Source: an uncultured Enterobacterales bacterium (GTDB lineage: Bacteria; Myxococcota_A; UBA796; UBA2385). Taken from it: a DNA stretch of 64,000 nt. The stretch is taken from contig CAYXGP010000001.1 of the NCBI GenBank assembly GCA_964464515.1, positions 69,984 through 133,983 of the forward strand, given 5' to 3'. The position numbers were made by a program, and so were the translations under genes. Shown here in pieces: positions 1-64,000 of this stretch. The notes below the pieces were generated by a model that saw nothing but the letters and a program-made list of their open reading frames with translations, did not search any database and was not told the DNA's origin. The number at the start of each line of letters is the position of its first letter. Within the stretch, counting starts at the first letter, position 1.

Positions 1-256
1 CCCTCGTAATCCGACCCGGTCGCCCCTTCCACTGAAAAAGCCACCTGGTCTCCAGCCACCCTTCACCAGAGAGCGAGCTCTCGGGGTGTCGCGGATCGTG
101 CGGAGCCACCTCGCCACCAGGCCCAGATGGAAGCGGAGACAGCGTCGGAATGTAGTTCCGGCACGCCACCCGGCACGCCACAAAGCAGACGCAGACCCAC
201 CCCGCCAGATTTCAGGACCCACCTTCTTTCGTTCCCGCCGTAAGGAGTCCATCCAT

Positions 257-1303
257 ATGTCGCTTTCTCAGCTCCGCCGCTCCACCTCCGACGACTGGGG
301 TTTCTCCGAACGGCTCAGCGCCGAAGAAGAGAAGATCATGGCCCGCGCGATCCGTCGCGCCGAGCAAGAGGCCCGGGCCGCAGTCGCGGGGATCCCCGAG
401 GCGGATCGTATCCTCATGCGGCGACCCGATCGCGCCGAGCGGACCCGCGCGGGCGCCGTCGATCGCCTGGAGGAAGCCGTCAAGGTCACGGTGCAGGCAG
501 CGCGGCGCGACGCCGATCTGCGCCTCGACGCCCGTCAGGCCAGCCGGGCCTGGGCCGAGGCCGAGAACCTCCGCTGGCGCCTCGCCATGTCCGGTCGCCG
601 CATCGCCCACGGTGAGGCCCGCAAGCTGGCCGGCCCCTTCATGGACGAAGAGGATCTGGTTCAGGAGGGCTACATCGGCCTCCTTCGCGCAGCCAAGCGC
701 TTCGATCCCGACCGCGGCATCCGCTTCTCTACCTACGCCCGCTGGTGGGTTCGCGCGCAGATGACCCGCGCCATCGACCACACCGGGCGCCCCGTGCGCC
801 TGCCCGGCTGCGCCGTCGAGCAGACCCGCAACCTCCGCAAGGCCATGAAGCGCTTCGAGAGCGTGGGCCACGAGTACACCACCGCGGACCTCGCGCAAGA
901 GGTGGGCATCGATAAGGAGCGCGCCGAGCTGCTGCTGTCCCAGGGCAACACGATCTCCCTGGAGCAGCCCATCGACGACGGCCCCCGGCCCCGCCCGCTG
1001 GACCGCTTCCTGTCAGACGAGACCGCTCCGCAGCCCGACATCGAGGCCATCCAGACCCAGGAGCTCAACCGCATGGAGATGGCGTTCCATGAGCTGCTCA
1101 CCGAGCGGCAGCGGTTCGTGCTCACCCGTCGCTATGGCCTGAAGGACGGCGAGTTCCGCACCCTGTCCGAGGTCGGAAAGGAGATGGGCCTCTCCCGCGA
1201 GCGCGTCCGTCAGATCGAGCGAGAGGCCCTCACCCGCCTCCGCGACATGAGCGGGATCCGCGGGCCGATCAAGCCCAACGAGCGCGGCCGCGCCTGGGCG
1301 TAG
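257..1303 (+). CDS. RNA polymerase sigma-70 family factor (RpoD/RpoS-like, alternative group)
   Basis: Region 2 DLVQEGYIGLLRAAKRFDPDRGIRFSTYARWW and region 4 TLSEVGKEMGLSRERVRQIE; ATG at 257 follows AAGGAG at 242-247. Confidence 0.93.
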   Translation: MSLSQLRRSTSDDWGFSERLSAEEEKIMARAIRRAEQEARAAVAGIPEADRILMRRPDRAERTRAGAVDRLEEAVKVTVQAARRDADLRLDARQASRAWAEAENLRWRLAMSGRRIAHGEARKLAGPFMDEEDLVQEGYIGLLRAAKRFDPDRGIRFSTYARWWVRAQMTRAIDHTGRPVRLPGCAVEQTRNLRKAMKRFESVGHEYTTADLAQEVGIDKERAELLLSQGNTISLEQPIDDGPRPRPLDRFLSDETAPQPDIEAIQTQELNRMEMAFHELLTERQRFVLTRRYGLKDGEFRTLSEVGKEMGLSRERVRQIEREALTRLRDMSGIRGPIKPNERGRAWA

Positions 1304-1328
1304 CCGACGTTCCGAGCGCTCCGGCCCA

Positions 1329-1358
1329 ACGCTCAGGTGCTCGCCAGCGCCTGAGCGT
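1329..1358. terminator. Hairpin at the convergent sigma/dipeptidase junction, possible terminator
   Basis: ACGCTCAGG (1329-1337) and CCTGAGCGT (1350-1358) are exact reverse complements; no U tract. Confidence 0.3.
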
Positions 1359-2352
1359 GCGCCAGCACGCGTAGAAAGTTCTCTCCGTAAGCGCCCTGGA
1401 TCTCCTCGGGGGTCCAGCCACGTCGGAGGAGTGCGTCGGTGAGCACCGGCAGCTTCTCGGCGGAGTCGAGATCGCGGGGGTAGAGCGCCCAACCCTCCCA
1501 GTCCGTGCCGATGGCGCAGTGCGCGGCCCCCACGAGGCGCCGGATGTGATGGAGGTGCTCGGCGACGGCCTCTACCCCGCCGGGGCCGATGAACGGCGTG
1601 ACGAAGATCACTCCGATCACCCCGCCGGTGCCGGCGATGGCCTTGATCTCGTCGTCGCCGATCCCGCGGGGGCTGGGATGAACCGCGGTGCAGGCGGTGT
1701 GCGAGCAGATCACGGGCGCCTTGACGCGCTGACAGACCTCCAGCACCCCGCCGCGGGAGACGTGCGCGACATCGATCACGATCCCGAGGCGCTCCAACTC
1801 AGCGATCAGGCTGCGCCCATGGTCGGTGAGGCCCGCCTCTCGATCCGCGCCCCACCCCACCATCGGCCGACAGGCCTTGTTGGCCGTGAAGTGAACCAGC
1901 CCGACATAGCCGAGCCCCCGATCTCGGAATTCCGCGAGCCGATCGAGCTCCCCGTTTAGCGCGTGCGCGCCCTCCAGCCCCGTGAACACCGCGATGCGCC
2001 CCGCGGCGCGCGCGGCGCGGATCTCCTGGGGACGGCGCGTCAGCACCAGCTCCCCCGGGGCGCCCGCGATGATGCGATCGAGTCGATCGAGGTCGCGGAC
2101 GATGGCCGCGGGGCCGGAGCGACGCCGGAGCGGGCTCTCCACCAGCCCCAGGGCGAGGCACCCCACCCCACCCTCCCGAAGCCGAGGCAGATCGCAGTGC
2201 CCCATCAGGGCCGCTCCCGGCAGCGGGTTCCGGCGATGCCGACGCTGCCAATTCCATCGCAGGAAGAAACTCGTCAACAGGAGATCACAGTGGAGGTCGA
2301 TCAGCGGAGCGCCAGCGTGGATGCGGCGCGCTTCTTTGGAGATCCCCTTCAT
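1333..2352 (-). CDS. Membrane dipeptidase (peptidase M19 family)
   Basis: IDLHCD, GLEGAH, IDVAH, ICSHT, GGVIGV and IGTDWEG motifs of the renal-dipeptidase fold. Confidence 0.9.
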   Translation of the reverse strand: MKGISKEARRIHAGAPLIDLHCDLLLTSFFLRWNWQRRHRRNPLPGAALMGHCDLPRLREGGVGCLALGLVESPLRRRSGPAAIVRDLDRLDRIIAGAPGELVLTRRPQEIRAARAAGRIAVFTGLEGAHALNGELDRLAEFRDRGLGYVGLVHFTANKACRPMVGWGADREAGLTDHGRSLIAELERLGIVIDVAHVSRGGVLEVCQRVKAPVICSHTACTAVHPSPRGIGDDEIKAIAGTGGVIGVIFVTPFIGPGGVEAVAEHLHHIRRLVGAAHCAIGTDWEGWALYPRDLDSAEKLPVLTDALLRRGWTPEEIQGAYGENFLRVLAHAQALAST

Positions 2353-3611
2353 CGTCCTGGTCCCGGCGGGCAGACCGCGTCGAGAGCCTCCAGGAACCCC
2401 TCGAGCTGCGATCGGGTGATCACCAGAGGCGGGGTGATGCCCAGCACCGGCGTGTCTTCACCAGCAGGGAGGGCCAGGTACCCCCGCTGAAGCAGCGCGC
2501 GGCTGACCCTGAGCGGCTCCGGGACCTCGACACCGAGCATCAGGCCAGCTCCGCGAACGCCCCACCCTCGCGCCTGGAGCTCCCCGCGTAGCCACGCACC
2601 CAGCGCGCGAGCCGGCGCGATCAGCTCCCCGAGCACGGGGATCGCCGCGAGCGCAGCGGCGCAGCCCGGCGGGTGTCCCAGGAAGGTCTGGGTGTGGATG
2701 GCCTCGCCGCGGCTGGCTCCCCAGGCGTCCATCACCGCGGAGGTTCCCAGGCAGGCCGACAGCGGCATCCCCCCCGCCATCGCCTTGCCCACGCAGAGGA
2801 TGTCCGGGGTCACCCCGATTTCCTGGAAGCGGAACCACTCCCCCGTGCGCCCGAAGCCCGTGAAGATCTCGTCGAAGATGAGCAGCGCACCTGCCGCCCT
2901 GCAGCGCGACCGCAGCTCCGCCAGCCAGCCCGGAGGCGGGGCGCGCATCCCTCCGCGCCCTTGGATCGGCTCGACGATCACCGCTCCGACGCCCGACAGA
3001 TCCGGGACGGAGCCGCCGAACGGAGCCACCCGCGAGTGCCCGCCGAGCTGAGCGGCGAATGGGCCGCGGAACGCCGCGCGATGGTACGCCGTCGCGGTCA
3101 GCGCGCCATACGACAGCCCGTGGTAGGCGCCGCTGAACGACACCACGCCGTCGCGCCCCGTGGCGATACGCGCGGTCTTCAGCGCCGCCTCCACCGCGTC
3201 GGACCCGCTCGACCCGAGGATGGCCTTGTCAAAGCCCGTCCGCTCCGCGAGCAGCTCCAGCAGCGTGATGCGCTGCGTATCCGGGTGGGCGTCGCCCATG
3301 GCGTGGAGCAGGCGGTCTGCCTGCGCCTTCACCGCCGCCACCACCGCCGGGTGGCGGTGCCCCACGGCGGCCACGCCGAACCCCGCGGTCATATCGACCA
3401 GGACGTTGCCGTCGACACAGACGATGTTGGCGCCGCGCGCGCGCTCGAAGACCACCGGATCGTCATCTGCGGTGCCCAGCGCGGACGCCCGCCGCGCGCG
3501 GCGAGCGGTGATGGCCGGGCACTCATGGCGCGCGAGGCGATCGACCCAGGCCCGCGAGCGAGGCCCCGGGATCGGTGTGCGGATCTCAGGATTCGAAAAG
3601 CCGTCCGGCAT
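2349..3611 (-). CDS. Class III PLP-dependent aminotransferase
   Basis: DMTAGFGVAAVGH, IVEPIQGRGG, IFDEIFTGFGRTG, DILCVGKAMAGG (PLP lysine), HTQTFLGHP; start trimmed to ATG 3611; 4-nt overlap with the dipeptidase start. Confidence 0.9.
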   Translation of the reverse strand: MPDGFSNPEIRTPIPGPRSRAWVDRLARHECPAITARRARRASALGTADDDPVVFERARGANIVCVDGNVLVDMTAGFGVAAVGHRHPAVVAAVKAQADRLLHAMGDAHPDTQRITLLELLAERTGFDKAILGSSGSDAVEAALKTARIATGRDGVVSFSGAYHGLSYGALTATAYHRAAFRGPFAAQLGGHSRVAPFGGSVPDLSGVGAVIVEPIQGRGGMRAPPPGWLAELRSRCRAAGALLIFDEIFTGFGRTGEWFRFQEIGVTPDILCVGKAMAGGMPLSACLGTSAVMDAWGASRGEAIHTQTFLGHPPGCAAALAAIPVLGELIAPARALGAWLRGELQARGWGVRGAGLMLGVEVPEPLRVSRALLQRGYLALPAGEDTPVLGITPPLVITRSQLEGFLEALDAVCPPGPGR

Positions 3612-3716
3612 CGTGGGCACATCCAGCGCTGTCGGGAGTCTAAGCCGACGACGCCGCGCTACGCTACGCGGGTCCGCGGCGCGCCCGGTCTGGGATGCGG
3701 CCAGTCCGGAGGTCCA

Positions 3717-5447
3717 GTGCTGGTCGAGATCAAGCGCCGGAGCCACATCCAGCGGATGACGTACGAGGACTTCGAGCAGCGGATCCGCGACGGGGAGATC
3801 GGGGAGCGGACGCTGGTGCGGTTCGAGGTGGTCACCGGGAGCGATTTTCGCATGGCCGGCAGCCTGGAGCTGTTCAAGGCCCTGGCCGATCCCCGCAGGA
3901 GGACCTTCCGCCGCAACCTGACGCGACCGGGTGTCCCTCTGGTCACCGCCATCCTCGTGGGGTTCCAGGCCCGCGTCTACCTGTCGAGCTGGAACCCACA
4001 GGTGCGGGGGTGGCTCCAGGAGCACGCCACCAACTCCGCCTCGGCCATCCTCGAGCAGGGAGAGGTCTGGCGCCTGCTGAGCTACGGGCTGCTCCACGTA
4101 GACCTTTCCCACCTGCTGTTCAATCTCTGCTTTCTCGCCTACACCGGCTACCACCTGGAGCGGGCCGTGGGCCGCCGGAACCTCGCGCTGTTGTTCGCCG
4201 GCAGCGTGTTCAGCGGGGGCCTGCTGTCGATGGCGATGGCGCCCGAGCGGACCAGCCTGGGCGCGAGCGGTGGAGACTTCGGCCTGCTCGCCGCCACGGT
4301 CATCCTGGGGTGGAAGCACTGGGAGGCCATCCCGGAGACCGCGCGCAAGTACTTCGGCTGGGCGCTGTTCCCGTACCTGTGCATCTCCATCCTGTCGGGC
4401 CTGCAGGCCGAGAACGTCGACAATTGGAGCCACCTGGGAGGGCTGATCGGCGGCATCGTCCTGATGACCATCCTGGAGCCGGAGGCCCTCTCCGGCGCTG
4501 GCGGCCGCAACCGGCGGCTGCGCTGGGGGATCGTGGGTGCGATGCTCGCGATCAGCGGATTCCTGTTCGCGGCCGGTCCGAATCTGGTGCCGCTGACCCG
4601 GCACGACGCCCGGGGCTGGCAGGTGGAGCGCCCGGAGTACTGGCGGGAGGGGTGGACCTTCGCCAATGAGCGCGGCTGGTTCTCCCCGACGTTCCGCGCG
4701 ACGGTTTCGGTGACGACGACCATCCACCCCCGACCGATCACGGCCGTGGCGGCCGCGGAGGCGCTGCGAGCGCGCCTCGCCACGGGCGATCGCGAGCTGA
4801 CGCTGCTCTCGCAAGAGCTCATCGAGATCGACGGGGAGCCGGCCTGCCGCCTGCGACTACGCTTCGATCTCTCCGGTGAGCAACAGCAGATCGACGCGGT
4901 GGTTGTGACCCGCGGCGCCTATGAGCATCGCCTGCAGTTCCAGTCGGTCGCGGACATCTCAGATCGCTACCTCCCGCTGGTCGAGCGCATCGTAGACAGT
5001 CTGGTGCTGACCGAGCCCGGCGATCTGACCGTCGCGCTGCGGCGTGCGATGGACCCCCCGCGCTCGCCGGGGGCGCACCTCCCGCTCGTTGTGGCGAGCT
5101 ACCGCGGGGGGCGACCCGCGGACGCCCTGGAGAGCTTCCGGCAGGTGCTCACCCTCTCTCCGGACAGCGTCCGAGCGCTGGTGGGCATGCTTCGGGTCTA
5201 CGCCGACTACCGCGTCACCGGCGGCGCAGAGATCGCGCGCCAGGCGATCCGTACCCGCCCCCTGGAGCCCAAGGTGATCGAGGCGTCGGTGGACGTACTG
5301 GCCGCCGACGGCGCGCAGACCGAGGCGATCGACGCGCTTGAGACCGCCTGGCTGGCGATGCCGGGAGATCACGTCCTGCGCCGGCTGCGCCTGACCTGGG
5401 GGCTCTCCACCGAGCTGCCGACCGCTGGGTCCGCTCCTCCGCGTTAG
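3717..5447 (+). CDS. Rhomboid family intramembrane serine protease with N-terminal GYF-like and C-terminal soluble/TPR-like regions
   Basis: WRLLSYGLLH...HLLFN, catalytic GASG and SHLGG; GTG at 3717 after GGAGG. Confidence 0.88.
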   Translation: MLVEIKRRSHIQRMTYEDFEQRIRDGEIGERTLVRFEVVTGSDFRMAGSLELFKALADPRRRTFRRNLTRPGVPLVTAILVGFQARVYLSSWNPQVRGWLQEHATNSASAILEQGEVWRLLSYGLLHVDLSHLLFNLCFLAYTGYHLERAVGRRNLALLFAGSVFSGGLLSMAMAPERTSLGASGGDFGLLAATVILGWKHWEAIPETARKYFGWALFPYLCISILSGLQAENVDNWSHLGGLIGGIVLMTILEPEALSGAGGRNRRLRWGIVGAMLAISGFLFAAGPNLVPLTRHDARGWQVERPEYWREGWTFANERGWFSPTFRATVSVTTTIHPRPITAVAAAEALRARLATGDRELTLLSQELIEIDGEPACRLRLRFDLSGEQQQIDAVVVTRGAYEHRLQFQSVADISDRYLPLVERIVDSLVLTEPGDLTVALRRAMDPPRSPGAHLPLVVASYRGGRPADALESFRQVLTLSPDSVRALVGMLRVYADYRVTGGAEIARQAIRTRPLEPKVIEASVDVLAADGAQTEAIDALETAWLAMPGDHVLRRLRLTWGLSTELPTAGSAPPR

Positions 5448-5456
5448 AACCGAACC

Positions 5457-6860
5457 ATGTCGCTGCTGCTGTTGCTCTCGCTGACAGTCGGGGCCGCCCC
5501 CCACCCGACCATCCCCGGATGGACCGCCGGGACACCGGCAGAGGGTACCGCGGAGGCCATCGCGCCGATCTCCCCGGTCGTGCTCTCGCTCCCCGCAGAG
5601 ATCGCGAAGAAGATCACCGGGCCGACCGCGCTGTTCTACTTCTCGCCCACCTGCCCCCACTGCTGGGCGGTGATGCCCGAGGTGAACGCGCTGGCCTCGG
5701 AGGGAGCGCTCGCGTGGCTCGGCGTCGCCGTGGGCTCCTCAAAGCCGGCAGACCTGGCGACCTTCAAGGCCGACCACTCGCCGCGGTTCGACATCGTGAT
5801 CGACACCGGGCGGTCCTTCTCACAGGCCGTCGCGGCGCGCTCCACCCCGAGCGTCTACGTCGCGCGCCCCGCGCCAGAGGGAGCCGCCCCCGAGCCCGGC
5901 CTGCCGATCACCGAGGGCGGCATCCCGGTCGAGATCACGCAGGCGTTTACGCCGTTCGCTCGCGGACAGGGCGCCCTGCTGAAGCTGCGCTCGCACCCGG
6001 ACACGCCGTTCGCCGACTTCTCGGGGTACCAGGGAGACCGCGTGTGCGGCACCTGCCACACGCAGGAGCTTCGGAGCTGGGCGCTGACCCACCACGCGCT
6101 GGCCTACCACACCCTGTACGATCGCGACCGCGCGCAGGATCTGAAGTGCGTGGGCTGCCACGTCACCGGAATGGACGCCCCCGGAGGTTTTCAGGTGGGT
6201 GACCACGGTTCCCCCCTGGCCGGCGTGACGTGCGAGGCCTGCCACGGTCCGAGCGGCCCCCACGACGGCGTGAACGACGCCGCCCTCGGCACCTGCGTGG
6301 GCTGCCACGATGCCGAGCACTCCGTGCGGTTCACCACAGACAAGGGCCTTCCGCACATCGACCATTTCGCGGCGCAGGAGCTCTCCGACGCTGAGATGCA
6401 GAGCCGCTTCTCCGCGCTGCTGACCGGTGAGGCCGAGCGACCACTGCTGGCGTTTGAGGACGGCGAAACGGTGGGGGCGAAGGCCTGCCAGTCGTGTCAT
6501 CGCGCAGAGCACCGATGGTGGCGCAAGACGCAACACCACACAGCGATGGGGCGCCTGGCTCCCGGCGAGGACGAGGGGCCCAACTGCATACGCTGCCACT
6601 CGACGCCGCAGCGGTACGGGACGGCGCTCGGCAAAGCGAAGACCGTCGCGGACTTCCGGGTGGATGAGGGGGTAGGCTGTGAGAGCTGCCACGGTGGGGG
6701 GGCCGCGCACGTCGCCGCACCCACGAAGGAGAACATCGTGGGGCTCGGAGACAGCTGTCCGGAGTGCGTGATCGAGGCGATCTGCAGGCAGTGCCACACG
6801 CCCGCGTGGGATCCGGGCTGGGAGCTGAAGCCTGCCCTGGAGGCGATCGCCCACGAGTGA
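5457..6860 (+). CDS. Exported thioredoxin-fold (CPHC) domain fused to two tetraheme c554-like modules (8 CxxCH)
   Basis: Signal-like N-terminus; FSPTCPHCW; CGTCH, CVGCH, CEACH, CVGCH, CQSCH, CIRCH, CESCH, CRQCH. Confidence 0.85.
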   Translation: MSLLLLLSLTVGAAPHPTIPGWTAGTPAEGTAEAIAPISPVVLSLPAEIAKKITGPTALFYFSPTCPHCWAVMPEVNALASEGALAWLGVAVGSSKPADLATFKADHSPRFDIVIDTGRSFSQAVAARSTPSVYVARPAPEGAAPEPGLPITEGGIPVEITQAFTPFARGQGALLKLRSHPDTPFADFSGYQGDRVCGTCHTQELRSWALTHHALAYHTLYDRDRAQDLKCVGCHVTGMDAPGGFQVGDHGSPLAGVTCEACHGPSGPHDGVNDAALGTCVGCHDAEHSVRFTTDKGLPHIDHFAAQELSDAEMQSRFSALLTGEAERPLLAFEDGETVGAKACQSCHRAEHRWWRKTQHHTAMGRLAPGEDEGPNCIRCHSTPQRYGTALGKAKTVADFRVDEGVGCESCHGGGAAHVAAPTKENIVGLGDSCPECVIEAICRQCHTPAWDPGWELKPALEAIAHE

Positions 6861-6862
6861 GC

Positions 6863-6906
6863 GCTACCCGTCGTACAGCTACCCGTCGTACAGCTACCCG
6901 TCGTAC
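6863..6906. repeat. 15-bp tandem triplication GCTACCCGTCGTACA covering the radical SAM stop codon
   Basis: Copies at 6863-6877, 6878-6892 and 6893-6906 (last one partial). Confidence 0.95.
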
Positions 6907-8426
6907 CAGGGCGGCTTGACGAGCTGCTGGTGGTGCTCCACCGAGAGGGGGTTGACGCGCTGCTTGACGGCCTCCAGCGCCATGGTCGCGCTGACCTTGG
7001 CGAACCAGATGTACATGTCACGCTTGTACGGCACCCGGCTGGTCAATCCCCGCAGCAGCCAGGGCACGTTCACCAGCTCGCTGTTCATCTGGTACAGCGC
7101 GTCGGCGATCTCATCGCGCCCCATGTAGCGACTGTCCAGCACGGGAGTCAGCCAGTCGAAGTCGTCGAAGTCGCCCTCGGTGATCCATCCCTCCGCGATG
7201 GCCTCGTCGTAGATCGGCGTGCCCGGGACCGGGGTGATGGGGTGGAACGCAGGGAAGTCGATGTCGATGGCCTTCGCCATGGCGAGCTGCCGGTCGAGGC
7301 TCTCGGGGGTCTCGTCACGCACGCCTACGATGAACGTGGCCTGTACGAAGACCTGCGGGTACTTCCTCTTGAAGATATCCAGCGCCTGCGCCGCCATTCC
7401 GCCGGTGTAGAAGCGCTTGTCGAGCAGCGTGAGCGCCTCGTCCTCGGCGCGCTCGACGCCGATGAGGATGTGGCTCAGCCCGGCGCGGACCATCTTCTCC
7501 AGGATCCCCCGCCGCTCATCGCGGACCAGGCAGTCGGCCCGCACGAACGCGAACCAGCTCGTCTTCATCCCCGAGGCGATCATCGCCTCGGAGAAGGCAT
7601 CGTTGAAGTCTGGATCGATGTTCCAGCTCTCATCCACCCAGACATACGAGCGCTTTCCGTACTTGTAGTACAGCAGCTCGATCTCCTGCATCATGCGATC
7701 GACCGACTTGCTGCGCCAGCGAGGCCGCAGCTTCACGGCGCCGTCCGGACCGTAGCTGCGGTCGGCCATCGTGGTCCACCACGCACAGAAGCTGCACTTG
7801 CTGACGCAGCCGCGGCTGTGGTGGATGGTGGTGCCGCCCGGACTGAACAGGTACCGGCTCTTGCCGTACAGCTCCATCGGCATGAGATCGTAGGCGGGCA
7901 GCGGCAGCGTATCGAGATCGTGGACCAGCGCGCGTGCGCGGTTGCGCACCGCCTCTTCGCCGTCGCACCAGACGATGCCGTCGATCTTCGACAGGTCAGG
8001 ATCGGACTCGGCGAGGGCGTGACACAGCTCGAGGAACGTCTGCTCGCCCTCCCCCACGCAGATCACGTCGATGTCGCTGCCCGGCGCCACGTAGCGATGC
8101 GCGAGGTTGGTGAAGTGGCCCCCGCCGGCTACCGTCACCGCCTCCGGGGCCATCTCTCGGCACAGCCGAAAGAACCGCAGCGCCTCGCGAGCGTACAGCG
8201 CGTGGTTCTCGCCGCAGCCCACCACGTCGGGCGCGAAGCGCCGCACCTCGTCGGCCAGCGTGCGCCAGCCGATGTGCAGCGGCATGCAGTCGATGACCCG
8301 CACGGTGAACCCGGCGTCGCGCAGCACCCCCGCGAGCGCCGGGAGGGCCTGCTGCAGCAGGAAATTGTCACCCTCGCTGGTGTAGGGCCAGAAGCAGCGC
8401 GGGGGCTGGACCAGGAGAATACGCAC
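6894..8426 (-). CDS. Cobalamin-binding radical SAM protein (class B methyltransferase / BchE-like)
   Basis: N-terminal B12-binding-like domain (RILLVQPP...APDVVG), SRGCVSKCSFC (CxxxCxxC), GVE and FIVG motifs. Confidence 0.9.
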   Translation of the reverse strand: MRILLVQPPRCFWPYTSEGDNFLLQQALPALAGVLRDAGFTVRVIDCMPLHIGWRTLADEVRRFAPDVVGCGENHALYAREALRFFRLCREMAPEAVTVAGGGHFTNLAHRYVAPGSDIDVICVGEGEQTFLELCHALAESDPDLSKIDGIVWCDGEEAVRNRARALVHDLDTLPLPAYDLMPMELYGKSRYLFSPGGTTIHHSRGCVSKCSFCAWWTTMADRSYGPDGAVKLRPRWRSKSVDRMMQEIELLYYKYGKRSYVWVDESWNIDPDFNDAFSEAMIASGMKTSWFAFVRADCLVRDERRGILEKMVRAGLSHILIGVERAEDEALTLLDKRFYTGGMAAQALDIFKRKYPQVFVQATFIVGVRDETPESLDRQLAMAKAIDIDFPAFHPITPVPGTPIYDEAIAEGWITEGDFDDFDWLTPVLDSRYMGRDEIADALYQMNSELVNVPWLLRGLTSRVPYKRDMYIWFAKVSATMALEAVKQRVNPLSVEHHQQLVKPPWYDG

Positions 8427-8435
8427 CCCCGCCTC

Positions 8436-9383
8436 CTACCCCACTTCCCTCCCCGGAGCGCGGGCCGCGGCGATCCAGGTGCGGTTGAGGGGTGCGATCA
8501 GCGGGTGCTCCCGGAGCCGCGCCTCCAGGGCCAGGGCGTCCTCCGGCGACATCGGGCCTGCGGCCTGCTCGAGCGGCCCTGAGTGGGCGTAGTGCGCGGG
8601 CACAAGCGAGACCTCCTCGAATCCCGAGAGGAGCGCACGCAGCGCCTCGGCGGTGTAGGTGCGGACCCAGCGATCTCCCGGCACATGCACGACGCCATCG
8701 GTGAGGAACGCCTCGATGCTCCCCTCGATCACGTCCGGCGCGAGCGCCCAGCCATAGCGGGCCTCCACGCTGCACAGCAGCCAGCCCCCCGGCCTGAGCA
8801 GACGCGAGGCTGCGGCCACCGCCTGCTCAGGCGACTCGACGTAGCACAGCACCTCGCAGGCGAGGACCACATCGACCGGGGGAAGCTCTGGGAGGCGCTC
8901 CGCGGTGGTCCAGTGGACATCGAGCCGTCCCGCGCGCCCCACGGCGTGATCGACGGCCCACCACAGGCTCCGCAGATCGGGGTCGACCAGCTCCACCTCG
9001 CAGCCACGATCCACCAGCCACAGCGCGAACCGTCCGATCCCCCCGCCGAGATCCAGCACCCGACAGCGAGGTGGCAGGAGCGGCGCCCACTGCTCCAGGT
9101 AGATGGCACGCTCGACGATCTTGTCGTGGTGGCAGGGGGACGTGGGCTCCAGGAACCCCATCCACCCCGGCGTCTCCGACCACGCCCGCGCCGCCCCGAC
9201 GAGGTTATCCAGTGGGGGAGATGGTGCGAGCCCGCCTCCGTGGAGATCCACGAGACGCGAATCTCCCGCCGGGAGTTGGAAGCGACTTCCCTTCAGCGGC
9301 CCGAGCGCAGCACAATCAAACGGCGGGCCCGCCCCAAGGTGGAAGGCTCGCCCGTTCGGTGGATGCGCATCGACCAGACTCAT
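8436..9383 (-). CDS. Class I SAM-dependent methyltransferase
   Basis: VLDLGGGIGRF, ELVD, DVVLACEVLCY, RLLRPGG; start uncertain. Confidence 0.85.
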   Translation of the reverse strand: MSLVDAHPPNGRAFHLGAGPPFDCAALGPLKGSRFQLPAGDSRLVDLHGGGLAPSPPLDNLVGAARAWSETPGWMGFLEPTSPCHHDKIVERAIYLEQWAPLLPPRCRVLDLGGGIGRFALWLVDRGCEVELVDPDLRSLWWAVDHAVGRAGRLDVHWTTAERLPELPPVDVVLACEVLCYVESPEQAVAAASRLLRPGGWLLCSVEARYGWALAPDVIEGSIEAFLTDGVVHVPGDRWVRTYTAEALRALLSGFEEVSLVPAHYAHSGPLEQAAGPMSPEDALALEARLREHPLIAPLNRTWIAAARAPGREVG

Positions 9384-9459
9384 GCTGTTCGGGGGTGAAG
9401 CCTGGCGAGCGTCGCCAGGTCAAACTCAGAACCCGCGCTTCAGACGCCCTTGGGCTTCT

Positions 9460-9481
9460 GGGGACGGGGACGGGGGCGGGG
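9460..9481 (+). other. Four-tetrad G-quadruplex motif
   Basis: GGGG-AC-GGGG-AC-GGGGG-C-GGGG in the lpxC/methyltransferase intergenic region. Confidence 0.55.
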
Positions 9482-9559
9482 AGAAGGACGCCAGTGCATG
9501 AAGAAACTCCGATTGGACAGCGAGTCTAGCATTCAACATGCCGGCTCAGGGAGGTGCTG

Positions 9560-10414
9560 TCAAGCAGCCGGGGCGTACTCCGCCACGACGCGCCCCGCGC
9601 CCTGGCGCAGGACCTCCGTGAGCAGCGCGCGGGTGAGGGTGTGCCCCGGTAGCTCGGCCTCGAAGCGCCCCCGAACCGCCGCACCGATGAGCGCCAGATC
9701 GCCCATCATATCAAGGATCTTGTGCCTGACCGGCTCGTCGGGGTGGCGTAGCCCCTCGGGGTTGAGCACCCCCTCGGGGCCATAGACCACCGCGTTCTCC
9801 AGCGAGCCGCCCTGGATCAATCCCCGCGCGCGCAGGCCTTCCACATCTCGCTCGAACCCGAACGTGCGGGCCCAGGCAATCTCACGACGGAAGGAGCCGT
9901 TCTCCAGGGCCACGTCGTACCGCTGCTCGCCGATTTGTGGGTGGGGGAAGCGGATGCAGGCGGCGATCTCCAGACGCTCGCAAGGAGAGAGCCGCGCTCG
10001 GCGGGGTCCGAGGTGCACCTCGACGGTCCGCTCGATGACCAGAACGCGCCGCGGCGCAGCCTGGGCCTGACGTCCCGCTCTCACCAGCAGCCTCACCCAC
10101 TCCCTCGCGCTGCCATCCAGGACCGGGACTTCATCCCCATCCACCCGGATCTCGGCGTTGTCGATGCCCATCCCGCAGAGCGCCGCCAGCAGATGCTCGA
10201 CCGTTCCGATCCGCCACGCTCCGTTACCGATCGAGGTCGCCAGCTCCGTCGAGTGGATCGCGTCGATCTGGGTGCGGACCTTCCCGGGCCGATCGCTGCG
10301 CGAGAACAGGAGCCCTGTGTCCTGGGATGCAGGGAGCAGCTCCACGCCGACCGGCTGACCTGTGTGGAGGCCGACACCCTGCACTGACACCGGCTGCTCG
10401 ATCGTGTGCTGCAC
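9560..10414 (-). CDS. lpxC: UDP-3-O-acyl-N-acetylglucosamine deacetylase
   Basis: GVGLHTG, TVEHLLAAL, VPVLDGS, ARTFGF, HKILDMMGDL. Confidence 0.96.
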   Translation of the reverse strand: MQHTIEQPVSVQGVGLHTGQPVGVELLPASQDTGLLFSRSDRPGKVRTQIDAIHSTELATSIGNGAWRIGTVEHLLAALCGMGIDNAEIRVDGDEVPVLDGSAREWVRLLVRAGRQAQAAPRRVLVIERTVEVHLGPRRARLSPCERLEIAACIRFPHPQIGEQRYDVALENGSFRREIAWARTFGFERDVEGLRARGLIQGGSLENAVVYGPEGVLNPEGLRHPDEPVRHKILDMMGDLALIGAAVRGRFEAELPGHTLTRALLTEVLRQGAGRVVAEYAPAA

Positions 10415-10503
10415 GCTTCATCACCCTCGCGAGGCAGTGGCAACATAGCCGCGCGATCGGCGATGGGCTGAAGCTGTTCCAGGTTTCTGTTCAACACGGC
10501 CCA

Positions 10504-10684
10504 GCGGGAACCGCTCAAGTCAACTCTGCGGGAACCGCTCAAGTTAACTCTGCGGGAACCGCTCAAGTCAACTCTGCGGGAACCGCTCAAGTTAACTCTG
10601 CGGGAACCGCTCGACCTGACTCTGCGGGGCCCCCTCGACCTGACCCTGCGGGGACCGCTCGACCCGACCCTGCGGGGACCGCTC
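10504..10684. repeat. 24-bp tandem array, about 7.5 copies, consensus GCGGGAACCGCTCAAGTYAACTCT decaying toward the right
   Basis: Units start at 10504, 10528, 10552, 10576, 10600, 10624, 10648 and 10672; no unique spacers. Confidence 0.95.
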
Positions 10685-11138
10685 ACTCCGCGATCGGTAG
10701 ACCATCCAGGCGCTGTCCGGTCGTCACGCCGTGCTGCTCGAACCAGCCCTGGTTGACCTCGAGCGCGAACCGCACCGCGTGTCGAGACGGCACCGGGGTG
10801 ACGTCGAGCGGCTGCATGTCTGCGATGTGGACGATGAGTCCGGTGGCATCTAAATAGGCGATGCTGAGCGGGAGCGGTGTGTTCTTCATCCAGAAGCTCC
10901 GCTCCCGCTCGTCGGGGTAGATGAACAGCATCGCTGCGTCCGCACCCAACTCCTCGCGAAACATGAGCCCCATCTGCCGCTCCAAGGGGTCATCGGCGAC
11001 CTCGGCGTCGAGAGCATGCGCGCCGATCTGAAGTGGGATCCGCGGAAGGGAGGCCTGCGCCTCCTGCGGGCTCAGGGGTCCCTCCGCGCCTGCCATCCCG
11101 ACCAGAAACAGGGGGCCAGCAACAAGGGATCCGATCAA
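10683..11138 (-). CDS. DUF192 domain protein
   Basis: EVADDPLERQMGLMFR, MLFIY, FWMKNTPLPLSIAYLD, ALEVNQGWF. Confidence 0.92.
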   Translation of the reverse strand: MIGSLVAGPLFLVGMAGAEGPLSPQEAQASLPRIPLQIGAHALDAEVADDPLERQMGLMFREELGADAAMLFIYPDERERSFWMKNTPLPLSIAYLDATGLIVHIADMQPLDVTPVPSRHAVRFALEVNQGWFEQHGVTTGQRLDGLPIAE

Positions 11139-12199
11139 AACAGCCCCTGCTGGTTGGTCCTGCCAGCGACATCGACGCCCAGGTGCTCCGCGCCGAGCGC
11201 GGTGATCATCCGCCCCTGCGGTGTACGCTGGAGAAACCCCTGACGGATCAGGAAGGGCTCCACCACCTCCTCGATGACGTCTCGCTCCTCGCCGATCGCG
11301 GTAGCCAGTGTGTTCACTCCGACCGGACCCCCGCCGAATTTGTCTACGACGGTGTGCAGCAGACGGAGATCCATCCCGTCGAGCCCTGCGTGGTCGATGC
11401 CGAGCTGCTCCAACGTCAGCCGCACGATCGGTAGATCGATGCGCCCATCCCCCTTCACCTGGGCGAAGTCTCGGGTGCGTCGGAGCAGGCGGTTGGCGAC
11501 CCGCGGCGTACCCCGCGAGCGCTGCGCCAGCTCAAGAGCCGCCTCGCTCGAGGTCTCCAGGCGCATCCGGACGGCGCTGCGCCGGATGATCTCTGCGAGG
11601 GGCTCGATCGGGTAGAAGTCGAAGTTGAACTGGATGGGGAAGCGCGCCTTCAAGGGCTTGGTGAGCAGGCCCGCGCGGGTGGTGGCGCCGATCAGTGTGA
11701 AGCGCTTGAGCGCCAGGCTGAGTGTATGTGCGCCCGCCCCCTCACCCAGCACCATGTCGATGCGGAAGTCCTCCATCGCCGGATAGAGCACCTCCTCCAC
11801 TGCTCGGCTCAGGCGATGGATCTCGTCAATGAACAGCACATCACGCTCATTCAGGCTGTTCAGGATGGTGGCGAGATCGCCCCCACGCTCGATGACCGGC
11901 CCGGACGACGGGCGGATATCCACGCCCAGTTCCTCGGCGATGATGTGCGCCAGAGAGGTCTTTCCCAGCCCTGGCGGCCCGGCCAGCAGCACATGGTCGA
12001 GCGCCTCCCCGCGCATCTTGGCGGCCTGGATGTAGACCCGCAGGTTACGAACCACCTGTTCCTGGCCGATGTACTCGTCGAGGTTTTGGGGCCGGAGCGC
12101 GGGGTCTTCTGTGGTGATCGCGACCGGGTCGACGATGCGGGGATGATCAGGGGGATCTTGGTGGTTGGGGGGATTGGGGGGCATCAGAACCTCGCTCAA
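11135..12199 (-). CDS. ruvB: Holliday junction branch migration helicase RuvB
   Basis: LRPQNLDEYIGQ, GPPGLGKTSLA, FIDEIHRL, GATTRAG, RGTPRVANRLL, EPFL...RTPQGR. Confidence 0.98.
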   Translation of the reverse strand: MSEVLMPPNPPNHQDPPDHPRIVDPVAITTEDPALRPQNLDEYIGQEQVVRNLRVYIQAAKMRGEALDHVLLAGPPGLGKTSLAHIIAEELGVDIRPSSGPVIERGGDLATILNSLNERDVLFIDEIHRLSRAVEEVLYPAMEDFRIDMVLGEGAGAHTLSLALKRFTLIGATTRAGLLTKPLKARFPIQFNFDFYPIEPLAEIIRRSAVRMRLETSSEAALELAQRSRGTPRVANRLLRRTRDFAQVKGDGRIDLPIVRLTLEQLGIDHAGLDGMDLRLLHTVVDKFGGGPVGVNTLATAIGEERDVIEEVVEPFLIRQGFLQRTPQGRMITALGAEHLGVDVAGRTNQQGLF

Positions 12200-12783
12200 A
12201 ACCGCGCCTGGACGCGGAGGGCCCAGCTCAGCCGCTGCTCCAGCGACACCTCATCAGGGGGCGGAATGTCATCGGAGGCCAGCACGCGATCGATCTCGCT
12301 CTTGCGGTAGCCGAGCTGCGCCAGCGCCAAGATGAGGGGATCGGGTGCACGACGAGCCGGTGCCGAGGCGACGACACCGAAACGCTGAGGCAGCTTGTTC
12401 TTCAGCTCGAGCACCATGCGGCTGGCAGTCTTCTTGCCCACTCCCCGGACCCGCGTGAGGGCTGCAGTGTTCTCGGAGGCGATGGCCTGCACCAGCTCGC
12501 CGAGCGGGAGCTGCCCGAGCAGCGCCAGACCGAGCTGTGGACCGATGCCGCTCACTCCGCGGATCTGCTCGAAGGCGTCGCGCTCAATAGGTGTGGGGAA
12601 GCCGAACAACGTGATGGCATCTTCTCGCACCGACGTGGAGATGTGCAGGGTGGCTTGCTCTCCGATGCTGAGCGCCTCCAGCGCCCGGGCGGGCATGCTG
12701 ACGCGATAGCCGACGCCAGAGACGTCGATCACAACATAATCAGCGTCCTTCAACGCCACCTGTCCTCGGAGGAGTGCGATCAT
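12196..12783 (-). CDS. ruvA: Holliday junction branch migration protein RuvA
   Basis: GVGYRV, VREDAITLFGF, VSGIGP, GVGKKTASRMVLELK; overlaps ruvB start. Confidence 0.96.
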   Translation of the reverse strand: MIALLRGQVALKDADYVVIDVSGVGYRVSMPARALEALSIGEQATLHISTSVREDAITLFGFPTPIERDAFEQIRGVSGIGPQLGLALLGQLPLGELVQAIASENTAALTRVRGVGKKTASRMVLELKNKLPQRFGVVASAPARRAPDPLILALAQLGYRKSEIDRVLASDDIPPPDEVSLEQRLSWALRVQARF

Positions 12784-12810
12784 CCCTCACACCCTAACGC
12801 TCCCTCATTC

Positions 12811-12849
12811 GTTCAGGGGATTTATTATCAGTTCAGACATTTTATGTCC
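12811..12849 (-). promoter_or_regulatory. Putative internal ruvAB promoter with overlapping palindrome
   Basis: Minus strand CGGACA-N16-TAATAA; palindrome GACAT-TT-ATGTC at 12836-12847; GTTCAG at 12811 and 12831; local AT-rich island. Confidence 0.4.
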
Positions 12850-12856
12850 GGACCAC

Positions 12857-13354
12857 TCATGCTCTGAGCCCTGTCAGGCGCTGCTCCATCGCCCCCCGAA
12901 TCAGGTGGGTCATCGCGATGGCTGCGGCGTCGGCGGCGTCTGCCGGAAGCGGCCGTTCCAGCCCTAGCAAGCGGGCCGACAGGCGCACCATCTCGGCCTT
13001 TCCGGCGCGGCCATGGCCGCCGATGGTCTTCTTGACGGTGGATGTGTTGTAGTCGGTGACCGGCAACCCGGCCTGAGCAGCCGCCAGCAGCGCGACCCCG
13101 CGGGCCTGCCCCAGCCGCAGCGCGCTCTCCGACGAGCGGTGCCGAAAGATGGCCTCGATCGCCACCGCGTCAGGCTCCGCGCAGCGGAGCGCCTCCACCA
13201 GCCCGCCATAGATGGTGTTCAGGCGCAGCGGGATGGGATCGGACGAGCGCGTGCGGATGACGCCGGCCGCCTCCAATACGAAGGCACCGCGGCGACGGCG
13301 AACGACGGCGAAGCCCGTAGCGACGCTGCCCGGATCGATGCCGAAGACAAGCAC
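12857..13354 (-). CDS. ruvC: Crossover junction endodeoxyribonuclease RuvC
   Basis: GIDPG, VAIEAIF, LGQARGV, GRAGK, DAADAAAIA. Confidence 0.96.
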   Translation of the reverse strand: MLVFGIDPGSVATGFAVVRRRRGAFVLEAAGVIRTRSSDPIPLRLNTIYGGLVEALRCAEPDAVAIEAIFRHRSSESALRLGQARGVALLAAAQAGLPVTDYNTSTVKKTIGGHGRAGKAEMVRLSARLLGLERPLPADAADAAAIAMTHLIRGAMEQRLTGLRA

Positions 13355-13357
13355 AGA

Positions 13358-13400
13358 AGTCTGGGGAGAAAGGGGAGAGGAGTCTGGGGAGAGGGGGAGG
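13358..13400 (+). repeat. Imperfect 23-bp G-rich tandem duplication forming a G4 motif just upstream of ruvC
   Basis: AGTCTGGGGAGA at 13358 and 13381; G runs at 13363-66, 13372-75, 13386-89 and 13393-97. Confidence 0.7.
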
Positions 13401-13622
13401 AATTTCAGGATACCCTACTGGCGCCAACCGGGGTTCCCAGGAGCGTCCCCGCTGGGTTCCGGTACCCACGACAGCGGGCCGGGGGAGGCCACTACAGTGG
13501 CCTTTGGGGGCGGCGCCCCCACACAAGAAGGCTGGGGGAGCGGGGATCGCGCAGCGAGCCCGGCGGCGCGCAGCGCCGCTGGCAGAGGTGATGCACGGGT
13601 GCATCATCTCCGCCGCGGGCCA

Positions 13623-14369
13623 TCAGCTGTCCTGGAAGCGGGCGAGATCGCTCTGCGAGAACTCGGCGTTGTGGTGGATGTGCTGAACATCCTCACAATT
13701 GTCCAGGCGCTCCAGCATGCGCAGCAGGCGCTGAGCATCGCCCCCCGCCACCGCGACCCGATTGCCGGGGATCCACATGACCTCCGCGCTTCCGATCGTG
13801 AGCCCGCTGTCGCGCAGCGCCTCATGCACAGCGTCGAATTCCTCGGGGGAGGTGATCACCTCAAACCCGTCATCCTCGGTGGTGACATCTTCGGCGCCAG
13901 CCTCCAGGGCCGCCTCCATCACCGTGTCCTCGTCGCAGCCGGTCACCAGCACGACCCCGAGCCGCTGGAACAGGTACCCCACGCAGCCGGTGGTCCCGAG
14001 GTTCCCGCCACCCTTGGCGAACGCATGCCGGACCTCGGAGGCCGCGCGGTTGCGGTTGTCGGTGAGCACCTCGCACATCACCGCCACGCCACCAGGGCCG
14101 TAGCCCTCCATCGACAGCGACTCGTAGTTGGCGCCCTCGATGTTGCCGGTAGCGCGGTCTACGGCGCGCTGGATGTTGTCCTTGGGCATGGACTTGCCGC
14201 GGGCCTTCTCGATCGCCAGACGGAGGCGCGGGTTGGAGGCTGGATCGCCGCCCTTCAGCCGCGCGGCCACCATGATCTCCTTCGTGAGCTTGGTGAACAG
14301 CTTGCTCCGCGCCTTGTCCTGGGCGCCCTTGCGAACGGCGATGTTGGCCGAGTGGCTGTGACCCGCCAT
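13623..14369 (-). CDS. yebC: YebC/PmpR family protein
   Basis: MAGHSHSANI, FTKLTKEI, NPRLRLAI, YEG-like MEGYGPGGVA, TDNRNR; classic yebC-ruvCAB synteny; ATG 14369. Confidence 0.95.
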   Translation of the reverse strand: MAGHSHSANIAVRKGAQDKARSKLFTKLTKEIMVAARLKGGDPASNPRLRLAIEKARGKSMPKDNIQRAVDRATGNIEGANYESLSMEGYGPGGVAVMCEVLTDNRNRAASEVRHAFAKGGGNLGTTGCVGYLFQRLGVVLVTGCDEDTVMEAALEAGAEDVTTEDDGFEVITSPEEFDAVHEALRDSGLTIGSAEVMWIPGNRVAVAGGDAQRLLRMLERLDNCEDVQHIHHNAEFSQSDLARFQDS

Positions 14370-14395
14370 GGTTCCTCCCGAATCGAGGGCTGGCG

Positions 14396-15352
14396 CTAAC
14401 CCGTTTCTCCGATCTGCAGGACATCGCCCGCGCCATAGAACACCGCGCGGCGGTGCTCGCCGGCTGGCACGGTGACGCCGTCCCAGACCACGCACTCGGT
14501 GATCGAGGAACCCTGCGGAACGACCGCCCTGGCGCCGATGACCGAGCGCGTCGCGGAACCACGGAGGGTCGCGCCGACCCCGACCCAGCAGCCGTCCCCG
14601 CCCGTCGTGCCGCGCGTCCAGGGATCGACCGGAGCATGCAGAGAACCCGAGAGCAGCGCCAGGTTGGCCTCGAGGTAGGCCGCGGGCGTGCCGATGTCGA
14701 ACCACGCGCCGGTGTGGGAGATGGACTGCACCCTCCCCACGCCGACGAGCTGCCGATACCCCGTCCGCACGATGCACTGGAGACCCTCCGGTGGGACCAT
14801 CTCCAGCGCTGAGCGGCTGAGCACGTGTACGCCGGTGAAGTGCGTCCCCGGGATCCCCCCGACGCCCGGAACCACCGACGTGATGCGCACCACGCGCCCG
14901 TCGGCGTTCGCCTCCACCGGGCCGATCCGCTCCGCGTTCGGGTCGGAGCGCAGCGCCATCGCCGCGCCGTCTTGGGGACAGGCCGCCACGAGCGCTGTGA
15001 GATCGACGTCGCTCAGCACGTCTGCGTTCACCACCACGAAGCGCTCTGCGAGGCGCTCCCGCGCCGCGCGCAGCCCGCCGCCCGTACCCAGGATCTCGGG
15101 CAGCTCCACCTGCAATTCCACGCCCTCGGCCTCGGCCCAGGCGGCCACCTGCTCCCACAGATGGTGGGCGTTCACCAGGACGCGAGTGTGCCCGTGGGCA
15201 CGCACATGCGCCAGCGCATGATCGAGCATCGGCACGCCGCAGACCGGCAGGAGCGGCTTCGGGCGCACGGCGGTCAGCGGCCGCAGGCGGGTCCCGTACC
15301 CGGCGGCGAGCAGGAATGCGGTGCAGTGCTGCGGATTGGATGCGGTATTCAT
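14396..15352 (-). CDS. Nucleotidyltransferase family protein (NDP-sugar synthase / MurU-like)
   Basis: LLAAGYGTRLRPLT, PKPLLPV, LGTGGG, VVNADV, WFDIGTP; short C-terminal beta-helix-like region. Confidence 0.88.
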   Translation of the reverse strand: MNTASNPQHCTAFLLAAGYGTRLRPLTAVRPKPLLPVCGVPMLDHALAHVRAHGHTRVLVNAHHLWEQVAAWAEAEGVELQVELPEILGTGGGLRAARERLAERFVVVNADVLSDVDLTALVAACPQDGAAMALRSDPNAERIGPVEANADGRVVRITSVVPGVGGIPGTHFTGVHVLSRSALEMVPPEGLQCIVRTGYRQLVGVGRVQSISHTGAWFDIGTPAAYLEANLALLSGSLHAPVDPWTRGTTGGDGCWVGVGATLRGSATRSVIGARAVVPQGSSITECVVWDGVTVPAGEHRRAVFYGAGDVLQIGETG

Positions 15353-15384
15353 GGGACACTTCCCGTTCGGTTTGAGGAGATACC

Positions 15385-17205
15385 GTGCCCGTCCCTCCCG
15401 CGCCCGCCGCATCCGCACCCCTGACGATCCCCCGGATCCTGCTGGAGCGGGCCGAGCGCGACTCTGAGCGCATAGCGTTCTACGTCCCCACTGAGATGGA
15501 TCGCTTCGGCGGGGGGAGAGCGGCGCCGGAGCACCCCGGGTGGTCGGCCTATACCTTCGGCGATTGCATGGCGCAGCTCGGCGGGCTGGTGCGGCGCGCC
15601 CACAGCCTGGGAGTGGATCGGGGCGTACCGGTCGCCATCCTTGCGCAGACCTCCCATATGTGGTCGGCGTGTGATCTGGCCACGCTCGTGCTGGGCGGGA
15701 TCACCGTGGGCATCTACCCCTCGCTCACCGCCGAGCAGGTGGCCTTCCAGCTCCGCCACTCGCGCGCCCGGCTGCTGATCGTCGAAGATCGAGCCCAAGC
15801 CGAGAAGATCGCACCGCTGCTGCCAACGCTCCCCGACCTCGAGCGGGTGCTGGCGATGGACCCGGACGCCGGCGTGCCGCCGCTGACGCCCGCCGCAGAC
15901 GATCCGGCGTTCCTGCGGGAGCGCGCCGAGATGGTCCAGCCCGACGACATCGCCACCTACGTCTACACATCCGGGACCACCGGGGATCCGAAGGCTGTGA
16001 TGCTGACGCATCGCAACTTCTGCACGATCGTCGCCGGCTCGCGCGTGGCGTTGCCCACGCGACCCGGAGACCGCTCCGTGGTGTTCCTCCCGCTGGCCCA
16101 CTCCCTCCAGCGATTTGCGCTCTACCGCGGACTAGGAGAGAACACCGTCGGATACTACGCCCCCTCGATCGCCGCGCTTCCCCAGACGCTGAAGGTGGCG
16201 CGACCGCATGTGCTGGCGAGCGTGCCGAGGATGCTGGAGAAGATCAAATCGACCGCCGAGACCCGCGCCAGCGAGCGCGGAGAGAGAGCGCGCCGAGCGC
16301 TGGACTGGGCGGTGGGCATCGGTCGGTCTGTGCGGGCCCACGAGCGCGCCGGGGAGCGCCCGCCGGTGGGGCTACGGCTCCAGCACCGACTCGCCGAGCG
16401 GCTGGTCTACCGGCGGGTGCGCGAGGCCATGGGCGGCGAGCTGCGCATGTTCATCAGCGGCGGCGCCGCGCTCCCGCTCGACGTGGGCGAGTGGTTCGAG
16501 GCGATCGGCATCCAGGTCCGCGAAGGCTGGGGGCTCACCGAGACCTCCGCGCCCGCCACCACCAACCGCGAAGACCGCTGCAAGCCCGGCACCGTCGGGC
16601 TCCCCCTCCCCGGGGTGGAGGTGCGGGTGGCGGAGGACGGTGAGCTGCTGGTGCGCGGCCCAGGCAACTTCGTGGGCTACCTCGACGACGAAGAAGCCAC
16701 CCGAGCGGCGTTCACCGAGGACGGCTTCTTCCGCACGGGTGACATCGGCAGCATCGACGCCGACGGCTTCGTGCGCATCCTCGATCGCAAGAAGGCGCTG
16801 ATCGTCACGGCTGGCGGCAAGAACATCGCGCCGGTGCCCATCGAGGCGCGGGTGACCGGGGGGCTGGTCGGACACGCGGTGGTCATCGGCAGCGAACGCC
16901 CCTACCTGGTGGCGGTGCTGGCGCCCGAGCCCGAGGCGCTGGCGGAGCTGGCAGCGCGGCGCGGCTGGCCGGGAGACGCCGCGGCGTGGTCTCAGCAGGA
17001 CGAGGTCCGCGCGCAGATGCAGGCGCGGGTGGACGCCGCCAACGCCGATCTCGCTCGGTTCCAGACGATCAAGAGGTTCGCGGTGCTGCCCGTCCCGCTG
17101 ACGATCGAGACAGGAGAGCTGACGCCCACGCTGAAGCTCAAGCGGCGGGTGATCGTCGAGCGCTACGCAGACGTCATCGACGAGCTGTACGCGGTCACTC
17201 GCTGA
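15385..17205 (+). CDS. Long-chain fatty acid-CoA ligase (AMP-binding)
   Basis: YTSGTTGDPKAVMLTH, EGWGLTE, RTGDIG, DRKK...GGKNIAP, TPTLKLKR. Confidence 0.93.
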   Translation: MPVPPAPAASAPLTIPRILLERAERDSERIAFYVPTEMDRFGGGRAAPEHPGWSAYTFGDCMAQLGGLVRRAHSLGVDRGVPVAILAQTSHMWSACDLATLVLGGITVGIYPSLTAEQVAFQLRHSRARLLIVEDRAQAEKIAPLLPTLPDLERVLAMDPDAGVPPLTPAADDPAFLRERAEMVQPDDIATYVYTSGTTGDPKAVMLTHRNFCTIVAGSRVALPTRPGDRSVVFLPLAHSLQRFALYRGLGENTVGYYAPSIAALPQTLKVARPHVLASVPRMLEKIKSTAETRASERGERARRALDWAVGIGRSVRAHERAGERPPVGLRLQHRLAERLVYRRVREAMGGELRMFISGGAALPLDVGEWFEAIGIQVREGWGLTETSAPATTNREDRCKPGTVGLPLPGVEVRVAEDGELLVRGPGNFVGYLDDEEATRAAFTEDGFFRTGDIGSIDADGFVRILDRKKALIVTAGGKNIAPVPIEARVTGGLVGHAVVIGSERPYLVAVLAPEPEALAELAARRGWPGDAAAWSQQDEVRAQMQARVDAANADLARFQTIKRFAVLPVPLTIETGELTPTLKLKRRVIVERYADVIDELYAVTR

Positions 17206-18253
17206 CCGCGCCCGACCCGGCCTCTGTTGAGTCGACGTCGATCACACCTGCTGGGGGCTCGGATTCGTCGCGCCCCCGCAGCTTCGACCACGTGCTGCTG
17301 GCGCGATCGGCCACGCCCTCTCCGGCGCTGCGCACCCAGCGCCCCAGATCTTCGGCGGAGGTGCGGACCTCGTCGGTGTAGGCCCCCACCGACTCACGCC
17401 ACCAGCTCACCCGCTCGGGATCGTCTCTGCGCAGCGGGTAGTCACCACTCAGGATGCGCGCGAAGTCACCCCGAGCGATCCAACGCTCCACCTCGCCGAG
17501 CCGCTGGACCGGGAACGGGTGACTGCGCCCCAACAGCACCAGCGTCTTGATCACGCTGTCCACCGCGCTGCTGTCCTCCTCGTAGGCCCTCGCCTGCTCC
17601 TGAAACGCCGGCACGCTCGCGCCAGCGCCGGTGCCCCCGGCAACCCGCAGAAGGTAGGCGCGCATCGCGGCGGGGTCCTGGACCGCCAGGAGTGATGCCC
17701 GGTCGGCGGACAGCTCGCTCTTGCGATCCCACTCCAGCATGGCGCCGACCACCGCGAGCATCGCGATGCCGGTCAGCGGCATGCGCGTCACCAGACTGCC
17801 CCCGCGAAGGACGATCTTCAGCATCGTCTTGTACAGGACGTGATCGCTGAGCACATGCCCCAGCTCTCGGCCCAGCAGGACCGAGAGCTCACGCTCAGGC
17901 AGCACCTGCACGGAGAGCTGCGAGAGCACGATGAACGGCGCGTCCATGCCCACAGCGCCCGCGCCCATCACCGGGTTCGCGGCGATGTACAGCGGAAAGC
18001 GCTCGGGCGCGTCCAGGCGCTCCAGCAGCCTGCCGTACATCGCGTCGATCTTCGGGAACTGCCTCGGGCCGACCTCGACGGCGCTGCCCCGGGTGATCAG
18101 CCGCAGCGGCCGCTCGCTGACGAGGCCCATCACCTTGCGGATCAGCGCGTCGAAGCCGGGGACCTTGCGCAGCGCCTCCAGCGCATCGCGATCGGCCGGG
18201 TGCTCCCAGGCCCGGGAGGAGATTCCAGGGAGGCGGACAGGCCCGTCAGACAC
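17195..18253 (-). CDS. M48 family metallopeptidase homolog with degenerate zinc motif (RELGH)
   Basis: AWEHPADR, GRELGH, WDRKSELSADR, SHPFPVQR; GTG 18253 after GGAG. Confidence 0.85.
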   Translation of the reverse strand: MSDGPVRLPGISSRAWEHPADRDALEALRKVPGFDALIRKVMGLVSERPLRLITRGSAVEVGPRQFPKIDAMYGRLLERLDAPERFPLYIAANPVMGAGAVGMDAPFIVLSQLSVQVLPERELSVLLGRELGHVLSDHVLYKTMLKIVLRGGSLVTRMPLTGIAMLAVVGAMLEWDRKSELSADRASLLAVQDPAAMRAYLLRVAGGTGAGASVPAFQEQARAYEEDSSAVDSVIKTLVLLGRSHPFPVQRLGEVERWIARGDFARILSGDYPLRRDDPERVSWWRESVGAYTDEVRTSAEDLGRWVRSAGEGVADRASSTWSKLRGRDESEPPAGVIDVDSTEAGSGAVSE

Positions 18254-18261
18254 GCACGCTC

Positions 18262-18280
18262 CATTGTTCAGGCATTGTTC
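18262..18280. promoter_or_regulatory. 8-bp direct repeat CATTGTTC with 11-bp period upstream of the M48 gene
   Basis: Copies at 18262-18269 and 18273-18280. Confidence 0.35.
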
Positions 18281-18322
18281 GGGTGCAGCCACTATTCGGG
18301 TACAGGGGCGGGCCGTGGCGGC

Positions 18323-19855
18323 TCACGTGAGCTGGTGGCTCTTCTTCAGCTCGGTGTAGACGAGGTTGGAGACCCCGCGGATCACCTTCGAGCGAGCGCC
18401 GATCCAGCTCCCGTAGTTGCTGGCGCGGCTGGTTTTCTCGATGATGCCCACGATGATGTACGGGAACGCCTTGGCCGACGTCCGGCGCGCCACCAGTATT
18501 CCCATGTCGCCGCACAGTCGCGAGGTGCTCCCGGTCTTGTTGTAGACCTTGGTGCCCGACGGGATCGCCGGCGCCCCGGTGTAGATCCGGTTGCGACTGG
18601 GCAGGTTCATCAGCCGCTTCAGCTCGGTGGAGTGGGGAAGCTGGTCGCGCCAGAGCGCGCGGAGGAAGCGCCCGTAGTCCGAGGCCGACGCGCGGTTGCG
18701 GTAGGTGCGCCCTGAGGCTCCGATGTACTCGACGATGTGGGTGTGCGGCAGCAGCGTCCCGTAGTGCTTCGACAGGATGCGCTGAACGCCGGAGGGCCCC
18801 CCCGCCTTGGACATCACCCAGTCGGTCGAGGTGTTGCTGCTCTTCTGGATCATCGCCTCGCAGCGGGTGCGGCTGACCGGCCCATAGACCAGCTTTCCGC
18901 GATCGGCCTGGTGCAGGAACGCCAGCGCCACCAGCGGCTTGACCATCGACGCGCACTGGCGCGACGCCGTCGCGTTGATCGCAGCCAGCGATCTGTCTGC
19001 GGACAGATCGAACACCAGCCAGCTCGTCTTCTCGTCGGAGGCGACCCTCCCGTTGGCGCGGAGCTTGCGCACGTGGGTGTTGATGGCCTTCGACAGCCCC
19101 GAGCCGTAGGTGCTCATGTCCGTGGTCCGGACCGGCGTCTTCGGGGGGGTCCTGGGCGGCGTCTTCGGGGGGGTCTTCGGCGGAGTGGCGGGGGGCTTGT
19201 CGGGCGTTGGCGCCAGATCGCTGCTGGAGTCCGACCAGACGATCGGGTTGTTGCGCTCCTTGATGAACGACGCCGAGATCCCCGAGCGCCGGAGCAGGCG
19301 GGCGTGGCGCTCGGCGGCCTGCCGGGTGTTCTGCAGCTCGCCGTAGCGCTTGTAGACCAGGGCGTAGTTGCCGTGGGCGGTCTTCTCGATCACCAGCCGA
19401 CGGGCGACGCCGGTACCCAGCAGCGCCGAGACCTGCGTGAAGTGCCGCTTCAGCTCGCTGAGGTTCGGACCCAGCCCGTAGCTGATGTTGTACAGGATGG
19501 ATGTGCTGTCCGAGGCCACCGCCGTCGCCAGCTCTTCGTCGGTGTCGTAGGTGGTCTTGAGGAGGGCGTCCTGCAGGAGCGCGCGCTTGCGCACCTCGGC
19601 CGCGCTGCCCCGCAGCGGCAGGAGCACTCCGAACCGCTCGCCGTCGGTCCGCACCACCACGAACTCCCGGGCGACCTCTGCGCCGAGCACACCCTCCAGC
19701 TCGTCCAGCTGATCGAGGGCCGCGTCCAGATCGGCATGCCACCCGTAGACGATGTCCCAGGTGCCCGCGGCCGCCGCGGGGAGCGCCGCCAGGGTGCCCC
19801 ACGCGGTCGCCCCGAGCAGGACGACTCGTCGGGTCGGTCCGTTTCTTCGCTCCAT
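18323..19855 (-). CDS. Exported serine hydrolase (class A beta-lactamase/PBP fold) with tandem N-terminal SPOR-like domains and Pro/Thr linker
   Basis: SMVK (SxxK), SSN (SxN), KTG; RR-type leader TRRVVLLG; TPPKTPPKTPPRTPPKTP linker. Confidence 0.85.
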   Translation of the reverse strand: MERRNGPTRRVVLLGATAWGTLAALPAAAAGTWDIVYGWHADLDAALDQLDELEGVLGAEVAREFVVVRTDGERFGVLLPLRGSAAEVRKRALLQDALLKTTYDTDEELATAVASDSTSILYNISYGLGPNLSELKRHFTQVSALLGTGVARRLVIEKTAHGNYALVYKRYGELQNTRQAAERHARLLRRSGISASFIKERNNPIVWSDSSSDLAPTPDKPPATPPKTPPKTPPRTPPKTPVRTTDMSTYGSGLSKAINTHVRKLRANGRVASDEKTSWLVFDLSADRSLAAINATASRQCASMVKPLVALAFLHQADRGKLVYGPVSRTRCEAMIQKSSNTSTDWVMSKAGGPSGVQRILSKHYGTLLPHTHIVEYIGASGRTYRNRASASDYGRFLRALWRDQLPHSTELKRLMNLPSRNRIYTGAPAIPSGTKVYNKTGSTSRLCGDMGILVARRTSAKAFPYIIVGIIEKTSRASNYGSWIGARSKVIRGVSNLVYTELKKSHQLT

Positions 19856-19941
19856 CCTTTCACCGCTCCTCGACACCCGATCCCGGGATGGGCAGCGCCC
19901 GATGCACCCCTTCAACCCAACGCGCACCTGCCGAGCCGCAT

Positions 19942-20964
19942 TCACCCGCCGCTGTCGATCATAGTAGCGGACCCGCCCGCGCCGGGGGCGGACCCGGGCC
20001 ACCGCGTGAGGACAAGAGACGGCGGCAGACGCGAGACCGTGGTCCGGCTGCGGGTGTCGAAGATCACCGTGTCGTGCCCGGCCGACGCGATCACCAGCAG
20101 GGGACCATCCACCAGCAGCGAGACCCCGGCGCCTCGGGGCAGCCGCACCGGGACCTCCCGCCAGCGATCTGACGAGCGATGGAGGATGGGCGTGGTCGGC
20201 TCGCTACCTTCCAGCCACCACGCGACGGCGCCCGCCTCGTTGTCGGAGATCTGCCATCCACCGGCGCGGCTCGGGCGCCAGCGAGACAGGCGCCGGGACT
20301 CCTGCGCCCCCGGCTCGCGCGCCTGACGCGGCATGTTCGGCAGCACCGCGCCTGCCTCTGGGAGCGACGCGGGATCGTCCAGCGCGAGCTCAGCCTCGTC
20401 GTCGTCGGTCGTGAGCGCCGTGTCCAGGCGACGCCAGCCGGCCGGTCCGAGCTGGTAGCTGTGGGCCAGCGCCACCGGACCCATCGTCTGATGATCGTCG
20501 TCTACGTAATAGCGCTCCCCCGCGAAGCGGATCACGAGCGTGCCGTGATGCTGCTCGCGTCGAAGCGAGCGATCCACCGTGAGGGCGATCGGCTGTCCCT
20601 CCCGATAGCCCAGGTCGCGCACGCCACCCCGCGGCGGAGACGGCAGGGGAGTGGCGCCGGCCGACGCCTCCGCGAACTGCACCTCCTGCGTCGGCCCCTG
20701 CTCGCCACCCCACCACATGAGCACCCTCTCGAACCCCGGCGCCCAGACCAGCGTGATGTCGTCGGAACATGCAGGCGCCGACGAGGTGAGCAGTTCGCAC
20801 GTGGGCGGCGCCGTCTCGTAGCGCACCCAGGCGCAGTCCCCGTCGGACTCCAGCGCCGCGAGCGCGATCGCGTGGGGCGCGGGCTGCGGCCGAGAGCGAC
20901 AGGCGAGCAGCCCCACCGACGCGATGACCACCCACGCGCACGTTCCCCCCAGACGGCCCGTCAC
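19942..20964 (-). CDS. Hypothetical lipoprotein
   Basis: Lipobox-like GLLAC; 6 bp downstream of the DAGK-like gene on the same strand. Confidence 0.65.
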   Translation of the reverse strand: MTGRLGGTCAWVVIASVGLLACRSRPQPAPHAIALAALESDGDCAWVRYETAPPTCELLTSSAPACSDDITLVWAPGFERVLMWWGGEQGPTQEVQFAEASAGATPLPSPPRGGVRDLGYREGQPIALTVDRSLRREQHHGTLVIRFAGERYYVDDDHQTMGPVALAHSYQLGPAGWRRLDTALTTDDDEAELALDDPASLPEAGAVLPNMPRQAREPGAQESRRLSRWRPSRAGGWQISDNEAGAVAWWLEGSEPTTPILHRSSDRWREVPVRLPRGAGVSLLVDGPLLVIASAGHDTVIFDTRSRTTVSRLPPSLVLTRWPGSAPGAGGSATMIDSGG

Positions 20965-20970
20965 GCGCTC

Positions 20971-21873
20971 CTACCCCGTGACGAAGCGGAGGATGGGGCC
21001 GGGCGAGACGACCAGCCGCCGCCCGCCCTGGAGGAAGTCGCCGTCCAACATGTACCCCTGGGCCTCATCGGCCTCGATGACGAGCCGCTGCGCGAGGCGC
21101 TCGATGATATCGGGGCGGGCCGGCGAGCGCCCCATCCAGATCCGCGGCATCGACAGCGCCACCGCCGCCGGGGAGCAGGAGTAGCCGACGACGTGCATGT
21201 GTCCGGGGCGCTCAGGTGCGCGGTAGAACGGCCGGAATCCGAGCCCCAGGTCGGGCAGCATGCCCGCGGCCACGGCGGACCACTCCGGGGGTCCGAACCT
21301 CTCGTCGTCGGCGTCGACCCGGCAGGGGACCGGCGCGAACATCTCCCGAGCGAAGCTGCCGCCGACGAGCGCGCTGCCCACCGTCTGCGCGAGGGTCTGC
21401 GCGGCCCGCGCGGGCCCCGGGACGCCCTCCGCGTAGTAGGCCTTGAGGAAACGAGCCAGGACGCCGGTGCCGAAGAAGAACCCCACCTGGGCGCCGTCCA
21501 CCAGCAGGGGGCGCCGCTCGACTGTCCTGGGCGCGCCCGCCGTCAGGCGACGGAGCTGCGCGAACGGACTGGCGCGGATCCCGAGGTTGCGTGCGACGGT
21601 GTTCATCGAGCCGCCGCGCAGCAGGGAGAAGGCCGGGAAGTCTCTCTGCCGGACGGCCAGGAAGGCGCTGAGGACCTTGTGGAGCGTGCCGTCTCCGCCG
21701 TCGACGGCCACCACGTCTGCGTCGGTCTCGGCGGCCAGCCCGCGGAGGGTGCCCAGATCTTCGGGCTGGTGCAGCACCCCTCCGGGCGGCAGCAGCTCCT
21801 GGAGGCGTCTGACCCGCCCCGGATCGCGCCGGTTGCGTCCGCTGCGGGGATTGCTGATCAACAGAACCTGCAC
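20971..21873 (-). CDS. Diacylglycerol/lipid kinase family protein
   Basis: ISNPRSG, GGDGTL, GGSMNTVARNLG, LDGD. Confidence 0.88.
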   Translation of the reverse strand: MQVLLISNPRSGRNRRDPGRVRRLQELLPPGGVLHQPEDLGTLRGLAAETDADVVAVDGGDGTLHKVLSAFLAVRQRDFPAFSLLRGGSMNTVARNLGIRASPFAQLRRLTAGAPRTVERRPLLVDGAQVGFFFGTGVLARFLKAYYAEGVPGPARAAQTLAQTVGSALVGGSFAREMFAPVPCRVDADDERFGPPEWSAVAAGMLPDLGLGFRPFYRAPERPGHMHVVGYSCSPAAVALSMPRIWMGRSPARPDIIERLAQRLVIEADEAQGYMLDGDFLQGGRRLVVSPGPILRFVTG

Positions 21874-21874
21874 C

Positions 21875-22846
21875 TCAGCCCCCGTCGGTCAGCGCCGCAG
21901 CGACCTCGACGCCGCGCCCGAACAGGCCGAACAGCCCCCCGGTGTGCCAGAACAGAGTCCGCCGCCCCAGCGCGCCGGCCGCGCCCATCGCCTCCAGCCC
22001 CGCCCAGGCCTTCCCCGTGTAGACAGGGTCGAGGAGCAGACCAGACTCCCGCGCGACGGTGGCCAGGCCGCGCAGCTCGTCTGGCGTGCTGAGAGCGTAC
22101 CCGCGCCCGACGAAGCCCTCGATGATCTCCCAGCGCTCACCCGGCGGCGGCAGGCGGAGGCCGAACCGCTCCGCGGCGAGACCGATCTCCTGCACGCGGC
22201 GGCGGAACGTCGCGCGATCGTCGCACACCGCGACGCCCAGCACCCGCGGAGCGAGATCCGCCAGCGCGAGCCCGGCCACGGTGCCGCCTGATCCCACGGC
22301 GCAGACCACCGTGTCGAACGCGAGGCTCCGCGCGGCGCACTGCGCCGTCAGCTCCCGACCGGCGTCGACGAACCCCAGGGCCCCACGCGCGTTGGAGCCC
22401 CCCTCCGGGATGACGTGAGGCCGCTCTCCCCGCGCGGTCAACCGGGCAGCGATCTCCGCCATCCGCTCGCCACGCTGCCGATAGCCCTCCGGGCTCGTCC
22501 AGTGGATCTCCGCGCCGAGCACATGATCCAGCAGGAGGTTGCCGTCGGGTACTCGCGGCGGAGTGCCGCGCAGCAGCAGCACCGGCCGAAGACCCACGAT
22601 GCGCGCAGCGACCGCGGTGGCGCGGCAGTGGTTGGACTGGATCCCCCCGCAGGTGATCACGCAGGTCGCCCCCAGCGCGCGCGCCTCGGCGAGCAGATGG
22701 CGCAGCTTCCGGACCTTGTTGCCGCTCAGCCCCAGGCCGGTGAGGTCATCGCGCTTGACCCAGACCTCCACGCCCAGCCGAGCGCTGGCAGCGGGTAGCG
22801 GCTCCAGGGGGGTGTCCAGGCGGCCGAGGGGGAGGGGTTCGATCAT
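21875..22846 (-). CDS. D-cysteine desulfhydrase / ACC deaminase family PLP enzyme
   Basis: VKRDDLTG...SGNKVRKL, GGIQSNH, IPEGGSN, GSGGT, LDPVYTGKA. Confidence 0.93.
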   Translation of the reverse strand: MIEPLPLGRLDTPLEPLPAASARLGVEVWVKRDDLTGLGLSGNKVRKLRHLLAEARALGATCVITCGGIQSNHCRATAVAARIVGLRPVLLLRGTPPRVPDGNLLLDHVLGAEIHWTSPEGYRQRGERMAEIAARLTARGERPHVIPEGGSNARGALGFVDAGRELTAQCAARSLAFDTVVCAVGSGGTVAGLALADLAPRVLGVAVCDDRATFRRRVQEIGLAAERFGLRLPPPGERWEIIEGFVGRGYALSTPDELRGLATVARESGLLLDPVYTGKAWAGLEAMGAAGALGRRTLFWHTGGLFGLFGRGVEVAAALTDGG

Positions 22847-22896
22847 GGCGGGGATGATATTCGGTTGCCGGGCCCGCCGGTCCGCTCCGGAGGAGA

Positions 22897-23646
22897 ATGA
22901 TCTCGCTGATCGCCGTCACCTGTGATCGCCGCGGGTACCGCGCGGCATCCAGGCCGAACGCCGCCGGTCGGGTGCGTCCGAAGCGCGCCGAGATCCACGT
23001 CGGCGAGCACGTCGTGACGCTGCTGCGACAGGCCGGCGCGGAGCCACTCCTGCTCCCGCCGCACGACGGCGACCCGAGCGCGCTCATCGCGCAGATCCTC
23101 CGCCTCTGCGCCGGGGTCGTCATCACCGGCGGGGCGTTCGACATCCACCCCGCGCGCTACGGCCAGACGGTCGAGACGCGGCTCGATCGAGTAGACGAGG
23201 GCCGCACCGGGCTGGAGCTGGAGCTGGCGTCAGCCTGCCTGTCCACGGACACTCCGCTCCTCGGACTCTGCGGCGGGATGCAGATCCTCGCGGTCGCCGC
23301 CGGGGGCACCCTGGTCCAGGACATCTCCGCCGAGATCCCCGACGCGCTGGAGCACGAGCAGCCCACCGATCCCGCCGAGTCATGGCACCCCGTGCTCCTC
23401 GAGCGCGGCCACCTGCGCGCCGCGTACGGTCGACGCGAGATCGCGGTCAATTCCACCCACCACCAGGCGGTCCGGGATCCGGGCCGGCTGCGCATCACCG
23501 GACGCAGCCCCGACGGAGTGGTAGAGGCCATCGAGCTGGACGAGCACCCGTTCGCGGTGGGTGTCCAGTGGCACCCTGAGCTGCTCGGAGCCACCCCGCT
23601 GGACGCGCTCGTCGCGGCGGCCCGGCGCGCACGCCCGCCAGCCTGA
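22897..23646 (+). CDS. Gamma-glutamyl-gamma-aminobutyrate hydrolase family (peptidase C26, PuuD-like)
   Basis: ITGGAFDI, LGLCGGMQ, VNSTHHQAV, GVQWHPE. Confidence 0.92.
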   Translation: MISLIAVTCDRRGYRAASRPNAAGRVRPKRAEIHVGEHVVTLLRQAGAEPLLLPPHDGDPSALIAQILRLCAGVVITGGAFDIHPARYGQTVETRLDRVDEGRTGLELELASACLSTDTPLLGLCGGMQILAVAAGGTLVQDISAEIPDALEHEQPTDPAESWHPVLLERGHLRAAYGRREIAVNSTHHQAVRDPGRLRITGRSPDGVVEAIELDEHPFAVGVQWHPELLGATPLDALVAAARRARPPA

Positions 23647-23668
23647 ACCGGATCCGGCCGGATCCGGT
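23647..23668. terminator. Perfect 22-bp palindrome ACCGGATCCGGCCGGATCCGGT between convergent genes
   Basis: Self reverse-complementary; starts immediately after the C26 stop codon. Confidence 0.5.
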
Positions 23669-23719
23669 GGCGAGATCAGGCCCTCCGAGAGCGCAGCCGC
23701 TCAGGTGCGTCCGCCGCTG

Positions 23720-23754
23720 CTCAGGAACATCTGCCACTACTCAGGAACATCTGC
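23720..23754. repeat. 15-bp direct repeat CTCAGGAACATCTGC duplicating the last five sense codons of the PEGA gene beyond its stop
   Basis: Copies at 23720-23734 and 23740-23754. Confidence 0.9.
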
Positions 23755-24087
23755 GGGGCCCCAGCTCCCGGAGAGCCCGTGGGTCTGGACCATCACCGCC
23801 GTGTGAGTCAGCGAAGGTTCTCCCAGGAGACGGCGGCGCCAGCGAAACGGACCGAGCCACTGGCGGAGGTCGATGTCCATCCCGCGGTAGCCGGACGCCT
23901 CGAGCTGGGCGATCTCGGAGCCCCAGGGCCACCAGCGAGCCCGCAGCTCCACAGGGGTCGCCCCCACGTCACGACCGCGGTAGGTCACCGTCGCGCCCAG
24001 GGGTTCACTCCTCACCTGCACGCGGTGGGCACACCCCGGGGTCATCCCCGCGAGGATCAGACAGCCCAGCATCAGCCCACCGCGCAT
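23737..24087 (-). CDS. PEGA-domain lipoprotein
   Basis: Lipobox-like TPGC; VRSEPLGATV...GATP PEGA signature. Confidence 0.75.
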   Translation of the reverse strand: MRGGLMLGCLILAGMTPGCAHRVQVRSEPLGATVTYRGRDVGATPVELRARWWPWGSEIAQLEASGYRGMDIDLRQWLGPFRWRRRLLGEPSLTHTAVMVQTHGLSGSWGPADVPE

Positions 24088-24118
24088 CCCGCTCCCATGC
24101 TCCGCCAGGGGTATTCCA

Positions 24119-24583
24119 TTGACGGCCCGCCTACCCCTCCTCTTCCTGGTGTCCGTCCTCCCCGGACTCTTCGGCTGCGGCGCAGCGCGCACCCGCACCA
24201 TCGCGGACGAGCTGCGCAACGACAGCAAGGAGCAGCAGTTCCTCCACGACAGCGTACGTCTGCACTGGGATGGACGTCGCTGGGGCGACGGCGCGCGCGC
24301 ATCGGAGTTCCTGGAGGACGGCGGCGATCGGCTGCTGTTCCAGGACTGGCTGGAGACCGAGCGGGAGCGCATCCGCCTGGTGGATATCACCATTCTCAAG
24401 GTGGAGATCTCCGACGCAGATATGGAAGCGGCCGACGGCCACATCCGCACCGGCACCGCGCATCTGCGCGTTGAGGGCTACACCCTGCCGGCCCAGATCG
24501 TCGAGAAGAAGCGCGTCGAGCAGGAGTGGTACCGCTCCACGAGCGGCTGGTGGGTGATCTGGGAAGAACCCGCGGCGGAGTAG
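24119..24583 (+). CDS. Hypothetical lipoprotein
   Basis: LFGC lipobox; globular composition; TTG start. Confidence 0.7.
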   Translation: MTARLPLLFLVSVLPGLFGCGAARTRTIADELRNDSKEQQFLHDSVRLHWDGRRWGDGARASEFLEDGGDRLLFQDWLETERERIRLVDITILKVEISDADMEAADGHIRTGTAHLRVEGYTLPAQIVEKKRVEQEWYRSTSGWWVIWEEPAAE

Positions 24584-24808
24584 CCGATTTCGGCAGCCCT
24601 CGGTGTCACTGTAGTCCTGGCGTTGACGCGAACGAATCGCTGACTACTCCCAGGCGACGGGTTCGCATCGCCTCCTGCCACTCCTGGCTGGCCAGAATAA
24701 AGCGATAAAGCTGTTTTAAAGGTGTTTTTCTGAGAACCCTCGTGGGTGGTTCCGCCGCCGCTGCTCTCAGCATCTGCTCCCATGAAGAAATTTTCCCGGA
24801 GGTTTTCT

Positions 24809-24835
24809 TTAACTCCAGTTCAAATCATCCGATAA
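24809..24835 (+). promoter_or_regulatory. Possible sigma-28-type promoter
   Basis: TCCGATAA at 24828-24835 (consensus GCCGATAA); weak TTAA at the -35 position; AT-rich island. Confidence 0.3.
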
Positions 24836-24886
24836 GGAATTTGAGGTAGTCCCTGCTTGATGGGCCTTCTAGTCCCAGAGGATGCC

Positions 24887-25654
24887 ATGTCGATGCATTC
24901 CACCAGCTTCTCCACCCCCCAGATCACCGGTGTGCTCGCGGGCTCAACCACCAGCGATCGACGTCAACAAAGCCCGTCCGGAGCCGGGGATGGCGGCCCT
25001 ACCGGGGTTGTTCTCGAGCTCTCGGCCCAGGCCCGAGGGCACCTCGATGAGTCCGATCAGGGACGCGCGGAGGCCGTCAAGGCCCGCATGGCCGAGATCG
25101 CCGCGGAGCTCTCCGAGAACCTCCCCGGCGGTAAGGACGACGCCGATCTTCCCGGGCTTGAGAGCCCCCTCGCGCTGGAGTCGGACGAGCGCGCTGCAGT
25201 CGAGGATCTCCGTCGTCGCGACGCAGCGGTCAAGGCACGCAGTACAGCCCACATCCAGGCGGCTGGCGGCTTCGCGCAGACCAACCCCAGCTACACGTTC
25301 GAGACCGGTCCCGATGGTCGCCGCTACGCGGTCGACGCTGACATCCACATCAGCGCCAACGCCGGCGGCAACTCCCCCGACGGCTTGCGACAGGCCGCGC
25401 AACGGATCCGCATCGCGGCCCTCGGCGCTGTCTCCGGTGCCTCTGGCGACGACCACGCGATCGCCGCCAGCGCTGCGGAGATGGAGATGCGCGCAGCGCA
25501 GGCCAGCCAGCCGGGAGAGACCCACATCGAGCTGCCGATGGCCGCAGAGCTGCAGACGGGAATCGGCACGGATCCGAGCCGCTCCGGTCTGAGCGCGAGC
25601 AAGCAGATCGCCCGCTACGCCAACGGCGCGGCTCCGACAGACTTCACCACCTGA
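24887..25654 (+). CDS. SprA-related family protein with degenerate HExxH
   Basis: RDAAVKARSTAH, PSYTFETGPDGRRYAV, IRIAAL, DHAIAASA; ATG 24887 after AGAGG. Confidence 0.8.
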   Translation: MSMHSTSFSTPQITGVLAGSTTSDRRQQSPSGAGDGGPTGVVLELSAQARGHLDESDQGRAEAVKARMAEIAAELSENLPGGKDDADLPGLESPLALESDERAAVEDLRRRDAAVKARSTAHIQAAGGFAQTNPSYTFETGPDGRRYAVDADIHISANAGGNSPDGLRQAAQRIRIAALGAVSGASGDDHAIAASAAEMEMRAAQASQPGETHIELPMAAELQTGIGTDPSRSGLSASKQIARYANGAAPTDFTT

Positions 25655-25734
25655 GGCCGCACAACCTGACGCGCTCGATCTGAGCGTGGCTCAAGCTGAC
25701 GCGGCGCTGACCTGATGACGTGCTCCGGGCGGGC

Positions 25735-26067
25735 TCACTCGCAGACCCGCTCGCACACCTCTGGCAGTCGCCCCATGGTGAAGTCTTCACAGGCCAGGGT
25801 CTCGAGCTGCGCGACGCAGGCCTCCGCGGCGTCGCGATCGTGATCACAGGAGGTCTCCACCGCCTCCTTGCTGGTGGCGATCGCCACCTGGCACTCATCC
25901 TCGTCGCTGTAGTCCGTCCCGTCGATGACCTCCTCGGGCCAGCACTCGAAGACCTTGTCACAGAAGACCTCTGAGTACTGCCGGGTGAACCGCGACGCGT
26001 TCATCCCACAGCCTGACAGCGTCACCAGCAACAGGCTTCGCGCCGCCGCCCTCCTGCCCCGCTGCAT
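25735..26067 (-). CDS. Small Cys-rich acidic lipoprotein
   Basis: LSGC lipobox; 8 Cys in the mature part. Confidence 0.7.
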   Translation of the reverse strand: MQRGRRAAARSLLLVTLSGCGMNASRFTRQYSEVFCDKVFECWPEEVIDGTDYSDEDECQVAIATSKEAVETSCDHDRDAAEACVAQLETLACEDFTMGRLPEVCERVCE

Positions 26068-26160
26068 GCGCCCTCCATGTTCATCATCTGGGGTTCATTT
26101 CGCAGACGGACAGAAACAGCCCGCCTCTGGCTGCGCGGTTCCCATATACATCATGGAGCG

Positions 26161-28515
26161 ATGGATCTCCTGAAACTACTTGAGGACCGCTTCGGCTTTG
26201 GCGCCTTTCGCCCAGGTCAGCGGCCCATCTGCGAGGCGGTGGCCCGCGGCGAAGACGCCCTGGTGGTGATGCCCACCGGCGCGGGCAAGTCGCTGTGCTA
26301 CCAGCTCCCTGCGCTGGCGCGCGGCGGGACCACCGTGGTGGTCTCCCCGCTTCTCGCCTTGATGAAAGACCAGGTCGATCAGCTCCAGGCCAGGGGAGTC
26401 CGCGCGACCGCCATCAACTCGGCCATCTCCGCTGGTGAGCGTCGCGAGCGCCTCGCGGGCCTGGAGCGCGGCGAGTGGGAGATGCTCTATGTGGCGCCGG
26501 AGCGCTTCAGCCCCCACTTCATCGAGCGCCTCCAGAGCTGCGACATCCGCCTGCTGGCTATCGATGAGGCCCACTGCCTGAGCCAGTGGGGGCACGACTT
26601 CCGGCCAGACTACCTGCGGCTGGGCGCCGTCCGCCGGACGCTCGGCTCGGTGCCGTGCGTGGCCCTCACCGCCACGGCGACCCCCCGGGTGCAGCGGGAG
26701 ATCGCCAGCGTCCTCGGAATCGACGACGGGCACCGGTTCATCCAGGGCTTCGACCGCCCCAACCTCTCGCTCACGGTCATCGAGACGCAGCGCAACGCCG
26801 AAAAGCTCAGCGCGGTGACCGGCAACCTGGGCGACGGCGTGGCGCTCGTCTACTGCGCCACCCGCAAGAACGTCGAGAAGGTCACCGCCCACCTGCGCGA
26901 GGCCGGGGTACGCGCGGGCTTCTACCACGCCGGCTTGGAGCACCACGAGCGCATCGCGGTGCAGGAGGGGTTCGCGACAGGCCGCATCCCGGTGGTGGTG
27001 GCCACCAACGCCTTCGGCATGGGCATCGACAAGCGCGACGTCCGCACGATCATCCACTACGACCTGCCCGGCACCGTGGAGGCCTACTACCAGGAGATCG
27101 GCCGCGCTGGCCGCGACGGCGAGCCCGCAAACGTGGTGCTCCTGTTTCGCGAGGCCGACCGCCGCACCCAGGAGTTCTTCATCCAGATGTCGCACCCGCC
27201 CGCGACCATCGTGCGCGCGGTCTACGACACCCTGCTGACCTACCGCACCGACCCGGTCTGGATCACCCTGGAGCGACTGGCCCTCGACGCCTCCCTCCGC
27301 GCCGGAGAAGACCTCACCGAGCGCACGGCCGGGAGCTGCGTCTATGTGCTCCAGCGCGAGGGAGCGCTGCGACGCATCTCACCAAACGATCGCTGCGGCC
27401 GCATCACATGGGTGTCTCCTGCGCCGCGACGCCAGCCGGCCGGCCTGCGCCTGAAGGTGCTCCGCCACCTGGAGGGCCTCCGCGTCCCGGGCAGCAGCCA
27501 GCTCAACATCACCCCAGCCGCGATCGCCCGAGACCTCGACATCACCCGCGAGCAGCTCACCGCGGCCCTGCGAGGGCTGGAGGCGCGACGGCACCTGCTC
27601 TACGCCCCCCCCGAGCGCTCCGGAGGGCTCACGCTCCTTCACCCCGATCGCCCCCTCGAGATCGACGAGCAGCGGGTCCTGGAGCGGCGCGCCGTCGAGT
27701 ACCGCAAGCTGTCGAAGATGATGGCCTACGCGGTGGCATCGTGCCGACGGCGGTTCCTGCTCGACTACTTCGGACAGCAGCCCGAGTGGGAGCGCTGCGG
27801 AAACTGCGACGCCTGCCGCTCCGGCAGAACCGACCTCGACGCGCGCGCGCTCACCGACACCGAGGAGCTGGTGGTGCGCAAGCTGCTGGCCACGGTCGCG
27901 CGGATGGGGCGTCCGTTCTCGTCAGGGATGATCGCCAAGGTGGCGGGCGGCTCCCGCGACCGCTCGGTGCTGGCGTTCCGTTTCGAGCGCCTCAGCACCC
28001 ACGGGATCCTGGGCGACTGGTCGGTCCAGAAGATCGAAGCGCTGATCAGCGCGCTGGCCCGGGCCGGCGCGCTGGAGGAGGGGTACACCACCCGCGTGAT
28101 CTCAGGCAAGGAGCGCACCTACAAGGACTACCGCCTGTCCGACAGCGGGGTCCGCCTCATGCGCGAGGGAGCGGCGGCGTTCGCCGACGAGGGGGGGTTT
28201 TTGATGCGCTTCCCGACAGCGGTGAAGACCACCAGAGCTTCCTCCGCCCGACGCTACGGCGGCCCGGACGCAGCGGCTGGAGCCGCGGCCCACCCCGAGC
28301 TGCTCGGGCAGCTCAAGGAGGTCCGCCGACGCCTGGCGAGGGAGGCCGATGTCCCCGCGTATGTCGTGGCCTCCAACCGCACGCTCACCGAGATGGCCGC
28401 GCGCCGCCCCACCGACCGCACCACCATGTTGGCGCTGCACGGCATGGGCCCGCAGCGCTTCCAGCGATATGGTCAGGCCTTCCTGAGCGCGGTGCGCGAG
28501 TGGGCGGAGGGCTGA
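26161..28515 (+). CDS. recQ: RecQ family ATP-dependent DNA helicase with internal helical/wHTH insertion, RQC and HRDC domains
   Basis: PTGAGKSLCYQ, IDEAHCLSQWGHDFRP, ATNAFGMGID, QEIGRAGRDG, CRRRFLLDYFG...CGNCDAC, VPAYVV HRDC. Confidence 0.93.
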   Translation: MDLLKLLEDRFGFGAFRPGQRPICEAVARGEDALVVMPTGAGKSLCYQLPALARGGTTVVVSPLLALMKDQVDQLQARGVRATAINSAISAGERRERLAGLERGEWEMLYVAPERFSPHFIERLQSCDIRLLAIDEAHCLSQWGHDFRPDYLRLGAVRRTLGSVPCVALTATATPRVQREIASVLGIDDGHRFIQGFDRPNLSLTVIETQRNAEKLSAVTGNLGDGVALVYCATRKNVEKVTAHLREAGVRAGFYHAGLEHHERIAVQEGFATGRIPVVVATNAFGMGIDKRDVRTIIHYDLPGTVEAYYQEIGRAGRDGEPANVVLLFREADRRTQEFFIQMSHPPATIVRAVYDTLLTYRTDPVWITLERLALDASLRAGEDLTERTAGSCVYVLQREGALRRISPNDRCGRITWVSPAPRRQPAGLRLKVLRHLEGLRVPGSSQLNITPAAIARDLDITREQLTAALRGLEARRHLLYAPPERSGGLTLLHPDRPLEIDEQRVLERRAVEYRKLSKMMAYAVASCRRRFLLDYFGQQPEWERCGNCDACRSGRTDLDARALTDTEELVVRKLLATVARMGRPFSSGMIAKVAGGSRDRSVLAFRFERLSTHGILGDWSVQKIEALISALARAGALEEGYTTRVISGKERTYKDYRLSDSGVRLMREGAAAFADEGGFLMRFPTAVKTTRASSARRYGGPDAAAGAAAHPELLGQLKEVRRRLAREADVPAYVVASNRTLTEMAARRPTDRTTMLALHGMGPQRFQRYGQAFLSAVREWAEG

Positions 28516-28518
28516 CCC

Positions 28519-29319
28519 GTGACCGCGGTGGATGATCCGAGACCCCGCGGGGCTGGTGCACAGCAGACAGGCATGTTGGGAGCGGGCACGTTGGAGACGG
28601 GCGCGTTGGGGACGGGCGCGTTGGTGATCCACCCTACGTACAACGAGCGAGAGAACCTCCCCGGCGTCACCGCCGCCGTGCTCGCGGAGCTACCGGGAGC
28701 GCACATCCTGGTGGTCGACGACCACAGCCCGGATGGCACCGGAGAGATCGCCGACGCCCTCGCCGCCGCCGATCCCCGCATCCATGTACTGCACCGGGAA
28801 GGCCCCCGAGGGCTGGGCCCCGCCTACCTGGCCGGCTTCGCCTGGGCGCTGGAGCACGACTACGCGTTCATCTTCGAGATGGACGCAGACTTCTCGCACC
28901 AGCCGCGCCACCTCCCGCAGCTCCTGGCCGCGGCGCAGAGCTGGGATCTCGTGCTCGGCTGTCGCTACATGCCCGGCGGCGGGGTCGAGGGCTGGGGAAT
29001 GCACCGTCGCCTGCTCAGCCGAGGAGGCAACCTCTACGCTCGGCTGGTCCTCGGGCTCCCCCACCGCGACCTGACCGGTGGGTTCAAGTGCTTCCGCCGA
29101 GCAGTGCTGGCCGGGCTCGATCTGGGCGCCGTCCAGGCCGCCGGGTACGGGTTTCAGATCGAGCTGACGTGGCGCGCGCTCCAAGCCGGCTTCTCGGTGG
29201 GCGAGGTGCCGATCGTCTTCCCCGATCGCACCGCCGGACGCTCGAAGATGAACCTGAGCATCTTTGGAGAGGCGCTGGTGGGCGTGTGGCGCCTGCGCCG
29301 CTCCACACATGCGCGGTAG
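28519..29319 (+). CDS. Polyprenol monophosphomannose synthase-like GT2 glycosyltransferase
   Basis: PTYNE, VVDDHSPDGT, EMDADFSH, DLTGGFK, EVPIVFPDR...SKM; start could be ATG 28573. Confidence 0.9.
   Translation: MTAVDDPRPRGAGAQQTGMLGAGTLETGALGTGALVIHPTYNERENLPGVTAAVLAELPGAHILVVDDHSPDGTGEIADALAAADPRIHVLHREGPRGLGPAYLAGFAWALEHDYAFIFEMDADFSHQPRHLPQLLAAAQSWDLVLGCRYMPGGGVEGWGMHRRLLSRGGNLYARLVLGLPHRDLTGGFKCFRRAVLAGLDLGAVQAAGYGFQIELTWRALQAGFSVGEVPIVFPDRTAGRSKMNLSIFGEALVGVWRLRRSTHAR
28570..28624. repeat. Four imperfect 15-bp tandem copies in the GT2 5-prime end
   Basis: GGCATGTTGG 28570, GGCACGTTGG 28585, GGCGCGTTGG 28600, GGCGCGTTGG 28615; encodes GMLGA-GTLET-GALGT-GALVI. Confidence 0.85.
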
Positions 29320-29328
29320 GATCGGGAC

Positions 29329-30189
29329 ATGTCCACCGCCCGCCAACCCATCGAGGTCGACGCCCCCGAAGTCCCCACCGCACCCGGGGAGGCCGAGTGG
29401 CGCGCCCTCTCGCCGTCTGAGAGGGAGGCGTTCCTCGACGACTCCCTGGCCGCCCTCCAGAGAGAAGCGGAGCTCATGGCCGAGGGCAACCCCCACATCC
29501 GGGCAAAATTCCGGATCCGAATCATGCTGGAGGACTTCTTCTCACGCATCGGGCGGCGGATCTACCTGGGCACCGAGCTACCGGTGCACTACCCCGGCGA
29601 GCGGGTCTTCGCGCCGGACTTCCTCGCGGTGCTCGACGTCGAGGACCCGGGCCACGACGACCAACGGATGGCCTGGGTGGTGGTCGACGAGGGGCGCGGG
29701 CTCGACCTGGTGATCGAGATCCTCCATCGCGGCGATCCGCACAAGGATCTGGTCCACAACGTCCTGACCTACGCCCGCATGGGGATCCCCGAGTACTTCG
29801 TCTACGACCGACGCAAAGATCGCATCAGCGGCTTCCGGCTCCCCGCCTCGGGGGCGGCGCGCTACGAGCCCATTCCCTCCCACGGCGGCACCCTGTCTTC
29901 ACGGGTGCTTGGTCTCGATCTGGCGATCAGCGGCGGCAGGCTGCACTTCTACTACGGCGGCGCGCGTGTACCTGAGACCCGAGAGCTCCTGGCCCGCGCG
30001 CAGCGGCTCATCGATGAGGTTCAGGACCGCGTCGAGGAGGAGACCCGCCGCGCCGAGGAACAGCACCGCCGCGCCGAGGAGGAGCTCGCTGCGCGGGTGC
30101 GGGCCGAGCAGCGGGCAGACGCCGAGGCTGAGACACGCAGAGCGCTGGAGCAGCAGATCGCCGAACTTCGGGCGCAGCTCGAGAAGTAG
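29329..30189 (+). CDS. Uma2 family (DUF820) endonuclease-like protein with C-terminal coiled coil
   Basis: APDFLAV, LVIEIL, GIPEYFVYD; E/R/A-rich coiled tail. Confidence 0.88.
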   Translation: MSTARQPIEVDAPEVPTAPGEAEWRALSPSEREAFLDDSLAALQREAELMAEGNPHIRAKFRIRIMLEDFFSRIGRRIYLGTELPVHYPGERVFAPDFLAVLDVEDPGHDDQRMAWVVVDEGRGLDLVIEILHRGDPHKDLVHNVLTYARMGIPEYFVYDRRKDRISGFRLPASGAARYEPIPSHGGTLSSRVLGLDLAISGGRLHFYYGGARVPETRELLARAQRLIDEVQDRVEEETRRAEEQHRRAEEELAARVRAEQRADAEAETRRALEQQIAELRAQLEK

Positions 30190-30198
30190 CCTGCGGGC

Positions 30199-31932
30199 TC
30201 ACGGTGCGAGCAGCTTCGGCACCTTTCCCTGAGTGACGAACGCCACAGCTTCCAGAGCGCCCCGGTGGGTCCACCTCTGGCGCAGCGGAGAGGCCAGCAG
30301 CCGTACCACGGCCAGCACCGGCCGGGGATCGCCCATCGAAGCGACCTCGTCGAAAGCCGCGACCGTGTTCTTCATCACATGTGCAGAGACAATGGGAACC
30401 GAGAACGCGTCGGTGATCGACAGGTCCATCAGCGCGTCCCGGAGCGCATCGGCGCCGCCGGCAGCCAGCAGCGCCCGCGCCGCTCCCACCGCCCGCGGGG
30501 CGTCCGCGTCACCGACGGCGGCCAGAACATCATCGAGCTCCCCCTGAGACAGTGCTTCGGGCGGGCGAGCCTCGGGCCGCAGGTCCAACACGCGATGGTG
30601 GTTGATGAAGCGCGCGCCGAACAGCAACATCCGCAACACACCCGGCTCGGTGTACCGCTCCACCGCCGACCGCACCGCGTTCATGTACGTCTGGATGTGG
30701 GTGACGCTCAGCCAGTTGTCCTGGCAGTCCGTCCGCGTGTCGATGTCCGGATCAAACCGAAGCATCCGCTCCGCGGCGGCCACGCTCAGCACATCGACCA
30801 GCGCTTCCAGCGGAGCGCCCGCCTCCAGCGCCCCGATCAACGCCTTCAGCGCCGCGCGCTGCGTGCCGTCCAGCAGTGCCGCGAGCAGAGTGTCCCCGTC
30901 GTCCCAGTCCGAGTTGGTCCCTGCACGGGCATGGAGCTCGGGCAGGTCCAGCGCATCCACCGTCGTCCGGAAGCCCCGCCAGGCCGGCAGCACATCCTCC
31001 CGCGTACCGCAGACGATGCCGTACAGGTGACCACACAAGATCGCCTCGGCGTCGTCCCAGCCAGCCTCTTCCAGCAGATCGAACACCTTGATCTGGTAGA
31101 TGAGCCGGTGGCCGAAGCTCAGGAAGTGGTCGGCGCACAGCGGGAAGAACCACGGCTCCAGCTCCGCCCGGCCCCACCCACGGGACAGCGCTCCCCGTAG
31201 AATCGCCTCAGCGCCGGGACCATCCTCGGCCTCCACGCGACGCCGCAGCTCCGCGCCCGCCGCCGCCGAATCGGCGCCCGGGTCTTCGGGGGTCGCCAGC
31301 GCGCGGATCGGTCGGCGCTGGCAGCCACGGATGGCGAGGTCGATGCCCTGCGCCAGCGGGATCGCGAAGCTGGGTCCGGGGTAGCGGTCCTGCCAGCGCA
31401 GCAGGTCGGCGGCGACCGCCACCGTGTGGTTGACGCCCCACTCAGCGCGCGCGCCGTCGAACGCGGCGACGATCGACGCCAGCCGCGCCGCCGGAACCCC
31501 CGTGCTCAGCAGACGGGTCGCGTCGCGTATGGCCTGTCCCTGCCGTCCGCGGACGAGGGCTTCGTCCAGGCTCGCCTGGTGCTTGGAGATGGCCAACGCG
31601 GAATCGAGCGGGCTCAAATCCAGCTCGACATGTCCAGCGGTGACACGGACCGGGAAGGTGCGGACCGCCTCCCCGCCCTTCGTACAGGCGCCGTCCCGAA
31701 GGTCGAACTTCCAGTTGTGCCAGCAGCAGGTGAGCGTGCAGCCCTGTCGCGCGCCCTGCGCCAGGGGGTAGCCCTCGTGCGGGCAGCGGTTGTCGATCGC
31801 GAACAGCTCGCCTTCGCTCACGCGGAACACCGCCACCTGCTGCGCGCCGCGCTTGACGGTGCGCACGCCGCCGGACGGCAGCTCGGTGAGGGGAAAGACG
31901 GTCTCCCAGCGGGGGGTATCGGATGCGTTCAT
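30199..31932 (-). CDS. Rieske (2Fe-2S) protein with large His-containing helical C-terminal region
   Basis: NRCPHEG...CCWHNWKFDL; own RBS (GGAG) and ATG at 31932 inside the 964-aa track ORF. Confidence 0.85.
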   Translation of the reverse strand: MNASDTPRWETVFPLTELPSGGVRTVKRGAQQVAVFRVSEGELFAIDNRCPHEGYPLAQGARQGCTLTCCWHNWKFDLRDGACTKGGEAVRTFPVRVTAGHVELDLSPLDSALAISKHQASLDEALVRGRQGQAIRDATRLLSTGVPAARLASIVAAFDGARAEWGVNHTVAVAADLLRWQDRYPGPSFAIPLAQGIDLAIRGCQRRPIRALATPEDPGADSAAAGAELRRRVEAEDGPGAEAILRGALSRGWGRAELEPWFFPLCADHFLSFGHRLIYQIKVFDLLEEAGWDDAEAILCGHLYGIVCGTREDVLPAWRGFRTTVDALDLPELHARAGTNSDWDDGDTLLAALLDGTQRAALKALIGALEAGAPLEALVDVLSVAAAERMLRFDPDIDTRTDCQDNWLSVTHIQTYMNAVRSAVERYTEPGVLRMLLFGARFINHHRVLDLRPEARPPEALSQGELDDVLAAVGDADAPRAVGAARALLAAGGADALRDALMDLSITDAFSVPIVSAHVMKNTVAAFDEVASMGDPRPVLAVVRLLASPLRQRWTHRGALEAVAFVTQGKVPKLLAP

Positions 31933-31970
31933 GGGTGGCTCCTCGGGTTTCGGGTACCCCCTCTTCACCG

Positions 31971-33018
31971 CTAGATGGCCCGGAGGGACGGCGGATGACC
32001 ACTCCCTTGGAGGATTGACCGGATGAGGGACAACCGACGGGGGAGCTCCACCACGATCACCCCGGGCGTCTCTGGCCGGTGCCAGCGCAGCAGGCGCCCG
32101 TTTCGATCGCTGATCCGGCTCTCCCCCTCGGCGGTGCTCCCCCGAGCCGGAGAGGGTCGCCAGCCAGCCGACCTGGGTGGCGAACAGATCGAGCGTCGCA
32201 TCGCCCACCCGGTGGGATCTCCGCGACGGCAGCGCCTCCCCGCCGTCGAGCACCACCGGCTCCCCGTCCGTCGAGGCGTGGACGACCACCGGAGCCGTCA
32301 CCGACGATTCGGTTACCCCCCGGGGTAGCGCTGGTCGCGGGACGACCACCACGTCCGCTGTGACGTCATCCAGTGGAGGCACCTCCCCGGGCCCGAGCCC
32401 GCCGACCACTGCCACACGCAGCCCGCGGTCGTCGCTCAGGACGTGGTGCCACGGAGCGGCGAGCAGCAGCAGGCCCACCCCGGCGGTCGCCAGCCCCGCG
32501 GCCGCACCACGCACACCGAGGAGCCCACCCGCCGCGGCGCCCGCCTGGAGCGCGAACATCCCCAGCACCAGACCGGGGGTTCCCAGGGCGTCGGTGGCCT
32601 CAGGGAACACCCCCGCCAGCGGCGCGCCGAGGCTCTGCGCAGCCCCCCCCGGACGCCACAGCCCGCTGCCCAGAACATCCACCGCCACGAACAGCGCCGT
32701 CGTCACCAGCGCCCGCCGGAGCGGCCCGGCCGCCAGCGCGACCGCCGCCGGGAGCACCAGGCCCAGCTCGCCGAGCAGCCAGAGCGGAGCCGGATCGAAG
32801 TCGCCGAGAAGCACCAGGACGACGCCCATCCCCGCCGCGGTCCACGCGCACAGCTCAGCGGCGCGACGCGGCCGGCACTCCGGCGAGAGGACCCTCCACA
32901 GCAGCGGCAGCCAGCACCACAGCAGCACCTCGGCGACCCCCATGCGTGGCTGCGCGAAAGCCAGCATCCCGCCGGTGATCAGGGCGCAGATCGCGCCGAC
33001 CCTCTGTCCGACCACCAC
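31971..33018 (-). pseudogene. Frameshifted, degenerate apolipoprotein N-acyltransferase / nitrilase-fold membrane protein
   Basis: Lnt-like TM region (LAFAQP...LPLLW), LRVAVV and DVVVVP in one frame; GESRISDRNGRLL...GVIVVELP in the +1 frame ending at TAG 31971; C5 run at 32139-32143; length 1048 = 349 codons + 1. Confidence 0.7.
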
Positions 33019-33055
33019 GCGCGCCCCCGAGGTTCCAGTCGCGAGGATAGCGGAT

Positions 33056-33748
33056 GTGGTGACCACGCCCCCTCCCGCAGCCCCCCCTCCCACATCAGAG
33101 TCGGAGCTGCTCGCCCGCGCGGAGCGGCTGGCCGGGCGCCCGCTCCGATGGATCGCCGAGCGACAGGGTGTCGCCGTCCCGCCAGATCAGCGACGGCACA
33201 AAGGGTGGATCGGGCAGCTCTTCGAGCAGACCCTGGGCGCCAGCGCCGGCTCGGCGGCCCTCCCCGACTTTCCCCACCTGGGCGTCGAGATGAAGACCCT
33301 CCCGGTGGACGCCCGCGGGCGCCCCCGCGAGTCCACCTACGTGTGCACCGCGCCGCTGGACGGCTCGCTCGCGCAGACGTGGTCGGAGGCCTGGGTCCGC
33401 CGCAAGCTGTCGCGGGTGCTGTGGGTCCCCATCGTCGGAGACGCGCGGGTACCGCTGGGTGATCGCATCGCTGGCGCGCCGCTCTTGTGGAGCCCCACGC
33501 CCGATCAGGAGGCCGCGCTCCGCGCGGACTGGGAGGAGCTCACCGAGCCCCTGCTGCGCGGGGAGTACTGGCTGATCAGCGCCCGGATGGGGCAGTCCCT
33601 CCAGCTCCGCCCGAAGGCCGCGAACGCGCAGCAGACCACCTGGGCAGTCGACGACGACGGCGAGTGGATCCGCGTAAACCCGATGGGTTTCTACCTGCGG
33701 GCGCGCTTCACGCGGGATCTGCTGGCGCGGCACTTCGCGCTCGGTTGA
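33056..33748 (+). CDS. mutH: DNA mismatch repair endonuclease MutH
   Basis: KGWIGQLFE, PDFPHLGVEMKT (PD..ExK), ESTYVC, LQLRPKAAN, GFYLR. Confidence 0.9.
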   Translation: MVTTPPPAAPPPTSESELLARAERLAGRPLRWIAERQGVAVPPDQRRHKGWIGQLFEQTLGASAGSAALPDFPHLGVEMKTLPVDARGRPRESTYVCTAPLDGSLAQTWSEAWVRRKLSRVLWVPIVGDARVPLGDRIAGAPLLWSPTPDQEAALRADWEELTEPLLRGEYWLISARMGQSLQLRPKAANAQQTTWAVDDDGEWIRVNPMGFYLRARFTRDLLARHFALG

Positions 33749-35033
33749 CCCGGGTGTTGACGGGGTAGGCCGCGAGCGCCTGCTCCAGCGCCCGCGCGAG
33801 GGCATCGCCGTCGCCGGTCGATGAGCACCCGAGGGCAGAGAGGCAGGCGTCCTCCAGGGGCTGCTCCGTGACGAGGATCTCCGCGACCGCCGGGGCCCTC
33901 TGAGGGTCCGCACCTATCTGCTGCTCCAGGAGGAACCCCAGCACGTACGGGAGGATGGTGCTCTCCGCGACGGGTCCGAACAGCTGCGGCTGCAGCGCCC
34001 AGCCCTCTGCGAAGGGGTCCGTCAGGGTCGGTCCCATCCACCTTCGGCGCACCTCGGCCGTCAGCTCGCACAGCTCCGCGGTCGTCCATCCCGGCCCGCG
34101 CGCGAGCAGCGCCTGCTCCAGCTCCAGCGCCGCGGGCATCTCCAGCAGGTAGCGCGCAGCGGCGCGCAGCAGCAGCCCCGGCTGATCCGACGTCCGACGC
34201 TCCAGCTCCCTGCGGGTGAGCCCCTCGACGAGCAGCGACGGCACCTCCACCTGCGCAGGCCGCGGCGGCCCGGCTCCGACGGCGCGGCGTAGCAGGAAGC
34301 CGTGGCCGTGCCCCAGCTCATGGGCCAGCGCGAGGACGGTCGGCAGCGACCCGTCGAAGCGCACCAGCGCCCGAAACTCCCCCACCGAGGGCAGCCCACA
34401 GCACAGACTCCTGCCAGCGCCAGGGGGAGTGCTGGCGTCGATCCAGCCGCGGGCGAGCGCCTGGCGCAGCACCCGCGCCATCTGTGGGTCGAAGCGCGTG
34501 ACCGCCGAGACCACGAGCTGTTGCGCCAGGCTCCAGCTCCATCGGCGCGGGGGCGCGTCGGGCGGGGGGCCGTCCAGCCATGAGAACTCTCCGCGTCGGG
34601 CGAGGTACCGCCACAGCACCTCCCGAGCGCCTCTACAGACCTCCAGGCAGCGCGCCAGGATCTGCTCTTCTCGAGCAAGCGCAGCCTTCACAGGTGCGCG
34701 GGCCGCGAGCACCCGATCGAGCAGCGCCGCGGCCTCGGAGAGGTGCGCGCGCACCTGTCGCGGCTCGGACAGCCCGGAGACCAGACGACGGTGGCTCCGC
34801 GCGCAGTCCATCAGCTCCGTCACAGGCACGCGCGACAGAGCAGAGGCCGCGGCAACGCCGGGAGCGGCGCCGTACCGCTCGTGCCACAGACCAGCGAAGG
34901 CCACCAGATCTGCGATCTCCTCGTCGGCCTCCCCGCGCTGCGCGGCCGCCAGCCGCGCGGTGAACGCGGCCCCGCCGATCCCCCCCGGGTAGACCGACTC
35001 CAGCGACCACGACCGGGATCCGCGGTAGGGCAA
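33708..35033 (-). CDS. Short M3 family oligoendopeptidase (PepF-like)
   Basis: WSLESVYPGG N-terminus, GWID, LAHELGHG, EVPSLLVE, PYVLGFL. Confidence 0.75.
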   Translation of the reverse strand: MPYRGSRSWSLESVYPGGIGGAAFTARLAAAQRGEADEEIADLVAFAGLWHERYGAAPGVAAASALSRVPVTELMDCARSHRRLVSGLSEPRQVRAHLSEAAALLDRVLAARAPVKAALAREEQILARCLEVCRGAREVLWRYLARRGEFSWLDGPPPDAPPRRWSWSLAQQLVVSAVTRFDPQMARVLRQALARGWIDASTPPGAGRSLCCGLPSVGEFRALVRFDGSLPTVLALAHELGHGHGFLLRRAVGAGPPRPAQVEVPSLLVEGLTRRELERRTSDQPGLLLRAAARYLLEMPAALELEQALLARGPGWTTAELCELTAEVRRRWMGPTLTDPFAEGWALQPQLFGPVAESTILPYVLGFLLEQQIGADPQRAPAVAEILVTEQPLEDACLSALGCSSTGDGDALARALEQALAAYPVNTRVNRARSAAPADPA

Positions 35034-35082
35034 CCATCCCCCAACATGGTCAGGGTACTATCGCCCTCTCCCCGGAGCGCCG

Positions 35083-35547
35083 ATGCCCGCCCTCACCCCC
35101 GCACACCTTCAGCACCTGATCTCATTTCTCAGCGGCCAGGATCTCGCCGATCCGAGCGCGTTGCAGGCGGCTCTGACGGAGCGCTTTCCGGTGTCCGGCC
35201 CCGACGTGCAGGCGATCGCAGCCCGGATGCGCGCTGGGGTGGAGTCCGGCGCGCTGTGCGATCGCGGGAAGATGCCGGTGAAGTGGTCGCGGGTCTTCCG
35301 CGCCAGCGAAGAGAGCGGGGGCTGGAGCGCCGACGCAGTGCTGATGAACGGCACGGGCCCGCGGCACCGGCACCCCGCAGGAGAGATCGATCTCTGCCTG
35401 GCCGAAGGGGGCGATCCCTGGTTCGACGGGCACCCCGAGGGGTGGGTTGTCTACGGGCCCGACTCGGAGCACGTGCCCACCGTGAGCGGCGGCACGATGC
35501 TCATCCTCTACCTGCTGCCGGGCGGCGCGATCGAATTCCAGCGCTGA
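35083..35547 (+). CDS. DUF4863 / 4-hydroxylaminobenzoate lyase-like protein
   Basis: HRHPAGEIDL, FDGHPEGWVVYGPDSEHVPTV, LYLLPGGAIEF. Confidence 0.85.
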   Translation: MPALTPAHLQHLISFLSGQDLADPSALQAALTERFPVSGPDVQAIAARMRAGVESGALCDRGKMPVKWSRVFRASEESGGWSADAVLMNGTGPRHRHPAGEIDLCLAEGGDPWFDGHPEGWVVYGPDSEHVPTVSGGTMLILYLLPGGAIEFQR

Positions 35548-35556
35548 GCGCGACGA

Positions 35557-36315
35557 TCAGAACCCGTCCTCCGGCGACAGCTCCAGCCAGCCCAGCCACC
35601 ACCCCGACGCCGCCAGCGTGAACAGCGCGACGTAGATCCCGATCCAGAGCAGGTGCCAGCGACGGGACTTCGAGCGGAAGAGGGCGGCTGGGAGCGGGCG
35701 GAAGAACCACCGATCCGCGAGCAGCGCCAGCGCCACCCCCGCGGCGCCGTCGACGAACCAGTGCTGATCGAGAGCCATGGTGCTGTACCAGATCAGGGCT
35801 GTGCAAAGCAGCAGGACATCGCCGACGGGTCGATCGTGGCGACGAACCAGCAGCGCTGCCAGGCACGACTCGGCCACGTGCATCGACGGAAAGCAATTGG
35901 CCGGAGGGTCGATGACGCGGGTGAGCGTCAGGCCATACGTCCAGAGATCGGTGATCGGAACCGGCTCCCGCGGCACCGTGACAGGCCAGAGGATCCAGAA
36001 GGGCATGCCCGCGGCCACCAGGAAGGTGAAGGCGAGGACGCCCTGACGCAACACCCGGCGCTCGGTGACGATCACCAGCGGCGCCCACACCTGAGCGAAC
36101 AGCCAGAGATACGCGACCACCCAGGGGGGCGAGAGGGGCACCCGATCGTCGATCGGCAGCGGGAGCGTGTGCAGCGTCGCGCTGCGGAACTGCAGCAGGT
36201 TGACGCCGCCGTAGGCGAAGAAGAAGGAGAGCGCCACGCCGAGCCCGACGGCCACGCGGTGTCCGCCGTGGATCGGGGCGTCGCTGCGCAGGGGTCGGTG
36301 GGGGTTCTCCATCAC
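35557..36315 (-). CDS. PAP2-family membrane phosphatase/transferase (AUR1-like)
   Basis: NCFPSMHV, QHWFVDG, multiple TM segments. Confidence 0.85.
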   Translation of the reverse strand: MMENPHRPLRSDAPIHGGHRVAVGLGVALSFFFAYGGVNLLQFRSATLHTLPLPIDDRVPLSPPWVVAYLWLFAQVWAPLVIVTERRVLRQGVLAFTFLVAAGMPFWILWPVTVPREPVPITDLWTYGLTLTRVIDPPANCFPSMHVAESCLAALLVRRHDRPVGDVLLLCTALIWYSTMALDQHWFVDGAAGVALALLADRWFFRPLPAALFRSKSRRWHLLWIGIYVALFTLAASGWWLGWLELSPEDGF

Positions 36316-36386
36316 GGACCTGAACAGTCTACTCCGACCGCTCGACCGCCCCCCCGAAACGATGGCCGCCCGTAGGTCTCCCCGCT

Positions 36387-37079
36387 ATGATGCCCCCCGT
36401 GATGCGCCGTCGTTTTCTCACATTGCCGTGGTTGCTCCCCATCTCCGCGTGTGGAGGGTACGGGCTGCTGGCCTACAACGCCGACACGGGTCTCACCGGT
36501 CACCCGGACCTGTCGGACGACGATGATGATGACACGACGGAGACCGAGACCACTGGCTCGACGAGCGGCGGGAGCAGCTCGACCGGCGGTTCATCTGGAG
36601 GCTCGGGCGGCAGCAGCTCTTCTGGTGGCAGCGGCTCTTCGGGCGGCAGCGGCTCTTCGGGCGGCACGTCCGGTGGGACGACCTCTGGTGGCGGCGGCAC
36701 CCCCACCTCTTGGACCGGCACCCGCACCATCCAGCTCGGGATCGCCGGGGGCGGCCCCGATCTCTGCAATGTCATCTGGGACACCAACGGCAGCCCCACC
36801 TCGACCTCGGTCCCCTGCTCCGGTTGCGACTTCATCTTCGAGGTGGTCGGCTCCAACCCCCGCGACACCCTCGGCGGCTGCACCGGGATGACCAACTTCG
36901 GCGACACGTTGGGGCTCGACACCTCGAGCTATGGCAGGCCGGTCATCATGTACTACTACTCGCGCTCCTGGTACCAGGCGTTCGACGCCACCTGGAGCTC
37001 GCCGTCGCTCTCCTACGACTACGCCTGGAACATGGCCGGCTACGCCTACGACTGGACCGGCACCGCGACCGTCCGGTAG
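36387..37079 (+). CDS. Hypothetical lipoprotein with Asp-, Gly- and Ser-rich linker
   Basis: ISAC lipobox, D6 run, GS repeats, aromatic beta-rich C-terminal domain. Confidence 0.7.
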   Translation: MMPPVMRRRFLTLPWLLPISACGGYGLLAYNADTGLTGHPDLSDDDDDDTTETETTGSTSGGSSSTGGSSGGSGGSSSSGGSGSSGGSGSSGGTSGGTTSGGGGTPTSWTGTRTIQLGIAGGGPDLCNVIWDTNGSPTSTSVPCSGCDFIFEVVGSNPRDTLGGCTGMTNFGDTLGLDTSSYGRPVIMYYYSRSWYQAFDATWSSPSLSYDYAWNMAGYAYDWTGTATVR

Positions 37080-37113
37080 CGGACTACACCGCGGCCCTAT
37101 GCTGGTCGCAGCC

Positions 37114-37530
37114 CTATACCGGTCGGAAGTGCACCTGGGTTCCGGTGACCGGATCGCGGTGCAGGTCCACCGCGAACACCATGCGCGGATGCTCGCTGAC
37201 CGTCAGCTCGAAGCGCCCCGAGAGCTGCCTGCCCGCTTCTCCAACCGGGAGAGAGGCGAGCTGCTGGAGCCCATCCTGCAGGCGGTTCCAGACCTCCAGC
37301 GGCGGCGACAGCGCCGGCAGGGTCTTGTTGCGGACCACATAGACCACCCGGAAACGCTGCACGCTGAACGTGTGGTGGAACCAGACCTCTTGCGCGCCGT
37401 GGGCCAGCGCGTCGAGCAGGAGCAGCCGGACCAGGCGCTCGGCGACCTGGCTGCGTTCTGCTGGCATCGTGCAGTGCTCCCCGACGCACACCCCGCCGTC
37501 TTCCAGGCCGATGGACGCGAGGGGCGTCAT
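37114..37530 (-). CDS. Stand-alone GspE/PilB N2-like domain protein without ATPase
   Basis: LVRLLLLDALAHGAQEVWF...RFRVVY...SPP...LASL...LSGRFEL...DPVTG matches the N2-domain pattern by eye. Confidence 0.6.
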   Translation of the reverse strand: MTPLASIGLEDGGVCVGEHCTMPAERSQVAERLVRLLLLDALAHGAQEVWFHHTFSVQRFRVVYVVRNKTLPALSPPLEVWNRLQDGLQQLASLPVGEAGRQLSGRFELTVSEHPRMVFAVDLHRDPVTGTQVHFRPV

Positions 37531-37578
37531 ATCGCCATGCCCCAGGCTCGGCCCCCGGCCTGTGGGACGACTCGCCGC

Positions 37579-38925
37579 TCAGTCTACCCAGCGCAGAAGC
37601 GTGCCCTCGGTCTGGTTCGGCCCCCAGAGGAGCACCTCCGCGCGCCCATCGTCTCCGAGATCCGCCACGAAGAACCGCGCGTCCCCCCCTGGGAGCTCCA
37701 GCGAGAGAGAAGCCGCCGGAGGCTCCTCCAGCCCACCGGGCCGCCCGCGCAGCAGCCGAACCCGCCCCTCGACGTCCGCGACGATCAGATCCAGGCGACC
37801 GTCTCCGTCCACATCTCCTGAGAGGTCACGCGGGAGCTCCCCCGGGTGATCGACGGGGACCGAGAGACGGGTGAGCGTCTCCGGGGAGCTGCTCAAGCCG
37901 CTGGCGCTCATCTCGAACAGGCTGAGATCGACCCGCACGACCTGCGAGACCAGCGCGCGGGCGAGGTTGCCCATGTCCAGCTCGACCTGCGGCGCGATCA
38001 TGTCGAGATCTCCGTCGCCGTCGAAGTCGATGGGGGTGACCGCCACGGCCGCTGCTTCGCTCCGAACGTGCTGCGGAGCGTCGAATCCTGCCCCGTTCCC
38101 GCGGCACCACGACAGCTCGGCGGTCGCGCCGAACCATGACCCCTCCACCACCCACCGATGCACCGCCAGATCCACCCGGCCGTCGCCGTCGAAGTCCCGG
38201 AACCAGACCCCGTCGATCTCGCGGCGGGTGCCGGACGATCCCGTGTCGTCAGGAGGCTCCAGATCGATGGGCAGCGCGGCCTCCAGACGCTCCGCCCCGA
38301 TGCCGTCCGGGCCGGTGCGATGGAGCACGATCTGCGCCGCGCGGGGCTGCAGCAGATCGACCAGCCCGTCCCCGTCGATGTCTCCCGCGGCGATCGATGG
38401 CACGACCAGGGACGTCTCGAGCTGGCTTCCTCCGGCGCGGCCGTGTTCTCGGAGCCCGCCCTCCGCAGGCAGCGGGATGGTCCCCCGAAGCCCACCGTCC
38501 GCGGCGACCGCCCGGAGCTCCCCGCCGGTGTAGAGCAGCACCTCGGCGCTGCCGTCCCCCTCCAGATCGAGGGCGATGTCCGCGGCGATCGGGGTGGTAC
38601 CGCCGAGGTACGCCAGCGGGGTCGGCGCGCTGTAGATCCGCCGCGGCGCGCCGCCGTGGGGGTCGAGCGCCAGCACGCCGCCGCCGTCGATGCCCCACAG
38701 CCCCGCCTGGATGTCCCACAGCAGGGGTTCAGGCGGGAGCTCGAGCGCGCCGCCCGCGGTGAGCTCCTCATCCAGCTTCATCCAGGTCAGGCGTACAGCC
38801 ACCGGCGCGGCGCTGTCCGCCCGCGAGACCAGCACCAGCTCCGCGGCCCCGTCGGCGTCGATGTCACCGGCGCGGACCTCCACCAGCTCCGCGGGGAGGG
38901 CGATCGGGGTAGCGATGAGCGGCAC
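37579..38925 (-). CDS. FG-GAP/VCBS repeat beta-propeller protein
   Basis: Seven DxDxDG-type motifs (DIDADG, DLEGDG, DIDGDG, DFDGDG twice, DVDGDG, DLGDDG). Confidence 0.85.
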   Translation of the reverse strand: MPLIATPIALPAELVEVRAGDIDADGAAELVLVSRADSAAPVAVRLTWMKLDEELTAGGALELPPEPLLWDIQAGLWGIDGGGVLALDPHGGAPRRIYSAPTPLAYLGGTTPIAADIALDLEGDGSAEVLLYTGGELRAVAADGGLRGTIPLPAEGGLREHGRAGGSQLETSLVVPSIAAGDIDGDGLVDLLQPRAAQIVLHRTGPDGIGAERLEAALPIDLEPPDDTGSSGTRREIDGVWFRDFDGDGRVDLAVHRWVVEGSWFGATAELSWCRGNGAGFDAPQHVRSEAAAVAVTPIDFDGDGDLDMIAPQVELDMGNLARALVSQVVRVDLSLFEMSASGLSSSPETLTRLSVPVDHPGELPRDLSGDVDGDGRLDLIVADVEGRVRLLRGRPGGLEEPPAASLSLELPGGDARFFVADLGDDGRAEVLLWGPNQTEGTLLRWVD

Positions 38926-39759
38926 TCAGGGCCCCATCTCAGAGAGACCTGGTTCAGCGAGCAGGATCTCCAGCCGATCCGGGAGGGCCCCCTCGAATCG
39001 AGCCTGGTACTCCGGCCGGAGCAGACGCGCGCGGACCGTCCACAGCGTGGGATCAGATGGATCGCGCATGACCTGCGGCCGCGCTCCGGGTGCCAGCCAG
39101 GGGCTGAGCAGGGCGGCCTCCTCCAGCGCCGCCCGGCAGCGCGCCGCGGGCGCCGGGGGCAGACGGAGCCGCACCACGAACTCGGTGAACTCCTCGAGAT
39201 CGATCCGCTGCGGCGTGCGGAGGAGCACGCGGTTCGGGATCCCGATGTGGTGGCCGTGCCGATCGACCAGCCACACCGCCCGCAGGCCGATCGTCTCGAT
39301 GCGCCCCTCGAACCCGTCCACCTGCAGCCACTGTCCCAGCGCCAGGCGCCGCTCGGTGGCCAGGAGCAGCCCGGCCACCAGATCGGCGATCGGCTCCCGC
39401 GCCGACCACCCCACGGCCACCGCGGTGGCGAGCATCACCCAGGGAAGCGCGGAGGCCAGCGACGGGGGGAGGAACGAGCCGATGGCGCCCAGAATCAGGA
39501 GCAAGGCCACCCCTCGCCCCACCATGGCCGCCCCGTGCAGCAATGCCGTGAGCCGACCGCCCGATCGCAGCTGACGCCGGACTGCCGCAGCCGCCTGCGA
39601 CAGCGCCCAGATGGCGATGCCCATCACGAGCAGCTCGACACCCTGCGCGCTGGAGGGGATCCACGGCATCCAGGCGTCGAGGCCGGGCCCGCCAGGCGTG
39701 GCCTGAGCAGCCTCTGCCGCCGCTGACGCGCTCCCCGATGCTCCGATCAGCGCAACCAT
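38926..39759 (-). CDS. Small-conductance mechanosensitive channel (MscS family)
   Basis: TM3 AVGWSAREPIADLVAG, GQWLQVDGFEGRIETIGLR, IPNRVL; ATG 39759 overlaps the upstream stop region. Confidence 0.85.
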   Translation of the reverse strand: MVALIGASGSASAAAEAAQATPGGPGLDAWMPWIPSSAQGVELLVMGIAIWALSQAAAAVRRQLRSGGRLTALLHGAAMVGRGVALLLILGAIGSFLPPSLASALPWVMLATAVAVGWSAREPIADLVAGLLLATERRLALGQWLQVDGFEGRIETIGLRAVWLVDRHGHHIGIPNRVLLRTPQRIDLEEFTEFVVRLRLPPAPAARCRAALEEAALLSPWLAPGARPQVMRDPSDPTLWTVRARLLRPEYQARFEGALPDRLEILLAEPGLSEMGP

Positions 39760-42700
39760 CCCCGCTCCGTGAGAGTCTGCACCACAGCCGTGAACAGGTG
39801 GGGGGCGATGCGCCAGATGTCGCCGTCGGGCTCCAGGATCCCCCAGTGCGCCAGCTTGCCCAGCCAGGCCCGCGCGGTGTCGAGATCGGTCCCGAACAGC
39901 GAGGCGTGGACATCCTCGCTCATCCACCCCTGCCCGACCGTCATCCGCAGGGTGAGCAGCGCGCGGGAAGGGAGTCGCTCGAGGCGATGCCGCGGCGGCT
40001 GCTGGAGCGGTCCGAGGGTCAGCACCCCCCGGCCCTCATCGACCACCTGAACCGACGCCAGCCAGAGCCGGAGCGCGTCGCGCATCACGCCGCCCGAGGC
40101 GCGGTACAGCGCAGAGAACCACGCCCGCTGCGCCGCCAACGCCTCCTCCTCTTCCTGCCAGCGGAGGACCGGCCAGCGCAGCTCGTCGCCCGGTCGAAAC
40201 TCCAGCTCGTAGCCGCTCAGCGCGTGACGACGAAGCAGCGCGCCCCGCAGGGCGGTCGGCCCCATGGGGGCGAGCTCCAGCAAGCTGGGGAAGGCGTCGA
40301 CCAGGGGGGCGAACGCGCTCGCCTGGCTCCAGACTGCTCGATCGACGCTGACGATCCACGCTCGCTCCGCCCCCTGGTCGAGCACCCCGCGCACGAACCG
40401 GCGCAGCGGACGCGCCCCGCCCGGACGGAGCTGAAACAGCCAGCGCAGCCCGTCCACCACGTTGATCAGGCCGGCGTCGCGGAGCCACTCCTCCACGGTC
40501 TCCTCATCGACAGGGGCGCGCGGTGCGCGGATGACCACCCCCTCCATGTCCTCGATGATCTCCCGAGCGATGCCGGAGGTGCCGGTGCCCGCGGGCCCCA
40601 CGAGGGCCAGGCAGCGCCGATGCCCCACGCGATCGGCCCCCAGGATGACCCTGCCCGCCTCCACCAGCTCCGAGTGCTGATTGAGGATCTCATCCAGCTC
40701 AGCGCTCTGGTGAGAGAACAGGCGCCGGTAGAGCACCGGGCAGTCCACGGCAGGAAGGGGCGCCAGCGCGGCGCGCAGCTCCGACTCCGGCGCCTCCGCG
40801 GTGGGGAGCCCCAGCCAATGGGCGAGCAGACGCAGGCGCTCCTCGCCCAGCGCCGCGCGAGAGACTCGGGCGACGCTCTGCCGCGTCCGCGCCACCACGT
40901 TGTTCAGCTCCGCGGCCTGCCGGGAGATGCGCTCTCGCAGCTCCACGTCGCGTGTGAGGAGCTGGAGGGTGACCCCTTCTCCGGCCAGCACCAGATCGCG
41001 CACCTGCGCCAGCTCGCCGCGCACCTGGGCAGCGATGGTGTCGCCGGACTCCTCACCCAACCCCAGCACGTCGGTGAGCATGCGCTGCAGGCGCGCATGG
41101 CTGCGCCCGATCGCCCCGCCGACCATCTCGTCGATCAGAGCGCGCGTCTCCGAGGAGAGCGGACTCTCGGCTCGGACATGCAGCTCGGCGTTGGCCAGAT
41201 CGAGGTTGAAGGAGGAGATCCTCTCAGCCTCCTCCAGCGCCGCGTCGATCTCGCCCACCCGCTCGGCGAGCGCTGAAGACAGCTCCAACAGCGACCGGCT
41301 GAGCGAGGTCTCGATCCGGGTGAGCAGGAGGCGCTGGAGCGGAAGCACCGCCACGGTGGCGGTGGTCAGGTGCTCCCAGGTGTGCGGGGACTCCAGCTCC
41401 CTTGAGGGGACCCGCACCTCGTGGCTGAGCGTATCCGCCAGGCCGAGGATCCCCTCGCGGACCGGCGCGATCACCGAGCCGCTGGAGGTGGCCTCGAGCA
41501 GCGACCCCGAAGAGCGGCGGGCCTGGTCGATCCGTCCGGCGAGCGGCGGGCGGCGAGCGTCGATGAAGGCGCTGAGCTCAGCGCTGCCGCAGCCTCCCTC
41601 CGCGAGCGCGGAGATCTCTTCCAACACAGCGGACAGACCGTTGATCACCGCGTCCAGCGGTACGACGAGATCAGACTGTAGACGCGCCGCGAGGCGACCG
41701 ATCTCGACATCGAGGACGGCGTCACAGCGACGCTCCAGGGCCGACAGCTCCAGCTCCAGCGCCAGCACCTGGTAGCACGCGCTCAGGGTCTCCCGGGCCC
41801 GGGGAAAACCATCGCACAGCAGCGAAAGGCCGCGGCTGCGATCGTCGAACACGTGTCCGAAGCGCCGCGCGCCGCGCGGCAGGTCCGGCGTGCCCTCGGC
41901 GATCAGATCTCCCTTGATCCGACTCATCGCCCCGCCGAGGAGCTCGACCAGGAGGTTGGAGATGGCCTCGGTGTCGGCCTGGAGGCGCGCCTGGGACTGC
42001 GCGATGCGGCTGTCGAACCCCCGGCTGAGCCGCCCCAGCTCTTCAGCCTGAGAGCCACCACCCGAGCCGAGGCTGTCGTACCGCTGCGAGATCTCCTGGA
42101 ACAGCTCCGTCACCTCCGCGGCCACGCGCAGCTCGCTGCCTGCGACCTCCGCGGCGAGAGCGGTGAGCTGCAGTGGCATGCGCCCGCTCAGATGATAGCG
42201 AGCCGTCAGGCGCACCCCCACCTCCCGCTCCCCCGGCCGCACCCGCCGCCACAAGCGAAACAGCGAGCGACGCCAGCGGCGAAGAGGCGGATCGTCCGCG
42301 CGGAACACCAGCGAGCGCTCCTCGACCGGCGCGGAGACCTGCTCGGGCTGGTCGTCGGCGAGCCGATCGAGGGCAGCGATCAGCACCAGCGGATTCCAGG
42401 TGCGTTCCTGCACATGCCGCTCACGCTGCAGGACGCGCTGCCGCCAGCAGTCCGCGAGCCGGGCGATGTGCTCGGCGGCCCTTCGCTGGAGCATCCGTCC
42501 CTGCCCCGGCGCGGTCGCCAGCTCCTCATGCAGGCGCAGGAAGTCCAGGCGCAGTCCGGCCAGCCACTCGTCGGCCTCTGCCTGCCGGCGCGCCAGCGGA
42601 CCGCTGCTGACCTGCTCGCAGATCTCCTGCAGCGCCTCCTCCTGCTGCCGCGCGAGTCGTGCCAGCTCCGGGGAGTTCGTCTGAAGCGGGGCCCCCCACC

Positions 42701-44132
42701 CGACGAACTGCTGACTCTCGACCTGCGGAGTGGGCTCTGCCGCGCTGACCTCCCCGATCTCCCCGTCGGCCGATGGGATCTCCCCCGCGCGGGAGAGCGA
42801 GAACTGGAGCAGCGCCGGGCCGATGATCTCGTTGATGGCCACGCCCGCGAGCACCAGGGTGCGCAGCGCGCCGCCGGTCTCCGGCCCGTAGATATCCGGG
42901 AGCTGCTCCGCCAGCGTGATCGACAGCCCCGCCTGCGAGATGAAGCCCAGCCATCCCAGCTTGCGGGTGTTCGGATCGGCACCCGCGAGCCGCGCGCCGA
43001 TCCCCACCCCGCCGTACAGCGCGATCATGCGGATGGCGACCAGCGCCAACGCGAACGGCGCCAGCGCCACGAGATCGTGCAGGTGGAGCTTCGCGCCGGC
43101 CAGGGTGAAGAACACCACGAACACCGGCATCGAGAGGCGCTCGACCTCGTGGATGAGGCGGTCTCCGTAGTCGGAGTAGTTGGAGGCGACGAAGCCCGCG
43201 GCGATGAAGATCAACGCGGTCTCTGCCTGCAGGTTCTCCGAGACGTACGAGACGGTGAAGATGACGCCCACGAGGAACAGGAGCACCTCCGCGCCGATGT
43301 ACTTGAGGTACAGGTGCAGCAGCAGGCCCAGGCCCGCGCCCGCCAGACCAGAGACAGCGATCATCACCAGCGAGTGGCCGAGCCCGTGGCCGCCCGAGGC
43401 GCCGACCACCATGTTGGTGACCGTGATCATCGCCGAGAACGCGATGACGACGATCACGTCCTTGATCACCGCCACCGAGATGATGTTGGTGGTCATCGGG
43501 CCGCGCGCGCGCGTGCTGACGATGATCGCGATGGTGGCCGCGGCGGAGGTCGCCATCGAGATCACCGCCACGATGCCGCCGAATGACAGCGCAGCGCCGG
43601 TGGACATCCCGCCCAGGCCCGGCATGCCCAGCGCCGGGATCACGCCGGAGATCAGGTAGAAGAAGCCCACCGTGCCCACGGTGAGCGTGATCATCTGGCC
43701 GGTGAGCACCCCCAGGATGGGGCGGATCGCCTTGCGGATCGTGCCCACGTCCAGCTCTCCGCCCGCCGTGAGGCAGATGAGCGGGAGCGCCAGGGTGTTC
43801 AGGAGATCGAGCTGTCCGATGGTCTCGTCGTTGAGGATGCCGTGGTCGAACGGCGCGGGGAGCACGCCGCCCAGCGCCTGCGCTGTGGATGGTCCCAGGG
43901 CCAGCCCGGCCAGCAGGTAGCCGGTGATGTGGGGCAGCCGGATGACCTCGGCGAGCTGACCGATGGTGTACGCCGCCAACACCACGAACCCGAAGGCCAG
44001 CAGCCCCCGGGGGTCGAACCCGTCGCCCATGACCGCGTAGTTGTGCAGCAGCAGCAGCGCCCCGAACAGGGCCACCACGATGAGTGACTTCTGGACGACA
44101 TCGACCGGGTGTCCGTGGCTGCTCCCTCCCAT
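39747..44132 (-). CDS. CPA2 cation:proton antiporter fused to a long helical region and a degenerate P-loop NTPase/winged helix
   Basis: LPHITGYLLAG...GP and SQAG antiporter motifs in the first ~420 aa; GPAGTGTS at 40575-40598; C-terminal wHTH-like segment. Confidence 0.8.
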   Translation of the reverse strand: MGGSSHGHPVDVVQKSLIVVALFGALLLLHNYAVMGDGFDPRGLLAFGFVVLAAYTIGQLAEVIRLPHITGYLLAGLALGPSTAQALGGVLPAPFDHGILNDETIGQLDLLNTLALPLICLTAGGELDVGTIRKAIRPILGVLTGQMITLTVGTVGFFYLISGVIPALGMPGLGGMSTGAALSFGGIVAVISMATSAAATIAIIVSTRARGPMTTNIISVAVIKDVIVVIAFSAMITVTNMVVGASGGHGLGHSLVMIAVSGLAGAGLGLLLHLYLKYIGAEVLLFLVGVIFTVSYVSENLQAETALIFIAAGFVASNYSDYGDRLIHEVERLSMPVFVVFFTLAGAKLHLHDLVALAPFALALVAIRMIALYGGVGIGARLAGADPNTRKLGWLGFISQAGLSITLAEQLPDIYGPETGGALRTLVLAGVAINEIIGPALLQFSLSRAGEIPSADGEIGEVSAAEPTPQVESQQFVGWGAPLQTNSPELARLARQQEEALQEICEQVSSGPLARRQAEADEWLAGLRLDFLRLHEELATAPGQGRMLQRRAAEHIARLADCWRQRVLQRERHVQERTWNPLVLIAALDRLADDQPEQVSAPVEERSLVFRADDPPLRRWRRSLFRLWRRVRPGEREVGVRLTARYHLSGRMPLQLTALAAEVAGSELRVAAEVTELFQEISQRYDSLGSGGGSQAEELGRLSRGFDSRIAQSQARLQADTEAISNLLVELLGGAMSRIKGDLIAEGTPDLPRGARRFGHVFDDRSRGLSLLCDGFPRARETLSACYQVLALELELSALERRCDAVLDVEIGRLAARLQSDLVVPLDAVINGLSAVLEEISALAEGGCGSAELSAFIDARRPPLAGRIDQARRSSGSLLEATSSGSVIAPVREGILGLADTLSHEVRVPSRELESPHTWEHLTTATVAVLPLQRLLLTRIETSLSRSLLELSSALAERVGEIDAALEEAERISSFNLDLANAELHVRAESPLSSETRALIDEMVGGAIGRSHARLQRMLTDVLGLGEESGDTIAAQVRGELAQVRDLVLAGEGVTLQLLTRDVELRERISRQAAELNNVVARTRQSVARVSRAALGEERLRLLAHWLGLPTAEAPESELRAALAPLPAVDCPVLYRRLFSHQSAELDEILNQHSELVEAGRVILGADRVGHRRCLALVGPAGTGTSGIAREIIEDMEGVVIRAPRAPVDEETVEEWLRDAGLINVVDGLRWLFQLRPGGARPLRRFVRGVLDQGAERAWIVSVDRAVWSQASAFAPLVDAFPSLLELAPMGPTALRGALLRRHALSGYELEFRPGDELRWPVLRWQEEEEALAAQRAWFSALYRASGGVMRDALRLWLASVQVVDEGRGVLTLGPLQQPPRHRLERLPSRALLTLRMTVGQGWMSEDVHASLFGTDLDTARAWLGKLAHWGILEPDGDIWRIAPHLFTAVVQTLTERGWLR

Positions 44133-45355
44133 CAGGCGCGCGCCTCGAGCTGGGGGACGTCGTGGCGCAGGTCACCGGCGTCGATCAGCAGCCCCTTGAG
44201 CACCCGCGGGGCGATCAGCTCGTAGAAGACCACCGAGGCGAGGATGGCTGTGTAGGCCAGATCGACCGCCGGCCCGGAGTACACCAGGCGGAACATCAGC
44301 GCGATCGCCAGCGCCACATGCCCCTGGGCCAGCAGACCCCGCACGAGGTCATCGCGGAGGCTCGTCCCCATGCTGGCGATCCAGCATCCCAGGGCCTTGC
44401 AGACGAACCGCAGGACGATGAAGCCCACGCTGAGCGCGATCGCCGGCAGGGCGGGGACGGGCGTCCACAGCACCCCCGCGAACACCAGCAAGATCAGCGA
44501 CGCGGGCTTCTGGGTGCCGGCGAGGGTGGAGTGGATGGCCTCACCATGGCGGCTGTGGACCAGCACGACCCCCAACAGGAGGTTCACCGTCAGCGCCGAG
44601 AGATCCAGAAAGAACGCGGCCCCCGAGGCGAACGAGATGATGCCCACCAGGGCCAGGAAGCGGCTGTTCTCGCTGTCGTCGTCGCCCAGGAACACCACGA
44701 ACAGCGCGCCGAGGGAGAGCCCGAGCCCCGCCGTGAGCAGCACCCACGTCGATGGATCCGGGGGGTTCTCCAGCGCGGCGTCGCCGTGATGGAACCGGCA
44801 CATCAGCACCCCGAAGGCGGCGATGGCGAGGATGTCGCCCAGGCGCGCGGTGCGTCGCAGGAGCGGCAGGAGGCGGGTCGCCACCTCGTGGTAGCGCGAC
44901 AGCAGCAGATCGACAGCAGAGGATGATCCCGCGGCGGCCGCGCAGCCCATCACCGCCGCGCTCAGCCAGGCCTCATCCGAGGAGATCTCCCCTACGAACG
45001 CCCCGGAGCGGAACACCGCGGCCGCCGCCGCCGCCACCCCGCAGCCGGTGATCGCGCTCTCCACGCCCGCGAGGCGCATCGTGCGGCCCGCCTCTGCCGA
45101 GGACGCTCGGCGACCCACCGGGAGCTCGACCTCCATGCCATACAGCAGACCGATCCACCCCGCGCCGAACGCGATGACCGGCGCCAGGGAGTCCAGATCG
45201 GTGAGCACATGCAGGTTCGGGCCCAGCAGCACCCCCAGCAGGATGTACTCCAGACCGGACGCAAACAAGAAGCGCCGCTGCAGGCGATCGACGACGAAGT
45301 GCGTGAGCAGGTAGGCCACCGCCACGAAGGCCAGCAGGATGAGCAGCACCCCCAT
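44132..45355 (-). CDS. CPA2-family cation:proton antiporter-like membrane protein
   Basis: About 12 TM segments, EYILLGVLLGP, LAQGHVA; TGATG overlap with the fusion gene. Confidence 0.8.
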   Translation of the reverse strand: MGVLLILLAFVAVAYLLTHFVVDRLQRRFLFASGLEYILLGVLLGPNLHVLTDLDSLAPVIAFGAGWIGLLYGMEVELPVGRRASSAEAGRTMRLAGVESAITGCGVAAAAAAVFRSGAFVGEISSDEAWLSAAVMGCAAAAGSSSAVDLLLSRYHEVATRLLPLLRRTARLGDILAIAAFGVLMCRFHHGDAALENPPDPSTWVLLTAGLGLSLGALFVVFLGDDDSENSRFLALVGIISFASGAAFFLDLSALTVNLLLGVVLVHSRHGEAIHSTLAGTQKPASLILLVFAGVLWTPVPALPAIALSVGFIVLRFVCKALGCWIASMGTSLRDDLVRGLLAQGHVALAIALMFRLVYSGPAVDLAYTAILASVVFYELIAPRVLKGLLIDAGDLRHDVPQLEARA

Positions 45356-45411
45356 CGAGTCGCCGCCCTCCGGGGCGGGCGCGCTCGAGGCGGCGGCGGG
45401 TGCAGCACAGA

Positions 45412-45435
45412 TGAGCCAGACGGTGAGCCAGACGG
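45412..45435. repeat. Perfect 12-bp tandem duplication TGAGCCAGACGG upstream of the antiporter operon
   Basis: Copies at 45412-45423 and 45424-45435. Confidence 0.85.
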
Positions 45436-45546
45436 GAAGCGAGGCAGACTCCTCTTGGGTGATCTCGCGCAGGGTACCAGACCCCGTTCATCCTGTTTGC
45501 GCGTGGGGCTCCTGACCTCTACCCGACTGAGTGTCGTTGAGGAGGT

Positions 45547-47040
45547 TCAGGTGAACAGCTTGAGGAACGCGCCCACCGCCTTGCCGTACGGCGGCGAGAT
45601 GAGGTGCTGGATCGGTGCCAGCGCGCTCTGCTGATAGACCGAGCGGCGATGCGAGAAGGTGCGGAAGCCGTCCTCACCGTGCGTCGCGCCGATGCCGCTC
45701 GTCCCCACGCCGCCGAACGGCAGCATCTCGGCCGAGCAGTGCAGCATGGTGTCGTTGATCGTCGCGCCCCCGCTGATGGTGCGGGACAGCAGATCCTTGA
45801 CCCGCCGGGACCGGCGATCGAAGTAGTACAGCGCCAGCGGCCGGGGGCGGGCGTTCACGTACTCGATGGCCGCGGAGATGTCCGCGAACGGGACGATGGG
45901 CAGGATGGGACCGAACAGCTCCTCCTGCAGCACGCGGGAGTCGGGGGGCGCGTTCCGCACCAGCGTGGGCGCGATCTTGCGGGTGCCCGACAGGTCTTCT
46001 TCGGCCGGGTTCACGTCGATCAGCGTCGCGCCCCGATCGTGGGCGTCGGCGAGGCAGTCGCGCAGCCGGCGGTAGTGGCGTTCGTTGACGATCGAGGTGT
46101 AGTCAGGGTTGTCACGCAGGCGAGGGTAGCGCCGGGAGATCGCCGCGCGGAGCGCCGCCACCATGTCGTCTACCCGCGCTGCCGGACAGAGCAGGTAGTC
46201 CGGCGCGATGCAGGTCTGGCCCGCGTTGAACAGCTTTCCGCCAGCGATGCGATCCGCCGCGCGTCGCAGGGGGAACGAGGGGTGGACGATGGCGGGAGAC
46301 TTCCCCCCCAGCTCCAATGTGACCGGCGTCAGGTTCGCGGCAGCGGCTGCCATCACGTGGCGCCCCACCCCCGGTGAGCCGGTGAACAGCAGGTGATCGA
46401 GCGGAAGGCCCGCCATGGCCGCGCCGACCGTGGCGTCGCCGTGCACCACCCGAGCGACCTCGGGGGCCAGGGCGTCGGTGATCAGCTCTTCGAGGACCTC
46501 CGACGTGCGCGGCGTGAATTCGGAGGGCTTGAGCAGCGCGCGGTTTCCCGCGGCAAGGGCCGACACCAGCGGCGACAGCAGCAGGTAGCACGGGTAGTTC
46601 CACGGCGCGATGATCCCCACCACGCCAAGCGGCTGGATGATCACCCGCGCGGAGGCGGGGTGCATGGTGAGCGGCAGCGCGCGCGACTGCGGCTCGATCC
46701 AGTCCCGCAGATGCTCGCGGGCATGCGCGATCCCCTCCAAGGTGAGGTACACCTCCGACAGGAGCGTCTCGTGACGAGAGCGCCCACCGAAGTCGGCGTT
46801 GATCGCATCGGCGATGCGCCCGGAGCGCGCCTTCAGCGCCCGCGACAGACGCCTCAGCGCTCGCATCCGCTCGCGGTAGGGCAGCCCACCGTCGCGCTTC
46901 CAGGCGTCTCGGAGCTGCTGGTAACGGGCCTGAAGCTCGGCGACGCCAGCGGGACCGGGCCGGGCAGCCTCATCAGTCGCGGGGTCAGCGCGATCGACAT
47001 TGAGAGGGGTACTGAGAGGGGTGCTGTGAGATGAGTTCAT
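45547..47040 (-). CDS. Aldehyde dehydrogenase, coniferyl-aldehyde / ALDH3-like
   Basis: PWNYP, LKPSE, FTGS, LELGGKSP, NAGQTC, EELFGP, PFGGVG; ATG 47040. Confidence 0.93.
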   Translation of the reverse strand: MNSSHSTPLSTPLNVDRADPATDEAARPGPAGVAELQARYQQLRDAWKRDGGLPYRERMRALRRLSRALKARSGRIADAINADFGGRSRHETLLSEVYLTLEGIAHAREHLRDWIEPQSRALPLTMHPASARVIIQPLGVVGIIAPWNYPCYLLLSPLVSALAAGNRALLKPSEFTPRTSEVLEELITDALAPEVARVVHGDATVGAAMAGLPLDHLLFTGSPGVGRHVMAAAAANLTPVTLELGGKSPAIVHPSFPLRRAADRIAGGKLFNAGQTCIAPDYLLCPAARVDDMVAALRAAISRRYPRLRDNPDYTSIVNERHYRRLRDCLADAHDRGATLIDVNPAEEDLSGTRKIAPTLVRNAPPDSRVLQEELFGPILPIVPFADISAAIEYVNARPRPLALYYFDRRSRRVKDLLSRTISGGATINDTMLHCSAEMLPFGGVGTSGIGATHGEDGFRTFSHRRSVYQQSALAPIQHLISPPYGKAVGAFLKLFT

Positions 47041-47081
47041 GACCGGCCTCGGCTCATGGGTACCAGTTGACGCATGACAGA

Positions 47082-47095
47082 AGTGGTAAACCACT
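47082..47095. promoter_or_regulatory. Palindromic operator-like site AGTGGT-AA-ACCACT upstream of the ALDH gene
   Basis: Perfect inverted repeat about 40 bp upstream of the ALDH ATG, in a divergent intergenic region. Confidence 0.4.
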
Positions 47096-47287
47096 CTCGC
47101 CGACTGCGTTGCGCAGCAGAATGCACCGACTGCATCCCACACCAGCCGGTGTTGTCGGGGGCCTGCCCCCCGGCCCGATGCCACGGACCCTGCTGGAGCG
47201 CGGAAACCGCGTTGCGATTCCCGCAAAGCACCACTTAGTATCTCCACACCACGGATAACGGGCAATCCACCGCCCCAGGAGACGCAG

Positions 47288-48121
47288 ATGACCCCTTCCC
47301 CCCGCACCCTCCTCGCCTTGTCACTGCTCCTCGGAGCCTGCAAGAAGGACGAGGCAGCCGCCATGGACACCGCCTCCACCAGCTCCGGCACCATCGACGG
47401 GATCTACATGGTCGAGGTCCCCATCGAGTCGAACGACAACTGCACCGACACCATCGAGCACAACTTCGCCGACGCCTACCTGCCCGACGACAACGAGGAG
47501 TGGACGAACGACACCAGCAGCGCTCAGTCCAGCAGCCTCACGTTCATCCAGATCATCCAGATCGATGAAGAGAACGCCATCTTGATCTGGGAGAATGACG
47601 CGTTCCCGGGCACCGGAGAGGACGAGGACTGGACGTTCCTGTGGTCCGGCGAGGAGAGCAACTCGACCAGCGAGTCCCACGAGTCCGGCTACGAGTTCTC
47701 CACCAGCACCTCCGCGACGTCGTCGGTGGTCTTCGCAGCCGAATTCGACGAGGGCGAGCTGAGCGGCACCTGGGAGAGCGTGAGCCGGACCAACACCCAG
47801 TGGACGGAGTCGGACACCTGGAGCAAGACCCTCCTCGCCTCTCCGCAGCTGGGCGAGACCGGCCAGATCCCTTCAGCGCTCTACCTGGTCGTCGACATGG
47901 AGCAGCTCAACCCCAAGACCGGCCAGACGATGATCATCGAGGGGGCTGCGCAGACCAACGAGTGGGACTCGTTCGACTGCACCGCCGAGCCCTGCTCCCT
48001 CAAGGTCGTCGCGGCCTGCGAGGGCTCCTACGAGATCACCGGGGTCTGGACCGGCTACACCGAAGACGACGCCAAGGCCTATGAGGGCGTGGGCGGTGTG
48101 GGTCAGCCCCCCGGATCCTGA
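47288..48121 (+). CDS. Hypothetical acidic lipoprotein
   Basis: LGAC lipobox, AGGAG RBS, very D/E/S/T-rich. Confidence 0.75.
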   Translation: MTPSPRTLLALSLLLGACKKDEAAAMDTASTSSGTIDGIYMVEVPIESNDNCTDTIEHNFADAYLPDDNEEWTNDTSSAQSSSLTFIQIIQIDEENAILIWENDAFPGTGEDEDWTFLWSGEESNSTSESHESGYEFSTSTSATSSVVFAAEFDEGELSGTWESVSRTNTQWTESDTWSKTLLASPQLGETGQIPSALYLVVDMEQLNPKTGQTMIIEGAAQTNEWDSFDCTAEPCSLKVVAACEGSYEITGVWTGYTEDDAKAYEGVGGVGQPPGS

Positions 48122-48123
48122 TC

Positions 48124-50243
<2,120 letters not shown>

Positions 50244-50247
<4 letters not shown>

Positions 50248-51947
50248 CGCGCCTCCCGGGAGAGACGGTCGATGGCGTCGGCCAGCGGGCTGGGCTGCTG
50301 CGTCCCGGTCTCCAGATCCCGGAGCGCCACCTGGCCGGTCTGCCACTCTTCTGCGCCGAAGATCACGGCGAAACGCGCCCCCGCGTGGTTGGCTCGGCCG
50401 ACCTGGTGCCGGAGCGAGAGGGCGTCGCCCGAGTGGAGCTGCGGGAGGGTGCAGGAGGCCTGGACGCCGCGGGTCCGGAGCTGCGCGACGAACGTGAAGG
50501 CCGCGTGCTGGAGGTCCGGATGCTGGACCGCGACGTAGACCCCGCGGCGCGCTGCCGGTCGGGGAGGAGGCAGGGCCGCGGCGAGGCGCTCCACGCCGAA
50601 AGACATCCCCACGCCCGTGAGCAGATCGCCGATGTGCTCCAGCGGCGGCGGGGCGCGACCGGTCCGCAGGGCCCGCGTCTCCCGCGCCCGCTCGTACAGC
50701 CAGCGGTGGAGATCCTCGTAGCGCCCCCCGCCGCAGATGTCGGTGTGGGTGGCGGCGGTGTTCGGGGTGTGGATCTCGAAGGTCAGGCCCGTGTAGTAGC
50801 GGATCCCCCTACTGGCCGAGGCGGTGAGGAGGAGGGGGACCGGCGCCGCGTCGGGCAGCCCACCAAGCTCATCGCACAGCCAACGCAGGCGATCGCGGTG
50901 CGCGCGCGCTGCGTCTCCGGTGATGAGTGGATCGATCTGCGCGAAGAAGCGATCGGGCTCGGGATCGAGCGCCGCCAGCGTCAGCACCGTCCGACTCACG
51001 TCTTCCCAGCTTCCGCCCTGCGGCCAGCCGGGGCGATGGGTCTGGTTCCAGAGCATCCAGAGCGCCTCGTCGTACAGCTCCGGCAGCCGGGCGCGCCAGC
51101 GCGACAGGGGCACCTCAGTCGGCGAGAACAGCTCAGGCCAGCGCCGCTCCGCCTCTTCCCGGGACGCCCCGGTCAGGTGGGTGAGTCGACGCAGCAGCTC
51201 CGGGATCAGGCCGCGCATGTAGTTGGCGAGCTGGGCGTCGCTGCCGCGAACCCGCATCCGGACACGCGAGGAGATCACCAGGCCGTTGGCGACGGCATCG
51301 CGGGTCTTCCCGGTGAGGCCGAGGTCGGAGAGGATCTCGCGGAACAGCGCGTTGTGCCCGAGGTGCAGCCGCCAATCGGGCACGCCCACGGCCGTCATGC
51401 AGTCTCGGGCCACGCACAGCACCTCCAGATCCGCGTAGGCGCTGGAGCTGCCCACCAGCTCGATCCCGATCTGCCGGAACTCGCGAAATCGCAGCGGCGA
51501 GGGGTGGACGTCCCGGAACACCTGCCCCGCGTACGCCAGTCGATGCGGCAGATCCGGCGGGCGGCCGTGGTCGAGCAGGCGCGTGACGAACGCCCGGGCC
51601 AGGGGAGCGGTGAAGTCGGGGCGGAGGGCGACGTCGTGGGTGGGCTCGACAGGACCCGCGCCCGGCACACCGCCGGGGAACTCCGCAGCGTCCGAGACCC
51701 GCGCCATCACGAGCTGGTGGTAGAGCGACTCGCCGATGCGATCGGGGTGGTACAGCTCCCGGTACTCGATGGTGGGCACGCCGGTGGGCTCGAAGCCATA
51801 CCGCTCGAACACCTCCATCAGCCGCGCTTCGATCCATCGATGGCGGCGACTGGTGGCGCGGGTCTGATCGGGGACGCCTGCGGGGCGCGTGTAGTCCAGC
51901 GCGGTCAGCTCAGCGGGGGCCACATCGGGCTGTGAAGGTGGATGCAC
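50244..51947 (-). CDS. Divergent HisZ/HisRS paralog retaining a C-terminal anticodon-binding domain
   Basis: LRPDFTAPLAR, RLAYAGQVFR...REFRQIGIELVG, LGH, RGIRYYTG, GGGRYE, SFGVERL, C-terminal HQVGRANHAGARFAVIFGAEE...VALRDL; GTG 51947 after GGAGG. Confidence 0.8.
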
Positions 51948-52005
51948 CGATGGACCTCCGGGCGAGTCGCGCCGGGAGCAGCTAACACGGCCCCCCTCCG
52001 CGAAC

Positions 52006-52965
52006 TCAGGAAGAGACCCACAGCGACAGCCCCCGATGATCCGAGCCGGGGATCGCGAAGTGCGCGACGCCGCCCGCGCTCGCGGCGCCGACCAGGACAT
52101 GATCCAGCACGAAGAACGGGGCCTTCGGCCACCCCCCGCCGACCGGCCAGCTCACCGCCCGCAGCCCCCAGCGCAGCAGGGGATCAGACAGCCCCTGCGT
52201 CACGAGTCTGCGCCACGCAGCGCCGAGGGGCACCCCGTTCAGATCGCCGGCGACGACCACACCGTCTCCGGCGCGGCACGGCCCCCAGTCCCGGACCATG
52301 CGCCCGCCAGCGATCGCGTCGGCGATCCGGGCGACGTAGGGGCCGAGCCCGGTGGGGTCGTAGGGAGCCGGCGGCGGCCCGTGGATGCCGAGCAGGCAGA
52401 GACCAGACGACAGGCGGACCAGCGCGAGCGGCATCGCCATCGTCTGAGAGCCGAACGTCGGCGTGACCGCGGCCGCGCAGCCCGGATCGCGGCAGAAGAC
52501 CGCGGTGCCGTGCGAGACCCGCGGCATCTCCTCGTCGTAGTTGTCGGCGACGCGGTGGTAGCCCGGCAGGGACTCAGCCCGCCGCTCGATGGTGACGACC
52601 ACCGCGGCGCCGGTCGCCGCCAGGGCCGCGGCCATCGCGGGGGTGGTCGCGGCGTCCGCGAAGGAGTTGACGTTGGCGACGACCACGTGGGTGCCCACGG
52701 CGGGCCCCTCCGGGGGCGGGAGCCAGCCGCCAGCGACCACGCCGACCACCCCACACAGCAGGGGAGCGACGACAGCGCGGCGACGCAGCCCGACCGCCAG
52801 GGCCCACAGCGGCCACACGGCGAGCAGCCAACGCGGCGCCATCGCCAGCAGGGCCGCCGCGGCCTGACCGGTGACGTGTTGAGTCGGACAGAGGAGCGAC
52901 AGGACCAGACAGAGCGCGCTCAGGAGGGCGGGCCCCAGGCTCCAGAGCAGGGTCTGCGCAGTCAT
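52006..52965 (-). CDS. Membrane-anchored endonuclease/exonuclease/phosphatase (EEP, YafD-like)
   Basis: Three N-terminal TMs; ANV, AGDLN, LDHVL, GSDHR; TGATG overlap with the kinase stop. Confidence 0.88.
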   Translation of the reverse strand: MTAQTLLWSLGPALLSALCLVLSLLCPTQHVTGQAAAALLAMAPRWLLAVWPLWALAVGLRRRAVVAPLLCGVVGVVAGGWLPPPEGPAVGTHVVVANVNSFADAATTPAMAAALAATGAAVVVTIERRAESLPGYHRVADNYDEEMPRVSHGTAVFCRDPGCAAAVTPTFGSQTMAMPLALVRLSSGLCLLGIHGPPPAPYDPTGLGPYVARIADAIAGGRMVRDWGPCRAGDGVVVAGDLNGVPLGAAWRRLVTQGLSDPLLRWGLRAVSWPVGGGWPKAPFFVLDHVLVGAASAGGVAHFAIPGSDHRGLSLWVSS

Positions 52966-55277
52966 CACCTGTGCAGCATGGTGTCGCGGTCGCCGACCAC
53001 TACATAGGTCCAACCCAACGCCTCCATACGGGTATAGAACACGAGCGCGGGCTCATCTCTGTGCGACACCTCGTCGAAGCCCGAGGCGCCCTCTCGCACC
53101 GCTCTGGCTACCGACTCGATTGGGAAGGGAGGCAGCTCCAGCACGTCGGTGCCCGTCGCGGTCTGGGCCTGCTCTCCCGAGCGCACCACGACCCGAGCTT
53201 GTTCATCGAGCAGGTAGGTCTCCCACACCCCGGGGACCGTCGGGAGGTCGAGAAGCTGCTCGATCACGAACTCAAACGTGAACTCGACGCCCGCCACGCC
53301 GCGAAAGGCGCCCTCGTCTCCGTACAGCGACATGGCGCAGGGGAGAATCAGCCCCTGGCCGAGGGCATCCAGGTAGGGGCTCCCCCACTGGGGGCCTTCT
53401 TGATGGGCCGCCAGCTGGTACCACGGCCGGGTCCGGGGATCGTACCCGGCGGGATAGCCGCCCTTGCCCGGGTAGCTGTTGTGTATCCCCTCCTCGAGGG
53501 CCACATACGACCAGACCAGCGGCACGCCCTCGTCCATGATCAGGTCTCTCGCCTCATCCCGGGTCAGATGGCTGGCCCCGGGCCCCCTGCTCGACAGCAT
53601 CATCTGCTTGAACTGATGACGCAAGGGCGCCAGCTGCAGCAAGCGGGTGCGGATCGTCGCCCCGTCGTCCAGGGGAGTCTCCAGAGAAACCCCGGGAGCC
53701 AGCTTGAACACGGTCCAGTCCAGGCTCACGTTTCTGCGGTAGCGGGCGGACGACGTCACGCCTGGAGGTGAGCTGGCGGGATCTGAGAAGTCCGCCGCCA
53801 GGTAGAACGGCTGGGCCCCTGTTTCCTGTCTGTGGGGCTCTTGCCTGAGGGCCTGCACCGCTGCGGCCGCCAGCCCCTGGAGCAAGCCCTCGTAGATCAA
53901 GAAGTGGGCGTCGATGTGGTGGGCCTGCGTAGAGACGGAGGTGAGCAGGCTGCCCAACGTGTCTGCTCGCACGCGGGCGGTCTCCTGGCCGTGCGTGTAG
54001 GTGACCAGCGAGCCGGTGACCGTCAGGAACAGAACACCCAACATGACCAGCATGATCACGAGGGTGGTCTCGTAGTGGGATCGGACCCAGCGGGCGGCGC
54101 TCTGGAGCGGGGTGTCCGGGGCCGCGATCACCGCCTCTCCGCCGAGGAACCGCCGGATGTCCTCGGCGAAGGCCTCGACGGTGGGGTAGCGGTCTTCGGG
54201 GTCGATCATGGTGGCCTTGTCGATGATGGCCCGGAGCTCCCACGGGATCGTCACGCCAGAGACATAGTGTTCGATTGGGTTTCGGACGCCCTCCTGCGCG
54301 CTCGTGATCAGCGCGTCGTCCTTGCCTGGCACCGCTCGCGTGAGCGTGACCAGCTCGAAGAGCACCAGCCCGAGGCCGTAGAGATCGCTCCTGGGATCAA
54401 GGCTGGCGGGATCGCCCAGGGCCTGCTCAGGCGACATATGGGAGAACGTGCCGACGATAGCGCCGCTTCGGGCCTCTTCGCTGGGAAGCGCAGACTCGCT
54501 GCTGGCGAGATCCAGGCCGCCGTCCGGCAGAGAGTCCCGAGCGACGCTGCGCGCGACGCCCCAATCCATGAGGTACACCTCATTGTAGGGGCCGATCATG
54601 ATGTTGGAGGGCTTGAGATCCCGATGGATGATGCCCTTCCCGTGGGCATAGGCCAGGGCATCACAGATCTTGAGGAAGTGCTCGAGTCGAGTGGCGAGTC
54701 TGTGCTCCTCCGGCAGGGGCTGTGCCTGATCACGGAGCTTTCGGCTCTCGAAGATGTACCGCTTGAGCGTGCGGCCCTGGATGAGCTTCATGGTGTAGGA
54801 GAGGCTGCCCCCGGTCTCGAACATCTGGTAGACAGGGACAATGTTGGGGTGCTCGAGCTGGGCCGTTATCTGAACCTCTCGAAAGAAACGCAGCTTGGCG
54901 TCAGAGACGCTGATCGCCGCGGGCAAGATGCGCTTGAGAGCGACCGTACGGCGAAGATCATGCTCGCGGACTGCGAAGATCTCCCCCTCCCCCCCCTTGC
55001 CGATCGGCCCCAGCAGATCGAGCTTGCCGTCGATGTGCGGCATCCCGTCGTCGGCGTCCTCGACCTCCAGGCACGCGACCGGCAGGTCGGAGACCCCGGC
55101 TTCCGAGCCCGACTGCAGCGACTGGTGGGTCTCGGCGTCGATGTGATCGCGGTTCAGCAGCCAGTACAGAAAGCGATGGATGTTCTCCGAGCCCGTGTCC
55201 TCTTTGAACGTCCCGTACAACGCTCGAAGCCTAGGGGCGGGGATGGGGAGCACCTTCTGGAGCTCGGCAAAGTCCAT
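52965..55277 (-). CDS. Hanks-type Ser/Thr kinase with single TM and C-terminal dCache sensor domain
   Basis: GKGGEG, VALK, HRDLKPSN, DWG, MSPEQ; TM about 54000-54066; YDPRTRPWY...WGSPY...GVAGVE. Confidence 0.92.
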   Translation of the reverse strand: MDFAELQKVLPIPAPRLRALYGTFKEDTGSENIHRFLYWLLNRDHIDAETHQSLQSGSEAGVSDLPVACLEVEDADDGMPHIDGKLDLLGPIGKGGEGEIFAVREHDLRRTVALKRILPAAISVSDAKLRFFREVQITAQLEHPNIVPVYQMFETGGSLSYTMKLIQGRTLKRYIFESRKLRDQAQPLPEEHRLATRLEHFLKICDALAYAHGKGIIHRDLKPSNIMIGPYNEVYLMDWGVARSVARDSLPDGGLDLASSESALPSEEARSGAIVGTFSHMSPEQALGDPASLDPRSDLYGLGLVLFELVTLTRAVPGKDDALITSAQEGVRNPIEHYVSGVTIPWELRAIIDKATMIDPEDRYPTVEAFAEDIRRFLGGEAVIAAPDTPLQSAARWVRSHYETTLVIMLVMLGVLFLTVTGSLVTYTHGQETARVRADTLGSLLTSVSTQAHHIDAHFLIYEGLLQGLAAAAVQALRQEPHRQETGAQPFYLAADFSDPASSPPGVTSSARYRRNVSLDWTVFKLAPGVSLETPLDDGATIRTRLLQLAPLRHQFKQMMLSSRGPGASHLTRDEARDLIMDEGVPLVWSYVALEEGIHNSYPGKGGYPAGYDPRTRPWYQLAAHQEGPQWGSPYLDALGQGLILPCAMSLYGDEGAFRGVAGVEFTFEFVIEQLLDLPTVPGVWETYLLDEQARVVVRSGEQAQTATGTDVLELPPFPIESVARAVREGASGFDEVSHRDEPALVFYTRMEALGWTYVVVGDRDTMLHR

Positions 55278-55447
55278 ATGGAGCTCCCGTGCTGGGGTCC
55301 AGCTACCACGGAGGTCGTCTCACCGGCCTGGAGCGGCGGACCGGGCGGATGCAGCCGCTGAAGGGGCGAGAGACCACCAGGCTGGGGCGGCGATACGACG
55401 CCGTGAATTCAGGTTGATACAGTGCCTCCCTGCCCCTCGAGGTGCCC

Positions 55448-56992
55448 ATGACAGCGTCCCTGATCCTGTGTCTGCTCACCACCGCGCTGGCCCAGGATCT
55501 CCCCACCGATTCCCCTCCGGAGCCGCTGCCGGAGGTCCCAGAGCCGCTGCCGGAGGTGCTGGAGCTGCCACCCGAGCCGCCGAACCCCAACGCCTGCCGG
55601 GGGAGCGCGATCTTCCCAGCACCCGACTGGAGCGACGTCAGCGCGCAGATCCGCTCCGAGCGCCCCGAGGCCGTCGCCGCGTTGGAGGAATACGCCTTCT
55701 CTCCCGACCTGGATCGCGCCGATCCCGAGCGCCGCGGCGTACGCACCGACGGCGTGGTCATCGTGCATGGCGGGCGGATTATCTACGAGCGCTACGGCGG
55801 ACCCTACGGCCCGGACACCCTCCACCTGGCGTGGTCGATGTCCAAGACCCTGGTCGGGCTGTACGCCGGCATCGCCGTGGGAGATGGCTCGCTCACCCTG
55901 GACAGCTCCGCCTGCGACGCCGTCGCCGGGCTGCCCGAGACAAGCTGCGCCGTCCACCTCGACCACCTGCTGCAGTTCTCGTCGGGCTTCGACTGGCTGG
56001 AGACCTACGAGGGCCAGAGCCCGGTCGCCTCCAGCGTGCTCGCCATGCTGTACGGACAGGGCCAGGACGGCATGGGCGCCTTCGTCGCCGGCCACGCGGC
56101 CCGCGACGCCCCTGGCAGCACCTACATGTACAGCTCCGGCGACACCAACGTGATCACCCGCATGCTCGACGAGGCGTGGCGGCCGGAGCACGGCGAGCGC
56201 TGGCCCCACGCCCGGCTGTTCGAGCCGCTGGGCATGCCGCGCGCTGTCTTCGAGCGGGATCGCAGCGGCGTCATCGTCGGCAGCAGCTGGTGGTGGTCGA
56301 CGCCGCGAGACATGGCGCGGGTGGGGCTGCTGCTGCGCGAGGACGGCTGCTGGCAGGGAGAGCGGCTCGTGCCCCCCGGTTGGATCGGCTCGATGAGCAG
56401 CATGAACGACGCCATCCAGCAGGCCGCCTGGGACCGATCCGGCAGCGACGTGCAGGGGCGCCAGCTCTGGCTCAATCAGCAGGTCGACTCGCAGGGGATG
56501 GTCCGGCGGCCCTGGCCCCACGTGCCCGACGACGCCGTGGCCGCCATGGGTCACTGGAAGCAGTCGATCACGGTGATCCCCAGCCTCGACCTGGTGGTCG
56601 TGCGCACCGGCGACGACCGCGACGGCAGCTTCAGCCCCGATCGCTTCCTGTCGCTGTCCATCGCCGTGTCGGGACAGGGGCCCATCCTGGAGCCCGGCGA
56701 CTTCGACGCCCCGGACAACCCACCGTCCGCGCTCGCCCCGAACCGGGAGCGCAAGTACGACACCGGGCTGCTCCGCATCGCCACCGGCTTCGCCGCCAAG
56801 GAGGGGTGTAGCTGCGCGTTCGTCGCCGGACTCGACGACGACACCTGCCGGGAGTGGCTGAAGGTCAGCCCCGACGTCGCGAAGATGCGCTTTGATCACG
56901 ACGAGAAAGCGGTGCGCGCGCGGGCCCTGGGGATGGCCCGGCGCAGCGCGGTGTATGTGAACGCCGAGCAGGGGTGTCGGCTGGAGCCCTGA
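55448..56992 (+). CDS. Exported serine hydrolase (beta-lactamase-related, class C-like)
   Basis: Signal peptide, SMSK (SxxK), YSS, GH motif. Confidence 0.88.
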   Translation: MTASLILCLLTTALAQDLPTDSPPEPLPEVPEPLPEVLELPPEPPNPNACRGSAIFPAPDWSDVSAQIRSERPEAVAALEEYAFSPDLDRADPERRGVRTDGVVIVHGGRIIYERYGGPYGPDTLHLAWSMSKTLVGLYAGIAVGDGSLTLDSSACDAVAGLPETSCAVHLDHLLQFSSGFDWLETYEGQSPVASSVLAMLYGQGQDGMGAFVAGHAARDAPGSTYMYSSGDTNVITRMLDEAWRPEHGERWPHARLFEPLGMPRAVFERDRSGVIVGSSWWWSTPRDMARVGLLLREDGCWQGERLVPPGWIGSMSSMNDAIQQAAWDRSGSDVQGRQLWLNQQVDSQGMVRRPWPHVPDDAVAAMGHWKQSITVIPSLDLVVVRTGDDRDGSFSPDRFLSLSIAVSGQGPILEPGDFDAPDNPPSALAPNRERKYDTGLLRIATGFAAKEGCSCAFVAGLDDDTCREWLKVSPDVAKMRFDHDEKAVRARALGMARRSAVYVNAEQGCRLEP

Positions 56993-57104
56993 CGAGGGCC
57001 ATCGCGACTCGGGGCCATCCGGGCCGGGTCCTCATAGAGCGAGTCTGGAATCCGCCCCCCCGCTGCGTTACCCGCCCCACCCGCCTCCAGACCGCCGGTG
57101 CTCC

Positions 57105-57800
57105 GTGGCAACCGTGGCCGCATATTTCGACGTCGATGGCACCCTGGTCGGCTCCAACCTGCTGGGTCCGACCTGGGTGTACCTGAGCAATCAGGCCCAC
57201 CCGCGCCAGTCGCTGATGCGCGTCGGCCGCGCGCTGCTCAGCGGCCCGGCCATGGCCTTCGCTGAGCTGCGCGATCGACGCCTGTTCAACGAGATGCTCT
57301 TCTCGCACTTCCGCGGCATGAGCCGCGACCGCATCCGGGTGCTGGCCGAGGAGGTCTTCGAGGACATGCTGCGTCCGCGCATCTTCCTCGGCGCGAGCGA
57401 TCTGGTCCAGCGCTGCCACGACGCCGGTCAGCGGGTCGTGCTCGTGACGGGCAGCCTGGACTGCTACATCCAGCCGCTCGCCGAGCACCTGGGCGCCGAT
57501 CACGTCATCGCCAACCGCCTGGAGTACAAGGAGGGCAAGGCCACCGGCAAGCTGCTCCGCCCGGTGGTAGCAGGCCCCGAGAAGGCCGGCTTGATCGTGA
57601 AGGACGCCCATGCCCACGGCTGCGACCTCTCCCGCAGCTTCGCCTACTCCGACTCCTACTCAGACGTGCCGATGCTCTCGGTGGTCGGCCACCCGGCCTG
57701 CATCAACCCCGACAAGCGCCTGGCGCGGCTGGCCCGCGCGTACGACTGGCCCATCCTGGACATCGACCAGCCCCCTCGCGGCAGCGCAGGTGCCCCATGA
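57105..57800 (+). CDS. HAD-IB family hydrolase (ether-lipid cluster associated)
   Basis: FDVDGTL, VTGS, GPEK, YSDSYSDVPML; coupled to the downstream gene. Confidence 0.9.
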   Translation: MATVAAYFDVDGTLVGSNLLGPTWVYLSNQAHPRQSLMRVGRALLSGPAMAFAELRDRRLFNEMLFSHFRGMSRDRIRVLAEEVFEDMLRPRIFLGASDLVQRCHDAGQRVVLVTGSLDCYIQPLAEHLGADHVIANRLEYKEGKATGKLLRPVVAGPEKAGLIVKDAHAHGCDLSRSFAYSDSYSDVPMLSVVGHPACINPDKRLARLARAYDWPILDIDQPPRGSAGAP

Positions 57801-59428
57801 CCGTCTCCCACCCCTGCGTGGTCACCATCGATCATCGCTCCAAGCCCCGCGTGCTGTTCAGCGGTGATCAGCTCGTGGAGGTCGATCTCCCCGTGGGCAC
57901 CCGGGTGATCTACCCCAAGCCGCCCATGGAGCCGCTGCCCAACCCGGCCGCAGCGGTGCGCTACGCGCTCAGCCACCCGCTGGACAGCGAGCCGCTCCAC
58001 GCCAAGCTGCGCCCCGGCATGAAGGTGACGATCGCCATCGACGATCTGAGCATGCCGCTGCCGCCCATGCGCAGCCCGGACTGCCGGCAGCTCGTGCTGG
58101 AGCCGGTCATCGCGATGCTCGACGACTACGGCGTAGAAGACATCGAGCTGATCATCGCCACGGCCTTCCACCGGCCGATGTCGGAGGCCGAGATCCGCCA
58201 CATCGTCGGCGGGCGGACCTTCGAGCGCTTCTGGCCCGACCGCCTGTACAACCACGACGCCGAGCGGCCCGGAGGGCTCAAGTACCTGGGCACCACCGAG
58301 GACGGAATCGAGGTGGAGATCAACCGGCGCGCCGCCGAGAGCGATCTCGTCATCTATGTGAACCTGACGTTCGTGCCGATGAACGGCGGCCACAAGTCCC
58401 TGGGCACCGGCCTGGTGGGCTACCGCACGCTGCGCCACCACCACAACCCGCAGACCATCCGCGAGTGCGGATCGTACATGGAGCCGAAGCGGTCTGCGCT
58501 GTCGGCCAAGATGGATCGGGTGGGTGAGCTGATCGAGTCCAAGGTCGAGGTCTTCCACATCGAGACGACGGTGAACAACCGGATGTTCGCGGGGCCGCTG
58601 GAGTTCCTGTCCCGCAACGAGGACGATCTGACCCACGCCGAGGAGCGCGCGCTGAAGGCGCTGGTCCGCAGCCTGAAGCTGCTGCCCCAGCCGGCCCGCC
58701 ACGCCATCTTCACCCGCGTGCCCGCGCCCTACGAGATGATCGCGGTGTACGCCGGGGGCTGCGAGGCGGTGCACGCGGCCATCCTGGAGGTGGTCCACCG
58801 GCAGCTCTGCGTGCCCGTCGAGGGGCAGGCCGACATCGTCGTGTTCCCCATCCCCTACATCAGCCCCTACAACGTGGGCGCCCACCTGAACCCGCTGCTG
58901 GTCAGCGTGATGGCCGAGGGGTACCTGTTCAACCTCCACCGGGGCGCGCCGCTGCTCCGCGAGGGCGGCACGATCATCCTGCTGCACCCGTGCTCCGACA
59001 AGTTCGATCGGGATCAGCACCCCGCCTACGTGGAGTTCTTCCATCGGCTGCTGCCGCAGACCCGCGACGCGATGGAGCTGCACAAGCGGTTCGAGCGTGA
59101 CTTCGCAGCAAACCCCGCGTACATCCAGCTCTACCGGACGGGCAAGGCCTACCACCCCGCCCACCCCTTCTACATGTGGTACTGGGGCGAGAACGGCCGC
59201 CGCTACCGCAGCCGGGTGATCGTCGTCGGCGCCGACAACGAGTACGTGCCAGGCATCCTGGGCTACGAGACCGCGCGCACCATGGACGAGGCCCTGCGCA
59301 TGGCGCGGGAGACCGCCCCGCCCGACCCGGACATCTCGGTGTTCCGGATCTGTCCCGTGCTGATGGCCGACGTCACCATTCCGTCCGACACTGCGGCCGA
59401 GGCCCAGATAGTGGGCGAAGCAAAGTGA
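57797..59428 (+). CDS. Lactate racemase N-terminal (DUF2088/LarA-like) domain protein
   Basis: ALSHPL, IAIDD, ATAFHR, GGHKS; ATGA and GTGA overlaps on both sides. Confidence 0.8.
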   Translation: MTVSHPCVVTIDHRSKPRVLFSGDQLVEVDLPVGTRVIYPKPPMEPLPNPAAAVRYALSHPLDSEPLHAKLRPGMKVTIAIDDLSMPLPPMRSPDCRQLVLEPVIAMLDDYGVEDIELIIATAFHRPMSEAEIRHIVGGRTFERFWPDRLYNHDAERPGGLKYLGTTEDGIEVEINRRAAESDLVIYVNLTFVPMNGGHKSLGTGLVGYRTLRHHHNPQTIRECGSYMEPKRSALSAKMDRVGELIESKVEVFHIETTVNNRMFAGPLEFLSRNEDDLTHAEERALKALVRSLKLLPQPARHAIFTRVPAPYEMIAVYAGGCEAVHAAILEVVHRQLCVPVEGQADIVVFPIPYISPYNVGAHLNPLLVSVMAEGYLFNLHRGAPLLREGGTIILLHPCSDKFDRDQHPAYVEFFHRLLPQTRDAMELHKRFERDFAANPAYIQLYRTGKAYHPAHPFYMWYWGENGRRYRSRVIVVGADNEYVPGILGYETARTMDEALRMARETAPPDPDISVFRICPVLMADVTIPSDTAAEAQIVGEAK

Positions 59429-62400
59429 CCATGCTCGACGTCGCGGCTCAGCTCTCCGGACGGCAGCTCCTCGTGATGGGGGGCACCGGCTTCCTGGGCA
59501 AGGTCTGGGTGTCCATGCTGCTGGCGCGGTTCCCCGACGTCGCTCACCTGCACATGGTGGTCCGCGAGCGACGAGGGCCCGACGGCGCGCTGCGTCAGTC
59601 CAGCGAGGAGCGATTCTGGGGCGAGATCGTGCCCTCGCCGGTCTTCGACCCGATCCGCGAGCAGCACGGCGACGGCTTCGAGGCGTTCATCCGGCAGAAG
59701 ATCACCCCCATCCCCGGCGACGTCACCCGACCCTTCGCCGGCGTGCCGGACGAGGTCCGCGATCGGCTGCGGGGCAAGCTGCACGCGCTGGTCAACGCCT
59801 CGGGCGTGGTGGACTTCAACCCGCCGCTCGATCACGCGCTGGAGGTCAACGCCTTCGGCATGCAGAACCTCGTGGCCCTCGTTCGCGACCTGACGCCGGA
59901 GGGCGCCCCCGCGCTGTCCACCCTGCACACCTCCACCTGCTATGTCGCCGGCGATCGCACCGGGCAGGTCGATGAGGTGAACCCGCTGGATCACCCGTTC
60001 CCCCGCTGCGGAGAGCTGGAGCGCTCACACTGGGACCCCGCCCGGGAGATCTCCGAGTGCGTTGATCTGATCGACAACGTGCGCCACCGCTCCGCCGACG
60101 CCTTTCGGCAGTCCGCCTTTCTGGACGAGGCCTGCCGCAACCTCACCGACAAGAGCGAGCCGACCCGAGGCACCGCGCTCGCAGACGAGCTGGCGCGGGT
60201 CAAGCGCAAGTACGAAGAGAATCAGCTCACAGAGGGCGGCACCGAGCGCGCGAAGTACTGGGGCTGGCACAACACCTACACGTACACCAAGTCGATCGGC
60301 GAGCAGATCCTGCTGACGAGTGACGTGCCGTGCTGCATCGTCCGCCCCGCGGTGATCGAGTCGGCCCTGGTCTTCCCCAGCCGCGGCTGGAACGAGGGGA
60401 TCAACACCTCGGCGCCGCTGATCTACATGTGCCTTCAGGGGCCCGTCTGGTACCCATCGCGCGAAGACACCGTGCTGGATGTGATCGCCGTAGACCATGT
60501 CGCGATCGGAATGTTGCTGGCGCTGGCCGAGCTGCTGGAGGGCGCCCCCCAGGTGATCTACCAGATGGGCACCTCGGACACCGCGCCGCTGGGCATCATG
60601 CGCCTGATCGAGCTCACCGGTCTGTACAAGCGCCGCAGCCTGCGCCGCAACCCCAGGGGCAACCCGCTGGTGTCGTGGGTGCAGGCCCGCGCCGAGCCGG
60701 TCCCGCTGTCGACCGAGGACTACTACGCGCGGGGACCGCGCCACAAGGCCGCCCAGACGCGGAAACTCTCAGGGCTGCTCGGGCGCTTCAAGAAGGGACC
60801 GCTGGCCCCGTTCGCGGCCCCCCTTCAGAAGGGCATCGACTCGGTGACGAAGGGCCTGGAGGTGCATGCGTACATCTCCGACCAGTTCGTGCCGTTCATG
60901 GCGACCCACAACTACCGGTTCTCCTGCGCGCACACCCGCGCGGCGTTCGGCCGCCTGAGCGACGCCGAGAAAGAGCTGCTGCCCTGGGCTCCCGAGGAGA
61001 TGGACTGGTTCGACTACCTGATGGAGATCCACTACCCGGGCATCGAGCGCAACGTCACGCCGCTGATCGAAGCGAAGATGAAGCGCGACTCCAAGCCGCT
61101 GCGCCGCTACGACCACCTGATCGACCTGCTCGACGAGGCCGCCGATCGGCACGACCTCGCCCCCGCGCTCCAGCTGATGGAGGAGGACGGGCTGAGCCGG
61201 GTGAGCTACCGCGACCTGCGCGGCCGGGCCATCGCCGTGGCGACGCGCCTGCACAGCGTGGGCCTGAAGAAGGGCGATCGCGTGCTGCTGGCCGGCAACA
61301 ACCACCCCGACTGGTCGATCGCCTACTTCGGGATCCTCCGGGCGGGCTGCGTCGCGGTGCCCATGGACGCCGGGATCGAGCCGCCGAAGGCCGCCGGCAT
61401 CGCCGCGGCGTCGGGCGCCAGCCTCGCCATCCTCGACCAGACCGCGCGGGACCACCTCGGTACCGCGGTGACGATGCCCATCGCCGATCTGCACGAGGTC
61501 TCCGCGATGGGCGCCGTTGGGATCCGCCCCGAGCCGAGCACCGCCCCGGACGACCTCGCGAGCGTCCTGTTCACGTCAGGCACCACCGGCGATCCCAAGG
61601 GGGTGATGCTCACCCACGGAAACTTCACAGCGCTGCTGTCCAGCCTGGGCAAGCTGTTCCCGCTGGAGGAGAGCGATCGCCTGCTGAGCGTGCTGCCGCT
61701 GCACCACGCCTTTGAATTCACCTGCGGCCTGCTGCTGCCGCTGTCGATGGGCGCGCGTATCCTGTACCCGGGCGAGATCACCGGGGAGCGGCTGGCGGAG
61801 GGGCTCCAGAAGGGACGCATCACCTGCATGGTGGGCGTGCCTGCGCTGTGGCAGCTCTTGGAGCGGCGCATCCGCAGCCAGGTCGATCAGCGCGGGCGCA
61901 TCTTCTCGACGGGCTTCGACGGCGCGCTCGAGGCCAACCGGAAGATCGGCAGGGTCACCGGCCTCGACCTGGGCCGCCTGATGTTCGGCAGCATCCACTC
62001 GCGCTTCGGCGGTAACATCCGCATGCTCATCTCGGGCGGCGCCGCGCTCCCGAAGGACACCCAGAAGCTCTTCTCCGGCCTGGGGCTGCACCTGTCGGAG
62101 GGCTACGGGCTCACCGAGGCCGCTCCCGTGCTGACGGTGGCGATGCCCGGTCCGGGCAGCTCCGCGGGCCACGTGGGCAAGCCCATCCCCGGCGTGAAGA
62201 TCCGCATCCGCGCCCCTGACGAGGCGGGCATCGGCGAGGTGGAGGCCTCCGGCGACAACGTGATGGCAGGCTACTTCGGCAACCGCGAGGCCACCGCGTC
62301 GGTGCTCAGCGAGGACGGCTGGCTGCGCACCGGCGATCTGGGACGCCTGGACCACAAGGGTCGGCTGGTCCTGGTGGGGCGCGCCAAGGAGGTGGTGGTC

Positions 62401-64000
62401 ACGTCTGCTGGGGAGAACATCTACCTCGACGACACCGAGTCCTCCCTGGGCCGCATCGCGAACGTCAAGGAGTACGCGCTGGTCGGGCTCGCCGATCCGC
62501 GCGGCGGCGAGCGGTTGGGCCTTCTGGCCGTGCTCGATGACGAAGACGATCGGCCCACGGACGAGCGCCACCGCGCCGCCCGCGCGTCCATCGACGCCGC
62601 GGTCAGCAGACTCTCGGCGGTGCAGCGCCCCGCGGTGATTCACCTGGTCGACGCCGATCTTCCCCGCACCCGCACCCGTAAGGTCCAGCGCAAGGCCGTC
62701 GCAGAGACGCTGGAGCGCATCACCCGTGCGGCTCCCCGGCGGCGAGGCGGCGGAGTCGACGCCAACGTGGCGCACGCCATCGCGGCGGTGGCTGGTATCT
62801 CTGCCGATGATCTCCACCCCGGCGCCCAGCTGCGCGCCGAGCACGGCTTCGACTCGCTGATGTTCGTCGAGCTGGCCGCGGCGCTGGCCGCCGCCGCCGG
62901 CGCGCCCCCCGACGCCGAGGCGCGGGAGCGCTGTGAGACGGTGGCCGACGTCGTGGCGCTGGTGGGCGCGCCCACGCCGGTGGTCACCGAGGAGCGCGAG
63001 CGCGGCCCCGGACCGGTCGATATCCCGCAGTTCCTGGCCGACCCCATGAAGCAGGCGATGGGCGTCGTCCAGGACACCTTCAACGGCCCGCTGCTCGGCA
63101 CCCGCGTGCTCGGCCGCGCCAACATCCCGCAGAACCGCAACGTCATCGTCGTCAGCAACCACACGTCTCATCTGGACATGGGGCTGATCAAGCACGCGCT
63201 CGGCGAGTACGGCCAGCGGATCGTGGCGCTCGCGGCCAAGGACTACTTCTTCGAGGGCAACCGCTGGAAGGTCGCGTACTTCCGCTACCTCACCAACGTC
63301 GAGCCCATCGATCGCCGAGCGGGCTTCCGCACCAGCTACAACCAGGCCCGCGAGATCATCGAGAGCGGCGCCATCGTGCTGCTGTTCCCCGAAGGCACCC
63401 GCCAGACCTCCGGGATGCTCGCCGAGTTCAAGCCGATGATCGGCAAGCTGGCGCTGGAGACCGCCACCGACATCCTGCCGCTGCACATCGACGGGGCCTA
63501 CGCGTCGATGCCCAAGGGCGCGCTGCTGCCGAAGAAGCGCGGCATCACCATGCGCATCGGCCCGCCGCTGCGCCACACCGACATGATCCGGCACACGGAC
63601 GGCATGAAGGCGTCCGACGCTGCGCGCAGGGTCGCTCAGCTCACCCGCGCCGCGGTAGAGCGTCTCGGGAACGGCCAGGTGCTCGACCTGCAGCACGAGG
63701 CGCCGCCCAAAGCCGACGCGCCCCGCGCCATGACCCCCTCCGAGCTGGCCGAGCGGGCCTTCAAGAGCCTCTCCAGCAAGTACGATCCCGCGCGGATCGA
63801 GCGCCCGGTGTGCTGGTACTTCTCCCTGGGGAAGAAGGACGGCCCGCGGTGGACGGTCTCGGTGGACAAGGAGCGCTGCCTCGTCAAGCCAGGCCGGCCT
63901 GAGGGCGCGGCGGACTGCGTGGTGAAGACCTCAGAGGATCTGTTCACGCGGCTGGTGCGGGACCGGTATGTGCCCACTCCCGCGGAGTTCATGTCCGGCG
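59425..64000 (+). CDS. elbD: Multifunctional ether-lipid synthase ElbD-like: fatty acyl reductase, adenylation domain, ACP, acyltransferase, SCP2-like; 3-prime partial
   Basis: My translation from GTG 59425: GGTGFLG, YTYTK, FTSGTTGDPKG (61570 region), EGYGLTE, RTGDLG, GFDSL (Ser at 62854), NHTSHLD, FPEGTR, terminal AEFMSG; frame consistent at 61561, 62821, 63121 and 63781; absent from the ORF track. Confidence 0.88.
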   Translation, partial: MTMLDVAAQLSGRQLLVMGGTGFLGKVWVSMLLARFPDVAHLHMVVRERRGPDGALRQSSEERFWGEIVPSPVFDPIREQHGDGFEAFIRQKITPIPGDVTRPFAGVPDEVRDRLRGKLHALVNASGVVDFNPPLDHALEVNAFGMQNLVALVRDLTPEGAPALSTLHTSTCYVAGDRTGQVDEVNPLDHPFPRCGELERSHWDPAREISECVDLIDNVRHRSADAFRQSAFLDEACRNLTDKSEPTRGTALADELARVKRKYEENQLTEGGTERAKYWGWHNTYTYTKSIGEQILLTSDVPCCIVRPAVIESALVFPSRGWNEGINTSAPLIYMCLQGPVWYPSREDTVLDVIAVDHVAIGMLLALAELLEGAPQVIYQMGTSDTAPLGIMRLIELTGLYKRRSLRRNPRGNPLVSWVQARAEPVPLSTEDYYARGPRHKAAQTRKLSGLLGRFKKGPLAPFAAPLQKGIDSVTKGLEVHAYISDQFVPFMATHNYRFSCAHTRAAFGRLSDAEKELLPWAPEEMDWFDYLMEIHYPGIERNVTPLIEAKMKRDSKPLRRYDHLIDLLDEAADRHDLAPALQLMEEDGLSRVSYRDLRGRAIAVATRLHSVGLKKGDRVLLAGNNHPDWSIAYFGILRAGCVAVPMDAGIEPPKAAGIAAASGASLAILDQTARDHLGTAVTMPIADLHEVSAMGAVGIRPEPSTAPDDLASVLFTSGTTGDPKGVMLTHGNFTALLSSLGKLFPLEESDRLLSVLPLHHAFEFTCGLLLPLSMGARILYPGEITGERLAEGLQKGRITCMVGVPALWQLLERRIRSQVDQRGRIFSTGFDGALEANRKIGRVTGLDLGRLMFGSIHSRFGGNIRMLISGGAALPKDTQKLFSGLGLHLSEGYGLTEAAPVLTVAMPGPGSSAGHVGKPIPGVKIRIRAPDEAGIGEVEASGDNVMAGYFGNREATASVLSEDGWLRTGDLGRLDHKGRLVLVGRAKEVVVTSAGENIYLDDTESSLGRIANVKEYALVGLADPRGGERLGLLAVLDDEDDRPTDERHRAARASIDAAVSRLSAVQRPAVIHLVDADLPRTRTRKVQRKAVAETLERITRAAPRRRGGGVDANVAHAIAAVAGISADDLHPGAQLRAEHGFDSLMFVELAAALAAAAGAPPDAEARERCETVADVVALVGAPTPVVTEERERGPGPVDIPQFLADPMKQAMGVVQDTFNGPLLGTRVLGRANIPQNRNVIVVSNHTSHLDMGLIKHALGEYGQRIVALAAKDYFFEGNRWKVAYFRYLTNVEPIDRRAGFRTSYNQAREIIESGAIVLLFPEGTRQTSGMLAEFKPMIGKLALETATDILPLHIDGAYASMPKGALLPKKRGITMRIGPPLRHTDMIRHTDGMKASDAARRVAQLTRAAVERLGNGQVLDLQHEAPPKADAPRAMTPSELAERAFKSLSSKYDPARIERPVCWYFSLGKKDGPRWTVSVDKERCLVKPGRPEGAADCVVKTSEDLFTRLVRDRYVPTPAEFMSG

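Follow-up and report, generated by a model that had tools for sequence, protein, structure and literature searches.

The window examined here (the whole stretch of DNA that was analysed, 64 kb in length and ~70% G+C) originates from marine metagenomes and carries on its minus strand a gene (positions 50,244-51,947) which is predicted to encode a histidyl-tRNA synthetase (HisRS)-like paralog of 567 amino acids with a GTG start, as judged by domain, profile and homologue searches, AF2 modelling and reading of the start region. The open frame spans positions 50,244-52,100 on the minus strand, the ATG at 52,100 being its upper limit. The GTG at 51,947 is the most likely start on sequence grounds, as it follows the upstream gene's stop by 59 nt and sits behind a Shine-Dalgarno-like GGAGG (51,955-51,959, minus strand) with a 7-nt spacer; public gene callers chose an alternative GTG at 51,923, which gives a protein of 559 amino acids. 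With a GC3 value of 0.86, the codon usage of the open reading frame is biased as in a real gene. The upstream gene, on the same strand (52,006-52,965, minus strand; Pfam and gene context), belongs to the Exo_endo_phos family and may share an operon with the HisRS-like gene in the window organism only; this neighbour was not conserved across related loci. Neither tRNA genes nor Rfam families (leader, T-box) were found in the window, nor was a second HisRS gene present within its 64 kb, and promoter and terminator scans returned nothing informative. No RNA runs were found for the window contig, the runs listed being three marine metagenome DNA runs, in two of which the sequence was present.

Directly downstream lies a gene for an extended histidine ammonia-lyase (HAL) of 707 amino acids (48,124-50,247, minus strand), assigned using domain searches, curated profiles, residue mapping and fold. 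The stop of the HisRS-like gene and the start of the lyase gene overlap in an ATGA (50,244-50,247, minus strand; read directly from the sequence, with the same coupling in related loci), and a GGGAGG is located 4 nt upstream of the lyase ATG. The lyase scored 556.2 bits with TIGR01225 (cut-off 539.15), also passed NF006871 and retains Y53, H83, the Ala-Ser-Gly MIO triad, N195, Q277, Y280, R283, F329 and E414 (P. putida HAL numbering), while its HAL core superimposes on HAL structures with a TM of 0.92 and an rmsd of 2.3 A. It is thus HutH-like in passing the HAL cut-offs, in all catalytic and substrate residues and in its core fold, but it differs from HutH in length (707 versus ~510 amino acids) owing to three inserts of ~22, ~130 and ~26 amino acids (~180 in total), of which the ~130-aa insert is predicted with high confidence (pLDDT 89) to form four long helices. 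In a further difference from HutH, hutU, hutI and hutG were found neither in the 64-kb window nor among the neighbours scanned. The coupling to the lyase, which is the main clue from gene context, is absent from a preliminary description of this DNA.

The HisRS-like protein matched the Pfam family tRNA-synt_His (1.5e-37) and HGTP_anticodon (PF03129; 29.8 bits, above the cut-off of 21). The AF2 model (pLDDT 80, pTM 0.71) gave full-length HisRS structures as the top Foldseek matches, with target-normalised TM values of up to 0.70. The anticodon-binding (HGTP) domain is intact (50,268-50,546, minus strand; Pfam and AF2 model), being a folded alpha/beta unit in the model. Reading and alignment of the translation bore out the coordinates, motif strings and length counts of the preliminary description in full, including LRPDFTAP, RLAYAGQVFR, LGH, FRDVHPSPLRFREF, RGIRYY, GGGRY and GVERL.

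The HisRS motifs could be placed along the gene as follows, all on the minus strand and with residues in E. coli HisRS numbering. LRPDFT (E. coli 80-85; 51,609-51,626; alignment and AF2) has Asp in place of E83, keeps T85 and is preceded by a family-specific insert at residues ~83-105 which is of low confidence in the AF2 model. Motif 2 and its loop (FRDVHPSPLRFREFRQ; 51,471-51,518; alignment) retain R113, R121, R123 and Q127, with E115 replaced by Val, R116 by His and Q118 by Ser. An enlarged, all-helical insertion domain follows (residues 199-364; 50,856-51,353; AF2 and length counts), and LGH and the HisA Arg are 182 amino acids apart (put at about 180 in the preliminary description) versus 93-114 in the E. 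coli, archaeal, HisZ and other HisRS sequences sampled; in one long HisRS type it is 130-144. The HisA motif, RGIRYY (50,793-50,810; alignment), keeps the catalytic Arg and both Tyr residues, and the Arg at the Asp position of RGLDYY is residue 383, encoded by the codon at 50,799-50,801. The HisB motif, GGGRY (50,718-50,732; alignment), is separated from motif 3 by a family-defining insert of ~21 amino acids (LHRWLYERARETRALRTGR..., predicted helix 412-429; 50,628-50,714; alignment and AF2). The GGGRY to motif 3 spacing is 37 amino acids, as against 15-17 in all aligned HisRS and HisZ sequences from outside the family; the excess of 21 agrees with the earlier estimate of about 20. Motif 3 itself (GVGMSFGVERL; 50,583-50,615; alignment) keeps R311, so that the motif-3 Arg and the full anticodon domain noted earlier are both present.

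By alignment, R113, R121, Q127, E131, R259, Y263, Y264, GGGRY and R311 are all kept in the window protein, and residue mapping added D13, E47, an acid at position 83 (E/D83), D141, E270 and R287. Nine charged residues are reported to be conserved in all HisRS structures (PMC8558854), and when mapped from that work all nine were present in the window protein. The HisA Arg, the Tyr-Tyr pair and HisB have a described role in histidine binding, while the motif-2 loop with R116 and Q118 reads ATP and the G-1 end of tRNA-His (PMC11363354).

By curated cut-offs the window protein is neither hisS nor hisZ. The profile comparison called for in the preliminary description was run with both models: the protein scored 201.9 bits with the hisS equivalog TIGR00442 (cut-off 286.75) and 165 bits with the hisZ model TIGR00443 (cut-off 271.65), and it fell far under every cut-off of the NF0089xx HisZ models. 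Other family members tested scored 114-198 bits with the hisS model, all below its cut-off; three of them (P0015, P0020 and P0246) scored higher with hisZ than with hisS, yet below the hisZ cut-off. One family member is labelled 'hypothetical protein' by NCBI.

A search of 5.8 billion proteins returned only ~20 close relatives (33-46% identity, 439-627 amino acids), after which scores dropped sharply to ordinary HisRS. Similarly, when 1.84 billion cluster representatives were searched with a profile, ~24-25 family members were identified (at least 370 bits), followed by a gap down to 268 and 252 bits and then the continuum of ordinary HisRS. The family was present in only five of 185,579 species-representative genomes, labelled as marine MAGs of Myxococcota/Deltaproteobacteria, one of them just as 'uncultured proteobacterium' and one, implausibly, as 'Enterobacterales'. 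Marine MAGs of Myxococcota type or unassigned metagenome contigs were the source of all family members found, and all family data are drawn from uncultured metagenome assemblies. As the shared features recur in ~35 homologues at 33-46% identity, those of the window protein are not due to chance.

In a neighbour-joining (NJ) tree of 143 sequences (303 catalytic-core columns, 60 bootstraps) the family formed a clade in 59 of 60 bootstraps and HisZ in 55 of 60. The family is thus a well-supported clade of its own outside canonical HisRS as far as sequence data go, which, together with the missed hisS cut-off, upholds the earlier view that this is not a standard HisS. A deep grouping with HisZ, seen in the midpoint-rooted NJ tree, is weakly supported, at ~15-27 of 60 bootstraps.

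Residue conservation was scored across 35 family members. The histidine-pocket residues were almost invariant (T85, Q127, E131 and Y263 in 34/35 each, Y264 in 35/35), as were Gly-Gly-Arg of HisB (35/35), Y288 (33/35) and the acid at position 83 (33/35). The arginines of ATP binding and catalysis were kept less often (R121 in 27/35, R311 in 30/35, R113 in 32/35, R259 in 33/35); at least one class II invariant Arg was lost in 8 of the 35 members, ~77% retaining all of them. The motif-2 acid E115 was kept in none (0/35), 13 members having Arg at that position, as do some bona fide HisZ proteins. None of the 20 members scored there keeps R116 or Q118, and R123 was replaced in 27/35, the window protein being among those that keep it. 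This asymmetry, in which the pocket is kept and the catalytic residues are less secure, is the pattern that a histidine-sensing, non-charging protein would show.

Two cautions apply to individual residues. Loss of the motif-2 acid cannot serve as proof of inactivity, because it is also missing from P0099, P0086 and P0068, which pass the hisS cut-off. Conversely, retention of the 'catalytic' residues does not imply synthetase activity, because the bona fide HisZ proteins P0061 and P0033 keep them as well.

Conservation differed between domains, with a mean identity of 0.29 in the anticodon domain versus 0.51-0.54 in the core, and a mean pairwise identity of 0.28 in the insertion domain. Two members (P0015 and P0254) have no anticodon domain, and several others carry a degenerate one; the P0015 gene ends immediately past the catalytic domain, at a stop overlapped by the HAL start. 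Approximately 35 positions were nonetheless invariant among members only 33-46% identical, including the whole histidine pocket and the motifs WLYxRAxxT and ARLxxxxxFP, which indicates purifying selection. It is for this reason very improbable that the gene is a functionless, decaying hisS duplicate carried along in an operon, as its open frame and start-stop coupling are also kept, even though fast evolution, the eroded anticodon domain and sporadic loss of catalytic residues would fit such decay.

The same data bear on the reading of the protein given in the preliminary description. An altered histidine pocket had been proposed there, which did not hold, since conservation in the family is highest at T85, Q127, E131, Y263, Y264 and GGGRY. 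The Asp to Arg change in RGLDYY is real, at 50,799-50,801, but it is not a family trait: among 20 members scored, Arg occurs solely in the window protein and P0014, most having Ala, and canonical HisRS is itself variable at this position (A, S, E). It was accordingly rejected as a change to the pocket. The core had been called HisZ-like, and this survives in part, in the LAYAGQVFR strand and the absent motif-2 acid; LRPDFT was discarded as a HisZ marker because Asp is usual at that position in HisRS of the archaeal/eukaryal type. The phylogeny that was called for did not place the family inside canonical HisS clades (NJ). Of the changed substrate or binding-only role that had been suggested, a binding-only role is plausible.

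Gene context was compared across related loci. All 12 distinct family loci with a downstream flank (the window, L001/L017, L002/L003/L096, L004/L005/L097, L006/L007, L008/L016, L009, L013, L014, L015, L099 and L176) have an extended HAL (680-750 amino acids) directly downstream of the paralog, mostly with the 4-bp ATGA overlap; no HAL was found within the flanks of other HisRS/HisZ relatives (0 of 151 loci fetched). Since all other neighbours vary with the lineage, only the paralog-HAL gene pair forms a conserved unit. There were no his biosynthesis genes among the neighbours scanned, and no fusion proteins among the top matches listed. A keyword search of the literature (PubMed Central open-access and bioRxiv) returned neither a HisRS paralog-HAL pairing nor a linked histidine aminomutase.

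At three of these loci (L006/L007, L008 and L009) the gene order was hisS, paralog, HAL. With the hisS model, the upstream HisRS of L006, L008 and L009 exceeded the cut-off at 365-388 bits; those genomes have a real hisS immediately upstream of the paralog, which makes the latter an extra copy there. Between L006 and L009 the paralog was 38.3% identical, compared with 59.9% for hisS and 56.6% for HAL, and it is thus the least constrained of the trio.

With over 120 clusters, the extended HAL family far exceeds the paralog family in size, and it includes named Planctomycetes/Planctomycetota, Thermoanaerobaculia, Ca. Lernaella and Ca. Alcyoniella MAGs. Three extended-HAL loci were sampled outside the paralog family: in Ca. 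Lernaella (L093) an ordinary hisS lies directly upstream of the extended HAL with a 2-bp gap, while L094 and L095 have the extended HAL without any HisRS-type neighbour. The idea that the paralog docks on these HAL inserts as a site reserved for it was considered and found no support: the same inserts are found in Planctomycetota HALs without a HisRS-like neighbour, and since the extended HAL occurs both without a HisRS-like gene and with an ordinary hisS, its inserts are not partner-specific. A second HisRS-like type (P0257 and P0031), which keeps E115, has no insert before motif 3 and scored 265 and 231 bits with hisS, is also joined to HAL by a 4-bp overlap (L177). Given this type and the Ca. 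Lernaella hisS, linkage between HisRS-type genes and HAL is wider than the paralog family, and the linkage of paralog and HAL might be explained by co-expression alone.

HisZ is the regulatory subunit of the short-form ATP phosphoribosyltransferase, serving HisG, and the conversion of synthetase paralogs into regulators, as in HisZ and Gcn2's HisRS-like domain, is a textbook case of enzyme repurposing, although to our knowledge few such synthetase-derived regulators are known. The family described here resembles HisZ (TIGR00443) in being a HisRS-derived paralog encoded beside a histidine-metabolising enzyme, in keeping the histidine pocket, R113, R259 and R311 with the motif-2 acid gone, in the strand LAYAGQVFR, which is identical to that of P0061 and P0033 (both of which pass TIGR00443), and in the loss of the anticodon domain from some members. 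It differs in that the window protein has the full anticodon domain that HisZ lacks, in that it is partnered by a catabolic HAL, as opposed to HisG (short form), with no his operon setting, and in a larger insertion domain and two inserts missing from HisZ.

In the eukaryotic kinase Gcn2, the HisRS-like domain is likewise derived from HisRS, with catalytic-like and anticodon-binding domains, and acts as a sensor in which motif 2 has diverged; the HisA Arg and the two Tyr residues are gone from it, and it binds neither histidine nor ATP (PMC11363354). In contrast, the present family keeps the HisA Arg, Tyr-Tyr and HisB almost invariantly, and it is a free-standing protein with a lyase as partner, unlike the Gcn2 module, which is fused to a kinase. 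Compared with hisS (TIGR00442), the paralog shares the full three-domain fold, motifs 1-3, HisA, HisB and the nine charged residues, but has a remodelled motif-2 loop and a GGGRY to motif 3 spacing of 37 versus 16 amino acids, and in related genomes it is a faster-evolving extra copy next to the real hisS.

We consider it most probable, at roughly 40%, that the window protein acts outside the housekeeping role as a HisZ-like, histidine-sensing and possibly tRNA-sensing partner of the lyase. Homology to HisRS, the fold, the residue pattern, the strict coupling of the two genes and the separate real hisS in related genomes are the observations on which this reading draws. Paralog and HAL would be co-produced from a single translationally coupled message, and the paralog, having lost aminoacylation, would bind L-histidine in the conserved HisRS pocket; members with an anticodon domain, such as the window protein, may bind tRNA-His as well. 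Contact between paralog and lyase, presumably in a complex, would then tune histidine breakdown to the sufficiency of histidine (or of charged tRNA), the relation of paralog to HAL being modelled on that of HisZ to HisG.

The leading alternative, possible if doubtful, is that the protein is instead an active auxiliary HisRS which is co-expressed with the lyase and provides extra or higher-affinity charging while histidine is being degraded. The window protein could still activate histidine and charge tRNA, given that the nine charged residues, R121, R311 and the anticodon domain are all kept, along with HisA and HisB. Its predicted fold is that of full-length HisRS, ~77% of family members have all invariant arginines, and the real hisS of Ca. 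Lernaella in the same position before an extended HAL suggests that co-expression itself is selected. Against this, the hisS cut-off was missed; the whole family has substitutions at E115, R116 and Q118, and 27 of 35 members, though not the window protein, have one at R123; an invariant Arg is lost in 8 of 35 and the anticodon domain is lost or eroded in several. The paralog also evolves much faster than the adjacent hisS, and in three genomes a real hisS is already present in the same operon.

Other paralogs of aminoacyl-tRNA synthetases serve acceptors other than tRNA, among them the amino acid:carrier-protein ligases, PoxA and AsnA. By analogy, the paralog could be a histidine-type adenylating ligase whose activated substrate, be it histidine, urocanate or a histidine derivative, goes to an acceptor other than tRNA-His, which we regard as improbable. 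Most members retain both the phosphate-binding arginines and the histidine pocket; the tRNA acceptor end is read by the motif-2 loop, and this loop is remodelled; a conserved new helix lies between HisB and motif 3, next to the active-site motifs in sequence; and the product of the partner enzyme is urocanate. However, no conserved acceptor, carrier-protein or tailoring gene was found beside the pair, whose neighbours vary by lineage; the amino-group ligands E/D83, T85 and Q127 are kept, which favours histidine itself, and some members lack invariant arginines.

A bolder form of the sensing-partner reading, which we hold to be unlikely, is that the family joins HisZ and the Gcn2 domain as a third class of sensor descended from HisRS: a free-standing pseudo-synthetase that would bind histidine and, through its anticodon domain, tRNA-His, and would dock on the enlarged HAL so that degradation proceeds only when the translational supply of histidine is secure. 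If true, this would amount to Gcn2-type logic in a bacterial version that acts straight on a catabolic enzyme.

The enlarged HAL is repeatedly linked to HisRS-type genes, namely real hisS, the second HisRS-like type and the paralog family, an association which is not described in the PubMed Central open-access and bioRxiv papers searched by keyword. Should the paralog prove to be an active second HisRS, the case would be more ordinary, yet still a clear one of metabolic co-expression protecting translation. As a ligand sensor derived from a synthetase fold, the paralog with its HAL would give a simple two-protein system for that transition, and a HisRS paralog tied to catabolism would show that the same scaffold has been independently recruited for the opposite side of histidine metabolism.

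The extended histidine ammonia-lyases (HALs) constitute a large family of more than 120 clusters, at about 670-755 amino acids each. Members include the HAL of the window (48124-50247, minus strand), those at loci L093, L094 and L095, and proteins P0122-P0240. Among named metagenome-assembled genomes, extended HALs were found in Planctomycetes/Planctomycetota, Thermoanaerobaculia, Ca. Lernaella and Ca. Alcyoniella; those adjoining the HisRS-like paralog are Myxococcota-type. The family has an intact active site and three conserved inserts, one of which was predicted with high confidence to be a four-helix structure of about 130 amino acids.

A second HisRS-like type was also found with a HAL (locus L177, positions 1929-3655; proteins P0257 and P0031). 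This type has an enlarged insertion domain, retains the motif-2 acid E115 (E. coli HisRS numbering) and lacks the insert before motif 3; scores on the hisS equivalog model (TIGR00442, cut-off 286.75 bits) were just under the cut-off, at 265 bits for P0257 and 231 bits for P0031. At L177 the P0257 gene is coupled to the HAL gene through an overlap of 4 bp, and the N-terminus of this HAL shares 50% identity with the window HAL.

Three further homologues (P0099, P0086 and P0068) scored 376-421 bits on the same model, far above the cut-off, and are missing the motif-2 acidic residue (e.g. YRYGAPGRG). Since these proteins pass as hisS without it, the acid is an unsafe marker for synthetase activity.

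Directly upstream of the paralog in the window, head to tail and on the same strand, lie genes for a 770 amino acid Ser/Thr kinase carrying a dCache sensor domain and for an Exo_endo_phos-family protein (52006-55277, minus strand), which may form a four-gene operon with the paralog and HAL in this organism; related loci do not share the arrangement. Elsewhere in the window are a 995 amino acid protein in which only a central Rieske 2Fe-2S domain was recognised (30199-33186, minus strand), a 1,475 amino acid protein in which an N-terminal Na/H-exchanger domain is followed by a long remainder without assigned domain (39747-44171, minus strand), and a large multidomain protein continuing past the window end (59101-63999, plus strand), whose NAD_binding_4 reductase, AMP-binding, PP-binding and acyltransferase domains suggest a fatty-acyl-activating or lipid-building enzyme.

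In Ca. Lernaella (L093:5484-9076) the extended HAL is immediately preceded, with a 2-bp gap, by a real hisS scoring above the TIGR00442 cut-off, and in three Myxococcota-type loci (L006:6412-11868, L008:6598-11847 and L009:6455-11422) the gene order is hisS, paralog, HAL. These gene orders suggest an ancestral hisS-HAL operon as the birthplace of the paralog.

Follow-up and report, generated by a model that had tools for sequence, protein, structure and literature searches.

[quoted passage not shown] Position 173 is sensitive, since both D173A and D173N abolish binding; D173E is not mentioned in the main text of that study (PMC8915833). The amino-acid motif derived from such domains (AA_motif) places Y144 13-17 residues past the first half (PMC8915833), and this universal motif is used for ligand prediction in thousands of uncharacterised receptors. 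PctA has two flanking membrane helices, of which the C-terminal one signals to the chemoreceptor, and for dCache_1 receptors in general the signal-carrying transmembrane helix has been described as "always located C terminally" (PMC8915833).

Kinases with a dCache_1AA sensor have also been published. ITC identified L-Asp, L-Glu and D-Asp as ligands of the isolated domain of the Enhygromyxa salina kinase WP_106093935.1 (Gumerov et al. 2022, PMC8915833), with affinities of 15 uM, 48 uM and 162 uM, respectively (PMC12358799). The original prediction for the gene described here had regarded a Cache sensor on a Hanks kinase as an unusual exception, a view that these ITC-validated kinase-linked domains do not support (PMC8915833; PMC12358799). 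The E. salina protein likewise comes from Myxococcota and joins a Hanks kinase to an extracytoplasmic, motif-bearing dCache_1 domain, a likeness drawn from its published description; it was not among the named matches listed in our database searches. Weak matches in family f10, considered as candidates for it, were not kinases.

Architecture of the receptor kinase

The gene lies in the window (the whole 64,000-nucleotide stretch of DNA that was analysed) and is laid out as follows.

52965..55277, minus strand: whole gene including the stop codon, receptor Ser/Thr kinase of 770 aa (ORF list and translation)
55023..55277, minus strand: N-terminal extension, residues 1-85 (without Pfam match; family consensus mostly x)
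54171..55010, minus strand: Hanks-type protein kinase domain, residues 90-369 (Pfam Pkinase, E 4e-34; NCBIfam PknD/PknB-like; motif scan)
53997..54068, minus strand: sole transmembrane helix, residues 404-427 (Kyte-Doolittle scan, flanking residues)
53853..53996, minus strand: long N-terminal Cache helix, residues ~428-475 (AlphaFold model)
53520..53852, minus strand: inserted subdomain, residues 476-586
53244..53519, minus strand: membrane-distal PAS-like module with the predicted ligand pocket, residues 587-678 (Pfam dCache_1 and MCP-like_PDC_1; HMMER against PctA; model)
53418..53444, minus strand: YDPRTRPWY (Y612, R617, W619, Y620), N-terminal half of the amino-acid motif
53373..53375, minus strand: Tyr635, counterpart of PctA Y144 on the side of the pocket that faces the amino group
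53283..53285, minus strand: Glu665 at the PctA Asp173 position (GVAGVE against GVVGGD)
52968..53243, minus strand: membrane-proximal PAS-like module, residues 679-770 (model, strands in 260-339 of the ectodomain)

The ORF is translated without stops into 770 residues, with a GC3 of 0.85 in its frame, and a publicly deposited gene call (P0002, 751 aa) is 100% identical to it; compared with that call, the start codon could lie 19 codons downstream. Residues 1-85 show little conservation in the family and contain no recognised domain. Named relatives among the database matches were Myxococcota MAGs and H. ochraceum, and it is these alone that point to Myxococcota as the phylum.

Every hallmark of a Hanks-type kinase is present (Gly-rich loop, VAxK, alphaC Glu, HRDLKxxN, DFG-type and APE-type motifs): the motif scan located GKGGEG at 93-98, VALK with K115, E134, HRDLKPSN at 218-225, DWG at 238-240 and SPE at 282-284, and the whole protein scores over the cut-off of Pfam Pkinase. 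The full-length NCBIfam PknD/PknB-like models are far from their cut-offs (215 vs 839 bits; 180 vs 450 bits). The plan of N-terminal Hanks kinase, one membrane helix and C-terminal sensor is common to the PknB/PknD-type receptor kinases, whose ectodomains are PASTA repeats or beta-propellers, whereas this kinase has a dCache_1 domain in that place. In PknB/PknD-type kinases, activation is expected to proceed via ectodomain-driven dimerisation.

Only one hydrophobic helix was found in the protein, and it is flanked on the kinase side by the Arg/His-rich RWVRSH, which places the kinase in the cytoplasm and the C-terminus outside. The chain stops at residue 770, straight after the proximal module and without a second membrane helix, so that the proposal of a single-pass receptor kinase ending right after its Cache domain was correct; 30 of 30 homologs end at the same point, also lacking a C-terminal membrane helix. 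The canonical dCache_1 wiring is therefore not followed. In contrast to PctA, the Cache domain is C-terminal, the sole helix is N-terminal to it and a Hanks kinase provides the output; this position of the only membrane helix is a feature unreported before. Judged by the architecture of the family, dCache_1 signalling through an N-terminal helix is possible, against the rule quoted above.

A Glu-type variant of the amino-acid motif

Pfam dCache_1 (PF02743) is matched at 33.5 bits (E 4e-8) by the whole protein and at 35.9 bits (E 7.6e-9) by the ectodomain alone, in both cases below the curated gathering cut-off of 45 bits, and the match covers only positions 88-240 of the 240-position profile because the inserted subdomain breaks up the N-terminal part. 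The same profile is matched by 31 of 31 aligned family members (best E 2.5e-23). Furthermore, the AlphaFold model of the ectodomain (pLDDT 93.8, pTM 0.90) presents a dCache_1 fold, in which a long N-terminal helix (ectodomain residues 2-54, pLDDT 96-98) runs on from the membrane helix and is followed by two modelled PAS-like modules. The Pfam check that had been proposed for the domain thus fell short of the threshold for this single protein, but the E-value, the family-wide matches and the fold overrule that score and uphold the assignment.

Searched against the PDB, the sequence matches the ligand-binding domain of PctA best (5ltx; HMMER, E 6e-10), with the motif residues in register: GYDPRTRPWY, PY.D and GVAGVE stand opposite GYDPRSRPWY, PYVD and GVVGGD, such that Y612, R617, W619, Y620, Y635 and E665 correspond to Y121, R126, W128, Y129, Y144 and D173 (numbering of PMC8915833). 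The two proteins agree at five of the six positions and differ at the last by a conservative Asp to Glu change; such a match is far beyond chance. YDPRTRPW (53421-53444, residues 612-619) and the GVAGVE that ends in E665 are located as originally predicted, and the alignment of E665 with Asp173 confirms that Glu replaces the amine-binding Asp. The prediction also chose the right residues for its spacings of 15 and 29, each of which was one short: Tyr635 lies 16 residues past W619 (15 past Y620), and E665 lies 30 past Y635, against 29 in PctA, owing to a one-residue gap in the HMMER alignment. The 14 residues that separate Y620 and Y635 agree with the AA_motif spacing rule. The carboxylate-binding half of AA_motif and the Tyr of its amino-group half are thus present, and Glu665 occupies the place of Asp173; strictly, the domain is not a member of the dCache_1AA motif but a conservative variant of it, probably with the same function.

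The Glu had been regarded as an oddity, whereas it is the normal, majority state of a large kinase family, which at 50% identity falls into at least 236 clusters and is present in 61 of 401 sampled genomes of the phylum. Among ~210 relatives, the equivalent position is ~60% Glu and ~35% Asp; the counts of Glu and Asp were 35 and 8 in a first census of 44 homologs, 60 and 23 in a second, and 70 and 52 in a third of further cluster representatives. Where the other five motif positions are intact, the ratio was 48:11 in one sample and 34:25 in another. Conservation elsewhere in the 44 homologs is high, with R617 kept in 43, W619 and Y620 in 42 each and Tyr at Y635 in 40; the Y612 position is Tyr in 29 and Phe in 15. 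Parsimony on the family tree requires 11 Glu/Asp exchanges, at least 4 of them forced by well-supported branches, as in a clade with 99% support that unites L007 (Asp) with L004 and P0005 (both Glu). The remaining motif residues stay fixed while Glu and Asp swap among such close kin. Outside the family, Glu was found at the D173 position in none of ~65 dCache_1 domains with the N-terminal half-motif, so the substitution is not freely tolerated in other contexts.

Predicted ligand and signalling

We consider it rather probable, on sequence and by analogy, that the gene encodes an active single-pass Hanks receptor kinase sensing an extracytoplasmic free amino acid or a close analogue that bears a carboxylate and an amino group. 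What sequence and model show is how the protein is laid out, that its catalytic and motif residues are intact, that the ectodomain has the dCache_1 fold and that Glu and Asp alternate across the family; the class of the ligand and the role of Glu665 we infer. The ligand would be seated in the membrane-distal module of the dCache_1 domain, its carboxylate held by Y612, R617 and W619 and its amino group by Y635 and the carboxylate of Glu665, with Glu acting in the role of PctA Asp173. In the ligand-binding domains of ionotropic glutamate receptors, Asp and Glu both serve as the alpha-amino anchor. Against this reading stand the sensitivity of position 173 in PctA and the lack of Glu in the dCache_1 domains surveyed outside the family, and our search of the literature found no Glu-type member of the family with reported ligand binding. 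If Glu equals Asp as an amine anchor, any census restricted to Asp would miss more than half of this large kinase family.

We also infer the route and sign of signalling. Since the protein has a single membrane helix and this precedes the sensor in the chain, the signal must return via the long first Cache helix and the membrane helix to the juxtamembrane segment; helix ~428-475 would be the sole physical route from sensor to kinase. Most likely, a changed packing of the dimer would alter trans-autophosphorylation of the kinase.

The Glu could instead mark a changed ligand class (beta- or gamma-amino acids, small amines or a modified amino acid), in that the longer acidic side chain would displace the amine anchor by roughly the length of one bond. 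We regard this as unlikely, although several observations lend it weight. Glu at the D173 position is confined to this kinase family; amine and purine dCache_1 motifs evolved from the amino-acid motif (PMC10589655; bioRxiv 10.1101/2023.10.26.564149); GABA is a ligand of PctC, which has the same motif; and the motif has drifted in some clades of the family (YAFYYE, FQWYYE, YRKY..), which implies that ligand switching does occur there. The exchange of Glu and Asp among close relatives with unchanged motif residues fits near-equivalence better, however, and the intact Y, R and W indicate that the ligand should still bear a carboxylate. No column clearly co-varies with the Glu/Asp state, in what is a weak test given the small, phylogeny-confounded sample. 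The same alternation tells against the earlier suggestion of a Glu-driven shift to beta-amino acids or histidine derivatives.

Still less probable is an ectodomain that binds no small molecule and acts as a dimerisation or protein-docking module, its motif being kept for structure. The related domains of CACHD1 and alpha2delta are also protein-interaction scaffolds (PDB titles 8s7c and 9eq6; channel complexes), the inserted subdomain supplies extra surface, and motifs are degenerate in many family members. On the other hand, every pocket residue of the motif is kept in this protein and in 40-60% of the family, which argues for selection on ligand binding, and all of the bacterial intact-motif domains that were assayed bound amino acids (PMC8915833).

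The histidine part of the earlier suggestion arose from the neighbouring genes, which follow the kinase head to tail.

52006-53013, minus strand: EEP phosphoesterase
50244-52100, minus strand: HisRS-like paralog
48124-50346, minus strand: aromatic amino-acid lyase / histidine ammonia-lyase (HAL)

That the kinase detects histidine, urocanate or a derivative and controls these three genes is very improbable: L-His, as an amino acid, would suit the motif, and a promoter and terminator scan (uninformative overall) detected no terminator-like site between the kinase stop and the EEP gene, but this neighbourhood is unconserved in both directions, and we reject the link. None of 17 kinase-homolog loci (10 kb each way) encodes a relative of the EEP, HisRS-like, HAL or ALDH proteins. 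Conversely, the HisRS-like/HAL pair is kept in 7 of 7 other genomes, none of which has an adjacent Cache kinase or EEP gene; three of the genomes with the pair (G172, G207, G247) lack any match to the ectodomain, and in a fourth (G044) the ectodomain match and the pair are on separate contigs. Under the amino-acid-sensing reading that we prefer, this gene is mostly ordinary, a further receptor kinase predicted to sense amino acids, and nothing ties it specifically to the histidine-related genes beside it.

The inserted subdomain and the alpha2delta/CACHD1 domains

The inserted subdomain, ~110 residues with three short strands and a helical hairpin, follows the long helix and precedes the first strand of the distal module. 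PctA-type domains do not have it, and PctA thus differs from this kinase both in lacking the insert and in carrying Asp173 in place of Glu665. A distal-module subdomain of this kind is a feature unreported before, and it might cap or reshape the pocket. It is homologous to an insert in PP2C-phosphatase-linked sensors (hhalign probability 92%, E 7e-7). These SpoIIE/PP2C-phosphatase- and HD-GYP-linked dCache_1 sensors (L045, L047, L053, L050) share the half-motif, at about residue 200, with the insert before it, but retain the classical order of sensor, second membrane helix, HAMP and output, have Asp at the D173 position and differ from the kinase in their outputs. The phosphatase of Tautonia marina described by Gumerov 2022 may belong to this group of sensors.

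The family profile has CACHD1 as its top match in the PDB (E 8.4e-21), and structural alignment of the whole domain extends over ~300 residues with alpha2delta, compared with ~230 with bacterial domains. In a Foldseek search with the modelled insert, the top rows were all alpha2delta (residues ~104-223, the VWA_N region), with weak E-values of 1-2; on this weak evidence, the VWA_N region would be the sole structural look-alike of the insert. Homology in sequence was not found: Pfam VWA_N (PF08399) has no match at E <= 1 in 31 family members, and when the insert profile was aligned by hhalign to a eukaryotic VWA_N protein, the probability was 0.04%. A match to a Heimdallarchaeota protein was only weak.

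It is a tentative and rather doubtful idea that the kinase/phosphatase-linked dCache_1 subfamily is the closest bacterial relative of the amino-acid-binding domain of alpha2delta and CACHD1, with the insert as the bacterial counterpart of VWA_N. If true, Myxococcota-type Ser/Thr signalling proteins would be a candidate donor lineage for that domain, whose bacterial donor was left open by Gumerov et al. 2022 (PMC8915833), and the universal amino-acid motif would extend to a Glu-type anchor overlooked by motif-based censuses. The link touches on the origin of the alpha2delta drug-binding domain and is at present a lead only.

[quoted passage not shown] Unlike these eukaryotic proteins, the kinase has neither a VWA domain after the first half-motif nor a second dCache_1 domain; it carries Glu where they carry Asp, and its output is a kinase where theirs is a channel subunit.

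Layout of the receptor kinase and identity of its sensor domain

Most likely, the protein is a receptor Ser/Thr kinase that senses an amino acid and belongs to a large family found mostly in myxobacteria. The family carries an extra subdomain and most likely signals through an N-terminal helix, with Glu or Asp as the predicted amine anchor. These family-level features deserve a short experimental test; the single gene itself is of modest note.

Features of the kinase gene and its product
52965-55277, minus strand: kinase gene, a single 770-codon frame whose GC distribution over the codon positions is that of a true gene
Residues 90-369: protein kinase domain (Pfam, E 4e-34)
Residues 404-427: sole hydrophobic helix, with basic residues toward the kinase side
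Residues 608-761: dCache_1 match (Pfam, 33.5 bits, E 4e-8; under the curated 45 bits)

A motif scan revealed a complete set of Hanks catalytic motifs (GKGGEG, K115, E134, HRDLKPSN, DWG and SPE), and the C-terminus lies immediately past the second Cache module. In a HMMER search of all PDB sequences, the top match to the protein was the PctA ligand-binding domain (E 6e-10), with Y612, R617, W619, Y620, Y635 and E665 paired with PctA Y121, R126, W128, Y129, Y144 and D173 (numbering and roles as in PMC8915833). Since these motif residues are in register, the assignment as a dCache_1 amino-acid domain is, at the level of sequence, secure although the Pfam score is sub-threshold. The original prediction of a receptor Ser/Thr kinase with an amino-acid-type dCache is thus borne out by the Pfam kinase match, the single helix and the PctA alignment. 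Its motif coordinates were exact (YDPRTRPW, residues 612-619, at 53421-53444; Glu665 at 53283-53285), but both spacings were one residue short, W619 to Y635 being 16 and Y635 to E665 being 30 residues.

The GC content of 53000-55500, which holds the kinase gene, is 64-67%, against 69-74% around it. The nearest relatives (44-48% identity) come from other families of the class, those in its own family being only 32-40% identical. The low GC and distant closest relatives hint at possible paralogy or transfer.

Glutamate and aspartate at the predicted amine-anchor position

A search with the ectodomain yielded 44 full-length relatives, nearly all of them kinases with dCache_1 and, where named, from Myxococcota. 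Position 665 is Glu in 35, Asp in eight and Val in one. When 30 more relatives were added, drawn from genomes in the window's own phylum, the counts rose to 60 Glu and 23 Asp (48 and 11 where the other five motif residues are intact), and 130 further cluster representatives, from a search with a profile of the ~110-residue insert preceding the distal Cache module, gave 70 and 52 (34 and 25 with the motif intact). Glu occupied the anchor position in none of ~65 dCache_1 domains from other bacteria with the [YF]DPRxRPWY half-motif. Glu, which had been taken for an exception, is by these counts a hallmark of the kinase-linked dCache_1 family, exchangeable there with Asp. The maximum-likelihood tree of the family requires 11 Glu/Asp changes by parsimony, at least four of them forced by well-supported branches; one Asp protein (L007) is nested in a clade of Glu proteins with 99% support. 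Such interchange argues for retention of the amine-anchor role by Glu665 and against a new ligand class. Since PctA loses binding in both D173A and D173N (PMC8915833), we only infer this role.

Other motif positions drift as well. Written as residues 612/617/619/620/635/665, the motif is YAFYYE in L018, L025 and L031, FQWYYE in L014 and L015, and begins YRKY in several cluster representatives. Whole subclades lack the carboxylate-binding Arg or the Trp and keep the remaining motif, which suggests that ligand switching may have occurred repeatedly within the family. The genome of the window encodes a second family member (G000:C29:28882-29823; loci L002, L120), with an ectodomain 44% identical, a Glu-type motif (YRWYYE) and an unrelated neighbourhood, as well as a third, weak match on contig C37.

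Gene neighbourhood

Genes downstream of the kinase
52006-53013, minus strand: EEP-family phosphoesterase
50244-52100, minus strand: HisRS-like protein
48124-50346, minus strand: aromatic amino-acid (histidine) ammonia-lyase

In its longest reading, with TTG at 53013 as the start, the EEP gene shares 49 bases with the end of the kinase gene (52965-53013). No terminator-like site was seen between the two, and co-transcription is possible. The HisRS-like and enlarged ammonia-lyase genes (48124-52100, minus strand) are adjacent in all seven other genomes examined (L134-L140), at 38-48% and 54-58% identity, respectively. An aldehyde dehydrogenase, the fourth downstream gene, lies a few kb from the pair in two of them. 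Neither a Cache kinase nor an EEP gene occurs at any of these seven loci, none of the four downstream genes was found within 10 kb either way of kinase homologs (17 loci), and three genomes with the pair have no ectodomain match at all. The HisRS-like and ammonia-lyase genes form a conserved module to which the kinase does not belong, and the position of the kinase beside them is therefore local to this genome. The suggested histidine-type ligands (beta-His, urocanate), an idea evidently derived from these genes, are therefore unsupported. At one module locus (L135:13734-14498; G172:C20), a Hanks kinase domain lies ~4 kb from the pair on the opposite strand; the likeness is confined to the kinase part (33% identity), with no Cache match.

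Architecture, insert subdomain and distant relatives

The combination of kinase and dCache_1AA is not new: Gumerov et al. 2022 (PMC8915833) included Ser/Thr kinases among dCache_1AA receptors and demonstrated, using ITC, amino-acid binding by the dCache_1 domain of an Enhygromyxa salina kinase, the ligands being L-Asp (15 uM), L-Glu (48 uM) and D-Asp (162 uM) according to a later review (PMC12358799). The kinase-linked family is large: of 401 genomes sampled within the phylum, 61 gave an ectodomain match, and a single genome often has several copies. Whereas the signalling helix of dCache_1 receptors is described as "always" C-terminal to the domain (PMC8915833), the only membrane helix in the kinase and in all 30 homologs checked lies on the N-terminal side of dCache_1, with which the chain ends. 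With nothing beyond the domain, the signal would have to leave the sensor through the first long helix of the Cache domain.

Modelled alone, the insert folds on its own (pLDDT 88, pTM 0.75). Its profile matched 510 cluster representatives, of which 236 reached E <= 1e-10, and among the matches listed, 95 of the 99 with at least 600 residues carry a kinase catalytic loop. By profile comparison with hhalign, this insert can also be recognised in sensors linked to SpoIIE phosphatases (92% probability, E 7e-7). SpoIIE (PP2C) phosphatase and HD-GYP proteins of other phyla (L045:9716-11911, L047:9788-11890, L053:444-2819, L050:1761-3764) share with the kinase a dCache_1 with the amino-acid half-motif (at ~residue 200 in these proteins) preceded by a homologous insert, but have Asp rather than Glu at the anchor. 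The shared insert and half-motif point to one sensor subtype common to Ser/Thr kinases and phosphatases.

Specific kinship of the insert-bearing family with a eukaryotic domain is an unlikely reading, retained as a lead. The first PDB match of the family profile is CACHD1 (E 8.4e-21), and its first non-kinase match in a large database is a eukaryotic VWA_N/VWA protein (E 1.2e-24); the insert profile has no similarity to that protein, and no kinase-family member checked has a Pfam VWA_N match.

We found no paper linking dCache_1, Asgard and VWA. A contig labelled Candidatus Heimdallarchaeota MAG_8 (L067:1-2912; DXJL01000010.1) carries an ORF, truncated at the contig end, with a weak VWA_N match, the half-motif YDPRTRPWY, directly thereafter a VWA domain (E 5.6e-18), and the remainder of dCache_1. 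This order is the alpha2delta/CACHD1 arrangement, for which Gumerov et al. 2022 (PMC8915833) gave a date near that of the last eukaryotic common ancestor. In the product of the adjacent gene, dCache_1 is complete and VWA_N matches weakly; other neighbours encode an LRR/Prok-RING protein and a DRG-type GTPase.
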